A stretch of DNA of 59,004 nucleotides from an uncultured Pseudomonadota bacterium. GTDB lineage: Bacteria; Pseudomonadota; Alphaproteobacteria; Rs-D84. The stretch covers positions 1 to 59,004 of the forward strand of contig CAMVAB010000001.1 in assembly GCA_947165335.1 (NCBI GenBank), given 5' to 3'. How positions within the stretch are numbered: the first letter of the stretch is position 1; each line of letters begins with the position of its first letter. The translations under genes and the position numbers were made by a program. The notes under the pieces are model-generated. The model saw only the letters and a list, made by a program, of their open reading frames with translations, was not told the DNA's origin and ran no database searches. Shown here one piece after another: positions 1 through 59,004 of the stretch.

Positions 1-930
1 ATTGGAACACACGCCCTATTTTCTGAAGATGTCGAATACAAAGATTTGGGTTTAGTTATTATTGATGAACAACACCGTTTTGGCGTTGCGCAACGCACCG
101 CTATGCGCGCGAAAGGGAACAACCCTGATATGTTGGCATTATCTGCGACACCTATACCACGCACGCTTTCTATGACTGTATATGGCGATATGGATATATC
201 GATAATAAACGAAAAGCCATCGGGTCGTATTCCTATCAAGACAAGTAAATTGCCAACAGAACGTGTCAATGCTTTGATTGAACGCATAGCACCACAAATC
301 GAAAACGGCGCAAAAGTATTTTGGGTTTGTCCATTGGTTGAAGAATCTGAAAACGCAGATATGATGGCAGCCGAAGCACGTTTTGATGAATTGAAAAAAC
401 ATTTCCCAGGTACCTGCCTTTGCCATGGCCAAATGGACAAAAAGCAACGCGACAAAGTAATGGCGGAATTTGCAGATACAAACTCAAAAATGCGTGTTTT
501 GGTTTCAACCACTGTTATAGAAGTTGGTATAGATGTTCCGTCTGCAACCATCATGGTTATTGAAAATGCAGAAAGATTTGGCCTTGCTGCCCTGCACCAA
601 TTACGCGGACGTGTTGGACGTGGGAACCTGCAATCATATTGCATATTGTTGTATGGTAATAATATATCGCCCGATGGCATAAAAAGATTAGATGTATTAT
701 GCGAAACAGATGATGGTTTTGTCATTGCAGAACAAGATTTAATGATGCGTGGCGTTGGTGAATTATTGGGAACAAAACAAAGTGGTTGGATACAATACTA
801 TTTTGTGAATTACCGCGAACATCGGGATTTATTCAAATTGGCACAAAGCGCTGCTATGGACAATAATGACAACGAATGGGCACATGAATTACGCCAAATA
901 TTTGGATGTTCAACAATTGCGGGGGCATAA
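1..930 (+). CDS. recG: ATP-dependent DNA helicase RecG, C-terminal part (5' end outside window)
   Basis: Frame is open from base 1 (IGTHALFSEDVEYKDLGLVIIDEQHRFGV). DEQH box and QLRGRVGRG helicase motif VI present. Confidence 0.9.
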   Translation: MGTHALFSEDVEYKDLGLVIIDEQHRFGVAQRTAMRAKGNNPDMLALSATPIPRTLSMTVYGDMDISIINEKPSGRIPIKTSKLPTERVNALIERIAPQIENGAKVFWVCPLVEESENADMMAAEARFDELKKHFPGTCLCHGQMDKKQRDKVMAEFADTNSKMRVLVSTTVIEVGIDVPSATIMVIENAERFGLAALHQLRGRVGRGNLQSYCILLYGNNISPDGIKRLDVLCETDDGFVIAEQDLMMRGVGELLGTKQSGWIQYYFVNYREHRDLFKLAQSAAMDNNDNEWAHELRQIFGCSTIAGA

Positions 931-2225
931 TGAAAAAGATATTTGCTTTCTTGTTTGCTGTATTTGTTGCCTTTAACGCAAATGGCGCGACACTTATTAA
1001 CGATACAGAAATTGAAAAGAAAATAACTGAAATCATTTTACCTGTGGCACGTGCAGCTAATATCGACGACAAAAGATTAAAAATATATATAGTTCGTGAT
1101 GATGATTTTAATGCTTTTGTTCGTGGCGGCGAAGATGTGTTTATTTATACAGGTCTGCTTAAACAAATCAAAAATCCAAATGCTCTGCGTGCTGTTGTAG
1201 CGCACGAATTGGGACATACTATCGGTGGTCACATGGTCCAAATATCCGCACGCATGCATGATGAAATGGTTCGCACACTGATTATCCAGGCACTTGGGGT
1301 TGGGTTAATGGTTGCTGGCGGGAATCCATCTGCGGGGGCTGGTGTTATGGCTGGTGCCACAGGAATTGCACAACAATCTATGCTTTCTTTTTCAAGGGAT
1401 GAAGAACGCATGGCTGACGATATGGCCGTTGATTTAATGGTCAAATCAAATAATGACCCAAAAGGGTTAATTGAAGTTTTTGAACAAATGCGTGATATGC
1501 ATGGTGAAATAGAATCAAGAGTAAACCCAAACCGCATAAACCATCCATTAACCAATGAACGCATAAACAATGCGAAAACCAAAATTAGCAAAATCAAAAA
1601 GATTCCAACAAAACCAAAATCTGAAATTTCAAAAGAAAACGCCGAATACGAAATTTTACGCGCAAAATTAGTCGGCTATTTGAACACTGATAAAAACATA
1701 ATTACAACATATCCATATTCTAACAAAACAAACGCTGCAATTTATGCGCGTGCAATCGCAAATATGCGTGGTGGCGATTTGAAAACCGCAAAAACAGGCA
1801 CACAAACACTTATTAAACGCAATCCAAACAACCCTTATTTTTATGAATTGTTGGGCGATATCGAATACCAATTTGGCGCATATGACGACAGTGTTGTTGC
1901 ATATGAAAAAAGTTTGGAATTGTCCAAAAATGCACCACAAATTGAAACCGCTTTGGCATTGGTGTTATCTGAACGCAACAAACCAAACGACAAAGCCCGC
2001 GCATCCGAATTATGTAAAAGAGTAATATTAAAAGAACCATCGCCTCTTGCATATTGGATATTGGCACGTGTCAGTGAAGGCGGCGTGTCTGATTGGGCAA
2101 TGGCAGAGTTTTATAATATGAACGGCGATAAAGCGAACGCTAAAAAATACGCAAAATCCGCCCAAAAGAAATCAGCGAAAAATTCACCAGAATACATAAA
2201 ATCTGGCGACATATTGAAAAAATAA
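930..2225 (+). CDS. Periplasmic M48 zinc metalloprotease with C-terminal TPR-like region (BepA/YfgC-like)
   Basis: Signal peptide MKKIFAFLFAVFVAFNANG and HELGH zinc motif. Helical-repeat C-terminus. The ATG at 930 overlaps the recG stop (TAATG). Confidence 0.8.
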   Translation: MKKIFAFLFAVFVAFNANGATLINDTEIEKKITEIILPVARAANIDDKRLKIYIVRDDDFNAFVRGGEDVFIYTGLLKQIKNPNALRAVVAHELGHTIGGHMVQISARMHDEMVRTLIIQALGVGLMVAGGNPSAGAGVMAGATGIAQQSMLSFSRDEERMADDMAVDLMVKSNNDPKGLIEVFEQMRDMHGEIESRVNPNRINHPLTNERINNAKTKISKIKKIPTKPKSEISKENAEYEILRAKLVGYLNTDKNIITTYPYSNKTNAAIYARAIANMRGGDLKTAKTGTQTLIKRNPNNPYFYELLGDIEYQFGAYDDSVVAYEKSLELSKNAPQIETALALVLSERNKPNDKARASELCKRVILKEPSPLAYWILARVSEGGVSDWAMAEFYNMNGDKANAKKYAKSAQKKSAKNSPEYIKSGDILKK

Positions 2226-2235
2226 GAGACTCATA

Positions 2236-2799
2236 ATGAATGTAATTTTTTGCCATGGCGTTATGCCACCAGAAATGGATTGGGAAACACGCGAATATTA
2301 TGCAGATAATTGGAAACATTGGCTGCAATTCCGCATTGAAAAAGATCATGATGTTATAACACAAATTCCAAAGTTCCCACATGCACATGCATTGCTTATG
2401 AAATATGACGAATGGGAACATATTATGAAATTCCAAGATATTAACCCAGATACTGTTTTGATTGGACATTCTGCGGGCGGTGGTTTTGTATTAAAATATT
2501 TGGCAATGCACCCAAAGTTAAAAATTAAACAAGCCATTTTAGTTGCACCTTGGATTGACCCAGACAACCTTCAACCAAATGGTTTTTATAACGGGTTCGA
2601 TTTGAATAACAATATTATCAAACAAACAGCAAACGGCATTGATATTATGATATCTGATGATGATATGCCTGATATTTTGGCAAGTTTTGATAAGATAAAA
2701 CAAAATATGCCGGATATTCGTATTCATGCGTTTTCAGGTCGCGGACATTTTTGCACGCCAGAATTACCAGAAATATTAGATATAATAAAATACAATTAA
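2236..2799 (+). CDS. Small alpha/beta-fold serine hydrolase (YdeN/RBBP9-like)
   Basis: GHSAGG nucleophile elbow in a 187-aa single-domain protein. Confidence 0.6.
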   Translation: MNVIFCHGVMPPEMDWETREYYADNWKHWLQFRIEKDHDVITQIPKFPHAHALLMKYDEWEHIMKFQDINPDTVLIGHSAGGGFVLKYLAMHPKLKIKQAILVAPWIDPDNLQPNGFYNGFDLNNNIIKQTANGIDIMISDDDMPDILASFDKIKQNMPDIRIHAFSGRGHFCTPELPEILDIIKYN

Positions 2800-2827
2800 A
2801 ATAACCGCCCGAATGGGCGGTTATTTT
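2798..2827. terminator. Bidirectional rho-independent terminator
   Basis: Perfect hairpin aaaataaccgccc-gaat-gggcggttatttt between convergent genes. Confidence 0.8.
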
Positions 2828-2828
2828 A

Positions 2829-4628
2829 TTATCCAACCAATTTCTTCCATAATGATTGTTTCTTTTGTGGTTTTTTAATTGGTTTACGATGACGTGGTGC
2901 AGTTGTTGTCACACGTTTTGCATCCGTATGTTGTGCGTTTTTCTTTTTCGCATCAGTGGATGGTTCGTGTGCATCCAAAACATCGTCTGTTTTGACTGTT
3001 TCAACAGCAACACGTTGTATCGAATATTGATCGATGTTCATCAAACTGTCATCGCCAACAATCACGATTTCTGTTTCGAATTCTTTTTCCATCGCTGCCA
3101 ATTCAGCGCGTTTTTGATTCAACAGATAAATCGCAACATCACTTGGAACCGTCATGATTATCTTTTGTGCTGGCTTTGCCAACAGTTTTTCTTGCAAGTG
3201 ACGGAACAAGATAATAGATGCAGTTTGAATAGATGGAACGACACCTGCGCCCATACAATGTGGACATACGACGTATGAAGATTCGATAAACGAAGAACGC
3301 AATCTTTGACGCGATAACATTAACACACCAAATGCGTTGATTTTCGCAACCTGGGTACGTGCACGATCGTGTTTCATAACTTCACGCATTTTTTGTTCCA
3401 ATTTGCGATTGTTCTTTTCTTCTTCCATATCGATAAAATCAATTGCAACAATACCTGCCAAATCACGCAAACGTAATTGTAATGCGATTTCTTCGGCTGC
3501 CTCTAAATTTGTATTCAAAGCGGTTTGTTCAATATCTTTTTCTTTGATAGCGCGTGAAGAGTTAACATCAATTGTCACCATGGCTTCTGTTTGATTGATA
3601 ACAATAGAACCACCAGATGGCAATACTACGTATGGTCCGTGTAACCCTTCGAGTTGTTTTTCAACACCGGCTTTGGTCATTAACGGAACAGCAGCATCTT
3701 TATATTGAACCAACTGTTTGCGTGGCGCTTTGCCATACATTTGTTGGAAATATGTTTTTGCTTCGTCATATGCCTCGCTACCTTGGACATACATAACATC
3801 GTCTTTGTCAGAAATAAAATCACGAACAACACGACGAAGTAATGAATCTTCGGTATGGATTGTGACAGGTGCCACAGATTCCAAAGTTGTTTTGCGAATA
3901 TCGTTCCAAAGAGATGTCAAATATTCGTAATCTTTTGCAATTTCTTCTGCGTTTGCATCTTGTGCAGCAGTTCTTAAAACAACAGTCATACCTTTTGGTA
4001 TTTTAAGTTCATGAAGAATTGTGCGCAATCTTGCACGTTCGGCCTTGTCAGAGATTTTCTTTGATATACCATAACTGTTGCGTTTTCTGGAATTAGGCAT
4101 TAACACAGCAAAACGGCCAGCCAATGACAAATATGTTGTCATGGACGCGCCTTTTTGTCCGCGTTCTTCCTTGACACCTTGGACCAACAAAATTTGCTTT
4201 GGTTTGATTACATCCTGAATTTTGAATTCATGTGCGCGTTTGATAAATTCTTTGTTATCTTCACCCGCGCTGTGATCATCATATTCAGCGATTTCATCTT
4301 CTTCTTCGTTTGGATCATCGTCATCATCAACGATGTTGGCATGAGCCAATTCCAATAATTTTTTCTTTTGTTCTGGGGTTACCTGATAATAATCAGGATG
4401 GATTTCAGAAAATGGTAAGAAACCATTTTTACCAGTTCCGTAATCTACGAACGCTGCCTGAAGCGACGGTTCAACACGAATAACCTTTGCCAGATAGATA
4501 TTACCCTTGATCTGAGGTTTTGTTGTTGTTTCTACGTCAAAATCAGACACACGATTTGTCGCGGAATCTACCACTACCACCCGTGTTTCTTCTGGATGAA
4601 CACCATCCACGTATATCTTTTTTGACAT
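2829..4628 (-). CDS. rne: Ribonuclease E/G family endoribonuclease (RNase E-like, short C-terminal tail)
   Basis: N-terminal S1 domain (IYLAKVIRVEPSLQAAFVDYG) with an acidic insertion, RNase E/G catalytic core and a basic C-terminal tail. A roughly 200-nt 5' UTR gap lies upstream. Confidence 0.85.
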   Translation of the reverse strand: MSKKIYVDGVHPEETRVVVVDSATNRVSDFDVETTTKPQIKGNIYLAKVIRVEPSLQAAFVDYGTGKNGFLPFSEIHPDYYQVTPEQKKKLLELAHANIVDDDDDPNEEEDEIAEYDDHSAGEDNKEFIKRAHEFKIQDVIKPKQILLVQGVKEERGQKGASMTTYLSLAGRFAVLMPNSRKRNSYGISKKISDKAERARLRTILHELKIPKGMTVVLRTAAQDANAEEIAKDYEYLTSLWNDIRKTTLESVAPVTIHTEDSLLRRVVRDFISDKDDVMYVQGSEAYDEAKTYFQQMYGKAPRKQLVQYKDAAVPLMTKAGVEKQLEGLHGPYVVLPSGGSIVINQTEAMVTIDVNSSRAIKEKDIEQTALNTNLEAAEEIALQLRLRDLAGIVAIDFIDMEEEKNNRKLEQKMREVMKHDRARTQVAKINAFGVLMLSRQRLRSSFIESSYVVCPHCMGAGVVPSIQTASIILFRHLQEKLLAKPAQKIIMTVPSDVAIYLLNQKRAELAAMEKEFETEIVIVGDDSLMNIDQYSIQRVAVETVKTDDVLDAHEPSTDAKKKNAQHTDAKRVTTTAPRHRKPIKKPQKKQSLWKKLVG

Positions 4629-4833
4629 TTAATAATCCTTTTGTGTTTGGGGCGTATAAAACAGACGCAACTCGTTCCTGTGGGGCAATCCCGCCCATGC
4701 CAAGGATGCACGCAACGATAATAAAAAGCGCGACTCGAATTACAGCAAAAAGTGACATAACAAACACTTTTTTACCCCGTTTTATACAACATCGTAAAGG
4801 ATAGCAAATGGCCCCATTAAAGGCAAGGTGTTT

Positions 4834-5859
4834 TTATTTTGAAACTTCTAATTTATGCTTTTTATGTGGCAATTTTATGTGCGGCATTTTTTGTTTGGCC
4901 TCTTCCAGCCATCTTTTCATACGCGCACGCAACCAACGTTCATAGATAAAGAACAATCCGCCAACCCCAATCAGAGGTAAAACATAATAAATTATTCTGT
5001 ATGCCAACAATGCACCGAAAATGTTTGCTTTATCAACACTTTCAGGCAATGCAACCATAAATATAGATTCAAAAACACCGATACCACCAGGTACCTGGCT
5101 GAAAACCCCAGCCACCATCGCTATCACATATAATCCAATAAATACACCAAATGGCATATCTATATATGGACTTATACAGAAATAAAGAACCAATCCCGCA
5201 CAAAGAGCATCCATTATTCCCAAGAATGTTTGAACAAGGGACATTCCAAAAGACGGTATGTGGAATTTTATTTCACCGATACGAATACTTTTATTGTAAA
5301 ACATGATTGATATTAAATAATACGCCAAAATAACAGACGCACACAAAATAAACAATCCGTTTACACCGAATGACGCCCCTGAACTCTGTGCGAACATGTC
5401 CTGAGGCACCAAGAAATAACCGATAACCGCTATTGCGGCATATCCAAGAAAGAAAGTAAAGCCAGAAAACGTTATCATCTTAATAATATCAGCCCCAGGG
5501 ACACGCCAACGTGTATATAACCGATATCTTATCGCGCCACCACTAACCACTGCATGACCGGCATTATTACTGATTGCGAACCCAAGCATCCCAGCCAACA
5601 TCCATTTCCACCAGGAAACTTTGCGGCCAACATAATCAAGTGCCAGATAATCATACAGAGACAAAGCAATATAACCGCACAAACAGGCAATAGAGGCAAA
5701 CACCAAGTTTACAAAAGGTATGTGCCACAATGCGCGCGCAATATCCATCAATGAATAATTACGCAGTTGCCAATAAAGCATACCTGCTGCAACACAGAAG
5801 AAGAAAAGTCCTGCATAACTGATTAATTTCTTAAAAAGACGCTTCGTTCTAACTGACAT
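4834..5859 (-). CDS. Polytopic membrane protein, lysylphosphatidylglycerol-synthase TM-region-like (UPF0104)
   Basis: 341 aa with about 8 hydrophobic helices and a basic C-terminus. The family assignment is from recall only. Confidence 0.5.
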   Translation of the reverse strand: MSVRTKRLFKKLISYAGLFFFCVAAGMLYWQLRNYSLMDIARALWHIPFVNLVFASIACLCGYIALSLYDYLALDYVGRKVSWWKWMLAGMLGFAISNNAGHAVVSGGAIRYRLYTRWRVPGADIIKMITFSGFTFFLGYAAIAVIGYFLVPQDMFAQSSGASFGVNGLFILCASVILAYYLISIMFYNKSIRIGEIKFHIPSFGMSLVQTFLGIMDALCAGLVLYFCISPYIDMPFGVFIGLYVIAMVAGVFSQVPGGIGVFESIFMVALPESVDKANIFGALLAYRIIYYVLPLIGVGGLFFIYERWLRARMKRWLEEAKQKMPHIKLPHKKHKLEVSK

Positions 5860-5914
5860 ATTTCATCTCTTGCAGGGGGAATATTAGCACCCGATATTAT
5901 AAAAAGCAAATTCT

Positions 5915-7672
5915 TTATTTCACAATTTCATGGAAAATCGTGGCCGGCAACGTACCACCTGTTATTTTAGAACCCATAGATTTATTGTCATCACGACCGA
6001 CCCATACACCCATCACATAATTTGGTGTTGCACCAACAAACCAAGCGTCTCTGTTATCGTTGCTGGTTCCTGTTTTTCCGCCGAACACGTTTTGTGTATA
6101 TGCGCGTTTACCAGTACCTTTTGTCACAACCTCGTACAACAACTCTTTCATGTATTCAACAGTTTGTGGTTGTAAAATTGTGATTTCTTCGGACGGATTA
6201 CGCGAATAAATAGTATGTCCCCCAGCATCTGTTATTTTAGTAATTGAATATGGATGAACCGATTTTCCATCATTCCAAATGACTGAATATATTGTAGTTA
6301 AATCCAGCAAACTCATTTCCGATGCGCCCAAAACGGTAGAATATTCGCGTTTTAAATTATTGCCGACCCCCAGACGTGCCGCCATTTTTAACACTGAATC
6401 TATACCGTATTCTTTTGTTAATTTTAAAGGTACCGAATTAACACTTTTTGCAAACGCGGTTGCCAAAGTTATCCCGCCATAATAACGTTCATCATAATTT
6501 TTAGGATTATAATCACCAATTGCAAACGGGGAATCATTCACATAAGATTCTGGGGTCATACCATTTTCCAATGCAACCAGATACACAACCGGCTTAAACG
6601 CGGAACCTGGTTGACGAAGTGCCAATGCACGGTTAAATTGGCTAACCTGATAATCATCACCACCAACCATTGCTTCGATTGCGCCATTTCTTGAAATCGC
6701 AACAATCGCACCTTGAAAATCACCTATATTGCCAGCCAGAGCCGAAACAGCACGTTTCTGCAATTGTGCATCTAATGTTGTATAAACATATAAATCTTGA
6801 TTTATTTCGCCAATTCTTGATTCTATTTCTTCACGAACAAAATCAGTCCAATAACGATATATATTTTTATCTATTTTTTGGTTGGATGCTTTTAATTGTT
6901 GTGCTGCCGCGCGTGCTTCATCCAAAGTTATATATTTTTGACGAACCATTTCAGCCAAAACAACTTTTGCACGTTTTATGTTTCGATCAGGGTTTTTAAT
7001 CGGACTGTACGATGTCGGTGCTTTTAACATAGCAGCAATTTGGGCAGATTCTGCAACACTCATTTCATTAGCAGCATGACCAAATAACAAAGTTGATGCA
7101 GCATCGATTCCACGCATACCACCAACCAGCGATATTCTGTTCATATACAAATCAAGAATTTGATTCTTAGAAAATCTGTTTTCAAGCCAACACGACAATA
7201 TTAATTCTTGGATTTTACGCGACATCTTTTTTTCACGCGACAAGAATATATTTTTAGCAGTTTGTTGGGTTATGGTTGATCCGCCAGCTGCGATTGAACC
7301 GCGAAATAAATTTACAACCAATGCACGCAAAGTTCCACGCAAAGAAATCGCACCATGTTCAAAAAATCTTTTGTCTTCGATTGCAATGATAGCCTGCCAC
7401 ACATGCGGGGGCAAAGATTCAACAGATACAGGCATTCCCATAATACGACCATCCGAACGCAATTCGCGACCATTTCTGTCTAAAAACACAATCGCAGGTT
7501 CACGGGTTTCATGTAATATAGAATCAAGTGATGGCATTTGTAAAAAAACAACCAAAACATATAAACCAACACACGCAACAACGACAAGGAATAAATTCAC
7601 AAAAAAGATTATCATACGCGTTTTAAACGAATAATGTTTTTCGTTCTTTCGCATATCTCTTTTGTTTTGCAA
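5915..7672 (-). CDS. Bifunctional class A penicillin-binding protein (glycosyltransferase + transpeptidase)
   Basis: GT51 motifs EDKRFFEHGA and RKIQE. Transpeptidase motifs SAFK, SVN and KTGT. N-terminal TM anchor. Confidence 0.85.
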   Translation of the reverse strand: MQNKRDMRKNEKHYSFKTRMIIFFVNLFLVVVACVGLYVLVVFLQMPSLDSILHETREPAIVFLDRNGRELRSDGRIMGMPVSVESLPPHVWQAIIAIEDKRFFEHGAISLRGTLRALVVNLFRGSIAAGGSTITQQTAKNIFLSREKKMSRKIQELILSCWLENRFSKNQILDLYMNRISLVGGMRGIDAASTLLFGHAANEMSVAESAQIAAMLKAPTSYSPIKNPDRNIKRAKVVLAEMVRQKYITLDEARAAAQQLKASNQKIDKNIYRYWTDFVREEIESRIGEINQDLYVYTTLDAQLQKRAVSALAGNIGDFQGAIVAISRNGAIEAMVGGDDYQVSQFNRALALRQPGSAFKPVVYLVALENGMTPESYVNDSPFAIGDYNPKNYDERYYGGITLATAFAKSVNSVPLKLTKEYGIDSVLKMAARLGVGNNLKREYSTVLGASEMSLLDLTTIYSVIWNDGKSVHPYSITKITDAGGHTIYSRNPSEEITILQPQTVEYMKELLYEVVTKGTGKRAYTQNVFGGKTGTSNDNRDAWFVGATPNYVMGVWVGRDDNKSMGSKITGGTLPATIFHEIVK

Positions 7673-7682
7673 TTTGCCCCCC

Positions 7683-9735
<2,053 letters not shown>

Positions 9736-9738
9736 AAA

Positions 9739-10485
9739 TTATCTTAGATAGAAAGTTATGGTTGATACGACACGAACACGTTTGTTAATCGACTGCTTTT
9801 CATTATCAGACCATGCGTCAACCTGATCACGCGCTGTAATGCTGAACACGCCCTGGTTTGCAGATTGAATTTTACCCAGTTTCGCGTTGGCATCTTTGGC
9901 AAACTGTTCACCGGCGGCTGTTGCGTTTTTCGTTGCCGCTTCTATCATTTGGATTTTAATGTTGTTCAAACCATTAAATACGTATATTGGCCCCGCGTAA
10001 TCTTCGGTAACTGTTACGCCCTGACGAACCAAATCGCCCATTTTTCGTGATACAGAATCAACCAAATTCACAGAATTAGACCGCACCATAACACCCGTTT
10101 CGATAACATATCTGTCATTGTTATCTTGTCCTTGACGTTGGGCATCGCTGTATCCGGCGTATTTATCGCGCACTGTTATTCTTAAATTCTGTAATTCGCC
10201 GTCTTCAAAACCATTATCCATCAAAAAAGCACGTGTTTTTTGAATATCCGAATCAATATCCGCCTGAACTTTTGCTAAATCAGCCCCAACACGATTAAAT
10301 TTAATATTCCACACAGCTGTATCAGCGACAACATCCATTTCAGCCAGTCCTTTGACCGTAACAGTCCGGCGCGCTAACGATTTATAAACGCCATTTCCGA
10401 TAAAAAAACCCGCCAAAGCCACACCAAAAGCTAAAATTATGACCCAAATTGTTGGTAATTCCTTGAATTTTCCGGCTAATTTCAT
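9739..10485 (-). CDS. SIMPL/DUF541-like periplasmic protein (BP26/Omp28-type)
   Basis: TM/signal anchor and a beta-rich body that I recall as the SIMPL family. Start at 10485 is preceded by a GGGAG RBS. The upstream part of the ORF-track call looks non-coding. Confidence 0.6.
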   Translation of the reverse strand: MKLAGKFKELPTIWVIILAFGVALAGFFIGNGVYKSLARRTVTVKGLAEMDVVADTAVWNIKFNRVGADLAKVQADIDSDIQKTRAFLMDNGFEDGELQNLRITVRDKYAGYSDAQRQGQDNNDRYVIETGVMVRSNSVNLVDSVSRKMGDLVRQGVTVTEDYAGPIYVFNGLNNIKIQMIEAATKNATAAGEQFAKDANAKLGKIQSANQGVFSITARDQVDAWSDNEKQSINKRVRVVSTITFYLR

Positions 10486-10577
10486 AAAAAACTCCCTTTC
10501 TTTTGACAAAAAGATTATAGCCAAAATCAAAAATAAAGTCAATACGAAAAAAAATATCAAAAAAATGCTTGCAAAAT

Positions 10578-10606
10578 TTGCGAAGGGGTCATTTGTGTGA
10601 TACAAT
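10578..10606 (+). promoter_or_regulatory. Putative sigma70 promoter with extended -10
   Basis: TTGCGA, 17-nt spacer including TGa, then TACAAT, about 25 nt upstream of the 10631 ATG. Confidence 0.45.
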
Positions 10607-10630
10607 TGTATTGACAAAAGAGAAGAGAGA

Positions 10631-11233
10631 ATGTCTAAACGTTTGATTTTAACAGGTGTCTTAGCATTATGCTGTCCACTCGTACCGGTACAGGCAGACG
10701 CTGACTATATTACAAACGAATCGACATGTGATAACGACACACTTGGGTCAACAGAAAGTGCAACATTGGTTGCCCAATGGTCTCCTAACCCTTATACAAT
10801 TACTTATAATTGCGGTTCAGGAATCTCTGGAACGGCATCTACACCAGTTGGTCCAACAACTGCTTCTTTGGCTGTTGTAATGGATGGTCCGTATACATTG
10901 GCGGCTGGGAACAATTGTTCATTGACCGGTTATACATTTGCGGGCTGGTCGTGTCCAAATTTACCGGGGACAAAAACATTACCCGCAGATGCCCAAACAA
11001 AACTCTATTTTGCTGGGGGTGCAACGGGTACATACAGTTATGCAGGAAACATCACATGTACTGCGCAATGGACACAAAACAGTATCGCGCTTGATTGGAA
11101 TCCGGACAATGGTGGTTCGCACATAAATACTTCTTGTGCGTATGATGGTGCAATTACATTACCAGATGAACCAAGCAAGGCAGGATATACATTTGCGGGA
11201 TGGCAGGTTGTAACACCAACCCCAACCCCATAA
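10631..11233 (+). CDS. Secreted protein made of Listeria-Bacteroides (Flg_new) type repeats
   Basis: Signal peptide. Repeats of the form NPYTITYNCGSG...GYTFAGWSC and ...GYTFAGWQV. Ends in TPTPTP. Confidence 0.65.
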   Translation: MSKRLILTGVLALCCPLVPVQADADYITNESTCDNDTLGSTESATLVAQWSPNPYTITYNCGSGISGTASTPVGPTTASLAVVMDGPYTLAAGNNCSLTGYTFAGWSCPNLPGTKTLPADAQTKLYFAGGATGTYSYAGNITCTAQWTQNSIALDWNPDNGGSHINTSCAYDGAITLPDEPSKAGYTFAGWQVVTPTPTP

Positions 11234-11310
11234 CACGAGTTTTCATAGTCCCTTCCTGTGAAAGCAAAAGCCCCGCGTTTAACGCGGGTCTTTTGTTTAA
11301 TATACATATT

Positions 11311-11937
11311 TTAACGAACTATTTCTTTTGCTGATAAAACATATGTATTGTTTGCATTTGCCATTGCCGCATAAATATCTTGGACAAATCTAGGGTTCCT
11401 TTTAATATATTTTTCCATAATCTTAGAAAGATTTTTACATGATTTTTTGACCAAAGCAAGATCATCAGCATGTGTAAAATATTTATTTTGCGAATTTTCA
11501 TCCCAAATACGTAAAATTTCCACTATTTCTAATTGAACTGACGGTTCAATAGCGTTGGAAACCATTGTTGCAATACTTCTCATTGCTTGTGGGTTATCCA
11601 ATACTTTTTCAAAAGATTTCAATTCTGGATGATCTTTCATTGCCTGTTTTATAAAATTACGAACCAAACGTGACGCAAAAACATAATCGTCTTTATAACG
11701 TTCAACAGCACACCATATTACAATAGCAATCACCCCTATCATCATCGCTGTTGTTATTGAAAACGAAACAATTGCTTTTTTACTTGGGTTTTCCAATGCC
11801 TCTGGGCCTCTTGTTATCCCGATATACACAACACATGCTAACCATGGACCGCCTAACAAAACAGTTAAAGCTTTTGGCAAAAACCATTTTTTTCTAATAA
11901 TTTGGTTTTTTTCTTGTTTTTGATTCTTGTTCGACAT
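11311..11937 (-). CDS. Hypothetical membrane protein
   Basis: Start MSNKNQKQ at 11937. Two or three TM helices followed by a helical soluble domain. Confidence 0.5.
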   Translation of the reverse strand: MSNKNQKQEKNQIIRKKWFLPKALTVLLGGPWLACVVYIGITRGPEALENPSKKAIVSFSITTAMMIGVIAIVIWCAVERYKDDYVFASRLVRNFIKQAMKDHPELKSFEKVLDNPQAMRSIATMVSNAIEPSVQLEIVEILRIWDENSQNKYFTHADDLALVKKSCKNLSKIMEKYIKRNPRFVQDIYAAMANANNTYVLSAKEIVR

Positions 11938-12297
11938 TTTGATCCTTTTTGTATTTAATCTCAAAATAATACAAAAAATTATAATCGTCAAGTATTTTAC
12001 AAATAAAAACCGCACCGTTTGGTGCGTTTTTTATTTATTTATGGGGCGGGTAACCTTTTCCTCGATACACAATAATAAAAATCTATAAAAACTCGTATTA
12101 AAAAACTCCGTTTTTATGATTTTTCTAATTGTGCATTCTCGTGTTCGCTCGGGCCTTGCCCTGCGCGGCACTCCTGACAAATCGCCTGCGCTGCGCTTTG
12201 CTCTTTTACTCGTAGTCGAACTGGCCAATGCCAGTTCTAGAATCTGGTCACACCTAATAAATTAAAATACCGCCACTTTGGGCGGTATTTTAATTTA

Positions 12298-12375
12298 TGG
12301 GGCGGGTGACCAGATTCGAACTGGCGACATTTGGTACCACAAACCAACGCTCTAACCAACTGAGCTACACCCGCC
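12298..12375 (-). tRNA. tRNA-His (GTG), with G-1 and CCA encoded
   Basis: Manual cloverleaf: G-1, acceptor GCGGGTG/CACCCGC, D stem GCTC/GAGC, anticodon stem TTGGT/ACCAA with loop TTGTGGT, T arm GCCAG-TTCGAAT-CTGGT, C73 and CCA. Confidence 0.9.
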
Positions 12376-12410
12376 ATAACTTTTGTGTGGGTTATCCCAC
12401 TTGTTTTTAA

Positions 12411-12513
12411 TGGTGGAGCTGATCAGACTCGAACTGACGAGTACGTTTGCATGTCATTAAGTGTCCCAATCATTCCACTCTGCCAGATTATTTACGCAAT
12501 CTACATAAAAACC
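12411..12513 (-). pseudogene. Chimeric tRNA-like remnant
   Basis: 12411-12440 is identical to the 3' 30 nt of tRNA-Ala (12514-12543). The upstream part has a Leu-type D arm (GTGGAATGATTGGGACAC). No 5' acceptor strand or anticodon stem can be formed. Confidence 0.55.
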
Positions 12514-12589
12514 TGGTGGAGCTGATCAGACTCGAACTGACGACCCCTTGCATGCCATGCAAGTGCTCTACCAACTGAGCTACAACCCC
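12514..12589 (-). tRNA. tRNA-Ala (GGC)
   Basis: Manual cloverleaf: acceptor GGGGTTG/CAGCTCC with the G3:U70 alanine identity pair, anticodon loop ATGGCAT, T loop TTCGAGT, CCA encoded. Confidence 0.9.
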
Positions 12590-12601
12590 ATGCGGCAACT
12601 T

Positions 12602-12630
12602 ATTCTATATTTCTTCTTGCCAAAAGTCAA
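12602..12630 (-). promoter_or_regulatory. Putative promoter of the tRNA-Ala/tRNA-His unit
   Basis: On the minus strand: TTGACT, 17 nt, TAGAAT, ending 12 nt before the 5' end of tRNA-Ala. Confidence 0.5.
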
Positions 12631-12680
12631 ATCATTTTGCTAATCTTCACTATAAGTATAATTACAAGGAGTACTTTATC

Positions 12681-13241
12681 ATGGATTATTCACTTTTGAA
12701 ATCTGAAACAGAACAAAGAACTGCTCAAACACTTGAAGTATTACAAAACGAATTCGCAGGTCTGCGCACAGGCCGCGCATCCGTGCATTTGCTGGACGGA
12801 ATTAAAGTCCCGGTATATGGTGCTGAAATGCCTTTGAACCAGGTTGCGACCGTTTCAACGCCTGACACACAAACATTATCTGTAACCGTTTGGGATGTAA
12901 ACAATGCGCCTGCTGTAGAAAAGGCGATTCGTGATTCTGGTCTCGGATTAAATCCAATGACTGCTGGGGGTGTTATCCGTTTGAATTTACCACCATTAAC
13001 CGAAGAACGCCGTCGCGAATTGACCAAAGTTGCTGGAAAATATGCGGAAGACGCCAAAATTTCTATGCGTAATATTCGCCAAGATGTTATGGGTAAAATT
13101 AAACGTGCTGTGACAGACAAAGAAATTTCCGAAGATGATCAGCGCAAATATGAAGAAGATATTCAAAAAGTATTTGATGGTCGTGGGACTGAAGTTGACG
13201 CAATGTTAAAACAAAAAGAAGCAGATATTATGTCTGTATAG
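12681..13241 (+). CDS. frr: Ribosome recycling factor
   Basis: 186 aa, typical RRF sequence, in the conserved frr-uppS-cdsA-rseP-bamA order. Confidence 0.92.
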   Translation: MDYSLLKSETEQRTAQTLEVLQNEFAGLRTGRASVHLLDGIKVPVYGAEMPLNQVATVSTPDTQTLSVTVWDVNNAPAVEKAIRDSGLGLNPMTAGGVIRLNLPPLTEERRRELTKVAGKYAEDAKISMRNIRQDVMGKIKRAVTDKEISEDDQRKYEEDIQKVFDGRGTEVDAMLKQKEADIMSV

Positions 13242-13267
13242 TTTTTGTGAATTAAGGAATAAAAATC

Positions 13268-14023
13268 ATGTTTAGTCTTTTCAGAAAAAAAGAAACAAAA
13301 AAACAACCGTTGAAGATTCCACAACACATTGCTTTCATTTGTGATGGAAATCGCAGATGGGCTGAAAGGCGCGGATTACCGCCGTTGATGGGGCACAAGG
13401 CCGGAATTTCTAATTTTGAAAAACTGGTTGATTGGTTTTTTGAACGCGGGGTAACAACAATTTCTTTCTATATTTTTTCAACAGAAAATTGGAATCGTTC
13501 CAAAGAAGAAGTTGATTTCTTGATGAATCTTTTTTACAGCGAATTAAACAAAAATATGAAACACGCGATAAAGAAAAATCTGCGTTATCGTGTTGTTGGT
13601 TCGCGCGAAAAATTACCAAAAAAATTAGCAAAACTTTGTGATGAACTTGAAAAAGTTTCCGCTGAAAACACTGGTGGAACTGTTGTCTTTGCACTTAATT
13701 ACGGTGGCCAAGACGAAATTGTTCGCGCTGTAAACGCTGCGATTGAAAATGGCGAAAAGGTTGACAAGGAAACATTTGAAACATTTATGGATACTGGTGA
13801 TTTATTGCCTGTTGATTTAATGGTTCGAACAAGTAATGAAAACAGAATATCTAATTTCTTGCTTTGGAAACTGGCATATGCAGAATTGTTATTTATCCCA
13901 GAACACTGGCCTGATTTGGTTAAATCTGAAAAATTATGGCAATATGTTTTGGATGAATATCAAAAACGCGATCGTCGTTTCGGCGGTGGAAAAAAGAAAA
14001 ACTATTCAGGGAAACAAAAATGA
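13268..14023 (+). CDS. uppS: Undecaprenyl diphosphate synthase
   Basis: FICDGNRRWA motif and conserved ISNFLLW region. Confidence 0.92.
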   Translation: MFSLFRKKETKKQPLKIPQHIAFICDGNRRWAERRGLPPLMGHKAGISNFEKLVDWFFERGVTTISFYIFSTENWNRSKEEVDFLMNLFYSELNKNMKHAIKKNLRYRVVGSREKLPKKLAKLCDELEKVSAENTGGTVVFALNYGGQDEIVRAVNAAIENGEKVDKETFETFMDTGDLLPVDLMVRTSNENRISNFLLWKLAYAELLFIPEHWPDLVKSEKLWQYVLDEYQKRDRRFGGGKKKNYSGKQK

Positions 14024-14691
14024 AAATATCAAAATTATCTAATACAACATTGCGTTTTATAACTGCTGGGGGAATGTTTGTCGTATTGGCGATTGTTGTC
14101 GCTTTGGAAGTAGCTTTTCCTAGTATACACGCTGTACGTTGGTTAAGTGTTTTAATTATGATTGGCGCAATCTATGAAACATTTATAAATTTGAAAAATG
14201 CAAAAGCAAAAACTTTTGAAAGCCATCGTTTATCTTTCATCGCTTTCTTTTGTTGGTTAATATTGATGCTGATTTCCGCATATTTTGTCGGGGCACGTCC
14301 ATGGGTTATGTTATGGCTGTTAATGATAATCGTTGGTGCAGATGTCGGAGGTTGGTTGTTTGGTTTGATTTTTGGTGGCGACAAAATGTGGGAAAGAATA
14401 TCGACACATAAAACATGGGCCGGTCAAATGGGCGGTATTATTTGCGGAACTTTGATGTCTGTGTTATTCTTTTTGATGATACGCCCATACGGAAACGACA
14501 TTGTTTTTGCTGTTTTAATGGGTATCAGCATGTCATTACTCGCACAATATGGTGATTTAACAGCCAGTTATATTAAACGTTGTTTGGGCATCAAAGATTT
14601 CAGCAATTTATTGCCCGGACATGGCGGTATTATGGACAGATTTGACGGTTGGATTTACATATTACCATTGATGTGGTATTTCATAGCATAA
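14020..14691 (+). CDS. cdsA: Phosphatidate cytidylyltransferase
   Basis: Polytopic membrane protein with a CdsA C-terminal signature (GHGGIMDRFDG). Overlaps the uppS stop (ATGA). Confidence 0.88.
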   Translation: MKISKLSNTTLRFITAGGMFVVLAIVVALEVAFPSIHAVRWLSVLIMIGAIYETFINLKNAKAKTFESHRLSFIAFFCWLILMLISAYFVGARPWVMLWLLMIIVGADVGGWLFGLIFGGDKMWERISTHKTWAGQMGGIICGTLMSVLFFLMIRPYGNDIVFAVLMGISMSLLAQYGDLTASYIKRCLGIKDFSNLLPGHGGIMDRFDGWIYILPLMWYFIA

Positions 14692-14703
14692 TTAGGGGAA
14701 ATA

Positions 14704-15765
14704 ATGATGCACACCATTTTAACTATTGTTGCTTTGTTAATTGTTTTGGGAGTTGTGGTATTTGTTCACGAAGCAGGACATTTTATGGCTGCAAGATGGG
14801 CCGGTGTGCGCGTTGATGCTTTTTCTATTGGTTTTGGACCAGCAATTATAAAATGGCACGATAAACATAATACCATTTGGAAATTATGTTGTTTACCTTT
14901 GGGTGGTTATGTTTCTATTTACGGTCAAGAAGATATGTTTAACCGTAAAAAATATCAGGAATTACCAAAATCTAAAAAAGTTGGACATTATTTATCCGTA
15001 CCCGCATGGAAACAGTTTATAATTATCGCCGCTGGTGTGTTTATGAATTTTATATTGGCGTGGGGTATTTATACAGCTGATTTTATGTTCCGCCCACGCA
15101 ATATTCAATTACCAGTTGTTGGGCAAGTTGTTCGTGACAGCATTGCCTTCAAGGCGGGTGTCAAAGCGGGTGATATAATTGTAAAGATAGATAATTCATC
15201 TATTCACAATTGGGGCGAAATAATTGTCGCAAAAGAATTGGCAGATAAACATGATGCAAATGTCATCGTTTCCCGCAAGGGTCAAAAGTTTTATGTGACA
15301 TTGGCTCCTGCTGAAAAGTGGGGACTGATCGCAGATGGCAGCAAAACAATGTTCCGCAAGAAAAGTTTTGTCAGCGCTGTATATTCAGGTTTACGAGAAA
15401 CATATTATCAATCAAAAACTTTGTTGGTTGTGTTAAAACAAATTATAACGGGAGAGCGTTCTTCAAAACAATTGGGTTCCTTTATCACTATTGCCCAGGT
15501 TTCAGGTCATGCGCTCGAGGCGGGATTCTTTATATTCCTATCCATTATTGCTTTGATATCTGTTAATCTGGCGGTTATCAATTTATTACCCCTGCCCGTT
15601 TTGGATGGTGGTTATTTATTGATACTGATAATTGAAGCAATTACACGCAGAAAGTTAGGTGGCAAAGCGATGGAAATGACTATCTTAGTAGGTTGGATTT
15701 TAATCGCAATGTTATTTGCTTTCACTATGTGGAATGATATAGCACGCGTGTTTGGATTGAATTAA
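14704..15765 (+). CDS. rseP: RIP zinc metalloprotease RseP (single PDZ)
   Basis: HEAGHF motif, a PDZ-like middle region, and a NLLPLPVLDGG motif. Confidence 0.9.
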   Translation: MMHTILTIVALLIVLGVVVFVHEAGHFMAARWAGVRVDAFSIGFGPAIIKWHDKHNTIWKLCCLPLGGYVSIYGQEDMFNRKKYQELPKSKKVGHYLSVPAWKQFIIIAAGVFMNFILAWGIYTADFMFRPRNIQLPVVGQVVRDSIAFKAGVKAGDIIVKIDNSSIHNWGEIIVAKELADKHDANVIVSRKGQKFYVTLAPAEKWGLIADGSKTMFRKKSFVSAVYSGLRETYYQSKTLLVVLKQIITGERSSKQLGSFITIAQVSGHALEAGFFIFLSIIALISVNLAVINLLPLPVLDGGYLLILIIEAITRRKLGGKAMEMTILVGWILIAMLFAFTMWNDIARVFGLN

Positions 15766-15790
15766 TGGTAAAAAAAAGCGAGAAACAAAA

Positions 15791-16024
15791 ATGAAAACAC
15801 AAGAATATAATGTTCCAGCCGGCACAAATGTAAGAACAGCTGTGGAAAATGCTATCATAATGGCACGCGCAACAAATAATCATGTTATTGTTAATTTGAA
15901 CAATGCTAGATTTAGTGTAACATGCGATACAAAGGTACAAAACGCCATTGATGCGTATCTTGCTGTAAAAAGAAAAATGTTTGAAACGGAACAACAATTA
16001 AAACAAAATATAAAATGCGATTAA
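15791..16024 (+). CDS. Hypothetical 77-aa protein inserted between rseP and bamA
   Basis: ORF with an AAGCGAG-type RBS region. No recognisable motif. Confidence 0.35.
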   Translation: MKTQEYNVPAGTNVRTAVENAIIMARATNNHVIVNLNNARFSVTCDTKVQNAIDAYLAVKRKMFETEQQLKQNIKCD

Positions 16025-18273
16025 ATAAATTTTTATTTTTATCATTTATGCTTGCGGCACCTTGTTTTGTAAATGCTGCGGTTGTTTCACGCATTGATGT
16101 AAACGGCAACGAACGTATGGATAATGAATCTGTTCGTATTTTAGCCAATGTTAAAAATGGTGATAATGTCAGTTCTGAAACAATCAACAATATTGCAAAA
16201 GATTTACAATCCAGCGGTTATTTTGAAAAAGTTGATGTTAAATTAAACGGCGATATTCTTAAAATAGATGTTGTTGAATCGCCTATTATCAACATGGTTA
16301 CAGTTGAAGGCAATGATGAAATTGACACCGAAGATTTGAAAAAAGAAATCAAAACAAAAGAACGCGCATCATATGATAAATCTGTGATTGGTGCTGATGT
16401 TCAACGTTTATTGACCCTTTATCAACGCAAAGGTTTCTTTGGCACAAAAATAAACCCAAAGAAAATTGAATTAGATAATAATCGTGTAAACGTTGTTTAT
16501 GAAATTAAAGAAGGACACCCAACATACATCAGCGACATAGATTTTGAAAACAATAAAAAATTCCGTTCTCGCACTTTACGCAAAGAATTGTTATCTCGCG
16601 AACATGCTTGGTGGCGTTTTATGACACAGTTTGATGTTTATGATGAAGACAGAATCCAATACGACCAACAATTATTACACCAATTTTATATGCGTAACGG
16701 ATTTCTCGATTTTCGTATTACAGATGTCAAAGGCGCTTTTACCCAGGACCGCGAATATTATTCTGTAAAATACACTGTGGATGAAGGAAAGCAGTATAAA
16801 ATTGGTGATATAAAAATAGACAATCCTTTCCCTGATGTCCCAGACAAAGAATTATACAAAGCATTAACAATTTCTAAGAAAGATGTTTATAACATTGACG
16901 AAATAGATGCAACTGTGAATGCATTACGTGGTGTTGTCGCAGATCATGGATATGCATTTATAAGTGTTGACCCTGCCCCAGATAAACATGATGATACATT
17001 AACTGTCGATATAAACTTTAAAATAAAAAAGACAAACCGTATTTATATCAACAGCATCAATTTGTTAAATAATGTTCGTACATTCGACAGTGTCATTGAA
17101 CATCATCTTCCTATGCGCGAAGGCGATCCTTTCTCGCTTCAAACGATCGAAACAGGTCGTCAAAATTTGATGCATACACGTTATTTCAAAGATGTTCAAA
17201 TGATCCCAACGCGTCTTGCTGATGCAAACATGATGAATTTAGATGTAAAGGTTGAAGAACAACCAACTGGCGAATTATCAGGGGGGCTTGGGTGGTCTTC
17301 GATAAACGGATTCATGGTTGATGCTGGTATTACTGAAAATAATTTTATGGGACGCGGACAAATTGTCCAAATCAAAGGTTCTATCGCACAATATCAGCGT
17401 CAAGCCCTGTTTAGTTTCACAGAACCATTCTTGTTCAATCGTGAATTGTCTGGTGGATTTGATGTTTCATATACTCAATACAAATATTCACATCTTGGTG
17501 GTTATGGATATGATCGTGATTCATTTATGGTGGCAGGCCGTCTGGGGTGGCGTTTAACAGATCATTGGACCCAAACAATGCGTCTTTCTGCGTCATTCGA
17601 TCAAAACTATGATTTGCAATTGGGCGGTTGGCAAAAATCAAATCTTTACACACTTGGTACAAATCTGCGTTATTATAATTTACATACAAATTTTCAACAA
17701 AACACTCACACAGGAATTGTTGGTAATCTTGGGGTTGCTTATACTGGATTCGGTGGAACAAGTACATTTATACGATACAGTGCCGATATTACAGGCATGG
17801 TTAAATTCTTTGATGACAGATGGCAATTACGTTCATCATGGGATTTTGGCTATCTGCAATCACTTGAAAGCGATGATTATATTCCACGTGTTTACCGTTA
17901 CTTCTTGGGTGGCGAATCTTTGCGTGGATTTGATGTTGCTGGCGTTGGTTCAAGATACAGATACTATTCTTTGGGTGGTTTATGGAAAGCAAACGGGTCA
18001 ACTCAAATGAATTTTCCTATCTTTATTCCAGATGAATATCAGGTCAAAGGTTTCGTATTTGCTGATTATGGTATTTTAGGCAAACCACCTATGAAAAATC
18101 TTGATAATAACCCGTATGTTCACACAGATGAAGATTGGCGAACATCTGTTGGTTTTGGTATTTATTGGAACACGCCTATGGGACCGATGAATTTCTCGTG
18201 GGGGTGGCCAATGAAAGTGAATAAATACGACGAAGAAAGACGTTTCTTGCTGTCATTTGAAACTCAATTCTAA
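16015..18273 (+). CDS. bamA: Outer membrane protein assembly factor BamA
   Basis: Signal peptide, POTRA-repeat N-terminus, C-terminal beta-barrel ending in ...LSFETQF. Confidence 0.92.
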   Translation: MRLNKFLFLSFMLAAPCFVNAAVVSRIDVNGNERMDNESVRILANVKNGDNVSSETINNIAKDLQSSGYFEKVDVKLNGDILKIDVVESPIINMVTVEGNDEIDTEDLKKEIKTKERASYDKSVIGADVQRLLTLYQRKGFFGTKINPKKIELDNNRVNVVYEIKEGHPTYISDIDFENNKKFRSRTLRKELLSREHAWWRFMTQFDVYDEDRIQYDQQLLHQFYMRNGFLDFRITDVKGAFTQDREYYSVKYTVDEGKQYKIGDIKIDNPFPDVPDKELYKALTISKKDVYNIDEIDATVNALRGVVADHGYAFISVDPAPDKHDDTLTVDINFKIKKTNRIYINSINLLNNVRTFDSVIEHHLPMREGDPFSLQTIETGRQNLMHTRYFKDVQMIPTRLADANMMNLDVKVEEQPTGELSGGLGWSSINGFMVDAGITENNFMGRGQIVQIKGSIAQYQRQALFSFTEPFLFNRELSGGFDVSYTQYKYSHLGGYGYDRDSFMVAGRLGWRLTDHWTQTMRLSASFDQNYDLQLGGWQKSNLYTLGTNLRYYNLHTNFQQNTHTGIVGNLGVAYTGFGGTSTFIRYSADITGMVKFFDDRWQLRSSWDFGYLQSLESDDYIPRVYRYFLGGESLRGFDVAGVGSRYRYYSLGGLWKANGSTQMNFPIFIPDEYQVKGFVFADYGILGKPPMKNLDNNPYVHTDEDWRTSVGFGIYWNTPMGPMNFSWGWPMKVNKYDEERRFLLSFETQF

Positions 18274-18337
18274 TCGTTTTAGCTTGACGGGGGGAATAGA
18301 TTTTTCTTATACTAAAAAGAAAGGAAAGGATAAAGAG

Positions 18338-18493
18338 ATGAAAAAATTTTTAGCTGTTTGTGCTTTGGTTATCGTTGGTTTGTCAATGGCAGGATGTGGT
18401 CAAATATATGATCGCGAACCGGTCAGTATTGGTTATGATTCCAATGAATTAAAATTAAGTCCTTGTGCATGCATATTAGTATACAAGGCATAA
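18338..18493 (+). CDS. Small lipoprotein (51 aa)
   Basis: AAGGAAAGGA RBS and signal peptide with lipobox LSMAG-C. Confidence 0.55.
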   Translation: MKKFLAVCALVIVGLSMAGCGQIYDREPVSIGYDSNELKLSPCACILVYKA

Positions 18494-18515
18494 CGATATT
18501 TATGGGGGGAACGCT

Positions 18516-19214
18516 TTGGAATATCCAAACGATTTTGATGTGCCGTCTTTTTCAGCGGGCAAAGCTGTTGCTTTTTCCCGCGGTATGTCGATTTGGATAT
18601 CAATTGTATTTTTTCTTGTAATTGCGGCCTGTGGTTTTATTTTATTAGGCGTCCATTTAAAGAAAAATTATCCATTTATAATATCTGTTGATCCTATTAC
18701 TAACGAATGGACTGTTGTTGCGTATCCACATGAAAAACAAGAAAAAATTCAACAATATCAAATTATTCAAGAAAAACTGGCTAGAGATTATGTAAAAAAT
18801 TGGTTTACAATATCTGAAAATGCACAAACAAATGAAAAACGGTGGCAATCTTGCAGTATCGATGAATGCGCAAACACCGAACAATTTAAACCAGATAATA
18901 TAAATTGCGCAATTGCCTGTAAATCGAGTTCAACTTTATTTGAAGATTTTACAAAAATGGTTTTACCAGAATATCTGGCTCGTGTTGAATCTGGCAACGA
19001 AAAATGGACAGTTGGTCGTATGCTTATTACACCTCAGAATAAAATGTCTGAAAACTCTAGTGATTGGCAGGTTATTGCGGATATTACTTCTAATATCAGT
19101 GGAACTTTTTCGGTATTAAGTTTTGTTAACATAAAACGCGATGTTAATCTTTACCCTGCTACATTTGGATATTATGTAGAAGATTTTAATTCGTACAGGA
19201 TGATAAATGAATAA
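18516..19214 (+). CDS. Bitopic membrane protein, VirB8/DotI-like topology (tentative)
   Basis: GGGGGGA RBS with a TTG start. One N-terminal TM followed by a roughly 185-aa periplasmic domain. Paralogous to the next gene (LARDYVKNWF vs LIKKYVNEYF). Confidence 0.4.
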   Translation: MEYPNDFDVPSFSAGKAVAFSRGMSIWISIVFFLVIAACGFILLGVHLKKNYPFIISVDPITNEWTVVAYPHEKQEKIQQYQIIQEKLARDYVKNWFTISENAQTNEKRWQSCSIDECANTEQFKPDNINCAIACKSSSTLFEDFTKMVLPEYLARVESGNEKWTVGRMLITPQNKMSENSSDWQVIADITSNISGTFSVLSFVNIKRDVNLYPATFGYYVEDFNSYRMINE

Positions 19215-19875
19215 ACTGAAATCATTTTTTACAGGTTTAATTTTATTAGCAATCGTTTTTGCGATGATTCTTGTTACTGCTTTGTTGTATCGCGCAAATG
19301 AACGTTTGTCTGTAAAATCATATATATTCCAAATGAACAATTTTGCAAACCAACGCATTGGCCCAATGCAAGAAGTAAAAGATATTTCGGCAAACGATTT
19401 ACGAAACAGATTAATAAAAAAATATGTGAACGAATATTTCAAAGTTATCCCTGGCGAACAAGATGTGACAAATCGTCCAACCTTGCAAGCGATGGGGGAA
19501 ACAGCATTCGAACAATGGAAACGCAATGAAGCGAAAACAATCGCCAGTATGTCAGAGAAAAAAATGTTCCGTATGGTTCGTATTCCGAATGACGGTATCG
19601 CAACAATTACAAAAATGAAAAACGAAAATTATGACACAGATGAATTGGCCGAACTTGTGTATTACGCTGTTCGTTATTACATGTACACATGGTCAACATC
19701 CAATGTAATGGAAATAGAACCTTCGCAAGAACAAGGGACCCTTTACATAGAAGCAAAATTTAAACCTGGTATTAAACCAAATATAAATGTCCGTAAAGAT
19801 CTTGAAAAAGGGTTAGACCCTTCGGGACTGTTTATGTTTGAAGTAACAAATGTTGGAAACAAGGAAGATATATGA
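19207..19875 (+). CDS. Bitopic membrane protein, paralog of the preceding gene (VirB8/DotI-like, tentative)
   Basis: One N-terminal TM, similar size and motif spacing, overlapping start. Confidence 0.4.
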   Translation: MNKLKSFFTGLILLAIVFAMILVTALLYRANERLSVKSYIFQMNNFANQRIGPMQEVKDISANDLRNRLIKKYVNEYFKVIPGEQDVTNRPTLQAMGETAFEQWKRNEAKTIASMSEKKMFRMVRIPNDGIATITKMKNENYDTDELAELVYYAVRYYMYTWSTSNVMEIEPSQEQGTLYIEAKFKPGIKPNINVRKDLEKGLDPSGLFMFEVTNVGNKEDI

Positions 19876-20654
19876 TAAAAAAAATATTATTTTTATTGTC
19901 TGTTTGTTCTGTGGTGTTTTGCACAAATATTGCATGTGCAGAAGATGATTTATCTTTTGATAATTTCGCGATTGTCGAAGACGAAGATAGTGATATGATC
20001 ACAGAAAATGTCGCTCTTAATCCTGGTGCAAGTGTCGTCGATGTAAAACAATTTGATATTGCAGGGGTAATGTTGGGCATGCATTATGACGAATTAAATA
20101 ATTTGTTCTTTAACGGGAACAGTTTATATACACCAACTAAAAAAAATAATACTGTTTACACGATAAACAAAGAATGGAAATATAATCTTGATTATGAATG
20201 TCGTCAGAATAATATTTTCGTTCCGGCAAAACTTGAAAAATGTATTTATTCATTGGCGCAAAGTCGCGGATTACTCTATGTATCAGAAATTCATTTAGAA
20301 CGAACTTCGACTGGTGAAACCATAGATGTATATTTAACCAGCAACGCATCTGATAATGTTGTATGGAAAGTTGTTTATAATAATGACGTAAATTACACAG
20401 AAGGAGAACACGAAAAATTTGAAAACATTCGTGAAAAAAAGATATTATCCTTTTGGCAGGGTGTTTTGGATAAATATGGCGAACCAAATTCTGATGAAGA
20501 CAAATGGATATCTTCTGAAAATCCGTATGAACCGATGATGCAGGCGTATTATGGTCAACTGGTTTTGACAGATAACGGATTGAATGCTTTTGATGTTTCT
20601 GAAAACATTCAAAAGGCACGCGAAAACTTCCAGGCAAAACCATATGCATTCTAA
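19872..20654 (+). CDS. Secreted hypothetical protein
   Basis: Signal peptide MIKKILFLLSVCSVVFCTNIACA. Start overlaps the previous gene. Confidence 0.5.
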   Translation: MIKKILFLLSVCSVVFCTNIACAEDDLSFDNFAIVEDEDSDMITENVALNPGASVVDVKQFDIAGVMLGMHYDELNNLFFNGNSLYTPTKKNNTVYTINKEWKYNLDYECRQNNIFVPAKLEKCIYSLAQSRGLLYVSEIHLERTSTGETIDVYLTSNASDNVVWKVVYNNDVNYTEGEHEKFENIREKKILSFWQGVLDKYGEPNSDEDKWISSENPYEPMMQAYYGQLVLTDNGLNAFDVSENIQKARENFQAKPYAF

Positions 20655-20997
20655 AAAAACTTCTTATCAAATTGGAATATATTCTGAATTTCTCGCGCGG
20701 ATGTATTTGCGGTTTCATGGGTATAGAATATTAAGCAAAAGATATATTACTGGTAAAAAAACCAATCGCGCAGAAATAGATATCATCGCAAAACATAAAA
20801 ACACTATCGTTTTTGTAGAAGTCAAAGCGCGACAAAATATTCCTGCAGCATGGGACGCTATTACCCCGATTCAATCAGCGCGTTTGCGTCGTGCTGCAGA
20901 AACATATTTAATAAATAAACATTGGCAAGGTGATGCACGTTTTGATGTGATTGTTGTATGCGGACATAAAATATATTGGGCGAAAAACGCAATTTAA
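20644..20997 (+). CDS. yraN: YraN-family (UPF0102) endonuclease-like protein
   Basis: Start MHSKKTSYQIG. The motif EIDIIAK...VFVEVKAR is typical of YraN. Confidence 0.8.
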   Translation: MHSKKTSYQIGIYSEFLARMYLRFHGYRILSKRYITGKKTNRAEIDIIAKHKNTIVFVEVKARQNIPAAWDAITPIQSARLRRAAETYLINKHWQGDARFDVIVVCGHKIYWAKNAI

Positions 20998-21275
20998 TTT
21001 TTTATAACCGCGCTTTTAATTAATGTTACATCTTCTTTGATTCCATCTATCTTTAATTGCAATTGACCTATCCCAGATTCAAGAATTGTTGTTCTGTTTT
21101 CAAGAGATGTTATACGCTGATCCTGTCGTTCAATTTCAGAAAGAGAAGAATCTTGACGGGCGACCCAATAAATTAACCCTGCAATAAAGGCCAACAAAAA
21201 CCATGTATCGCGCAACATATCTATTACACCAATGAAACCTTGTTTTTTTGGCATGTTAATATAATAATTTACCAC
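20994..21275 (-). CDS. Small membrane-anchored coiled-coil protein (phage-module end)
   Basis: One TM helix (TWFLLAFIAGLIYWV) followed by heptad-like repeats. Confidence 0.4.
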   Translation of the reverse strand: MVNYYINMPKKQGFIGVIDMLRDTWFLLAFIAGLIYWVARQDSSLSEIERQDQRITSLENRTTILESGIGQLQLKIDGIKEDVTLIKSAVIKN

Positions 21276-21277
21276 AA

Positions 21278-21481
21278 TTATTGTGTTGGATTATTCCCCC
21301 TTTGAATTAAATTTTCTATTTGGTGAACAAGCGCCTTTTGCGCAGCCCACCAGCGTAATTCGTCATTTGTTGCATTTATCCCCATAACACGTTCGACCGT
21401 CAAAGAACGCAAATGTGCCAGGACTTGTTTTCCAGACGCACACGAAAAAGTACGCGCATATTGTTTTTCTATATCTGACAT
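21278..21481 (-). CDS. Small phage protein, Bbp19-like (tentative)
   Basis: Start MSDIEKQY. The pattern F..ASGKQVLAHL...ELRWWAAQKALV recalls the Bbp19 family of BPP-1-like podoviruses. Confidence 0.4.
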   Translation of the reverse strand: MSDIEKQYARTFSCASGKQVLAHLRSLTVERVMGINATNDELRWWAAQKALVHQIENLIQRGNNPTQ

Positions 21482-21491
21482 TTTATATTCC

Positions 21492-22715
21492 TTATATTGA
21501 CATTTCTTCACGTGCCATTTGTGCAATCGGCGCAATATATTTTAATTCTGCATCACTGTGCAAAGATATATTATCTATTAACCCACGACGCGATAAAATT
21601 TGAAGTCCGCGTTCACACAAAGGTCTTATAAATTCATGCAACAAACGACCGTATGTGGCCCCCAGTATGCGAACCATATCTGCATTACGTGCTAAAATTT
21701 CCGTAGCAGTCATTTCTTTATCTGAAAGCAAACCTAATCTATCTGCCAATAAAGTATGTCTGATTCTGTCGCGTAAATCACGCAACACAATTTGAGAAAC
21801 ATCAAAATCGGCACCACTGGACAAAGGCGTCAACCCAGAACTGCCAACTGCTTTTGGAATAATAGCACCCGGTGTTAAATTGATATTTGACAGGTTTATA
21901 ACACCATCGTCATCTGCTTGCCAAATACCGCTTACTGCGATAGTCGCATTTTTCAAAACTAATTCGACAACTTTGTTCGCTGTTTTTATATCAGGCAAAG
22001 CGCGCAATACAGGACCGCGTCCATATTGTTCACCACTAATCAGCGACCAACGGAAAATTATGTACGGATTCGTTTCAAATGTTCCACGTGCAACAATATT
22101 GTTTTCAATATCGCCACCGATATCAAGCCACGCCGTAAAATCTTGACCTATTAAAGATTGCACTAAACGTATCGGTGTTTGTGGATTATCTTTAATCATA
22201 TTTTTAACATTTTTCGGCAATGTTACATTTGGATACCTGTCTTCTATTTCACCAACAGGCAAAGATGTAGTATGAAATACGGCTCCTGGCAAAATCGCAA
22301 TATCTGTCATAGGAATAGCAGTGAACGAAAATGCTGAATCAGCACCAATTGGGTTTTCTGCCATAAATAAACACGCAGTTCCAAGAACAACTAAATCAAT
22401 ATAACACTGGTGAACAGTCGTATAAAAATTAGAATCATTCAAATGTGCTCGCAACATTGCTGTTGCAACTTCAGCATTTGGCGACAAATCGCTTTCACGC
22501 ACCAAATTTATCCATAATGATTCTGGCGGTGTTAATAACGAATACATAGATGCTGCCAAATTATCCACTGCATCTGATGCGGTTGCATCAAAAAGAGTAG
22601 CAACATCTGCATCATCTGTGGGAATAGTATAACGCATCGCTGATTTCCAACGCGACAACCATATTTCCCTTTCATCTATTGCGCGTTTATATAATTGCAT
22701 AAGATTTTTTTGCAT
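21492..22715 (-). CDS. Phage portal (head-to-tail connector, podovirus type)
   Basis: 407 aa, immediately downstream of the terminase nuclease half. N-terminal pattern resembles T7 gp8-type connectors. Confidence 0.65.
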   Translation of the reverse strand: MQKNLMQLYKRAIDEREIWLSRWKSAMRYTIPTDDADVATLFDATASDAVDNLAASMYSLLTPPESLWINLVRESDLSPNAEVATAMLRAHLNDSNFYTTVHQCYIDLVVLGTACLFMAENPIGADSAFSFTAIPMTDIAILPGAVFHTTSLPVGEIEDRYPNVTLPKNVKNMIKDNPQTPIRLVQSLIGQDFTAWLDIGGDIENNIVARGTFETNPYIIFRWSLISGEQYGRGPVLRALPDIKTANKVVELVLKNATIAVSGIWQADDDGVINLSNINLTPGAIIPKAVGSSGLTPLSSGADFDVSQIVLRDLRDRIRHTLLADRLGLLSDKEMTATEILARNADMVRILGATYGRLLHEFIRPLCERGLQILSRRGLIDNISLHSDAELKYIAPIAQMAREEMSI

Positions 22716-22734
22716 CTTTTTTTCCTTTTGTTTT

Positions 22735-23583
22735 TTATATTTTAAAATCTGTGTTTGCTTTAATTATTTTTGAACATGTGTTTAATGCATGCACCGGACA
22801 AGGCATCATTGTTAATGCACTCGAAACAGCATCCAATCCATCATCATGTTCGACAGATCCTATTGGCGACCATGCTAACATTTCAGACAACAACATTGTT
22901 TGTTTGATTTTATTACGCATATAAAGTCGCCCTGTTGTTAAAATTGGTTCAATTGCATTTAATATTCTGGTTTCTTTTTTTGTATGATTTGAAATTGGCA
23001 AGATATTTATCAAAAATTGTTTTTCTTTGGCTACATTTCGCATAATTTCAGGTAAAGCATTACCGATGCCATTTATTTCTATACCTATTCTTGATAATCT
23101 GTGTTTTTGCATAAAATCAAGAACAGCACCACATTGTGTCGCAAGAGGATGGACATCATCATCTGAAACATTCATATACACAATATCATGTACAAAAAAG
23201 TTTCTGTTTTTATCATCTCTGTAAACCAAAACGCATACGCTGCCATCTGAATTTGCGTGTCCAGAAGAAGGATCCCAATAACATGTATAACCTGTAATGA
23301 CATTATCGCCGATTCGAACATCGTGATAGTCAAAAACATCTTCATAAAAATGTACAGCCCCAGGATCCAAATGTACACGCTCGTCTGGGACATATTCCAG
23401 CATCATCTGGGCAGAAAAATGCCTGGGGCCTACAACCTCTTCTAATTCATGGACTTTTTCCAACGGAAACATCTCTGGCCATGCCGGATTTCCGGCACTA
23501 TCCACTATTGGTATTTTTAAATATTTATACCCCTTTAAAAAAGGTATTGAATTCTGAAAATTTTCGTTTAATCTAATGGACAT
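22735..23583 (-). CDS. Terminase large subunit, C-terminal nuclease half (separate ORF)
   Basis: Starts MSIRLNE at 23583. Has the RNase H-like CYWDPSSGHANSDGS motif. The first 25 aa of the ORF-track call overlap dnaB and are probably not translated. Confidence 0.7.
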   Translation of the reverse strand: MSIRLNENFQNSIPFLKGYKYLKIPIVDSAGNPAWPEMFPLEKVHELEEVVGPRHFSAQMMLEYVPDERVHLDPGAVHFYEDVFDYHDVRIGDNVITGYTCYWDPSSGHANSDGSVCVLVYRDDKNRNFFVHDIVYMNVSDDDVHPLATQCGAVLDFMQKHRLSRIGIEINGIGNALPEIMRNVAKEKQFLINILPISNHTKKETRILNAIEPILTTGRLYMRNKIKQTMLLSEMLAWSPIGSVEHDDGLDAVSSALTMMPCPVHALNTCSKIIKANTDFKI

Positions 23584-25126
23584 GGACTTTACTCCGAAAA
23601 CTTTACCTACGAATTTAGAAGCCGAACAAGCGGTTCTTGCAGCGGTGCTTATGAACAACCGCGCTTTGGAATCTGTGTCTGATTTCTTATTGCCAGAACA
23701 TTTTTCACATCCGGCTCATCAGGAAATCTATAAATTGGCTATGCGTCAATTTAGTGTTGGTATCCCTTTTGATATAATCACTGCAAAAACATATCTTGAA
23801 CAACAGGGGACACTTGAAAGTGTCGGCGGGGTTGAATATTTAACAAAATTGGCTTCTGCTGGATCAACAGTTGTAAATGTTGAACATTATGGTCGTATTG
23901 TTTTTGATAACGCTCGTCGTCGTGATTTGATAAATCTTGGACAATCTATTATTGACGATGCCTATACCGAAGATTTAGACAAAGATGTTAACACCCAAAT
24001 CGAATCTGCTGAACAAAAATTGTTTAATTTAGCATCAACTGGCGAATCTGAACATAACACTGCAACTTTGGCAGATGCTTTAAGTGCGGCACTTAAAGAG
24101 GCCGAAACAGCGTACAAAGCAGATGGAAAAATATCTGGTTTGACAACTGGTTTAGACGATTTAGACAAATCTATTGCTGGTTTACATCGTTCCGATTTAA
24201 TCATCATTGCAGGACGTCCTGGTATGGGTAAAACAACATTGGCAATGAATATCGCATTCAATGCCGCAAATGCTATTTTAAACGGTCGTGCAAACAGCCA
24301 ATTCAAAGGCGCAGTTGCATTTTTTAGTCTTGAAATGTCGCAATCTCAATTGGCATCTCGTGTGTTATCTTCTCAATCAAAAATACCTTCGTCCCGCATG
24401 CGTGAAGGTACATTATCAGACGAAGATTTCACAAAAATGACACAATATGCGGACGCTTTGTCTAAGGTTCCTGTTATAATTGACGATACAGCTAATATGT
24501 CTGTTCCTGCGATAAAAACACGTGCTCGTCGTATTGCGCGTCAACATGGTGGCATTGCTTTAATTGTTATCGACTATTTACAATTGATGACTTCACCTGG
24601 GGGGAAACACAACGATAACCGTGTCCAAGAATTATCTGAAATCACTCGTGGATTAAAGATGCTGGCCAAAGACTTAGATGTGCCTGTTATCGCATTGTCC
24701 CAATTATCGCGTAAAGTAGAAGATCGCGATGACAAAAGACCTATATTATCCGATTTGCGTGAATCTGGTTCTATTGAACAAGATGCGGATATTGTTATGT
24801 TTACATACCGCGAAGAATATTATCTGGACGGACGTTCACCAGAAAAACGTTTATCAGGCTTGGCATCTGAAAACGCACAACAGCATTGGCAAAACCGCCT
24901 TGACCGTTCAAGAAACAAAGCAGATGTTATTATTGCTAAAAACCGTCATGGAAAAACAGAAACCATACACCTAAGCTTTAATGGTGAATATTCATTGTTC
25001 GATAATTTGAACGAATTCACAAAAAATGTTCCTGATTCTGATTTTGATGTTCCTTTTGTATCATCGACTGACATGGACACTCAAAATATTTCCGATGTAA
25101 ACGATATTCCTGACGATATCATTTAA
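23576..25126 (+). CDS. dnaB: Replicative DNA helicase DnaB
   Basis: N-terminal LPTNLEAEQAVLAAVL and Walker A GRPGMGKT. RecA-like C-domain plus an acidic tail of roughly 40 aa. Confidence 0.9.
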   Translation: MDMDFTPKTLPTNLEAEQAVLAAVLMNNRALESVSDFLLPEHFSHPAHQEIYKLAMRQFSVGIPFDIITAKTYLEQQGTLESVGGVEYLTKLASAGSTVVNVEHYGRIVFDNARRRDLINLGQSIIDDAYTEDLDKDVNTQIESAEQKLFNLASTGESEHNTATLADALSAALKEAETAYKADGKISGLTTGLDDLDKSIAGLHRSDLIIIAGRPGMGKTTLAMNIAFNAANAILNGRANSQFKGAVAFFSLEMSQSQLASRVLSSQSKIPSSRMREGTLSDEDFTKMTQYADALSKVPVIIDDTANMSVPAIKTRARRIARQHGGIALIVIDYLQLMTSPGGKHNDNRVQELSEITRGLKMLAKDLDVPVIALSQLSRKVEDRDDKRPILSDLRESGSIEQDADIVMFTYREEYYLDGRSPEKRLSGLASENAQQHWQNRLDRSRNKADVIIAKNRHGKTETIHLSFNGEYSLFDNLNEFTKNVPDSDFDVPFVSSTDMDTQNISDVNDIPDDII

Positions 25127-25133
25127 ATTTTTC

Positions 25134-25170
25134 TTGCCAAAGCCATAAAAATTGACTAATATTTTGTCAA
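25134..25170 (+). promoter_or_regulatory. Putative promoter with overlapping inverted repeat (operator) of the XRE gene
   Basis: TTGCCA, 17 nt, TAATAT. The inverted repeat TTGAC-N9-GTCAA overlaps the -10 box. Confidence 0.45.
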
Positions 25171-25191
25171 CATATCTCTAAGGAGTCATAA

Positions 25192-26199
25192 ATGGCACAA
25201 GAAGAAATCATTTTTCCAAATAATATTCGCAACATTCGTGCAGCCAAAGGCTTGAAAATGACCGAATTAGCAAAACGCGCAAATTTGTCTTTGTCTGCTG
25301 TTTCAAAAATTGAAAAAGGCGTTCGTCGTTTAAATCAAAAACAACTTTTGAATGTTTGCACTATATTGGGTTGCAAATTATCTGATATCTTTATTCATGA
25401 ATCAGATGCAGTTGCACAAAATTGGCAAAATGAAATCAAACGCCGTTTAACAGACAACGAAGGCAGTGGTCTTAAAATTTTCGGCAGTGGTTTACGCAAA
25501 ATCCGTCAACGTGCTGAAAAAACCATCGCAGAAGCTGCAAAAGCTTCAAAAATGACACTGTCTGTATATCATAAAATAGAAGTCGGTCAACGCGAAGTAT
25601 ACGAAAATGAAATCGATGTTTTGGCCAAAGCTTTTGGATATACAGCCACGCAACTTTTTGATGAAATTGCTAAACTTTACAGTACCGGTGAATTAACAAA
25701 ACAAATTAACAAAGTTAAAGAACGCGTTAAATCTGTATTGGAACCTGTAAATCCAATATCTGGTTTAGATATTCGTGATGGATTATACGGCGCACAATTA
25801 TACGATAATGCACGTAAAAAATTGGTTCCTGTATTTGGTAAACCAAATGGCAAAGCAATCAAATTGAAAAAATCAGATGAAACCATGATTGTTGCACCAA
25901 CAGCACTCGAAGGCCGCAATGGTATTTACGCAGTTATTCCAAATTCGAAACGTTTGGCTGGTTTTATCCCTGAAACTTCATATGTTTTTGCTGATGCTAA
26001 TACAAAACCAAAGGTTGGTGATTTGGCAGTTTGCATAGATGCAGATTTTTCAAAATTAGATTCTGAAGAAATTGTTGACGCACAAATTGTCGTTGTTCGC
26101 CAAGACACACATGGTAAAACATACGGTCATATATCTAATCCAGAAGAAAAAGTTTCTGGCAAAACAATGCATAAAATCGTTATGATTGTTATGCAATAA
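25192..26199 (+). CDS. Transcriptional regulator with two XRE-type HTH domains and a C-terminal beta-rich domain
   Basis: Two HTH_3-like segments (IRNIRAAKGLKMTELAKRANLS... and LRKIRQRAEKTIAEAAKASKMT...). The C-terminus is vaguely S24/LexA-like but has no clear Ser/Lys dyad. Confidence 0.7.
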   Translation: MAQEEIIFPNNIRNIRAAKGLKMTELAKRANLSLSAVSKIEKGVRRLNQKQLLNVCTILGCKLSDIFIHESDAVAQNWQNEIKRRLTDNEGSGLKIFGSGLRKIRQRAEKTIAEAAKASKMTLSVYHKIEVGQREVYENEIDVLAKAFGYTATQLFDEIAKLYSTGELTKQINKVKERVKSVLEPVNPISGLDIRDGLYGAQLYDNARKKLVPVFGKPNGKAIKLKKSDETMIVAPTALEGRNGIYAVIPNSKRLAGFIPETSYVFADANTKPKVGDLAVCIDADFSKLDSEEIVDAQIVVVRQDTHGKTYGHISNPEEKVSGKTMHKIVMIVMQ

Positions 26200-26228
26200 A
26201 ACGCATATTAACAACGGAGAGAGAACAT

Positions 26229-26870
26229 ATGCCACAACAAGCACACATAATAGCACAAAGATTATTGAATCTTTATCGCCAAGAGCATGTTATAGATGGT
26301 GGTTGGGCCGCTGTTAACAAGGTTTTTATCCAAGAATCTAATGATTCAAAAGTCATCAGCGAACTCGAATTGTTGCCTACTGGTAAACGGTTAATTGCAC
26401 ATATAAATAATTTACGCAGCGGAAAAACACCTATGGATTCTATTGATAAAGATTTGCTGCCATATGGTGGTACCATGTCAGGCCAAGATGTTATATTTAA
26501 TTTATCAGATGAAGATAAATCAGAATTAAAATCTGCGTTGAATGATTTTCAACCAACACCCGAAGGATTAGAAAAAATCAAAACAATACCTGTCGTAAAA
26601 AAATTCGGCAACGATTGGATCGAAGATATAAAATCTTCCATTGCATCTGATCGAGAAATGCTTGAAAAATGGAAAGCTGTCGCAAAAACAGATAAAGCAT
26701 ATCGCCTTTGGGATTCTGCTAACCAATTATTATCAGAAACTTTGACAGAACGCAATCGTGCTCAAATCCAAGCAGACATGCCTGAATATGAAACATATTT
26801 ACCAATGTTTGGCGAAGCGGGCGAATCAGTTTTACTTAAATTGCGCACATTTGTATCATCACTTTCATAG
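26229..26870 (+). CDS. Hypothetical protein (213 aa)
   Basis: Intact ORF with a GGAGAGAGA RBS. No recognisable motif. Confidence 0.45.
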   Translation: MPQQAHIIAQRLLNLYRQEHVIDGGWAAVNKVFIQESNDSKVISELELLPTGKRLIAHINNLRSGKTPMDSIDKDLLPYGGTMSGQDVIFNLSDEDKSELKSALNDFQPTPEGLEKIKTIPVVKKFGNDWIEDIKSSIASDREMLEKWKAVAKTDKAYRLWDSANQLLSETLTERNRAQIQADMPEYETYLPMFGEAGESVLLKLRTFVSSLS

Positions 26871-26873
26871 AAA

Positions 26874-27473
26874 TCATTCTGTTTTATATATCGTATCCTG
26901 CGTATGCGGTGTCCCAATATAAATCATTGTTCCATGTGGTGATAAAATAAAATCTAGTTCTCGTAATCTTTCCCGTAAATTGATTCGTTTTTGTTGTGTA
27001 TTACATGTATTCGGCACTTCTACGTCATCACAAATTATCAAATCAGAGCGTAAACCGGTAATATTTCCCGATATTCCCTGACAAATAACAGACGGTTCTC
27101 GAATTCCGATTGGACGTTTAATAGTAATCTTATGGGACCCCCACTCTTTTTTTACATCAGGCAAAATATCGCTGCACCAGGGATGATTTTCTAAAATATT
27201 TTTTATATGCGAAACCATTCGTGATGCTAAACCTGTTTCGGCAGATAAAATCAGTATTCGTGTTTGGGGTTTATAATACAAAACGCACGCAGCAAAAACA
27301 CCTACTACCGTTGATTTACCTGAATGTCGGAAAGCGTTTAATAATCCCCTGTGTGGTTCATTGTTAAAAACATCTATTAAAAATTTCATTATTTGTTCAT
27401 GATGTTTTGGCGTTTTAAATCCCAACACTTTATTCCATTCGTACAAAAAAGATAACGCATCTGAAGCATTCAT
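26874..27473 (-). CDS. Terminase large subunit, N-terminal ATPase half (separate ORF)
   Basis: Walker A FRHSGKST and Walker B LIICDDVE. Ends ...GTPHTQDTIYKTE followed by a stop. Confidence 0.7.
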   Translation of the reverse strand: MNASDALSFLYEWNKVLGFKTPKHHEQIMKFLIDVFNNEPHRGLLNAFRHSGKSTVVGVFAACVLYYKPQTRILILSAETGLASRMVSHIKNILENHPWCSDILPDVKKEWGSHKITIKRPIGIREPSVICQGISGNITGLRSDLIICDDVEVPNTCNTQQKRINLRERLRELDFILSPHGTMIYIGTPHTQDTIYKTE

Positions 27474-27487
27474 TGTCTTTAAATTAT

Positions 27488-27838
27488 TTATCCGGCTATT
27501 TTATCTATGTTTGACAACCAATTTTTAACCAGATTTGGTTTTTTTACTTTTTTTGTTTTTTTGATTTTTTCTAAATTATCTTCTCGTTTTTCATCGTATG
27601 GTTTCGAAGTTTCAGAACGCAATCTTTTTAAAACCGCTTCTTCTGATAAACTGTCGCCTTTGTTTCCCGATGCGCCATATTTAGCGCGTTGCTCGGATAA
27701 AACTTTTTTTATCAAATTGGTTTTTGTTTCTTCGTCTTGCGCCATTTGTGATAATATTTTTTGCCGTTCTGTTTCTGCTGACTTTTTTGATTCTTTATAT
27801 TCTAAAACTTTGGTTACATCTGATACTAGTTGTCCCAT
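27488..27838 (-). CDS. Lys/Glu-rich small phage protein (function unknown)
   Basis: 116-aa charged helical protein located between the tail-tube and terminase genes. Confidence 0.4.
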   Translation of the reverse strand: MGQLVSDVTKVLEYKESKKSAETERQKILSQMAQDEETKTNLIKKVLSEQRAKYGASGNKGDSLSEEAVLKRLRSETSKPYDEKREDNLEKIKKTKKVKKPNLVKNWLSNIDKIAG

Positions 27839-27855
27839 AAAAAACTCCTTTCATT

Positions 27856-29568
27856 TTATATTAAATACCAGCCATCTGTCGTTACAGACAATATGGTCGC
27901 TGGCAATTGTTCATCACTTGATACAGACCACAAAGGTTGCATGACATCAAAATGAATTCCTAATAAATTTATAGATAAATCACCGGTATACCCGCTGTTG
28001 CTTATATCATAATTATCATTTGGTATCACTACACGATTTCCATTTACAAAAACAGTCTTGGTATCTTTCAATCGCAAAGATATTTTATGCGTCCTTATTT
28101 TTCGTGGTGGATGATTATTAACAATCATAGGTAACGCCGATACACAATACGAAAAATCGAATGTTGTTGCGTCTTGCAAACAACTTGAATCAAATTTTTC
28201 TAGATAACATGTATTTTCACGCTTTACTATTACATAAGTTGAATCGCCTAAAACCGCTACATACTTAAAAGAACCATCTGTTTTATATGTGCCCCATGCT
28301 GCAATTTCTGTGTTAGCGTATTTATTCAACACAGCCATATATCCGTCAGACATAACAACATATAAACGATGTTCTGTTGAATTATATGCGATACTGATTG
28401 GATTATCCATCATATGTTTCGCATAACAACATAAATCTGTTGCATTATAAGTTTGATTCAATACATCCATATCTAATTCACGAATATCTTTACCTGATTT
28501 TGATATGAAAACTGTTGATCCTTCTATTTGCTGTGGTGGTAAATATCTTGTAACAACACTTCCAACTGAAGTATGCTGTTTAATATTTACGTTTGATGGT
28601 GTCAAAGGCGTATTTGAAATCGCCCATTCACCAACAGATGTTAATATTTGTAAATTATCACTACTAATAACAGTAGAAATTTGATGATGTTGCGCAGACA
28701 ACAATGATACAAATATAGCTTCATCGTCTAAACCTGTCCCGACATCAAAATTATTGTATTGGCTTGTCTTGGATAACCAAACGCTGTTCGGCAAAGATGT
28801 TGTTCCACCAAAAACAAGTCGGTTTTGATGAAAAGATACAGATATCGGCCAACCGCGTTTATTACTGAAAGAGGCTTCTTTCCAATCTTTTAATGGTTGT
28901 GCCGGCAAAGTATACGGAGAATAAGTATATACTGTCGCCACTCGAGAAGTTTGAACAGATTCAACAATCCATTGTTTATTATCCACAAACAATCTGATGC
29001 CTACCCAATCTATAGACCACATATCCTGATCTGTTGTAAATGTGGCATGATTATTATCGATACTACTTGTAGTAATTGTAATTGTGATATTTTCTGTATC
29101 ATTAAACCGCGAAAACGGTATATTTATACTAGAATCTTGGTTTGCATAAAAAGAAAAATTCGTTAATGAAAAATCAGTATCCGTCTTTGTTAGTACCCGC
29201 GGTTGATAATCAGGATGCACAAAAAATAAAGAATTGAATCTCTGGGCATATTGTAAATTTTTTAAATCTGTTGTTTCCCATGGTGCTATCAAAGTTTTTA
29301 TTTTTACATCATTTTGATATACAGATATCGCCTGTCGCGAGATAACCAACAAATACTTTTCTGATTCACTGATTATAAAAGGTACCAGTATTGCATTATT
29401 TGACACCGCTTCTATGCTTTTTAATCCATTTCTGCGTTTTAATGCCCCAGATTGTAAAACGTTCATATTTTCAAGTTTAGAAACCCCATGCATATTATTT
29501 ATTGCATAAAAATCTGGGGCTACTTCACCACAAGAAAAAATATTTTGGGTTTGAAGAAAATTTCCCAT
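27856..29568 (-). CDS. Tail tubular protein B-like (T7 gp12-like nozzle)
   Basis: 570 aa, follows the gp11-like gene. N-terminal pattern (...LQSGALKRRNGLKSI...) resembles gp12. Confidence 0.5.
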   Translation of the reverse strand: MGNFLQTQNIFSCGEVAPDFYAINNMHGVSKLENMNVLQSGALKRRNGLKSIEAVSNNAILVPFIISESEKYLLVISRQAISVYQNDVKIKTLIAPWETTDLKNLQYAQRFNSLFFVHPDYQPRVLTKTDTDFSLTNFSFYANQDSSINIPFSRFNDTENITITITTSSIDNNHATFTTDQDMWSIDWVGIRLFVDNKQWIVESVQTSRVATVYTYSPYTLPAQPLKDWKEASFSNKRGWPISVSFHQNRLVFGGTTSLPNSVWLSKTSQYNNFDVGTGLDDEAIFVSLLSAQHHQISTVISSDNLQILTSVGEWAISNTPLTPSNVNIKQHTSVGSVVTRYLPPQQIEGSTVFISKSGKDIRELDMDVLNQTYNATDLCCYAKHMMDNPISIAYNSTEHRLYVVMSDGYMAVLNKYANTEIAAWGTYKTDGSFKYVAVLGDSTYVIVKRENTCYLEKFDSSCLQDATTFDFSYCVSALPMIVNNHPPRKIRTHKISLRLKDTKTVFVNGNRVVIPNDNYDISNSGYTGDLSINLLGIHFDVMQPLWSVSSDEQLPATILSVTTDGWYLI

Positions 29569-29583
29569 GATGAAATCCTTTGG

Positions 29584-30117
29584 TTAAAATCTTGAATTTA
29601 TTAAAGAGAATTTATCTATGTTTGATTGATTCGTTGAAGTGGTACTATCTATGAATTTTGCTGATTGGTATTCGGATTCATATAGCGCACTTATCATTCT
29701 AAACACGTTTGAATCACCAAGCAATGGTATACAAAATTCAACTGCTAACTTGGTAGCAACCAAAGAAGCAAAATAATTTGGAAAATCTTCGGGTTCGCTC
29801 TTTACAATTGCCAATATTTCTATTGTTTCCCCTGATGTATCTATTTTATTACCCATTATCTGTCCTTCGCTTTTCAAAACACGTAAAACATTTTCCGGAA
29901 TAACAAAATCACCATCAGTATTTCTGATTAAAACTATTTTTTTTGTTGCGAATCGCCATGGAAACATTGCCAACAAAGTATCGACAGTAGAATCAAACAA
30001 AGTTCTTGATAATTGTGCAGCAACTGTATCTTCATGCCAGGATTGTATAGGTTTTTCGCCTAATTTCAGCAAAGCCATTGAACATAAATCTATTTTCGTA
30101 AACATATTGAAATCCAT
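29584..30117 (-). CDS. Tail tubular protein A-like (T7 gp11-like adaptor)
   Basis: N-terminus ...LCSMALLKLGEKPIQSWHEDTVAA...FPWRFA mirrors T7 gp11 (...NDILASIGEPPVSTLEGD...GWTFN). Confidence 0.55.
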   Translation of the reverse strand: MDFNMFTKIDLCSMALLKLGEKPIQSWHEDTVAAQLSRTLFDSTVDTLLAMFPWRFATKKIVLIRNTDGDFVIPENVLRVLKSEGQIMGNKIDTSGETIEILAIVKSEPEDFPNYFASLVATKLAVEFCIPLLGDSNVFRMISALYESEYQSAKFIDSTTSTNQSNIDKFSLINSRF

Positions 30118-30125
30118 TTCTTAAA

Positions 30126-30152
30126 AAACGGGCCGATAAATATCGGCCCGTT
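30126..30152 (-). terminator. Rho-independent terminator after the capsid and 76-aa genes
   Basis: Hairpin aacgggccgata-N3-tatcggcccgtt followed by a T-run on the minus strand. Confidence 0.75.
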
Positions 30153-30172
30153 ATATATAAATAAAAACATTA

Positions 30173-30403
30173 CTATGAAAGCGCGCCTACACTTACAACG
30201 CCATCTGCTACTGTGATAACTTTGATAGTAGATCCATTTGAACCGTTAATCAAAATAATATCACCTGTGCTCATCAACGTTTTAACACTTGAGAAATACC
30301 CCGAAGTAGTTAATGCAGACAATGTTTCGTTTGCTTTGTAATGCCACAATGTAAATCCGTTTGCATACGCAATTACAGATAAATTTTTATTTTGAAATGC
30401 CAT
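30173..30403 (-). CDS. Small beta-rich virion protein (possible head decoration/spike base)
   Basis: 76-aa ORF directly downstream of the capsid gene. Confidence 0.4.
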   Translation of the reverse strand: MAFQNKNLSVIAYANGFTLWHYKANETLSALTTSGYFSSVKTLMSTGDIILINGSNGSTIKVITVADGVVSVGALS

Positions 30404-30426
30404 ATGATATTCCTTTTGGTTATATT

Positions 30427-31254
30427 TTATGCAGCATCGTCATCGCATTTAATGCGAACAATACCTTCATCGTCGATTAACACAGCGCCTTGGGACATAC
30501 TGTTGCTGATAAAGTGCGCAGCACGTTCACCATGCCATGTGATATCAGTTTTAACTTCTTGACCACATGCATGACCAATACTTGATGCATGATAAATAAA
30601 GCAATCACGATCATCTGTGCTTGCCAATGGCAAAGAATTGCACAAGATCCAATTAACGCCTAACCATCTTCTTGATTCGCAACCGTCAACTAATGGTGTT
30701 GCACTGCCAACATAATCAGCAGAAACAAATTCATCCAAAGCCAACAATTCATTCCATTGGTGAACACCAACAACTGCGAATCTACGACCATCATCTGGAA
30801 CATCATTTTGATTTAATTTTTCCAATGCAGCCATAATCAAGGCTTTTGTTAATCCAGTAGAATAATCACCAACATATTGTGTTGCATTGTTCATAGCAGA
30901 AATAATCAGTTCATCTGTCTTGCGACCCAAAGCGTAAGCGCCAGCAGAAGCAACTACACGACGTTCATCAACGTTAGTTTTTAATTCATCCAACGAATCA
31001 ACCCAATCACCTGCATAGTAATCTTGCAATACACATTCAACTGGTGTGTGATTTAAATTCATCACTGGAACAATACCATGACGAGATTTTGTACTGGCAA
31101 TACCTTTGCCAACTTTTTGGAAAGTTGTTGAAGCGCCTACAACACCAGATTTGCTGCGAATAGTAGAGCGCAATTTTGTGCCCATTTGCTGATAAGCTAA
31201 ATGAACATCTGCTTCAAATTGTTTTATAAACACTTGATCTACAGAAAGAGACAT
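30427..31254 (-). CDS. Major capsid protein (podovirus-type)
   Basis: 275 aa, positioned between the scaffold and tail-tube genes, and followed by a strong terminator. Family recall is only moderate. Confidence 0.6.
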   Translation of the reverse strand: MSLSVDQVFIKQFEADVHLAYQQMGTKLRSTIRSKSGVVGASTTFQKVGKGIASTKSRHGIVPVMNLNHTPVECVLQDYYAGDWVDSLDELKTNVDERRVVASAGAYALGRKTDELIISAMNNATQYVGDYSTGLTKALIMAALEKLNQNDVPDDGRRFAVVGVHQWNELLALDEFVSADYVGSATPLVDGCESRRWLGVNWILCNSLPLASTDDRDCFIYHASSIGHACGQEVKTDITWHGERAAHFISNSMSQGAVLIDDEGIVRIKCDDDAA

Positions 31255-31492
31255 ATAAAATCCTTTTTGTTTTAATTAAAAAATGCCCGAACGGGCACGA
31301 CACAATTTTGATTTATGGTTATGCAAAATAATTTGCGCCAAAAAAACAAAACAAAATACTGGTCCACAAAATGGATTGTCCAATAAATAATACAGTGAGA
31401 CTTTGCAATCGCACTGTAAAATTTATCAAAAAAATCCCCAGAATCTAAAGATTCTGGGGACAATAAAAACCACGCAAAAACGCGTGAAATTC

Positions 31493-31783
31493 TTATTTTT
31501 TCTTTGCTACTTTTTTAACTGCTTTTTTTGCAGCTGGTTTTTTAGCAGGTGCTTTTTTTGCAACTGGTTTTTTTGCAGCTACTTTTTTTGCAGGTGCTTT
31601 TTTAGCAACTGGTTTTTTTGCAACTACTTTTTTTGCAACTGGTTTTTTTGCAGGTGCTTTTTTAGCAACTGGTTTTTTTGCTGCTGGTTTTTTAGCAGCT
31701 ACTTTTTTTGCAGGTGCTTTTTTTGCAGCTGGTTTTGCAGCTGGTTTTTTAGCGCATGCACATTTTTTCTTTAAACCGAACAT
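31493..31783 (-). CDS. Histone H1-like Lys/Ala/Pro repeat protein
   Basis: About 17 tandem AKK(P/V/A)(A/V) pentapeptides, encoded by 15-nt DNA repeats. Confidence 0.6.
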
Positions 31784-31880
31784 TTGTCTCTCCTTGATTA
31801 AAGTTCTTGGCTAGAACAAAAATTTTTTTGTTCTTGTTTTATATTTTATATGAAATGAAATAAATAGTAAAGAATAAAAA

Positions 31881-32540
31881 TTATTTTGAATATAATTTTT
31901 TAAAACCATTTTCTATTTTACGAACATATTCTGGATCTTGATCTCGCCAATATTTTGGATCACGCATCATATCACGCAACATATCGTCAGTTAAATTTTC
32001 TGTTGCATTTTTATCTGTTAAAACTGTTGGTTCAAAAGATTGCATCATCTTGTATATGCCTTGAATTCCCTGGGGTGTAGAACACAATTCATCGAAAGCA
32101 TCTGCGGGTAAAAACTTTTCACCGAACGCATTTATTTCACGCATTGCATCATTCATTTTTTGTGTTGAACCAAAAAAATTTTTTAATTCATTTATTGCAT
32201 TATTTTGATTTTGTAATTCAAATAAATTTTTTAATGTCGGTTGTAAAAATTCTTCAGCAATAGAATAAATTTTTTCAACTTGTTTTGAAGTTAAACCAAT
32301 TTCATGAAATTTTTCACGCACCGATTCGTTATCAAACAAATCATTTTTTGGATATTCGTTTGCTGTATCAGGCACACCAATTGCATGATTAAATTTTTGT
32401 TTTGCATTTTCATCGTCATCATCTTTTGGCAACGATATCATACTGCTCATCTTTTTTTCGAGTTCACAATATGATTTAACCAGCGCAGATGTATTTAATT
32501 CGCCATTATCATCTAAAAACTTTTCTGGGATTTGTTCCAT
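31881..32540 (-). CDS. Capsid scaffolding/assembly protein
   Basis: Acidic helical protein. N-terminus IPEKFLDDNGELNTSALVKSYCELEKK is typical of podovirus scaffolds. Lies upstream of the capsid gene. Confidence 0.55.
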   Translation of the reverse strand: MEQIPEKFLDDNGELNTSALVKSYCELEKKMSSMISLPKDDDDENAKQKFNHAIGVPDTANEYPKNDLFDNESVREKFHEIGLTSKQVEKIYSIAEEFLQPTLKNLFELQNQNNAINELKNFFGSTQKMNDAMREINAFGEKFLPADAFDELCSTPQGIQGIYKMMQSFEPTVLTDKNATENLTDDMLRDMMRDPKYWRDQDPEYVRKIENGFKKLYSK

Positions 32541-32731
32541 TATTTCTTTCCTTTGGTTGAAGATTCTTGTTTAAGAAAATAAATGCCGGATAATGTAAAT
32601 ATTGTTTGAAGCATTGTAAAAATATCTTCATCACCTATTAAATAAGCCCCGACTGCAGACAAAATACCTATACCAGACACAATATATGTTTTTTTACCTT
32701 TTAAATAACCACCATGTATAAATTTGTTCAT
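32540..32731 (-). CDS. Holin-like small membrane protein (63 aa)
   Basis: Start MNKFIHGG with an AAAGGA RBS. Two hydrophobic helices and a charged C-terminus. Adjacent to the hydrolase gene. Confidence 0.45.
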   Translation of the reverse strand: MNKFIHGGYLKGKKTYIVSGIGILSAVGAYLIGDEDIFTMLQTIFTLSGIYFLKQESSTKGKK

Positions 32732-32747
32732 TAAAAAATCCTTTGAT

Positions 32748-33158
32748 TTATAAATAAAACAATATATCTGAATATTCCGCAATATAACCACGCGACATCG
32801 CCCAATCTGGAATGATGTCTGTATGATGAAATTTTGTTGCACCAAAAACATAGTCTCGTAAATTACCATGCAACATTGTTTGAACAACTCTTAAACACAT
32901 TTGGAATTTTTTATCGGATGCTGGCACAGAAAGATTTTTATATCGTTTTGATTTTTTGTTTAATGCGTCGAAAGTGTCAGTGTCTTTTGCAATATCATCG
33001 AAAGATTTATTATATTTAATATGAATATTATAAATCATAGATGCAAACGCTTCGACCACAGCCAACGATTCAGCATTTGTTTCTGCATATACTATGCGTG
33101 CCAGTTTATATTGAATGATTTTTGAATCATCAACATTTGTAATTAAATTTAAATGCAT
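32748..33158 (-). CDS. Cell wall hydrolase (SleB/Hydrolase_2-like endolysin)
   Basis: Start MHLNLITN. Pattern ARIVYAETN...FDALN...GATKFHH...IPDWA is typical of the family. Confidence 0.6.
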   Translation of the reverse strand: MHLNLITNVDDSKIIQYKLARIVYAETNAESLAVVEAFASMIYNIHIKYNKSFDDIAKDTDTFDALNKKSKRYKNLSVPASDKKFQMCLRVVQTMLHGNLRDYVFGATKFHHTDIIPDWAMSRGYIAEYSDILFYL

Positions 33159-33304
33159 GGTTAAATCCGTTTTGTATAAAAAAAGCCGCACAAAAACTGT
33201 GCGGGATAAAAACAAGGGTAAAAAAAATCCGCTAAAACGCGGACAGACTTCTTACTCTTGATGCATACTATAATATCACAAATTGCATTAAAAGTCAAGA
33301 ATAT

Positions 33305-33970
33305 TTAAATACTGATTTCATCGGCATAGGTTAACATATATTTACTGTCGCATCTTAAAACCAACGCACCATCTTCATTTAAACCAATTAATTCAGCGAC
33401 TTTTCCATGATATTGAATTGTTTTATTTATTGCCGCAGCCAATTCAGTCCAACGTTCACGAACGATTGAAAAATCGGCACAGCGCCATTTATCTATTTTT
33501 TTCATCAACACAGCCAACACATCATTAACAGAAACTTTTGCATATTCAATCATCTTGGTTGTTTTGTATTCTTTGACAGTTGGACAAGTTTCAACATTTA
33601 TACCGATACCAATGATCACAAAATTTTGAGAATATTCTATTAAAATACCGCTTATCTTTTTTCCATTTATTAAAATATCATTTGGCCATTTGATTTGTGG
33701 TGTTATACCAAAAGCAATCATAGTTTCAGCAACCGCAACAGCAATAGAATAAGATAATTTTGGGTCGCGTTCACCTGTTTTGAATATGAAAGAAGCGTAT
33801 AAATTACCATGATGAGAAACCCATGTGCGTTTATAACGACCGCGCCCTGCACTTTGCGCCAAAGCAGTCACAACAGTTTTATTGGTGGCTTCGCCATGGG
33901 CGATTAAATCATGAGCATAATCTTGAGTACTTGGGATTTTATCTAAAGATATTAATTTATATGCGTCCAA
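33305..33970 (-). CDS. birA: Biotin-[acetyl-CoA-carboxylase] ligase (class I, no N-terminal HTH)
   Basis: GRGRYKRTW biotin-binding loop in a 221-aa protein. Confidence 0.88.
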   Translation of the reverse strand: MDAYKLISLDKIPSTQDYAHDLIAHGEATNKTVVTALAQSAGRGRYKRTWVSHHGNLYASFIFKTGERDPKLSYSIAVAVAETMIAFGITPQIKWPNDILINGKKISGILIEYSQNFVIIGIGINVETCPTVKEYKTTKMIEYAKVSVNDVLAVLMKKIDKWRCADFSIVRERWTELAAAINKTIQYHGKVAELIGLNEDGALVLRCDSKYMLTYADEISI

Positions 33971-34382
33971 TCTTATATTTCCCGTCTATGTTTTGTATGA
34001 TATCACATCCATATGTTTTTCGCAATTGATAAACAGCATTTTCCACTGCATGCGTTTTTACATTTGGCAGAACACCAATCATATCTTTTAATTCACGCAT
34101 TGTAATATTTGGATTTTTATAAAGAAAAACTATGATTTTATGCTGCAATGAAGGCAAAACAACATCACTTCCGAAAACATCATTTATAATGTCTTTGTTT
34201 TCAAAAGCCGCCAAAATGGCAGTTTGCAATTTCGGAACTGAAATAGGTGCTTTGATTTTAATATCATCGAACACGACATCTGCGACATTTGGCGAATCGA
34301 CCATATCTGCACCCAAATCAGTCAGAATACGATACCAACATTCATCCGAAGCAAAGATTTTTATATTTTCCAACATACCCAC
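33957..34382 (-). CDS. Hypothetical protein with C-terminal winged-helix (BirA-N-terminal-like HTH)
   Basis: The C-terminus ...NITMRELKDMIG...VENAVYQLRKTYGCDIIQNIDGKYKI resembles the BirA/HTH_11 wHTH. Overlaps the birA start by 14 nt. Confidence 0.45.
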   Translation of the reverse strand: MGMLENIKIFASDECWYRILTDLGADMVDSPNVADVVFDDIKIKAPISVPKLQTAILAAFENKDIINDVFGSDVVLPSLQHKIIVFLYKNPNITMRELKDMIGVLPNVKTHAVENAVYQLRKTYGCDIIQNIDGKYKIGRI

Positions 34383-34425
34383 ACAATAGCCGATTTCAGC
34401 GCATTGTGCAAGATTTTATTATATA

Positions 34426-34668
34426 CTAGATAGTATGCGAATTGGACGGGATAAATTTAGTAAAATCTTCGAGATTTGCACCAGTAGACGCTAATATTTT
34501 TGAAATACTGTTGGTTGACGGCCATCTGGGTTGACCTTGTTTAGACCAACGTTTGCTTTTATTAAATGTTGTTGGGTCCAGACCGCTACACTTTGCAAGT
34601 CCCGAACAAGACATATTGTGTTCCATAGCAAATTTTTCTATTGCCGACCAAACATCATCATGTGTCAT
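34426..34668 (-). CDS. CI/LexA-like repressor N-terminal HTH domain only (no S24 peptidase domain)
   Basis: ...SCSGLAKCSGLDPTTFNKSKRW...PRWPSTNSISKILASTG is typical of the N-terminus of alphaproteobacterial S24-family repressors. The ORF stops after about 80 aa. Confidence 0.6.
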   Translation of the reverse strand: MTHDDVWSAIEKFAMEHNMSCSGLAKCSGLDPTTFNKSKRWSKQGQPRWPSTNSISKILASTGANLEDFTKFIPSNSHTI

Positions 34669-34843
34669 AGTATTTTTCTCCTGTAACTGCATCAGTTTCC
34701 CAATTCAACATCCATATATTACGGCTTTTTCAAGCAAATTTTCATTTGTTTGTTTTCCTAGGTAAAAAGGCAGAAAAATATACAAAAAAATTTTTTTGAC
34801 AAAAATACTTGACAAATCGTATTTTATGTATTACATTTCGATT

Positions 34844-35026
34844 CGTCAAAGGATGAATAATCGTTTGACTATATCGGGCCCAGAGTTTTCAGACTCCCTC
34901 CTACATTCTCTCTCCTCTGGACTTTGGGCCCAAACACGAGTTTCGGGATGCCCATTTCTTTTTCTCCTTTCCTTCCTTTCAGGGCATCCAGAAAAACACC
35001 ACCCAAACGGGTGGTGTTTCTTTTTG
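34844..35026 (+). ncRNA. Candidate small RNA with CU-rich (anti-SD-like) loops
   Basis: Promoter TTGACA(34809)-17 nt-TACATT(34832). Three stem-loops, two with large loops (CUCCCUCCUAC and CUCCUUUCCUUCC). Terminator aaacaccaccc-aaac-gggtggtgttt followed by a T-run. Confidence 0.35.
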
Positions 35027-35037
35027 AAACAGGACAA

Positions 35038-36060
35038 TTACATCCGCAACAAATATTTTTTCACGAACCAGCCTGAATTCAACTGAATTGCCAAATTTAA
35101 AAAATATTTTTTAAAATTGAAACAATTCGCCCATCTGGTCCAACCAAACAAAGACGCCATCTGTCCGATTGAAAGTTCATTAAAATCTTTGTGTTGAATT
35201 ATGTTTATAATTCTGTTTTTCAATCTTTTTGCTGTTTTTTTTCGCATTAAAATAAAACCATTGAAATGCCGATAACCTATGAAAGGGATTCCATCCAAAG
35301 TTCTTTTCAAATCAGCCTTTGATAAAATCATACTTAAATTTTGTTCAAGAAAGTTTTTAATTTTACTTTTCATGGAATGCAGTTGTTTTTTATCATTGCT
35401 GTACAAACAGAAATCATCGCAATATCGAATATAATCACGACAATGTAAATCATGTTTTACAAATTGATCAAGTTCATTTAAATAAACATTTCCCATCCAC
35501 TGCGAAGTAAGATTACCAATAGGCAAATTAGTATTTCCCCCCACAGAATCTATTATTTCAGATAACACACGCATTATGCGTCTGTCATGAATTTTACGTT
35601 TTACGATATTTTTCATAATTTCATGGTTAATAGATGGGAAAAATTTCCGTATATCACATTGTAAAACATATTTATTGCGCCGTATGAAGTGCATAGTTTT
35701 TTGTGATGCCCCCAAAAGTCCACGTCCAGGGATACAAGCATAAGAATCTTTGATGAAAGATTTTTGCCAAATTGGCCCCAAAACATTTATCAAAGCATGA
35801 TGGACAATATGGTCGGGATACAATGGCAATTTATAAATTATGCGTTGTTTTGGTTCATAAATTTTGAAAGTTTTATAACATGAAGTTTTATATTTACCGG
35901 TTTTAAGACTATTTCTTAATTTTTCTATAAATTCATCTTTGTGTGCCAGAAAATGTTTAACAGATTTCTTTGATTTTTTGCTTTTAATAGCCTTTTTTAC
36001 AGCTAATTCGAAATTTTCTTTTGAAATGAATTTGTCCCACAAATTTTTATAAGTTTTCAT
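35038..36060 (-). CDS. DGR-type reverse transcriptase
   Basis: Motif 4 IGNLTSQ (the DGR signature I/LGxxxSQ), YCDD catalytic box, N-terminus NLWDKFISKENFELAVKKA. The ORF-track start at 36096 is also possible. Confidence 0.9.
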   Translation of the reverse strand: MKTYKNLWDKFISKENFELAVKKAIKSKKSKKSVKHFLAHKDEFIEKLRNSLKTGKYKTSCYKTFKIYEPKQRIIYKLPLYPDHIVHHALINVLGPIWQKSFIKDSYACIPGRGLLGASQKTMHFIRRNKYVLQCDIRKFFPSINHEIMKNIVKRKIHDRRIMRVLSEIIDSVGGNTNLPIGNLTSQWMGNVYLNELDQFVKHDLHCRDYIRYCDDFCLYSNDKKQLHSMKSKIKNFLEQNLSMILSKADLKRTLDGIPFIGYRHFNGFILMRKKTAKRLKNRIINIIQHKDFNELSIGQMASLFGWTRWANCFNFKKYFLNLAIQLNSGWFVKKYLLRM

Positions 36061-36108
36061 TTTTATTCTTCTTTTGTTTTCTTGAAACATCACCACAAAA
36101 AGAACACT

Positions 36109-36435
36109 TTAAGAAAAACTGTAATATCTTTGTACATGAACAACGGTTCCAACGAAAGGTATTTGGTTTGAAAATTCTTTTACCTGTTTAGTTAAAACAC
36201 TGCTGCCTGTAAACAAAACACAAACTTCGCCATCCAATAAGAATTGTAATTGCAAACATTCTGTGCCGTCTTTTTGTTTTGAACGTCTTATTCTGTAATC
36301 GATAACTTTGATTTCGCGGTTAACAATTTCATCAAGACGCTTTTTATTCCCAGGCATAGGCGTTTGATCTTTTGCAAAAACCGAAAATTTTGGACATTCT
36401 GTATTTTTTATTTTTTCAATTTCATCAAATGTCAT
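36109..36435 (-). CDS. 108-aa ORF between TR and RT (candidate non-Avd DGR accessory protein)
   Basis: Intact ORF with a purine-rich stretch (AAAGAGAGAAAA) just upstream of the ATG. Predicted beta-rich and basic (KVIDYRIRRSKQKDG). No resemblance to the helical Avd. Confidence 0.5.
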   Translation of the reverse strand: MTFDEIEKIKNTECPKFSVFAKDQTPMPGNKKRLDEIVNREIKVIDYRIRRSKQKDGTECLQLQFLLDGEVCVLFTGSSVLTKQVKEFSNQIPFVGTVVHVQRYYSFS

Positions 36436-36460
36436 TTTTCTCTCTTTTTTTTTGTATATT

Positions 36461-36513
36461 GGATATCCCGGACGTTCGCCACGATACAGAACAAACTACT
36501 AGTCCAGATATCC
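36461..36513 (-). other. Long hairpin in the TR-downstream spacer of the DGR RNA
   Basis: GGATATCCCGGAC...GTCCAGATATCC form a roughly 12-bp stem with one bulge. Confidence 0.5.
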
Positions 36514-36703
36514 CCTGCGTATTGTGTTTGATCCAAAGAAAAATAATTTTCCCGGACAGGTTACATCGTCCCACCTTTGATGTGAAAAGGTCTTGTCCAA
36601 ACAGATATCGTTGTCGTCGATACCTGAAAAGTGCCAATGCACTTTGTCCTGCAGGTTAGCCAAACTTTGATCCCTTTGATCTCTGTTGTACCTTTCCAAA
36701 GGA

Positions 36704-36838
36704 GCGACCGACCCGAAAAGCCCGACGCGCATAGCTTCGTTGTTCCGGGCGTTGTTGCCACAGTTGTTCGTGCAATTCGAAGCGCACGAGGCGGCGGACC
36801 CGTTGTCGTTGTTGAACACCCAAAGCGACGCCACGGGA
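36704..36838 (-). repeat. DGR template repeat (TR)
   Basis: 135 nt, GC-rich, non-coding (no start codon). 25 adenines in the sense strand, mostly in AAC codons. Matches VR1 and VR2 except at adenines. Confidence 0.92.
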
Positions 36839-37207
36839 AAAACCCCACGCCACACAACAGCCATCGCACAACCGATTACGACGATGCAACCCAGTTCCGT
36901 ATGGCGGAACCATTCCCAAAAGATTCATGGTGAAATCTTTTGATGATGTATTCTTGTGTTCAAACACATCATTAAAAGATGGTTCTCTCCCCCCCCGTGT
37001 GTGTGGGGGGGGAACCTATTGACCTTCTTTTATAAAGCAAAGGTTTTTCAGGCCGAAACAAAGAAGGTCAATTTCGGCCTGTCCCGCTTTACTGCGGGAC
37101 AGGCGATGTGGGGATTCTCCCCACACCCCTGTTTGCGGCATATCGTGTTTCACACGATATGCAAACCGTTCTGCCGTGCCGCGTGTATTCGCCCCGTTTC
37201 GTTCACA

Positions 37208-37675
37208 TCATTGTGCGACCGACCCGAAAAGCCCGACGCGCATAGCTTCGACGTACCGGGCGTAGTAGCCACAGTAGTACGTGCAACTCGAAGCGCACGA
37301 GGCGGCGGACCCGTAGTCGCCGTTGAACACCCAAAGCGACGCCACGGGATGAGTCATTTTACACCAACAATAACGTCCATATTTTTCACTGCCCTGAACA
37401 AGGTTGGTTTCCCCGTTGTTCGTATCAGTCAACTGCGATTCGTAATACCCCATCGATTTACCCTGGCCCGTATTTAAACACGCAGAAATACCGTATATCA
37501 TGCCGTATGGAAACGTCGCATTCCAAAGCCCTGCTGTCGCATCGTATGTCCCCCCAGCAGTCCCGGCAACCGTTGGATCCAATACCACCACCACAGAATT
37601 ATCAACCGCACACATCGTCGTCGCAAATGACGGTATCGTTATCATCATCATCAATGCTGTTATAATCCGTTTCAT
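37208..37675 (-). CDS. DGR variable protein 1 (155-aa secreted Cys-rich protein)
   Basis: Start MKRIITALMMM with an AAGGAAAG RBS and a signal peptide. C-terminus is YCWCK...SLWVFNGDYGSAASCASSCTYYCGYYARYVEAMRVGLFGSVAQ. Confidence 0.85.
   Translation of the reverse strand: MKRIITALMMMITIPSFATTMCAVDNSVVVVLDPTVAGTAGGTYDATAGLWNATFPYGMIYGISACLNTGQGKSMGYYESQLTDTNNGETNLVQGSEKYGRYCWCKMTHPVASLWVFNGDYGSAASCASSCTYYCGYYARYVEAMRVGLFGSVAQ
37215..37349 (-). repeat. DGR variable repeat 1 (VR1)
   Basis: 135 nt colinear with TR. 11 mismatches, all at TR adenines. Confidence 0.92.
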
Positions 37676-37769
37676 CTTTTCTTTCCTTTTGTTTTGCTTC
37701 TTCCCCGTCCGCTTCTGATTCTTCCCTTGGGGGGAATACTCGCGCAGCAAGAGAGGATAGAATCCCCTT

Positions 37770-38240
37770 TTACCACACCGATTCATACATCGCAGACCGG
37801 AACGTTGTATTCGTTTTAACCGCTGTCATACAATCGTTCGTGCAATTCGATGCACATGTTGCTGCATCCGTATAGGTATCTAAAAACATCCAATATGATG
37901 TTATCCCTGTTTCTGTTCCATACGAATATACGGGTTCCATTTTGCACCAACAATATTTGCCTTGGTCTACGGATGATGTGTATAAATTCGTTTGTGGGGT
38001 TGCGTATGTCCCGCTTATTCCATTACATGCTGCTATGCCTGTTACGCGTTTCGTTGTATTATTTCCATAATCAAAATCAACATACCATATTTTGCCATTG
38101 TTCGATGATGTCCCAGTCGTCCCGGCAATATTCTTTTTCAATATGCCAACATAAGTGTTGTTTTTCGCACACACCGTAACAGCATTTGCAATATCAATTC
38201 CAAATAAACATACAAAAAATAATATTAAAAATTTTTTCAT
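37770..38240 (-). CDS. Paralog of the DGR variable proteins with a decayed (non-TR-matching) VR region
   Basis: Signal peptide and YCWCK motif. C-terminus is ...TDAATCASNCTNDCMTAVKTNTTFRSAMYESVW. Only a 15-nt identical core (37836-37850) is shared with TR. Confidence 0.75.
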   Translation of the reverse strand: MKKFLILFFVCLFGIDIANAVTVCAKNNTYVGILKKNIAGTTGTSSNNGKIWYVDFDYGNNTTKRVTGIAACNGISGTYATPQTNLYTSSVDQGKYCWCKMEPVYSYGTETGITSYWMFLDTYTDAATCASNCTNDCMTAVKTNTTFRSAMYESVW

Positions 38241-38252
38241 GTTCCTTTCCTT

Positions 38253-39041
38253 TCACTCTGTTAACAGTTGCCACCCTGTAAACGAATATCCTGAACGCGA
38301 CGGCGGTGTTTGTGGCAAAACTATGTTTCCTTCGTAAAGACATGTGTTTGTCATCATAGTGTTTTCGCCGTCCGACCATGTCAAAGACACTGTTGGTGTT
38401 GGCAAATCAACACATGTATCACCCGGATTATTATCACAGCGCGTCGTTCGCGTGTATTTCGCATATGGTGATGTACAATTGCCGTTCGTCAATTCACCAA
38501 ATGTATTCGTATTTACTGCGACATCGTAATATCCATTTATACAATCACCCGCAACATACGATACGCAACTTCCCCCCGACAGATACCCATTCGTACATAA
38601 ATTAACCACATTCCCCATCAAAAATCCGTTATATACAGGGTCAAAATCATCCGGCAGCACAATTAACGAATATCCACCAATTTGACATATACCATCACCA
38701 GGCGCCGTAAATGTGGATTCTGTAATGCCAATATTATATGTGCCGTTCATACATGATCCCTGAGTAAACGATGTACAACTGCCACCGGTCAAATATCCGT
38801 CATCACACAAAGTGTGTGTCCCACCCATTACAAAACCATTATATATCGGTTCAAAATCATCCGGAATTTCAATTAATGTATATCCACCAAATTGACATAC
38901 ACCACCAACGGGTGAAACAAATGTAGAATCTATGACATTTGATGCAACGCTGTAACCATTTTGACATGTTGCAGACGCAAAAGCATCCATTGCAAATAAT
39001 TGCAATATAAATAATCTAAAAAATAATCTATACCTACTCAT
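38253..39041 (-). CDS. Secreted Cys-rich tandem-repeat protein with a C-terminal Flg_new repeat
   Basis: GGGGGAG RBS and signal peptide. Two repeats of about 70 aa (C.NG...C.GGY.LI..PDDF.P.YNGF.MG....LC..GYL.GGSC). Ends in GYSFTGWQLLTE. Confidence 0.7.
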   Translation of the reverse strand: MSRYRLFFRLFILQLFAMDAFASATCQNGYSVASNVIDSTFVSPVGGVCQFGGYTLIEIPDDFEPIYNGFVMGGTHTLCDDGYLTGGSCTSFTQGSCMNGTYNIGITESTFTAPGDGICQIGGYSLIVLPDDFDPVYNGFLMGNVVNLCTNGYLSGGSCVSYVAGDCINGYYDVAVNTNTFGELTNGNCTSPYAKYTRTTRCDNNPGDTCVDLPTPTVSLTWSDGENTMMTNTCLYEGNIVLPQTPPSRSGYSFTGWQLLTE

Positions 39042-39250
39042 TACTCCCCCACAAAACAACCACCGTAAATCGTTATGGTGGTTGGAGGTCAGTAGCTATA
39101 AAAACAGATATAGTGTGCTTATTCTATCTTTCGATATTATTCAGCATCCCTCCAACCAATATGTTGGAGGCATTTTTCGTCTGCTCTGCGACGCTGTTTT
39201 CCAATCAGGGCTACTGCACCCAGGCACAAGAACCCCTTGTGCTTAAGTCC

Positions 39251-39280
39251 AGTGTAGTAAAAAAACGATAATACTGTCAA
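39251..39280 (-). promoter_or_regulatory. Putative promoter of the DGR target operon
   Basis: On the minus strand: TTGACA, 18 nt, TACACT. A leader of roughly 200 nt follows. Confidence 0.45.
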
Positions 39281-39320
39281 CGGCTTTTTTCGACACGAAC
39301 ATATTCTCAAAAGCCGATTT

Positions 39321-41558
39321 TTACATGAAATTCATTGGGTTGACGTCTATTTTAACACGAACATTCGTTGGCGTTTTTATTTTGTTTAACCAATCACGAA
39401 CTATCGGTTGTAAATTTGCATTCGCATCACCTGATACCAAAAATCTCATACGGTACCAATTACGAATTTGATATATTTGTGCCGCAATTGGACCCATTAT
39501 CTTGCCACCGTTCAATTGTGGCGCAACCCGTTTTAAATCATCACAATATTTTTTAAGCGTTGTTTCTTTGCTGGCTTCGACAATTATCGCAACCAATTGT
39601 CCAAACGGTGGCATTTTTGCAGCGCGTCTTGATTCCATGTCAACCCCCATAAATTCATCCCTGTCGCCCGCACAAATCGCACGAATAACCGGATGTTCAG
39701 GGTTATATGTTTGTAATAATACGCGTCCTGGAAATTCACCACGACCCGCACGTCCGGCAACCTGGAATAATTGTTGGAAAGTATGTTCGCCAGAACGAAA
39801 ATCAGTCCCAAACAGTCCCATATCCGCATCAACAACACCAACAAGTGTTAAATTTGGAAAATGATGTCCTTTGGCCAGAATCTGGGTCCCAATCACAATA
39901 TCTATTTCGCCATTTTCCATTTCGTGAACCAATCTTTCCAATGCTTCGCGCGAAATCATTGTATCAGACGATACAATGGCTGTTTTTGCGTTTGGAAATT
40001 TAACCGAAATTTCTTCTTCTATTTTCTCTAACCCTGCCCCACGCATAGAAACATCCGAACCACATTTTGGACATTTTTTGGGCATCGCAACAGTTTTTCC
40101 ACACATGTGGCACACCATTTTATTCAGATGTTTATGATAATTCATGGACATTGAACATTCAGGACATTCACACACCCAACCGCATTTTTTACACTGAACA
40201 ATTGGTGCAAAACCACGACGATTTATAAACAACATAACCTGTTTATGTTCATCCAAAGTATTGCGTATTTCTTCGCATAATTCAGCCGATAAATTACCAC
40301 TTTTTTCTTCGTCATTTATTTTGTAAATTTCTGGACGCGATGTACGCATATCTATGGTTTCAATTTTTGGCAATGTCGCCCCACCAAAACGCGATGTCAG
40401 ACGAATGCGTTTATATTTCCCCAGCGCAACATTATGCAAAGTTTCAATAGACGGGGTCGCACTGGCCAATATAATTGGGAACCCTGAAATTTTACCCCGC
40501 AACACAGCCATATCGCGCGCATGGTAATTTCCCATATCTTCTTGTTTATACGATGGGTCATGTTCTTCATCAACAATAATCAACCCCAGATTTTGCCATG
40601 GTAAAAACAAAGCACTGCGTGTTCCAACAACAACCCTTATGTCGCCACGCGCAACACCCTGCCAGATATTGCGACGACGCGCAGATGTTAAATTGCTGTG
40701 CCACACCACAGGCGGATTTCCAAATCTTTGTTTAAACCGATCCATAAATTGTGCTGTTAATGCGATTTCAGGCATCATCAACAAAACTGATTTCCCATTG
40801 TTATACGCGTTTAACAGCGCATCAAAATAAACCTGAGTTTTACCAGACCCTGTTATACCATCCAACAAATGCACGCTAAATTCATTTTTATCTACGGCCG
40901 TTTTTAATATATCTGCAGCCGCCCTTTGTTCATCGTTTAAAACAACATTTTTCGTATCAAAATATTTATATATAAAATCAGTGTTTGTTTTTTCGCGAAC
41001 AACAGATTCAACCAATACACCACTTTTTATCATTCCGCGGACAACAGCGTTCCCAACATGCGCGATATTTACAATATCGTTTATTGACATTGCGTCATTA
41101 TCATTAGACTGAAATGCATCAAATACAGCCTGACGCGCATCTGTCATTTTAATTTTCGAATCAAAATTAACCCGATATAACTGTTCCGTCTTTGGTGGTA
41201 AAAACGCATCAGGCACATTTAATATCAGCCGCAAAACTGCGCCCGGCGTCATCAGCGTCCATTGCGACATTTTATAAATCCAATCTATATCAGCACGTGA
41301 TAGATGCCCGATATTACAAACTTCTATGATTGGTTTAATTTTTGAAATATCTAAATTGCCATCGCCACTTCCAACAATAACACCAATATATTGGCGATTC
41401 ATCACAGTCACACGAACAAAATCTCCGGTATCAGCGTTGGCTGTTAAACGATAGTCATAACCAGTATTTATGACATTTGGAATTAAAACTTTTACGATAT
41501 CGCCATCTTTGAACATATGTATAAAATACTTGTTTTTTTTTGTTTTTTCAATAATCAT
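39321..41558 (-). CDS. priA: Primosomal replication restart helicase PriA
   Basis: Walker A GITGSGKT, DEEH box and a Cys-rich zinc-binding insertion. The start may be the internal Met at 41516. Confidence 0.9.
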   Translation of the reverse strand: MIIEKTKKNKYFIHMFKDGDIVKVLIPNVINTGYDYRLTANADTGDFVRVTVMNRQYIGVIVGSGDGNLDISKIKPIIEVCNIGHLSRADIDWIYKMSQWTLMTPGAVLRLILNVPDAFLPPKTEQLYRVNFDSKIKMTDARQAVFDAFQSNDNDAMSINDIVNIAHVGNAVVRGMIKSGVLVESVVREKTNTDFIYKYFDTKNVVLNDEQRAAADILKTAVDKNEFSVHLLDGITGSGKTQVYFDALLNAYNNGKSVLLMMPEIALTAQFMDRFKQRFGNPPVVWHSNLTSARRRNIWQGVARGDIRVVVGTRSALFLPWQNLGLIIVDEEHDPSYKQEDMGNYHARDMAVLRGKISGFPIILASATPSIETLHNVALGKYKRIRLTSRFGGATLPKIETIDMRTSRPEIYKINDEEKSGNLSAELCEEIRNTLDEHKQVMLFINRRGFAPIVQCKKCGWVCECPECSMSMNYHKHLNKMVCHMCGKTVAMPKKCPKCGSDVSMRGAGLEKIEEEISVKFPNAKTAIVSSDTMISREALERLVHEMENGEIDIVIGTQILAKGHHFPNLTLVGVVDADMGLFGTDFRSGEHTFQQLFQVAGRAGRGEFPGRVLLQTYNPEHPVIRAICAGDRDEFMGVDMESRRAAKMPPFGQLVAIIVEASKETTLKKYCDDLKRVAPQLNGGKIMGPIAAQIYQIRNWYRMRFLVSGDANANLQPIVRDWLNKIKTPTNVRVKIDVNPMNFM

Positions 41559-41583
41559 TTACATCAAACAAAGGAAAAATTTT

Positions 41584-42306
41584 ATGTGGAAAACGTTTTT
41601 TGATTTTTGTTATTTTTGGTCATATTTTATTCTAAATAAAAAATGGCGCGACAACTATCGTGTGAACGTGTTGTTCGATTATCGCCATAAATTAAAGGTT
41701 TTATGTGAATCGTGCCCTGATATGAAAATCAAAAGTGTCCGCATGATTAAAGGCGGTTGGAACATTGGTTTCATAATTAACAATAAATACGTCTTCAAAA
41801 TCAGAAAAAAATTTGATGAAACGCGCGTTCCAAAAATTATCAAAGAAAAACGCATGACTGACGCTTTCCAAGACATCGTTCCATTATCTATACCAAAAAT
41901 AGAAATTGTTAAATCTGGGGGTTATACTTTCTATAGATATAATTTCATTCCCGGCCATAATATGAATGCCTTTTCCCTGCACACCATTATGAGACACCGC
42001 GATGTTTGGGCAAAACAATTGGCAGAATTTATTTTTGCTATGCATCATTCAAACCCGGTTGGTATTGACGATTTAAAAACAGACCGCCAAGGCGATGGCT
42101 GGCACCATAATGACATTTGCAATAATACTGTCGTCGATACAAAAACTATGAAAATCAGCGGTATTATCGATTGGGAATATTCAGGATGGAATTTTCTTGA
42201 AACAGAATTTATGAATTGTACTTTGTTTTCAAGTAAATTAAGAAAATCTGGTATAGATCAGCTGATTCGTGCCGAATATAAAAAATTAGAAGAAGCACAC
42301 AAATAA
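41584..42306 (+). CDS. Aminoglycoside/choline-kinase-like phosphotransferase (APH family)
   Basis: Catalytic loop WHHNDICNNT and IIDWEYSGW motif. Confidence 0.7.
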   Translation: MWKTFFDFCYFWSYFILNKKWRDNYRVNVLFDYRHKLKVLCESCPDMKIKSVRMIKGGWNIGFIINNKYVFKIRKKFDETRVPKIIKEKRMTDAFQDIVPLSIPKIEIVKSGGYTFYRYNFIPGHNMNAFSLHTIMRHRDVWAKQLAEFIFAMHHSNPVGIDDLKTDRQGDGWHHNDICNNTVVDTKTMKISGIIDWEYSGWNFLETEFMNCTLFSSKLRKSGIDQLIRAEYKKLEEAHK

Positions 42307-42366
42307 AAACTTGACAATTTTATTTTTTGTATTATATTGTCATCAAACAACAAAAAGGATGGCAAT

Positions 42367-43020
42367 ATGGCATTATCTGAAAAATTGAAAAAAATGCATG
42401 CCCAACAGGTTGCTTTTGCAGAGCAACAATTTGAAGCATACAAAGATTGGATCGTCAACGAATTCGTCAATGAATTTGGCGGTTCTTATCAAACTGCCGA
42501 AGGAATGAAAGATGTTTGGCGCAAAACATTTGAATACGCACCAGAATGCGAAAGTTTCTTGGAATTCAAAACCAGAATATTTATTCGTATGTTGCCAGAC
42601 CAAGAAAACATCACAAATACTCCTGTTTTCTTGAAAAACTTTATTCGCTTGGTAGCTGATTATTTGTCTGTATATGTATCACGTAAAAACTCTGATATAA
42701 AACACAATGACTGTGCAAACGAATTGTTTGACAGATTATACAGAGCATATGCAAACAGAGTTGTTAAAAATTATAACAAACAAAAAAATCTTGAATGGGG
42801 TCTGCAACAAAAAGCCAAACGCGAAGCACAAGAAGCAAAACAACAATCTTTAACACCTGTGCACGAAGGCAAAAGAAAACGTATTCGTCCTGTACGTTTT
42901 ACATTTAAAGAAGAACAACTTGATAAAATCAAAGAACAAAATGTTCGCGCAAGAATACGTTTAAAAAAACAAGAAATTGCTGAATTGAAAATATCTATCA
43001 GTGCATTAAGAGAACAATAA
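42367..43020 (+). CDS. Hypothetical protein with basic coiled-coil C-terminus
   Basis: ORF preceded by a TTGACA-type promoter. The start could be 42337 or 42367. Confidence 0.4.
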   Translation: MALSEKLKKMHAQQVAFAEQQFEAYKDWIVNEFVNEFGGSYQTAEGMKDVWRKTFEYAPECESFLEFKTRIFIRMLPDQENITNTPVFLKNFIRLVADYLSVYVSRKNSDIKHNDCANELFDRLYRAYANRVVKNYNKQKNLEWGLQQKAKREAQEAKQQSLTPVHEGKRKRIRPVRFTFKEEQLDKIKEQNVRARIRLKKQEIAELKISISALREQ

Positions 43021-43929
43021 TTATTTCAACATGCTAATTACACGTTCCAAATCGTCAAGATTTGGGACGTTTTTTATTTCCAAATCAGCATTGTATTGTC
43101 CACGGAACCAAGTGCGTTGACGTTTTGCATACTGATTCGTTTTTGTAATCCAATTTTGAATTGCGTTTTCTTTTGATATTTCACCACGCAACATTTTACA
43201 AATCTGCATTGCTCCAATAGCGCGCGTTTCATCCATATTGTTATCTATAATATATTTTGCTTCGTGTAACGCGCCACCATTTATCATGTTTGGAATACGT
43301 TTTGCGATTCGGTCTAATAATATTTCGCGTTCTGGTAAAACCAATATCTTAAAAGCCCCGGGAATCAGCGCACCAACACGTGGCATTTTTTGCCATTGCG
43401 ATAAATGCGTCCCTGTTTCAAGAAAAACTTCCAAGGCACGTGCAGTGCGTTGCGGATCGGTTTTATCAAAATCTTTTGGTAACATTTTGCGCACAGCGTC
43501 CATATCATTTTTTACCATATCGCGCGCGCGTTGACGGACATCATCACTAACATTTGGAATAGACGAAATACCATTTAACAAAACATTTATGTAATATCCG
43601 GTTCCGCCAACAAAGATTGGTGTTTTGCCCATTGCGATAATTTCATCCAATGTTTTTTTTGCTAAATTTAAATAGTCAGCAACACTGATATGTTCATTTA
43701 ACGAAAGAATTGAAAACAATCTGTATGGGACACCATCTATGTTATCAAAATTACCCGCGATACCAGCAAAAGGCGAAGCAGATATATTTTCAATACCACG
43801 ATATATTTGAACACTATCGCAATTTATAATTGCACCATTTATTTTGCGCGCTAAACAATGTGCAAAATCAGATTTGCCCGATGCGGTTGGCCCAGTAATA
43901 ACAATTGCGCGCTCTTTCATGATTTTCAT
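43021..43929 (-). CDS. miaA: tRNA dimethylallyltransferase
   Basis: P-loop ITGPTASGKS. Start at MKIMKER. The upstream 98 aa of the ORF-track call overlap the gap promoter region. Confidence 0.88.
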   Translation of the reverse strand: MKIMKERAIVITGPTASGKSDFAHCLARKINGAIINCDSVQIYRGIENISASPFAGIAGNFDNIDGVPYRLFSILSLNEHISVADYLNLAKKTLDEIIAMGKTPIFVGGTGYYINVLLNGISSIPNVSDDVRQRARDMVKNDMDAVRKMLPKDFDKTDPQRTARALEVFLETGTHLSQWQKMPRVGALIPGAFKILVLPEREILLDRIAKRIPNMINGGALHEAKYIIDNNMDETRAIGAMQICKMLRGEISKENAIQNWITKTNQYAKRQRTWFRGQYNADLEIKNVPNLDDLERVISMLK

Positions 43930-44038
43930 TATAGAAACGACTTTATATATTTGCAAGAAAACAACAGCAAAAAAATCAAATTGTGATATTTGTCCGGACA
44001 TGATAAAATAAGCATGATATGAAACGAAAGGATGAAAG

Positions 44039-45037
44039 ATGAAAAAAGTTCGCGTTGCTATAAATGGTTTTGGACGTATTGGCCGTCTGGTTTTGCGTGC
44101 CGCATTGGAATCGGGCCGCAAAGATATTGAATTTGTCGCTATTAACGATTTGGCACCAATTGAACAAAATGCGTTTTTGCTTGAATATGATTCAGTGCAT
44201 GGCAAATTAGATATGCCGGTCAAAATGCAAAAAGATTATATTATAGTTGGCAAACAAAAAATTAAATGTATTTCTGAACGCGATCCTTCTAAATATCCAT
44301 GGAAAAAATTAAATATTGATGTTGTTATGGAATGTACCGGTTTGTTTACTGCTGCCGACAAAGCACGCGTTCATATAGACGCCGGTGCAAAACGCGTTTT
44401 GGTTTCAGCACCGTCCGCTGGCGCTGATAAAACAATAGTATTCGGTGTAAACGACAATAAATTAACCAAGAAAGATATTATTGTTTCCAACGCATCTTGC
44501 ACAACAAATTGTTTAGCGCCTGTATTAAATGTTTTGGATAAAAAATTCGGTATTGAAAACGGTTGGATGACCACAGTTCACGCATACACCGGCGATCAAC
44601 AATTATTAGATAAAACACACAAAGATTTGCGTCGTGCACGCGCTGCGGCACTTTCTATGATTCCGACCAGCACCGGCGCAGCAAAAGCAATTGGTTTGGT
44701 GTTACCAAAACTCGCTGGCAAAATGGATGGTATTGCAATACGTGTTCCCACACCCGATGTATCAGTTATCGAATTGATATTGAATATGAAAAAAAAATTA
44801 ACGGCAGAAAAAGTTAACGAAGTTATGTTTGCATCACAATCGTCAATACTTGGGTTTAACGATAAACCATTGGTATCGATTGATTTCACAAATGATAAAC
44901 ACAGTTCTATATTCGATGCAACACAAACACGCGTTATCGACGGCAATGTTTTACATGTGACCGCATGGTATGATAACGAATGGGGCTTTTCAAACCGAAT
45001 GTGTGATACCGCCGTTGCAATCGGACAATTGATTTAA
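44039..45037 (+). CDS. gap: Glyceraldehyde-3-phosphate dehydrogenase
   Basis: INGFGRIGR and the active site SNASCTTNCLAP. Confidence 0.93.
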   Translation: MKKVRVAINGFGRIGRLVLRAALESGRKDIEFVAINDLAPIEQNAFLLEYDSVHGKLDMPVKMQKDYIIVGKQKIKCISERDPSKYPWKKLNIDVVMECTGLFTAADKARVHIDAGAKRVLVSAPSAGADKTIVFGVNDNKLTKKDIIVSNASCTTNCLAPVLNVLDKKFGIENGWMTTVHAYTGDQQLLDKTHKDLRRARAAALSMIPTSTGAAKAIGLVLPKLAGKMDGIAIRVPTPDVSVIELILNMKKKLTAEKVNEVMFASQSSILGFNDKPLVSIDFTNDKHSSIFDATQTRVIDGNVLHVTAWYDNEWGFSNRMCDTAVAIGQLI

Positions 45038-45065
45038 AAAAACCGTCCAATCGGACGGTTTTTTT
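45036..45065. terminator. Bidirectional terminator
   Basis: aaccgtcc-aatc-ggacggtt flanked by A- and T-runs. Confidence 0.8.
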
Positions 45066-46287
45066 ACATTTTTTTAAATATCAATGAAGTGTTTATTCCA
45101 CCAAATGCGAAATTGTTATTCATTACATAATTGGTTTCGATTTCACGTCCCGTGCCCATTATGTAATCTAATTTTCCGCATTCTGGATCTGGATTAACCA
45201 AATTCAATGTTGGTGCAAACCAACCATTATTCATCATTTTAATTGCCCAAATCGATTCCAATGCACCACACGCACCCAGTGTGTGTCCAACATAGCCTTT
45301 TTGTGTGCTGCAAGGTGTGTTATTGCCAAACACGCTTTCCGTTGCCAATGATTCCGCTATATCGCCATGTTTTGTTCCGGTTCCATGCATATCAATATAA
45401 CCAATATTTTCAGGTTTTAAATCTGCACATTGTAATGATAAACGCATACACCCGGCCATTGTATCTTTGTTTGGTTGTGTTATGTGTGTGCCGTCTGTAT
45501 TTGTTCCAAAACCAACAATTTCAGCATATATTCGCGCACCACGTTTAACAGCATGTTCATATTCTTCTAATATCAAAGTTGCCGCGCCTTCACCGATAAC
45601 CAGACCATCACGCGCCACATCAAACGGCGATGGTGTTTTATCAGGCGTATCGTTTTTCACACTGGTCGCATACAATGTATCAAATACAGCAACCTGGGTT
45701 GGATCTAATTCTTCGGCACCACCTGCAATCATAACATCTTGGGCGCCTGATTTAATTGCTTCATATGCATAACCTATGGATAAACTGCCCGATGTACACG
45801 CTGTTCCACTTGGTATCAAACGCCCTGTCGTTTTGAAATATAATGAAATATTAACAGCCGTCGTTTGTGGCATAATTTTTATATACGATGATGAATTTAT
45901 CGGGCCAACTTCGTGTGTTTGAACCATCGAATAAAAATCAAGAACCGGCCCCGCAGAACCAAACGAAGAACCATATGCAACGCCACAACGACCCGAAGTT
46001 ATAATTTCATCATTTAATAACCCTGCATCCGTTAATGCTTGTTCCGATGCATAAACTGCCATCACAGAAACAGGTCCCATCGTGCGTAAAACTTTGCGTG
46101 TATAATGTTCCGGTATTGTAAAATCGTTTACTGGTGCAACCATATGTGCGTTTAACCCTTTGATTTCTTTCAAATCGTCACGCACAACAACTGCGTTTTT
46201 ATAAGTGTGCAAACGTTTATACGAACTTTCCACATCGCACCCCAGTGCGCTGACCAATCCCATTCCTGTAATAACAACGCGTTTCAT
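45064..46287 (-). CDS. Beta-ketoacyl-ACP synthase (FabB/F-like; ApeR-like position)
   Basis: Cys-His-His triad motifs GTACTSGS, HGTGTKHGD and GHTLGACG. Confidence 0.85.
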   Translation of the reverse strand: MKRVVITGMGLVSALGCDVESSYKRLHTYKNAVVVRDDLKEIKGLNAHMVAPVNDFTIPEHYTRKVLRTMGPVSVMAVYASEQALTDAGLLNDEIITSGRCGVAYGSSFGSAGPVLDFYSMVQTHEVGPINSSSYIKIMPQTTAVNISLYFKTTGRLIPSGTACTSGSLSIGYAYEAIKSGAQDVMIAGGAEELDPTQVAVFDTLYATSVKNDTPDKTPSPFDVARDGLVIGEGAATLILEEYEHAVKRGARIYAEIVGFGTNTDGTHITQPNKDTMAGCMRLSLQCADLKPENIGYIDMHGTGTKHGDIAESLATESVFGNNTPCSTQKGYVGHTLGACGALESIWAIKMMNNGWFAPTLNLVNPDPECGKLDYIMGTGREIETNYVMNNNFAFGGINTSLIFKKM

Positions 46288-47012
46288 TAAATCATCCCCC
46301 CATTTACTGATATGACCTGACGTGTGATGTATGCAGCGTCATCACTTAAAAGATACGCAACCAAAGATGCGATTTCTTTCGGTTGTCCCATACGACGCAT
46401 AGGTATCATTTTTTGAATTTCTTCAATTGGTAATTGTGCTGTCATATCTGTTTCAATTACGCCCGGCGCAATTGCATTTACTGTGATATTGCGTTTTGCT
46501 AATTCAACAGCCAAAGATTTCACAGCACCAATTATACCCGCTTTGGATGCGGCATAATTAACCTGGCCCCTGTTTCCCATTACACCCGATATAGACGACA
46601 TCGCAATAATACGACCCGGTCTGCGTGCCGAAATCATAGGCATAACACATGGGTGCAACACATTATAAAGACCATCTAAATTAGTATGTAAAACTTTGTC
46701 CCACGCATCGCCGTCCATAACCGGAAAAGGATTATCATCATTTATCCCCGCATTACAAATAACACCATAATATGCACCATGTTCATTTATATCTTCTGAT
46801 AAAACTTTTTCTGTTTGTTCGCGATTTGAAATATCAAAAGATAAAATACGTGCATTGGCCCCTAAATCTTTGACTTCACTTAAAGTTTTTTCAACCGCTG
46901 CTTTGTTGGAATTGTAATGCAAAACTAAATCATACCCCAGCGGTGCCAGATAAAGCGCTATTGCACGACCTATACCACGAGAAGCCCCAGTAATCAAAAC
47001 AGTTTTATTCAT
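46287..47012 (-). CDS. fabG: 3-oxoacyl-ACP reductase (SDR; ApeQ-like)
   Basis: TGASRGIGRAIA and YAASKAG motifs. Confidence 0.85.
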   Translation of the reverse strand: MNKTVLITGASRGIGRAIALYLAPLGYDLVLHYNSNKAAVEKTLSEVKDLGANARILSFDISNREQTEKVLSEDINEHGAYYGVICNAGINDDNPFPVMDGDAWDKVLHTNLDGLYNVLHPCVMPMISARRPGRIIAMSSISGVMGNRGQVNYAASKAGIIGAVKSLAVELAKRNITVNAIAPGVIETDMTAQLPIEEIQKMIPMRRMGQPKEIASLVAYLLSDDAAYITRQVISVNGGMI

Positions 47013-47472
47013 TTGTTTCCCCCATAAAATCGTTTATGTCGTCTGGTCGAAAAGCATTAAGATTTGCGTTCGCAACCAAATTGTTTTTTGAATCGTATAT
47101 ATGACATTCAAAAGATGCTATGTTATTATCACAAAACATAGATTTCACATGTACATAATAACTTTCATCTTTATTGAATACAGGTATCATTACATGTAAA
47201 TCACGTGAACCCATAATAAATCCAGCAACCGCTTTTGTAGAACCTGTTAAATGAATGTCTTGTGCACCAATATAACACGCGATAGATTGTGCCATATATT
47301 CAAGCGCCACCGCCCCAGGCACACCATTTATATTTTTTTGAAATAATAAATCAGTATCTTTAACATCAATTCGTGTTACCATTTTTTGTTCATCAAAATC
47401 AACGCTTTCTATCGCACTAATAAATGCCATCGGCGCTTTCTGTGGTAATAAATCAATTGGATTTAAATTCAT
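47005..47472 (-). CDS. Hotdog-fold 3-hydroxyacyl-ACP dehydratase (ApeP-like)
   Basis: 155 aa, located between the KS and KR genes. Confidence 0.6.
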   Translation of the reverse strand: MNLNPIDLLPQKAPMAFISAIESVDFDEQKMVTRIDVKDTDLLFQKNINGVPGAVALEYMAQSIACYIGAQDIHLTGSTKAVAGFIMGSRDLHVMIPVFNKDESYYVHVKSMFCDNNIASFECHIYDSKNNLVANANLNAFRPDDINDFMGETNE

Positions 47473-47473
47473 T

Positions 47474-48610
47474 TTATTTTCCTATAATTAAACTGGCATT
47501 GCTGCCACCAAAAGCGAATGCATTACATAATATATGATTTATTTCAACTGTATCGCCAATTTTTGCTAATCTTATTTTTGCACAATCATCACCAAATTCA
47601 CCATCAAATACATGTGGTATAATAAAGTTATGCTTTAACATCAGCCACGATAAACCCATGCTAACAGCACCCGCAGCACCCAACGTGTGCCCGGTCAAAG
47701 GTTTGGTTGATGCACACAAAACATTTTCACCAAACAGCGTATTTATCGCTAAAGATTCCATTGCATCATTTGCGATTGTACCAGTACCATGCATATTTAT
47801 AAAATCTATATCATCTGGTTTTAATCCAGCGTCTTTCAGCGCCATATTCATAGATGCAATTGCACCGGCGCCCGTTGGATCAGGACTTGTTAAATGATAT
47901 GCATCAGACGTTTCACCAATACCCAATAATTTAATTCCACAACACCCACGTTCCAATATGAACAAAGCCGCGCCTTCACCCAGGTTTATCCCGTCTCTAT
48001 TTTTTGACATAGGGTTTGTGTGTTTTTTACTCAAAGCACTTAACGCGTTAAAACCATTCAAAGCGAAATCGCATCTGCCGTCAACACCACCAACCAACAC
48101 TGCATCACAAATACCGTTTTCAATCAATCTGCGTGCGCTTTCAAAAACCTTTAAACTGGACGAACAAGCGGTTGAAATTGTAAATGCAGGACCATTAAAA
48201 CCAGTTTGTTTTTTAATATATTCCGCAGGTGTTCCAAGCTCAAGTTCATTTAAAACACTTTTTTCTATTTCAATATTATTTTGAAAGGCGTGTTCTATGT
48301 GTTTTTGCGCTTCATGCACACCAGTATTTGATGAACCAACAATAATACCTATACAATTTATATCATAATTTTGTTTTAATAATTCAATGTCGCCCATTAT
48401 TTGCTTTAACGCGGCATCTATCAAATCATACATACGCAAATCGTGCACTTGTTCAACTGGCGCTGTTCCAAAAGGAACTTTTTCATCCCCGACAATAACA
48501 TTTCCTGAAAACATAGCGCGTGTATCACCACTGCGTGCGTTCTGTATAATATCGTTGTGATTGTCCCCCAGCGCACACACGAAGCCAAGATTTTTTAATA
48601 CATATTCCAT
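47474..48610 (-). CDS. Beta-ketoacyl-ACP synthase (ApeO-like)
   Basis: Start MEYVLKNLG at 48610. Motifs STACSSS, HGTGT and GHTLGAAG. Confidence 0.85.
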   Translation of the reverse strand: MEYVLKNLGFVCALGDNHNDIIQNARSGDTRAMFSGNVIVGDEKVPFGTAPVEQVHDLRMYDLIDAALKQIMGDIELLKQNYDINCIGIIVGSSNTGVHEAQKHIEHAFQNNIEIEKSVLNELELGTPAEYIKKQTGFNGPAFTISTACSSSLKVFESARRLIENGICDAVLVGGVDGRCDFALNGFNALSALSKKHTNPMSKNRDGINLGEGAALFILERGCCGIKLLGIGETSDAYHLTSPDPTGAGAIASMNMALKDAGLKPDDIDFINMHGTGTIANDAMESLAINTLFGENVLCASTKPLTGHTLGAAGAVSMGLSWLMLKHNFIIPHVFDGEFGDDCAKIRLAKIGDTVEINHILCNAFAFGGSNASLIIGK

Positions 48611-48686
48611 TTCAAATCCAACTTGCAAAATAGGAATCTTTTTATATAATGACACAGTATTGTATAAAAAAATCGATTTTTCAAGT

Positions 48687-49316
48687 ATGAACAAAACCTT
48701 ATATATTGATAATTTTGAATTTTGGATGGAAAATGATACGGAAAAACTTCCTGACGTTTCATTTATACCATCAATGTTGCGACGCCGCATGAGCGCACTT
48801 GAAAAAGTCGCAATTGGATTGGCAAATAAAATTGCACCAGAAACACCAGATTATAAACTGGTTTTTGCATCACGTTTTGGCGAATGGGAACAAACCATAA
48901 AACTTATCCGTCAATTTTATGACGACAAAGAAATGTCGCCTGCAGGATTCAGTAATTCTGTTCATAATGCCGCAATGGGACATTTTTCATTGTTAACACA
49001 TAATAAAAATTCATACACTTCTGTTGCAGCAGGCGAAAAAACAATAGAAAATGCCCTACTTGATGCAATACTGACAGATAAACCTGTATTATTTATATAT
49101 GGTGAAGAACACACCCCAACCGAATACGAACACATGTTAGAAAAGCCCGGTTTATCACATGGTTGTGCAATTTTGATTAAAGGAAACGGACAAAAAAAAT
49201 ATGAATTAACAACTAATAATGAAGATTTACCGCCACTTTCTTTTGAAGAATTAAAAAACGCCCTACAAACCGGTTCAAATATCACAACATCTAATTGGAT
49301 ATTATCAAAAAAATAA
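48687..49316 (+). CDS. KS N-terminal-domain-only protein (chain-length-factor-like, ApeC-like)
   Basis: Start MNKTLYIDNF. About 209 aa with no active-site Cys motif. Family recalled as Ketoacyl-synt_2. Confidence 0.55.
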   Translation: MNKTLYIDNFEFWMENDTEKLPDVSFIPSMLRRRMSALEKVAIGLANKIAPETPDYKLVFASRFGEWEQTIKLIRQFYDDKEMSPAGFSNSVHNAAMGHFSLLTHNKNSYTSVAAGEKTIENALLDAILTDKPVLFIYGEEHTPTEYEHMLEKPGLSHGCAILIKGNGQKKYELTTNNEDLPPLSFEELKNALQTGSNITTSNWILSKK

Positions 49317-50056
49317 TGAAAAAAATTATCAGATCTTTTTTAAGTGGTTTTTGTTTTTCCGTTTTTGGAATAGGCGGTCTTGTTGCAGGAACATTCATCG
49401 TGCCTTTCCCATTATTATTGTGCAACAAACGCAATCAAAGATGCATCTTATCTGGCACTATCCACTATTTGTGGAAATTGTTTGTATGGTTAATGTGTGC
49501 TTTGAAATTGATTGATGTAAAAATACAAAATAAAAAAAAATTAAAGCAATTACGCGGTAATATAATCGTTGCAAATCACCCATCTTTGATAGATGTTGTA
49601 ATATTGGTTTCGAAAATACCTCGTTCAATATGTGTGGTAAAAGGAAGCTTATTTCAAAATGTCTTTATAAAATTTTTAATTCGCCATGTTTATCTTTCTA
49701 ATTCTATGACGCCTGACGAATTTATGAATCAAGCCACCGATTGTTTAACAAACGGCTATAACATCATAATTTTCCCAGAAGGTACCCGTACAGTAAAAAA
49801 CAAACCAATTCATCTGCATCGCGGTTTTGCCTATTTACACTTGTATTCAAAACACGATATTCAACCACTTCATATAACAAATACCCCACATATCCTGGGC
49901 AAAGGCAGCAAATGGTACAATGTCGGGGACAAAACCTCTGTTTATAAAATAAAAATGTTGCCAACTATACGTTTTAAAGCGAAAAAATCCAACAGCATTC
50001 GTCAAAATGCTGTTTCTGTCACAAAACAAACAAAAAAAGCCCTGTTCATCGCATAG
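49316..50056 (+). CDS. Lysophospholipid (PlsC-type) acyltransferase
   Basis: NHPSLID (HX4D) and FPEGTR motifs. N-terminal TM helix. Confidence 0.8.
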   Translation: MKKIIRSFLSGFCFSVFGIGGLVAGTFIVPFPLLLCNKRNQRCILSGTIHYLWKLFVWLMCALKLIDVKIQNKKKLKQLRGNIIVANHPSLIDVVILVSKIPRSICVVKGSLFQNVFIKFLIRHVYLSNSMTPDEFMNQATDCLTNGYNIIIFPEGTRTVKNKPIHLHRGFAYLHLYSKHDIQPLHITNTPHILGKGSKWYNVGDKTSVYKIKMLPTIRFKAKKSNSIRQNAVSVTKQTKKALFIA

Positions 50057-50061
50057 AAAAA

Positions 50062-50098
50062 CTTGACAACTAGGGATTCTTTGCTAGCATTTGTCAAG
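50062..50098 (+). promoter_or_regulatory. Promoter embedded in a palindrome upstream of the ACP genes
   Basis: TTGACA(50063), 16 nt, TAGCAT(50085). The arms CTTGACAACTAG and CTAGCATTTGTCAAG form an imperfect inverted repeat. Confidence 0.45.
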
Positions 50099-50119
50099 AT
50101 TTAGATTTAAGGATACCCC

Positions 50120-50395
50120 ATGAAAAAAGAAACGCTTGAACAAGAAATCAAAGAAATTATTATTTCCGCGCTAGATTTAGAAGATGTAACCGTTGCAGAC
50201 ATCGATTCAAAGGCTCCTCTGTTTAACGAAGGACTGGGACTTGATTCTATTGATGCTTTGGAATTAGGTATGGCGTTAAAGAAAAAATACGATGTTAGTT
50301 TTAAATCAGATAAAGAAGAAAACAAAGAATTTTTTAAATCTGTAGAAAATTTAGCAAAATATATTGCAGAATCTAAAAACATCACATTGGAGTAA
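50120..50395 (+). CDS. Acyl carrier protein 1
   Basis: LGLDSIDALEL phosphopantetheine attachment motif. Confidence 0.85.
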   Translation: MKKETLEQEIKEIIISALDLEDVTVADIDSKAPLFNEGLGLDSIDALELGMALKKKYDVSFKSDKEENKEFFKSVENLAKYIAESKNITLE

Positions 50396-50399
50396 GAAC

Positions 50400-50654
50400 A
50401 TGCACACAAAAGAAGAAATTTTTAATACTATCAAAGAAATTTTAGTCAAAGATTTTGATTGCGATGAATCTAAAATTAAAAACGAATCCAAATTAGTGGA
50501 AGATTTAGATTTAGACAGCATTGATGCAGTTGATTTGGTTGTAAAATTACAAACCATCATAAATCAAAAAGTAGACCCTGAAGATTTTAAACAAATCCGC
50601 ACAATACAGGATGTTGTCGATGCAGTTGAAAAAATTGTTAACGGTAACCACTAA
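50400..50654 (+). CDS. Acyl carrier protein 2
   Basis: LDLDSIDAVDL motif. Start MHTKEEIF. Confidence 0.85.
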   Translation: MHTKEEIFNTIKEILVKDFDCDESKIKNESKLVEDLDLDSIDAVDLVVKLQTIINQKVDPEDFKQIRTIQDVVDAVEKIVNGNH

Positions 50655-51177
50655 AATATTTTTGGGGTGTTTTATCGTTGCATACCCTTTCATCGTTTTT
50701 TATGCGCTAAAACAAAATATCGCCGTTAAATTTATCGGCCTTATTTTGTTAACAGTGATTATTTTTTCGTATCTTCGCAACAGAAACAAATGTCTTTTTA
50801 TGACCGGATTACTGGTCGCCTTCATGGTTATATTGTTTAACCAAGAAATCTTTCTTAAAATCTATCCGGTGTTAATGAACGCATCTGTGTGTTCCGTCTT
50901 TGCCTTGTCTTTAAAAAAGACACCTCTTATCACACAATTTGCACAAAAGATGCAGAAAAAACCACTAAATGAAGAAACTGTCGTTTATACCCGCAGCGCA
51001 ACAGTTGCATGGGCAATATTCATGTTTTTAAACACTCTTGTTTCTTTGACAACTGTATTTATGTCAGATGAAATTTGGGTATTATATAACGGATTTATAT
51101 CTTATGTCTTGATTGGTATAATGATGTCTGCTGAATACATCTTTCGAAAGGTTAAACAACAATGTTCACACCAATAA
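50620..51177 (+). CDS. Integral membrane protein (ape-cluster-associated, COG4648-like)
   Basis: Five or six TM helices. Sits at the conserved position between the ACP and AMP-ligase genes. Confidence 0.5.
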   Translation: MQLKKLLTVTTKIFLGCFIVAYPFIVFYALKQNIAVKFIGLILLTVIIFSYLRNRNKCLFMTGLLVAFMVILFNQEIFLKIYPVLMNASVCSVFALSLKKTPLITQFAQKMQKKPLNEETVVYTRSATVAWAIFMFLNTLVSLTTVFMSDEIWVLYNGFISYVLIGIMMSAEYIFRKVKQQCSHQ

Positions 51178-52859
51178 ACCGCGTTTTTATTGAAACCATT
51201 GATAAAGACAGAATTGTTTTTTATAAGAACGAACAACCTGTATCTTTTGAAACATATATGAACGATGTCGCAAAATATGCCTGTTATTTTAACACAATAC
51301 AAAATGATAATGTTGTTATATATATCCCAAATGATTTATATTTGTTTTATGTATGTTTTATGGCAGCACTTCAAGCAGGCAAAGATGTTATTTTGCCAGC
51401 CTTGCTTACAGAACAAAATTCCAGACCTTTACTTGAAATGACAAATGTTTTAATTACTGACAAATTTGATTCTTTAAAAGGTTTTAATATTATAGATTTG
51501 AATTGCGGAAATAATATCAATTGGCAATTCAATGATATGTCTGACAGATTTTTATATTTCTTTACATCTGGGTCGACGGGCACCCCGAAACGCATCAAAA
51601 AACAATTCAAAATGCTTGCCGCCGAAGAAGATTTTCATGGACGAAATCAAAAACATTTGATTGAACAAAACCCAGTTATGATATCATCTGTTGCACCATA
51701 TCATATGTATGGGTTGCTTTGGCGATTTTTATTTCCATTAGCAAACGGTATTATATCTGATTTAGATATTGTTTTTACACCCGAAGAATTACAACATAAA
51801 CAATCTATATATGACAAAGTTTTATTTGCAACAACGCCTTCGTTTTTGGACGGCATAACCAGATATCAAAACCAATATTATTTTAGAAACAACTGTATTG
51901 GTCTTTATTCATCTGGCAGTTTATTAGATGCAAAAACATCAAACAATGCATATCAAATGTTTGGTGCATCCCCATACGAAATATTCGGCAGTACCGAAAC
52001 AGGTGGTGTTGCATCACGTCAACAAATAAACGGCCAAGAATGGACTATATTTACACCGGTAAAAGTCACATTGACAGAAAACAGTGAATTATTGATTGAA
52101 TCTGATTTTTCATGTGCAAACCCATATTTAATGTCCGACATTGTTGAAAAGACCGGCAACAATACTTTTATATTAAAGGGTCGCGGGGATCGCATGGTAA
52201 AAATTGCCGAAGAACGCGTATCGTTACCTGAAATGGAAGAAAAGCTTTGCGAATATAAATATATTGAAAAAAGTTATGTATCAACATTGTCTACAAAAGA
52301 CAGGACTATTATTTGTGCTGCAATAACATTAAATGATGACGGCAAAAATTATATTATCAAAAACGGCCGGCACCAATTCATAACTGAATTAAAACAATAT
52401 TTATTAAATTATTTTCCAAATGTTGTTCTGCCACGAAAAATCAGAATCGTTAATGCTATCCCCGTAAACACCCAGGGTAAATATATAAAATCAGATATCG
52501 CATCTATGTTCGAATCAAATGTTGCAGAACCAATAATGCAAAACATAACAAAAACAGATTCTAAATTTTCCGCGGATTTAATATTTTTAAAAGATTCTTC
52601 TTATTTTAATGGCCATTTCCCAGGGCATCCTATTTTACCTGGTGTTATACAAATGCATTTTGTTATGACATTTATCAAACAGTATTTTAACAAAGAAGCA
52701 ACAAATTATCATGTTTTGAAATTAAAGTTTTCAAATCTGATTTTGCCAGATACACAAATATATTTTGAATTGAATAAAATTGACGACAATGAATTTACAT
52801 TTGAATACAGCCACAATGGCAACAGTTGTTCAAAAGGCAAAATAGTCATAGAGGCATAA
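51162..52859 (+). CDS. AMP-dependent synthetase/ligase fused to a FabA/FabZ-like hotdog dehydratase
   Basis: FFTSGSTGTPKRI and GSTETGG adenylation motifs. The C-terminal roughly 120 aa carry GHFPGHPILPGV. Confidence 0.8.
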   Translation: MFTPINRVFIETIDKDRIVFYKNEQPVSFETYMNDVAKYACYFNTIQNDNVVIYIPNDLYLFYVCFMAALQAGKDVILPALLTEQNSRPLLEMTNVLITDKFDSLKGFNIIDLNCGNNINWQFNDMSDRFLYFFTSGSTGTPKRIKKQFKMLAAEEDFHGRNQKHLIEQNPVMISSVAPYHMYGLLWRFLFPLANGIISDLDIVFTPEELQHKQSIYDKVLFATTPSFLDGITRYQNQYYFRNNCIGLYSSGSLLDAKTSNNAYQMFGASPYEIFGSTETGGVASRQQINGQEWTIFTPVKVTLTENSELLIESDFSCANPYLMSDIVEKTGNNTFILKGRGDRMVKIAEERVSLPEMEEKLCEYKYIEKSYVSTLSTKDRTIICAAITLNDDGKNYIIKNGRHQFITELKQYLLNYFPNVVLPRKIRIVNAIPVNTQGKYIKSDIASMFESNVAEPIMQNITKTDSKFSADLIFLKDSSYFNGHFPGHPILPGVIQMHFVMTFIKQYFNKEATNYHVLKLKFSNLILPDTQIYFELNKIDDNEFTFEYSHNGNSCSKGKIVIEA

Positions 52860-52863
52860 AAAG

Positions 52864-53595
52864 ATGAAACCGGTTATAATTATTCCTTGTTTTAATCATG
52901 GCGATGCATTTGCGCCAGTGGCCGATAAATTAACCGAATTCAAAACACCTGTTATTGTCGTTGATGATGGCAGCGCTTCACAGCAATCAAAGAAAATCAA
53001 AAACATTTGTTCGGCGCACAATTTTATATACATAAAAAACAAAACAAATGGTGGCAAAGGTGCCGCTATGATTACTGGATTTCAATATGCCTTGAAACAA
53101 GGTTTTTCACATGCATTACAAATAGACGCAGATGGTCAACATGACATTCGCGATATACCATTATTTTTAAAAATCGCATTTTCACATCCAAATGATTTAA
53201 TTATTGGCAATCCTGTTTATGATGAATCTGCGCCACGCGCACGACTGGCTGGGCGAAAAATAACAAATTTTTGGGTTATGGTTGAAACATTTAATAAACA
53301 TATGCCAGACACAATGTGCGGGTTTCGTGTATATCCATTAAAAGCAGTTGAACCAATATTAGAAACTATCAAATTCAAACGTATGGGATTTGATATTGAA
53401 ATAATAGTCAAAGCATACAGAAACAAAATTAAAATTATTCCTGTGCCAACAAAAGTTATTTATCCCGAAAATGGGGTATCTCATTTCCATGCCATCAAAG
53501 ATAATTTTTATATCAGTTTGCTTCATGCGTATTTATGTTGTTTAATACCAGCATGGTTAACCAGGAGAATGTTTAGTCATGATAAAAATAAATAA
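52864..53595 (+). CDS. Family 2 glycosyltransferase
   Basis: IIIPCFNHG, VVDDGS and DADGQH motifs. Confidence 0.8.
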   Translation: MKPVIIIPCFNHGDAFAPVADKLTEFKTPVIVVDDGSASQQSKKIKNICSAHNFIYIKNKTNGGKGAAMITGFQYALKQGFSHALQIDADGQHDIRDIPLFLKIAFSHPNDLIIGNPVYDESAPRARLAGRKITNFWVMVETFNKHMPDTMCGFRVYPLKAVEPILETIKFKRMGFDIEIIVKAYRNKIKIIPVPTKVIYPENGVSHFHAIKDNFYISLLHAYLCCLIPAWLTRRMFSHDKNK

Positions 53596-54172
53596 GTTTT
53601 TATTTGTTATATCTTGTTTGTTTTCTGTTAATGCTTTTGCATACCAAATAACAGATAAAATGCCAGACACACTAAAAACATTTACAGATAATTTAAACAC
53701 TGTATCTGCAACATTCAAACAAACAAAAATATTGCCTGAATCTACGAAAAGTTTTATATCAAAAGGTTATATTAAATTTGTAAAAAATGTCGGCTTTACA
53801 TGGCATCAACAAAAACCAAGTGAAGAAATCTTTACATCGACGCTTACCACATATTGTGTTAATGGCGAAACAGAAGATTTGGATAAACTGCCGTATTTCT
53901 ACCGCATACAAACTATGATAGACAATATGTTAAATGGCGATATGTCTGAATTTTTATATGCGTTCAATGTAGATTATCGTGAACAGAAAGATTCATGGAC
54001 TTTGATAGCAACACCACGTTTAACGACCATTGCAGATATGATTCAAGATATAACAATGTACGGTACAAAAACTGATTTAACAAAAATAATCATGACATAT
54101 TATGATGGCACGATTGTTATTTTAGAATTCACACGTTTAACAAAAGAAATTGCTGATGAAATTGCTTGTTAA
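53579..54172 (+). CDS. LolA-like outer-membrane lipoprotein carrier protein
   Basis: Signal peptide, about 197 aa, at the conserved position before the exporter gene. Confidence 0.55.
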   Translation: MIKINKFLFVISCLFSVNAFAYQITDKMPDTLKTFTDNLNTVSATFKQTKILPESTKSFISKGYIKFVKNVGFTWHQQKPSEEIFTSTLTTYCVNGETEDLDKLPYFYRIQTMIDNMLNGDMSEFLYAFNVDYREQKDSWTLIATPRLTTIADMIQDITMYGTKTDLTKIIMTYYDGTIVILEFTRLTKEIADEIAC

Positions 54173-56291
54173 AAGATTTTTGTTTTGTTTGGTAATAATT
54201 ATTGGTGTTATTACGACGCTTGTGTTCAAAACACCCCTGCATACACAATCTAATTTAATGTCTTTGATAACATATACAAACGAACAACAATGGCCTGTTG
54301 ATAAAATATCAGGAAAATTTTCATCAGTTTTAAACATTGTTGTTGAATCGAGAGACGAAAAAATTGCGACCAGAACAGCAAATTCAATAATAAAAACATT
54401 AAACACTGATACTTTTGATACTCTAACCATTCAATCAAATAATTTTTCAATTAAAAATATAGCGAAAGATTTAGTTTTATATAAAAACAATTTATTAAGC
54501 ACACAAAACAAAACATTATTACAACATAATGAATCCAGAAAAATCGCAAACGCTGCTATTAAATATGTCGAAGAGTCTATGATACCACCACTTGTTTCAA
54601 TTAGTGATGATCCTTTTATGTTGTTATCTGATTATATAACGAATATAAATACAGGCAATTCAACATGGACATTGCATAACGGATTACTTTGGCAAAACAA
54701 AGATAGTGTTCATTATTTCATGATTCCTGTTGATGTTAATGTTGCTGATGCGTCACGCGCTGCAAAACAAATAAATAATCTGCGACATGAATTACAAAGT
54801 TCAGACCAAATCAAAATACACATCAGCGGAATCCCACTACATACCGCATTTATGGTTCAACGAAGCCAATTACAATTGGGTATATTGTCATTTTTGGCAA
54901 TATTAATGGCTATAGTTTTCAATTATTTATTATTTAAAAAATTATTCACACTTATCCCTGTACTAACTAGTTTATCAATTGGATTTCTTGGTGGAACCAT
55001 TGCGTTATTTTTGTGTTTTAATGCACCTCATATTTTAACATTTGTATTTGGAACGACTTTGATTGGGCTTGGCATAGATTATGCTTTTCATTTCATGACT
55101 GCGGCCACATTGAAAAACAGAAAACAAATATTTACCAACATGCGCCAATCGTTTTTGACAACACTTGTTTGCTTTTTACCGTTGTTATTTTCACAAATAA
55201 CCCTTTTGCAACAAATATCAGTATTTACAATTGTCGGTTTAACAACAATATATGTTGGATTAAAATTATTTATGCCAAACAAATTGAAATTGAATATAAA
55301 ACCGATAAAAACCAAATTGGTATTATCAAAAAAAACACGCACAATTATATTATCTATGATTACAGTCGCTATTGTTGCAACATTACCATTTGTAAAATCA
55401 GAAAATAATATGAACGAACTTTATCGTCCGAACCGCGACATCGCGGAACAGGACATATTTTTCCAAAAATTAAATAATTCAAAAGATTCTGCGATATTAT
55501 TGGTACGCGGAGATAACATAGAACAAATTCTTGAAACAGAAGAAAATATTAAAACAACAACTGACTTCTTTTCTATTGCAAGCGTTATACCATCCGTAAA
55601 AACACAAACTGAAAACCAGAAACTAGTCAAACAACTTTACGCACAACAATCTAAATATCTGAAACAAAAACTAGAATTACGTAAAACACCAACATTTGTT
55701 GAAAACGATTTTATAACCCCAGAAAATATAAAATCAGAATTTTTATCGAATTGGTTAAATAAAATGATTATCTATGATGATGGTCATGTTTATTCATTTG
55801 CACAAATTCCAGCAAATACAGATATAACCAACGAAAACGCAATTGTTGTATCACCATCACAGATTTTAACCAACAATATTCAACAATACAGCAATGAAAC
55901 ATATCGCCTGTTGTTAATATGTGGTTTATGTTTAATTGCTTTGTTATCAGTATTTTATAAAAAACGTGCAATTATTTATTTGATACCTTCTATACTTGCA
56001 ATATTACTATCAGTATCTATTCTAACATGGTTTGGTCAACCAATAACCTTTTTCCATATGTTAAGTTTCTTTATTGTGATTGGTCTTGGGCTTGATTACA
56101 CAATATTTAATATAAACGCGGATAACAACAAAGAAATGCGCCCTGTCCTATTTTCGTTCCTGACCAGTTTTGTTGGATTTGGAATGTTGGCATTTACATC
56201 GTTCTTTTTGATTAAATCAATGGGAATAACGTTGGGACTTGGGTTGGCATTATCGTATTTGATATCACTCTTTTTATTCAGAACAAAATGA
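54150..56291 (+). CDS. MMPL/RND-like exporter
   Basis: 713 aa with two blocks of TM helices, each preceded by a large loop. Confidence 0.7.
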   Translation: MLMKLLVKRFLFCLVIIIGVITTLVFKTPLHTQSNLMSLITYTNEQQWPVDKISGKFSSVLNIVVESRDEKIATRTANSIIKTLNTDTFDTLTIQSNNFSIKNIAKDLVLYKNNLLSTQNKTLLQHNESRKIANAAIKYVEESMIPPLVSISDDPFMLLSDYITNINTGNSTWTLHNGLLWQNKDSVHYFMIPVDVNVADASRAAKQINNLRHELQSSDQIKIHISGIPLHTAFMVQRSQLQLGILSFLAILMAIVFNYLLFKKLFTLIPVLTSLSIGFLGGTIALFLCFNAPHILTFVFGTTLIGLGIDYAFHFMTAATLKNRKQIFTNMRQSFLTTLVCFLPLLFSQITLLQQISVFTIVGLTTIYVGLKLFMPNKLKLNIKPIKTKLVLSKKTRTIILSMITVAIVATLPFVKSENNMNELYRPNRDIAEQDIFFQKLNNSKDSAILLVRGDNIEQILETEENIKTTTDFFSIASVIPSVKTQTENQKLVKQLYAQQSKYLKQKLELRKTPTFVENDFITPENIKSEFLSNWLNKMIIYDDGHVYSFAQIPANTDITNENAIVVSPSQILTNNIQQYSNETYRLLLICGLCLIALLSVFYKKRAIIYLIPSILAILLSVSILTWFGQPITFFHMLSFFIVIGLGLDYTIFNINADNNKEMRPVLFSFLTSFVGFGMLAFTSFFLIKSMGITLGLGLALSYLISLFLFRTK

Positions 56292-56780
56292 TATTTCATT
56301 TTGCGGTTCAATTGAACAAACACAAATTAAATAATCGCCTTTTTCATAAAAATAAGAATTTGCTTTTTCAGCATCTGCACCAAATTTAATGCGCGCTTCA
56401 TATTCCACAAAGTTTTTATAAAAATCTTGTTTATTTTTCGGTTTTGGCAAATTTAATAATTCGCTTTCACCAATAAAATCACGATTGATTGTTGTATTTT
56501 CAATATCAACACCCACAGGACTATCAGAAACCGCGACAATAACCCAATTATCTTTGTGCGCAATAGATATAAACCCAGATTTAATTATTGGTGCACTATT
56601 TTTATCTACGATAACATTTTCGCCACAAACATCTTTGACCTTTGCATGCGATAATAAATATTGTAATTTACGATTTTTGTTTGAAAATTTGCCGTATTGA
56701 AGCAGTTCTGCCCCGGATAATTTTTGTTCTAATTCAGGCACATTCTTTATATCTTGAATATTTGACATATATATTTTCAT
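56274..56780 (-). CDS. 4'-phosphopantetheinyl transferase (Sfp-type)
   Basis: VGVDIE and FVEYEARIK motifs. Confidence 0.7.
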   Translation of the reverse strand: MKIYMSNIQDIKNVPELEQKLSGAELLQYGKFSNKNRKLQYLLSHAKVKDVCGENVIVDKNSAPIIKSGFISIAHKDNWVIVAVSDSPVGVDIENTTINRDFIGESELLNLPKPKNKQDFYKNFVEYEARIKFGADAEKANSYFYEKGDYLICVCSIEPQNEISFCSE

Positions 56781-56818
56781 GGGATAAATTATAAAGGAAA
56801 AATATCAAAAGGCAACAA

Positions 56819-57736
56819 ATGAACAAATGGTATCAAATTCGCGAACAAAGCGCGGGCAATTTCCGCCTTGAATTGCTTTGGATCGTTTATAAAATATTTG
56901 GTATCAGATTTTTAAAGTTCATTTTATGGTTTGTCTGCCTGTTTATCGTCCCATTTGCGAAACCAGCAAGAGAAGCATCAAAAAAATATTCAAAAATATT
57001 GAACGCATATCAACGCGCACATGGGATGAAAGAAACCAGTATTTCAGCATTTTCGCATATTTATAATTTCGCTTGCAGTATATTGGATAAAATGTCGGCG
57101 AATAGTGATAAAAAAACAAAAATTAAATTCGCGGTTCATAAAAACACCGATTGGGATGCGTTCCAATCATGTTTAAATGACAACCAGGGCACATTTCTAA
57201 TATGTTCGCATCTTGGAAACATAGAAGCACTTTCCGCATTTTCTGGGGGTAAAAACAAACACATGCATGCATTTATGCAAATTTCCCAAAACGCCACATT
57301 TCACAAATTTATGACACGCCATAATGTCGCAAACAATACCACTATTTATCCAACCGAAGATATAAATATAGGTGTCGCATCCACAATGTATGATTTCTTA
57401 CAAAAAGGTGATTTAGTCATGATGGCTGGCGATCGCACTTCACCAAATGCACCGTCAAGATATGAAACTGTTCCTTTCTTGGGCGCCGATTGCCGTTTTC
57501 CAATTGGAACTTTCAAATTCGCAAAATCTATGTCGCACCCGATATTTGCAATATGCGTAATGAATGTGGCACACGAAAAATACGGTGTTTATGTCAAGAA
57601 ATTGGATGCCCAAACAATAAAGGAAACGATAATACAATATGCGACATTCCTTGAAAAACTGACCGTTAAATACCCAAAACAATGGTTTAATTTCTTTGAT
57701 TTTTTTGAATCAGGGACAAATCAGGCAGAAAATTAA
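56819..57736 (+). CDS. Lipid A biosynthesis (LpxL/HtrB-like) acyltransferase family protein
   Basis: N-terminal TM helix. Size and CSHLGNIE (HX4-type) region are consistent with the family. Confidence 0.6.
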   Translation: MNKWYQIREQSAGNFRLELLWIVYKIFGIRFLKFILWFVCLFIVPFAKPAREASKKYSKILNAYQRAHGMKETSISAFSHIYNFACSILDKMSANSDKKTKIKFAVHKNTDWDAFQSCLNDNQGTFLICSHLGNIEALSAFSGGKNKHMHAFMQISQNATFHKFMTRHNVANNTTIYPTEDINIGVASTMYDFLQKGDLVMMAGDRTSPNAPSRYETVPFLGADCRFPIGTFKFAKSMSHPIFAICVMNVAHEKYGVYVKKLDAQTIKETIIQYATFLEKLTVKYPKQWFNFFDFFESGTNQAEN

Positions 57737-57743
57737 AAAAAAC

Positions 57744-57772
57744 TTGATTTTCCTTAAAATATAACATACAAT
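57744..57772 (+). promoter_or_regulatory. Putative rpmG promoter
   Basis: TTGATT, 17 nt, TACAAT. Confidence 0.5.
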
Positions 57773-57801
57773 TCGCGAAGTAATTAAAAAAGGTAATAAA
57801 A

Positions 57802-57981
57802 ATGGCATCTAAAAAAGGTAGTAAAGAAGTTATAAAACTGGAAAACAAAGAAACCGGTTTTTATTACACAACAACAAAAAACACAAAATCTGAAAATACA
57901 GCGGGTAAAATGAAATTCCGTAAATACGATCCAAAATTACGTAAACACGTTGTATTTACAGAAGGTAAAATGAGCCACTAA
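57802..57981 (+). CDS. rpmG: 50S ribosomal protein L33 (59 aa; below the ORF-track cutoff)
   Basis: Manual translation gives MASKKGSKEVIKLENKETGFYYTTTKNTKSENTAGKMKFRKYDPKLRKHVVFTEGKMSH. AAGGTAA RBS upstream. Confidence 0.85.
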   Translation: MASKKGSKEVIKLENKETGFYYTTTKNTKSENTAGKMKFRKYDPKLRKHVVFTEGKMSH

Positions 57982-58006
57982 AGATTTTGGTGCATTTATA
58001 AGATTT

Positions 58007-58036
58007 AAAAACACCGGTTTTCACCGGTGTTTTTTT
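58007..58036 (+). terminator. rpmG terminator
   Basis: acaccggt-tttc-accggtgt followed by T6. Confidence 0.8.
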
Positions 58037-58245
58037 CGGCTTAGGAAGGGACCGAAAACTGATTTGTTCCCCTCTGGCTAGAGGGGTGCCGGAACGGCGG
58101 GGTGTTGCAGGTTCTCCCCTTGGGGGGAGTACCGGCGCAGCCGGGGAGGGAGGATCCCCCGCCACAGGCGGGGAATAAAAAACACCCACTTTCGTGGGTG
58201 TTTGCGTGTTGCCGTGCCGCGTGTATTCGCCCCGTTTCGTTCACA

Positions 58246-59004
58246 TCATTGTGCGACCGACCCGAAAAGCCCGACGCGCATAGCCTCGCCGCCCCGGGCG
58301 CGGGAGCCACAGTAGCTCGCGCAATTCGAAGCGCACGAGGCGGCGGACCCGCGGTCGCCGTTGAACACCCAAAGCGACGATGATGCATTTTGTTTATTTC
58401 CATTTAATGGTTTATATCCCGTTGCCTTACACCAACAGTATTGGCCCGTGCTATTTTTATTATATGATGCATCGGTAACGTATAATTTTGACCATATCTC
58501 GCCAGTTGCTTCGTCATATGTTATTGTGCCATTACTGTATCTTGTAAATATATCGGCTGCTATTGCGCCTTTTTCCTGACCAGCCAACGATGTATAGTTT
58601 GCTAAGAATTCATATGGATCCATTTGGCCGCCAACGGCAGATTCTACATTAGCTACAAAATACGCCATACCCGCATCCAATGTTGGTTGGCAACTCGCTT
58701 CACCGTATACTGTGCCATAACTGAATTCTGTTTTCCATTCGTTGACCGCTAAATCGCTTAATGCCGCACTTTCCTGGGTACATACACTTGCCCCTTCAGA
58801 ATCAACAGTCCCATCGCCATATGCAGAACAATAATCTGTATTATTATTCCACCCATGTCCGTAAGAATGATTGCCATCTATCGATGCATTTAATGTGGAC
58901 AGGTCAAATCCACGCACACGCCAGCCGCCGAATGTATATCCGGTCTTTGTCATTGTATTTGTTGGTAATGTTATCACACTGTCGTATGTACATGTGTTCG
59001 CTGT
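58246..59004 (-). CDS. DGR variable protein 2 (Flg_new repeats + large Cys-containing domain + VR2; 5' end outside window)
   Basis: The frame stays open to the window edge (TANTCTYDSVITLPTNTMTKTGYTFGGW...). C-terminus is YCWCK...SLWVFNGDRGSAASCASNCASYCGSRARGGEAMRVGLFGSVAQ. Confidence 0.85.
   Translation of the reverse strand, partial: TANTCTYDSVITLPTNTMTKTGYTFGGWRVRGFDLSTLNASIDGNHSYGHGWNNNTDYCSAYGDGTVDSEGASVCTQESAALSDLAVNEWKTEFSYGTVYGEASCQPTLDAGMAYFVANVESAVGGQMDPYEFLANYTSLAGQEKGAIAADIFTRYSNGTITYDEATGEIWSKLYVTDASYNKNSTGQYCWCKATGYKPLNGNKQNASSSLWVFNGDRGSAASCASNCASYCGSRARGGEAMRVGLFGSVAQ
58253..58379 (-). repeat. DGR variable repeat 2 (VR2), remote from TR
   Basis: 127 nt colinear with TR 36704-36830. 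16 mismatches, all at TR adenines. Confidence 0.9.

Follow-up and report, generated by a model that had tools for sequence, protein, structure and literature searches.

We analysed a window of 59,004 nt that is the whole of contig CAMVAB010000001.1, one contig of the genome of an uncultured alphaproteobacterium (Rs-D84), and that holds a DGR cassette and, near its far end, a second gene ending in a VR (Table 1). On the minus strand, the cassette runs from a Flg_new ORF through a VR-less paralogue of target 1, target 1 with VR1, the TR, a spacer and a 108-aa ORF to the RT. Cassette and target gene 2 are separated by 20.9 kb of genes, which an earlier reading made from the sequence alone (hereafter the sequence-only reading) had named as priA, miaA, gap, a lipid/polyketide cluster and rpmG, all of which are present as described. 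The cluster itself has the composition KS/KR/ApeP-dehydratase/KS/acyltransferase/AMP-ligase/GT2/LolA-like and is aryl-polyene-like. No phage-like genes were seen in the region.

Table 1 Positions of the DGR cassette, the second target gene and their repeats in the window
Feature	Position	Strand	Description
Hairpin 3' of target gene 2	58180..58203	minus	perfect 10-bp stem, GAAA loop on the coding strand, then a T-run
VR-specific 3' flank of VR2	58210..58252	minus	43 nt; last two codons (AQ), TGA stop and 36 nt of 3' UTR
VR2	58253..58379	minus	127 nt colinear with TR, 16 A-to-N differences; encodes ...SLWVFNGDRGSAASCASNCASYCGSRARGGEAMRVGLFGSV
Target gene 2, C-terminal 252 codons	58246..59004	minus	N-terminus lost at the contig end
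DGR reverse transcriptase	35038..36060	minus	340 aa from MKTYKNL, same length as homologues
108-aa ORF	36109..36435	minus	between TR and RT; pI 8.8
Structured region 3' of TR	36590..36703	minus	three predicted stem-loops; conserved
TR	36704..36838	minus	135 nt common to VR1; 127 nt (36704-36830) common to VR2
VR1 3' flank	37172..37214	minus	same sequence as the VR2 flank
VR1	37215..37349	minus	repeat of the cassette-adjacent target; 11 differences from TR
Target gene 1	37208..37675	minus	secreted, 155 aa: signal peptide, beta-sheet, YCWCK strand, VR helices
Tandem target 1 paralogue without VR	37770..38240	minus	156 aa, ...CASNCTNDC...; no DNA match to TR
Flg_new-containing ORF at the cassette head	38253..39059	minus	268 aa; same arrangement in L046

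The RT matches RVT_1 at 9e-13 and, as in DGR-type RTs, carries the motif LPIGNLTSQ, which includes the DGR hallmark IGNLTSQ, together with YCDD. Among NCBIfam models, those for RTs of group II introns and retrons come nearest, all of them far under their cut-offs, and such a distance from named intron and retron models is expected for a DGR RT. Relatives of the RT at 60-87% identity are plentiful in MAGs labelled Alphaproteobacteria, and cassettes of this lineage are common among Enterousia-like gut Alphaproteobacteria, whose genomes are reduced. The same cassette order, including an ORF of 108-119 aa, recurs on three related contigs (L045, L046 and L049), whose TR/VR pairs have adenine-only differences at 11, 14 and 17 sites. 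Across the four cassettes, about 110 nt on the 3' side of the TR are strongly conserved, with some compensatory changes in the stem-loops, and this region is presumed to be the spacer part of the DGR RNA. An Rfam search of the window returned two tRNAs elsewhere and nothing further.

The ORF between TR and RT is kept in the sister cassettes and encodes a mildly basic protein (pI 8.8) that had no match in Pfam, NCBIfam or PDB, even at E = 10. About 74% of DGRs possess the accessory protein Avd, which a DGR does not strictly need. Judged by its sequence, the 108-aa product is not Avd, nor, being short and basic, does it fit the CH1 accessory class, the members of which have 160-169 aa and are acidic (PMC5758913). 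It is a candidate accessory protein that probably helps homing. That the accessory ORF is unrecognisable as Avd was counted against the remote-target reading of VR2.

When the TR and VR2 regions were slid against each other, the best ungapped register had an offset of 21549 and paired VR2 (58253-58379) with TR 36704-36830 over 127 nt with 111 identities and 16 mismatches. All 16 mismatches fall on TR adenines of the minus (coding) strand; given 25 adenines per 127 bases in the TR core, the chance of such a coincidence is 2.5e-14. The re-alignment thus returns what the sequence-only reading had claimed, namely a colinear 127-nt repeat with 16 differences confined to adenines and lying on the same strand as the TR (TR, VR1 and VR2 are all minus), and the VR2 peptide ...FNGDRGSAASCASNCASYCGSRARGGEAM... 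matches the one quoted there. Its adenine specificity holds with one correction, as the adenines sit on the minus strand and the printed plus-strand letters are T. VR1 differs from the TR at 11 positions, again exclusively at TR adenines (11/11, P = 2e-9), and from VR2 at 13, each of them a TR adenine.

Invariant blocks of 32 nt and 30 nt each occur three times in the window (in TR, VR1 and VR2), with none expected. A low-stringency blastn search with the TR found no fourth copy in the window, nor was a second RT or a second TR found there. The adenine-free 3' block, for which the sequence-only reading had proposed a search, had no match in either the genome contig collection or the metagenome contig collection, and a degenerate version gave two chance matches in high-GC DNA and none in viral contigs. 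The profile of the small-target family likewise found no match in viral contigs. This absence of both the repeat and the small-target family from viral contigs fits a cellular DGR.

VR2 makes up the last 42 codons of its ORF, with its 3' limit 5 nt short of the TGA stop at 58246-58248. The TR is laid out for amino acid replacement: 24 of its 25 adenines occupy codon positions 1 and 2, ten of its codons encode Asn (nine AAC and one AAT), and rewriting of adenines can create no stop codon. GC content is 72% in VR2 versus 42% in the remainder of target gene 2. Chance resemblance, or plain paralogy without a DGR, was considered and is rejected on the mismatch statistics together with this jump in GC content.

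TR, VR1 and VR2 agree up to ...GGTCGGTCGC and diverge after it, and an A-free, GC-rich 3' block of 27 nt, GCGCGTCGGGCTTTTCGGGTCGGTCGC, is common to all three. Past this block, the following 43 nt are common to VR1 and VR2, and the TR runs into its own spacer. The VR2 flank (58210-58252) and the VR1 flank (37172-37214) are identical at 43/43 positions, and the TR contains no such sequence. Between the VR1 and VR2 loci, exact identity extends over at most 75 nt, and across the 170 nt of VR plus flank there are no non-adenine substitutions between VR1 and VR2. The VRs therefore carry recipient-side sequence (IMH) that the TR (IMH*) is without, which is the 3'-end asymmetry of DGRs, and we presume that the 43-nt flank is a recipient-site (IMH-side) determinant.

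Comparison with the sister cassettes indicates how the two flanks came to be identical. The orthologous VR1 flank matches at 33/43 positions in L045 (10/43 differ; RT 87% identical) and at only 15/43 in L046 (28/43 differ; RT 77% identical). Since the orthologous flanks have diverged, the identity in the window is not due to base-by-base functional constraint, and the 43/43 match combined with this divergence implies that a 170-nt module of VR plus flank (58210-58379, the very interval marked by the sequence-only reading) was copied recently within this genome. Retrohoming cannot have moved the flank, because the TR is without it; the likely route is recombination or gene conversion between paralogues. 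The 13 sites at which VR1 and VR2 differ, all TR adenines, in turn imply at least one homing event after the module copy. From the sequences, this rewriting would have taken place at VR1, VR2 or both, and at least one such event with the present flank in place. The claim that the two loci had undergone independent homing is thus borne out as far as at least one post-copy event goes, but its extension to both loci can only be inferred.

The 43-nt flank folds no better than shuffled sequence. Both L045 and L046 possess an intact GC-rich hairpin about 28 nt 3' of the VR, in which changes compensate each other; the same hairpin is degenerate in both window flanks (VR1 and VR2), which was counted against the reading of VR2 as a DGR target. 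Perfect hairpins of 10-11 bp lie 49-52 nt 3' of both VRs, that of VR2 starting 49 nt past the TR homology. The VR2 hairpin (58180-58203) looks like the terminator of target gene 2 and possibly doubles as a cruciform in target recognition, although the perfect hairpins 3' of both VRs could simply be terminators.

The remaining part of target gene 2 encodes one partial Flg_new repeat, a helical insert within a beta-sheet core, the YCWCK strand and the helices that bear the VR. As its ORF leaves the contig at 59004, only one partial Flg_new repeat is visible, with a score of 22.7 bits against a cut-off of 27 bits for Pfam PF09479. The attribution of several Flg_new repeats to this protein accordingly goes beyond the single, sub-threshold partial repeat in the window. 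PF09479 is present in many full-length homologues of target 2, which start with signal-peptide-like hydrophobic N-termini, and the family profile gave a weak InlB B-repeat match against PDB sequences. The protein had also been described as built differently from target 1, and the large type does add Flg_new and the helical insert, but the core domain is common to both, and beyond the 170-nt module the two proteins align through this core only: a profile-profile comparison of large and small targets gives 99.7% over 109 columns, whereas BLASTP of target 1 versus target 2 aligns the last 66 residues only. Target 2 has relatives in 'Candidatus Enterousia' and in further alphaproteobacterial MAGs from gut or rumen; genomes of the Enterousia/Rs-D84 clade are under 1 Mb and their metabolism is partner-dependent (PMC12306168).

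One full-length homologue of target 2, P0001 (375 aa, on another NCBI/ENA contig), is identical to it (100%) over residues 125-229, a stretch that takes in the first VR half and, within it, three diversified codons. Past that stretch the two differ at diversifiable codons, and the last eight codons contain changes that this TR cannot write. P0001 could represent a paralogue within this genome or else an orthologue that has a different template. As the only close homologue, with the same first VR half and an unwritable 3' end, it was counted against the main reading. The N-terminal region of target 2 is common to the paralogues P0001 and P0013, and this shared region probably caused the contig to break.

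AlphaFold models of the two targets agree with each other (pLDDT 84.6 for target 2 and 84.4 for target 1, the core of the latter above 93). In both, a beta-sheet has YCWCK and LWVF as its final strands, and the VR lies on two C-terminal helices that come after it (H221-238 and H240-247 in target 2; H124-141 and H143-153 in target 1). The TR encodes the pattern ...C-ASN-C-TNN-C-GNN-AR-NN-E..., in which cysteines occupy positions i, i+4 and i+8 and a pair of Asn recurs every four residues. With such spacing, the variable residues would share one face of the helix, which the cysteines would hold in place. In the models, the variable residues are predicted to lie mainly on the cysteine-rich C-terminal helix, and the six conserved cysteines may form a metal site instead of disulfides. 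A weak PHD-finger match in the PDB profile search (E = 4e-4) was put down to the cysteine pattern and gained no support from the fold searches.

The VR domain had no Pfam match even at E = 10 and no NCBIfam match, and Foldseek with both models returned no matches at E <= 1e-3 against PDB and BFVD. C-type lectin similarity was seen in none of the Pfam, NCBIfam, PDB profile and Foldseek searches, and an Ig-like fold in none of the Foldseek searches. By these tests, which were applied to predicted structures, the VR module appears to be neither CLec nor Ig. The CLec fold is regarded as a near-universal DGR scaffold (PMC8144416).

Signs of diversification extend to other genomes. Our genome scan used patterns that matched the large type only and yielded 43 loci from GTDB genomes, often several per genome; no RT or TR lay within 10 kb of any of these 43 large-type loci. 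Within genomes, pairs of large-type paralogues have VR-like 3' ends, with mismatches concentrated at codon positions 1 and 2. Two such loci (L004 and L018) lie ~98 kb apart on one contig with a flank identity of 57/60, and another two (L030 and L038) have flanks identical at 60/60 positions. Three metagenomic Flg_new-type proteins of 215-218 aa (P0019, P0029 and P0030) are near-identical save at VR positions. For the small type, column entropy among 46 homologues is highest at the TR Asn codons. We infer for other genomes of the lineage the same layout, a small adjacent target with larger, dispersed family members as further targets. A search of the representative library with the family profile was swamped by giant Flg_new-repeat proteins and gives no measure of the size of the VR-module family.

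Taken with the features by which a DGR is recognised (a DGR-type RT, adenine-specific TR/VR differences, a VR at the 3' end of a coding target and 3' asymmetry), these observations make it very probable that VR2 is a DGR-written, non-adjacent target of the TR and RT in the chromosomal DGR at 35.0-39.1 kb. Given its adenine-only differences, the unrelated genes in between and the lack of another DGR in the window, VR2 qualifies as non-adjacent in the sense of Wu et al. 2018. Because VR2 has the cis elements of VR1 base for base, one TR/RT could rewrite both loci in trans; the proposal that one TR/RT serves at least two loci thus finds support in the adenine-only mismatches, the position at the 3' end of an ORF and the same 3' block and flank, features on which published work relies when it assigns non-adjacent targets to DGRs (PMC5758913). 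With less assurance, we also think it likely that VR2 is active today.

In the mechanism that we propose, the TR and its conserved downstream spacer would be transcribed, as is established for DGRs, and the RT would copy the TR RNA with misincorporation opposite adenines, probably assisted by the 108-aa protein. The cDNA would then replace any genomic repeat bearing recipient-side signals, which at VR2 would be the 27-nt A-free, GC-rich block, the 43-nt flank and the strong hairpin ~50 nt downstream. Rewriting of this kind would randomise 14 codons, ten of them Asn, for ~1.4e14 possible protein variants in the last ~40 residues. VR2 would have become a target through recent copying of the 170-nt module inside the genome, by recombination or gene conversion with the VR1 locus, and at least one of the two VRs would have been rewritten since. 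Such rewriting probably serves to vary binding proteins, at the surface or secreted, of a gut alphaproteobacterium that depends on partners and has a reduced genome.

The most serious competitor to a VR2 written by this DGR, although an unlikely one, is that VR2 is a frozen relic: the VR1 module would have been copied once, together with its A-to-N changes, and VR1 alone rewritten since. Adenine-only differences and an identical flank are equally expected under that history, P0001 shares the first 22 VR residues of VR2 including three diversified codons, which suggests slow change, and the conserved GC hairpin is degenerate in the VR2 flank. However, VR2 possesses all VR1 cis elements base for base and nothing known would exempt it from rewriting; no non-adenine substitution has accumulated in 170 nt and the reading frame is intact. 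Larger members of the family moreover vary at VR positions between samples, and engineered sites are known to be targeted in trans (PMC5758913, citing Guo et al.).

It is very unlikely that VR2 is served instead by another DGR or TR on a different contig of the genome. The TR at 36.7 kb accounts for all 127 positions with adenine-only differences and has the same 3' block, so that a second TR is not needed, even though only one 59-kb contig was covered and the end of P0001, which this TR cannot write, hints at more than one type of template in the clade. Least probable of all is an assembly artefact in which the last ~800 nt were joined through the 75-nt exact repeat and the 21-kb distance is unreal. 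VR2 does lie within 800 nt of the contig end, the exact repeat exists, and the N-terminal region common to P0001 and P0013 probably caused the contig break, but the unique sequence on the rpmG side differs from that downstream of VR1, so the copy of the flank adjoins rpmG regardless, and the 13 differences between VR1 and VR2 mark a distinct locus. Even a wrong join would leave VR2 a second, non-adjacent target.

Extending the reading of VR2 as a remote target of this DGR to its relatives, we tentatively propose, with a confidence in the whole combination that falls a little short of even, that a DGR lineage widespread in gut and rumen Alphaproteobacteria with reduced genomes (Enterousia/Rs-D84-like) diversifies an undescribed beta-sheet scaffold, neither CLec nor Ig, whose C-terminal, Cys-rich helix-turn-helix bears the variable residues at an NN-xx-NN-xx-NN spacing that would put them on one helical face, that it recruits remote targets by copying a 170-nt module, and that it does so with a non-Avd accessory protein of 108 aa. 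There is nothing unusual in the remote target itself; what lends the locus more interest is its scaffold, its accessory ORF and the evidence for module copying. An identical 170-nt module in two otherwise dissimilar genes is a clean natural example of target acquisition by a DGR, and it narrows the cis-requirements for trans homing to at most 170 nt. A second natural scaffold, if true, would bear on protein engineering and on the question of how proteins withstand massive variation, and hypervariable secreted proteins are obvious candidates for attachment to partners or hosts in a poorly known gut clade with genomes under 1 Mb.

The non-adjacent layout is already known for DGRs, to which VR2 adds one more example. 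Wu et al. 2018 assigned 73 non-adjacent targets, from a few kb to Mb away, to 45 of 372 DGRs, two of which had their sole target 20 kb away, and cited experiments showing that avd-TR-brt acts in trans (PMC5758913). Looking for remote targets has become routine (PMC6602519, PMC7517822): MyDGR has a dedicated search for them (PMC6602519), and in cyanobacteria 76 have been described, each at the 3' end of a paralogue (PMC7517822). With the DGR of Bordetella phage BPP-1 (mtd-avd-TR-brt), the present cassette shares an (I/L)GxxxSQ RT, adenine-specific transfer from TR to VR, AAC-rich TR codons, and a 3' block rich in GC, beyond which VR and TR differ in sequence, with a hairpin downstream that here may be no more than a terminator. 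The BPP-1 system, in contrast, is phage-borne, has a single adjacent target (the CLec protein Mtd) and Avd, and is ordered target-avd-TR-RT rather than target-TR-ORF108-RT. DGRs of CPR bacteria and DPANN archaea, reportedly described by Paul et al. in Nat Microbiol in 2017, are said to occur in partner-dependent hosts with reduced genomes and are thought to vary surface proteins used for attachment. Those DGRs belong to other phyla and have CLec targets, and the likeness is thus one of lifestyle (PMC12306168 for Enterousia/Rs-D84), not of sequence.

The DGR of Treponema denticola is likewise cellular and non-phage, with one TR and RT serving an adjacent target and dispersed paralogous ones (TvpA and six further non-adjacent targets) and with target genes that encode surface or secreted proteins and carry the VR at their 3' end (PMC5758913); its targets have the C-type lectin fold and its accessory gene is HRDC, whereas here there is no CLec match and the accessory candidate is an unannotated 108-aa ORF. 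As in cyanobacterial DGRs, paralogues carry a shared C-terminal VR domain on different N-terminal parts (PMC7517822). The cyanobacterial remote VRs are always at 3' ends, and 3' cis elements have been proposed to activate remote targets (PMC7517822). In cyanobacteria, however, the CLec domain sits on mostly cytosolic signalling proteins encoded in large genomes (PMC7517822), while the proteins varied here are apparently secreted, of the Flg_new type, and encoded in a genome that is probably <1 Mb.

Large-type (Flg_new-carrying) relatives of target 2, the remote gene with VR2, occurred as paralogue pairs within other genomes. Both members of these pairs shared VR-like 3' ends in which codon positions 1 and 2 carried most of the mismatches; the downstream flanks were near-identical in two of the pairs. 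Judged by sequence, the paired paralogues resemble dispersed targets of TRs that lie outside the sequence covered. Comparison of target 2 (58246-59004) with its full-length homologue P0001 (375 aa), which is encoded on another contig, revealed mosaic similarity: residues 125-229 were 100% identical, half of the VR included, the N-terminal part was about 75% identical, and the last eight codons differed at non-adenine positions.

A GC-rich hairpin lies about 28 nt past the VR and is intact in two related contigs with sister DGR cassettes, reading TTGACGCG-G-CGCGTCAA in L045 and GACGTG-G-CACGTC in L046, with a degenerate copy in the flanks of both VR1 and VR2. Separately, positions 36935-37104, between the target 1 stop codon and the TR, were densely packed with perfect or near-perfect inverted repeats with arms of 11-18 nt. 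Each target locus also adjoins one of two intergenic GC-rich elements, which are 80% identical to each other. Some database proteins, among them P0001 and P0044 (the database copy of target 1), carry spurious extensions at the N-terminus that come from similar GC-rich stretches.

Positions of features in the window and at related loci (L045, L046 and L049, contigs with sister cassettes; other L handles, loci of large-type target 2 relatives)
Feature	Position	Strand	Remarks
GC-rich hairpin after VR	window 37172-37200 and 58210-58238; L045 about 372-392; L046 about 8958-8972
GC-rich element, two copies	window 58112-58159 and 37719-37767		about 50 nt; intergenic
Large-type paralogue pairs	L004/L018; L030/L038; L002/L008; L003/L005; L019/L021		within genomes
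Pair L004/L018	L004 10001-10540; L018 10001-10540		both on contig CAMOGA010000001.1, about 98 kb from each other
Conserved region 3' of TR	window 36590-36703; L045 745-858; L046 9398-9511; L049 9257-9370	- (window)	~110 nt
Tandem paralogue of target 1	window 37770-38240	-	own signal peptide; C-terminus ...CASNCTNDC...
VR domains	window 58246-58400 and 37208-37360		predicted models m07353cd7948b, md9dc5dfa9e84
108-aa ORF between TR and RT	window 36109-36435	-	pI 8.8
Aryl-polyene-like lipid cluster	window 45064-57736

The tandem paralogue of target 1, which has a counterpart in L046, had no match to the TR at the DNA level. Two readings fit it: an undiversified sibling, or a target that has decayed. 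Within the cassette, the region 3' of the TR was more conserved across the window, L045, L046 and L049 than the TR's own variable codons; three stem-loops were predicted there, with compensatory changes in seven pairs, and this region probably serves as the DGR RNA's spacer. The 108-aa ORF was kept in all sister cassettes (L045, L046 and L049-L052) and had no match in Pfam, NCBIfam or PDB. This ORF encodes a candidate accessory protein and, by sequence, not an Avd.

Elsewhere in the window, the lipid cluster encodes two ketosynthases, a ketoreductase, an ApeP-type dehydratase, an acyltransferase, an AMP-ligase and a GT2, together with a LolA-like protein and a lipid A acyltransferase-like protein. 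The genome holding this cluster is probably very small.

In predicted models of the VR domains, a C-terminal cysteine-rich helix holds the variable Asn codons, with the spacing NN-xx-NN. Similarity of the VR-bearing domain to C-type lectin or Ig folds was sought by sequence and predicted fold, and none was found; as modeled, this domain may represent a new scaffold for DGR hypervariation.
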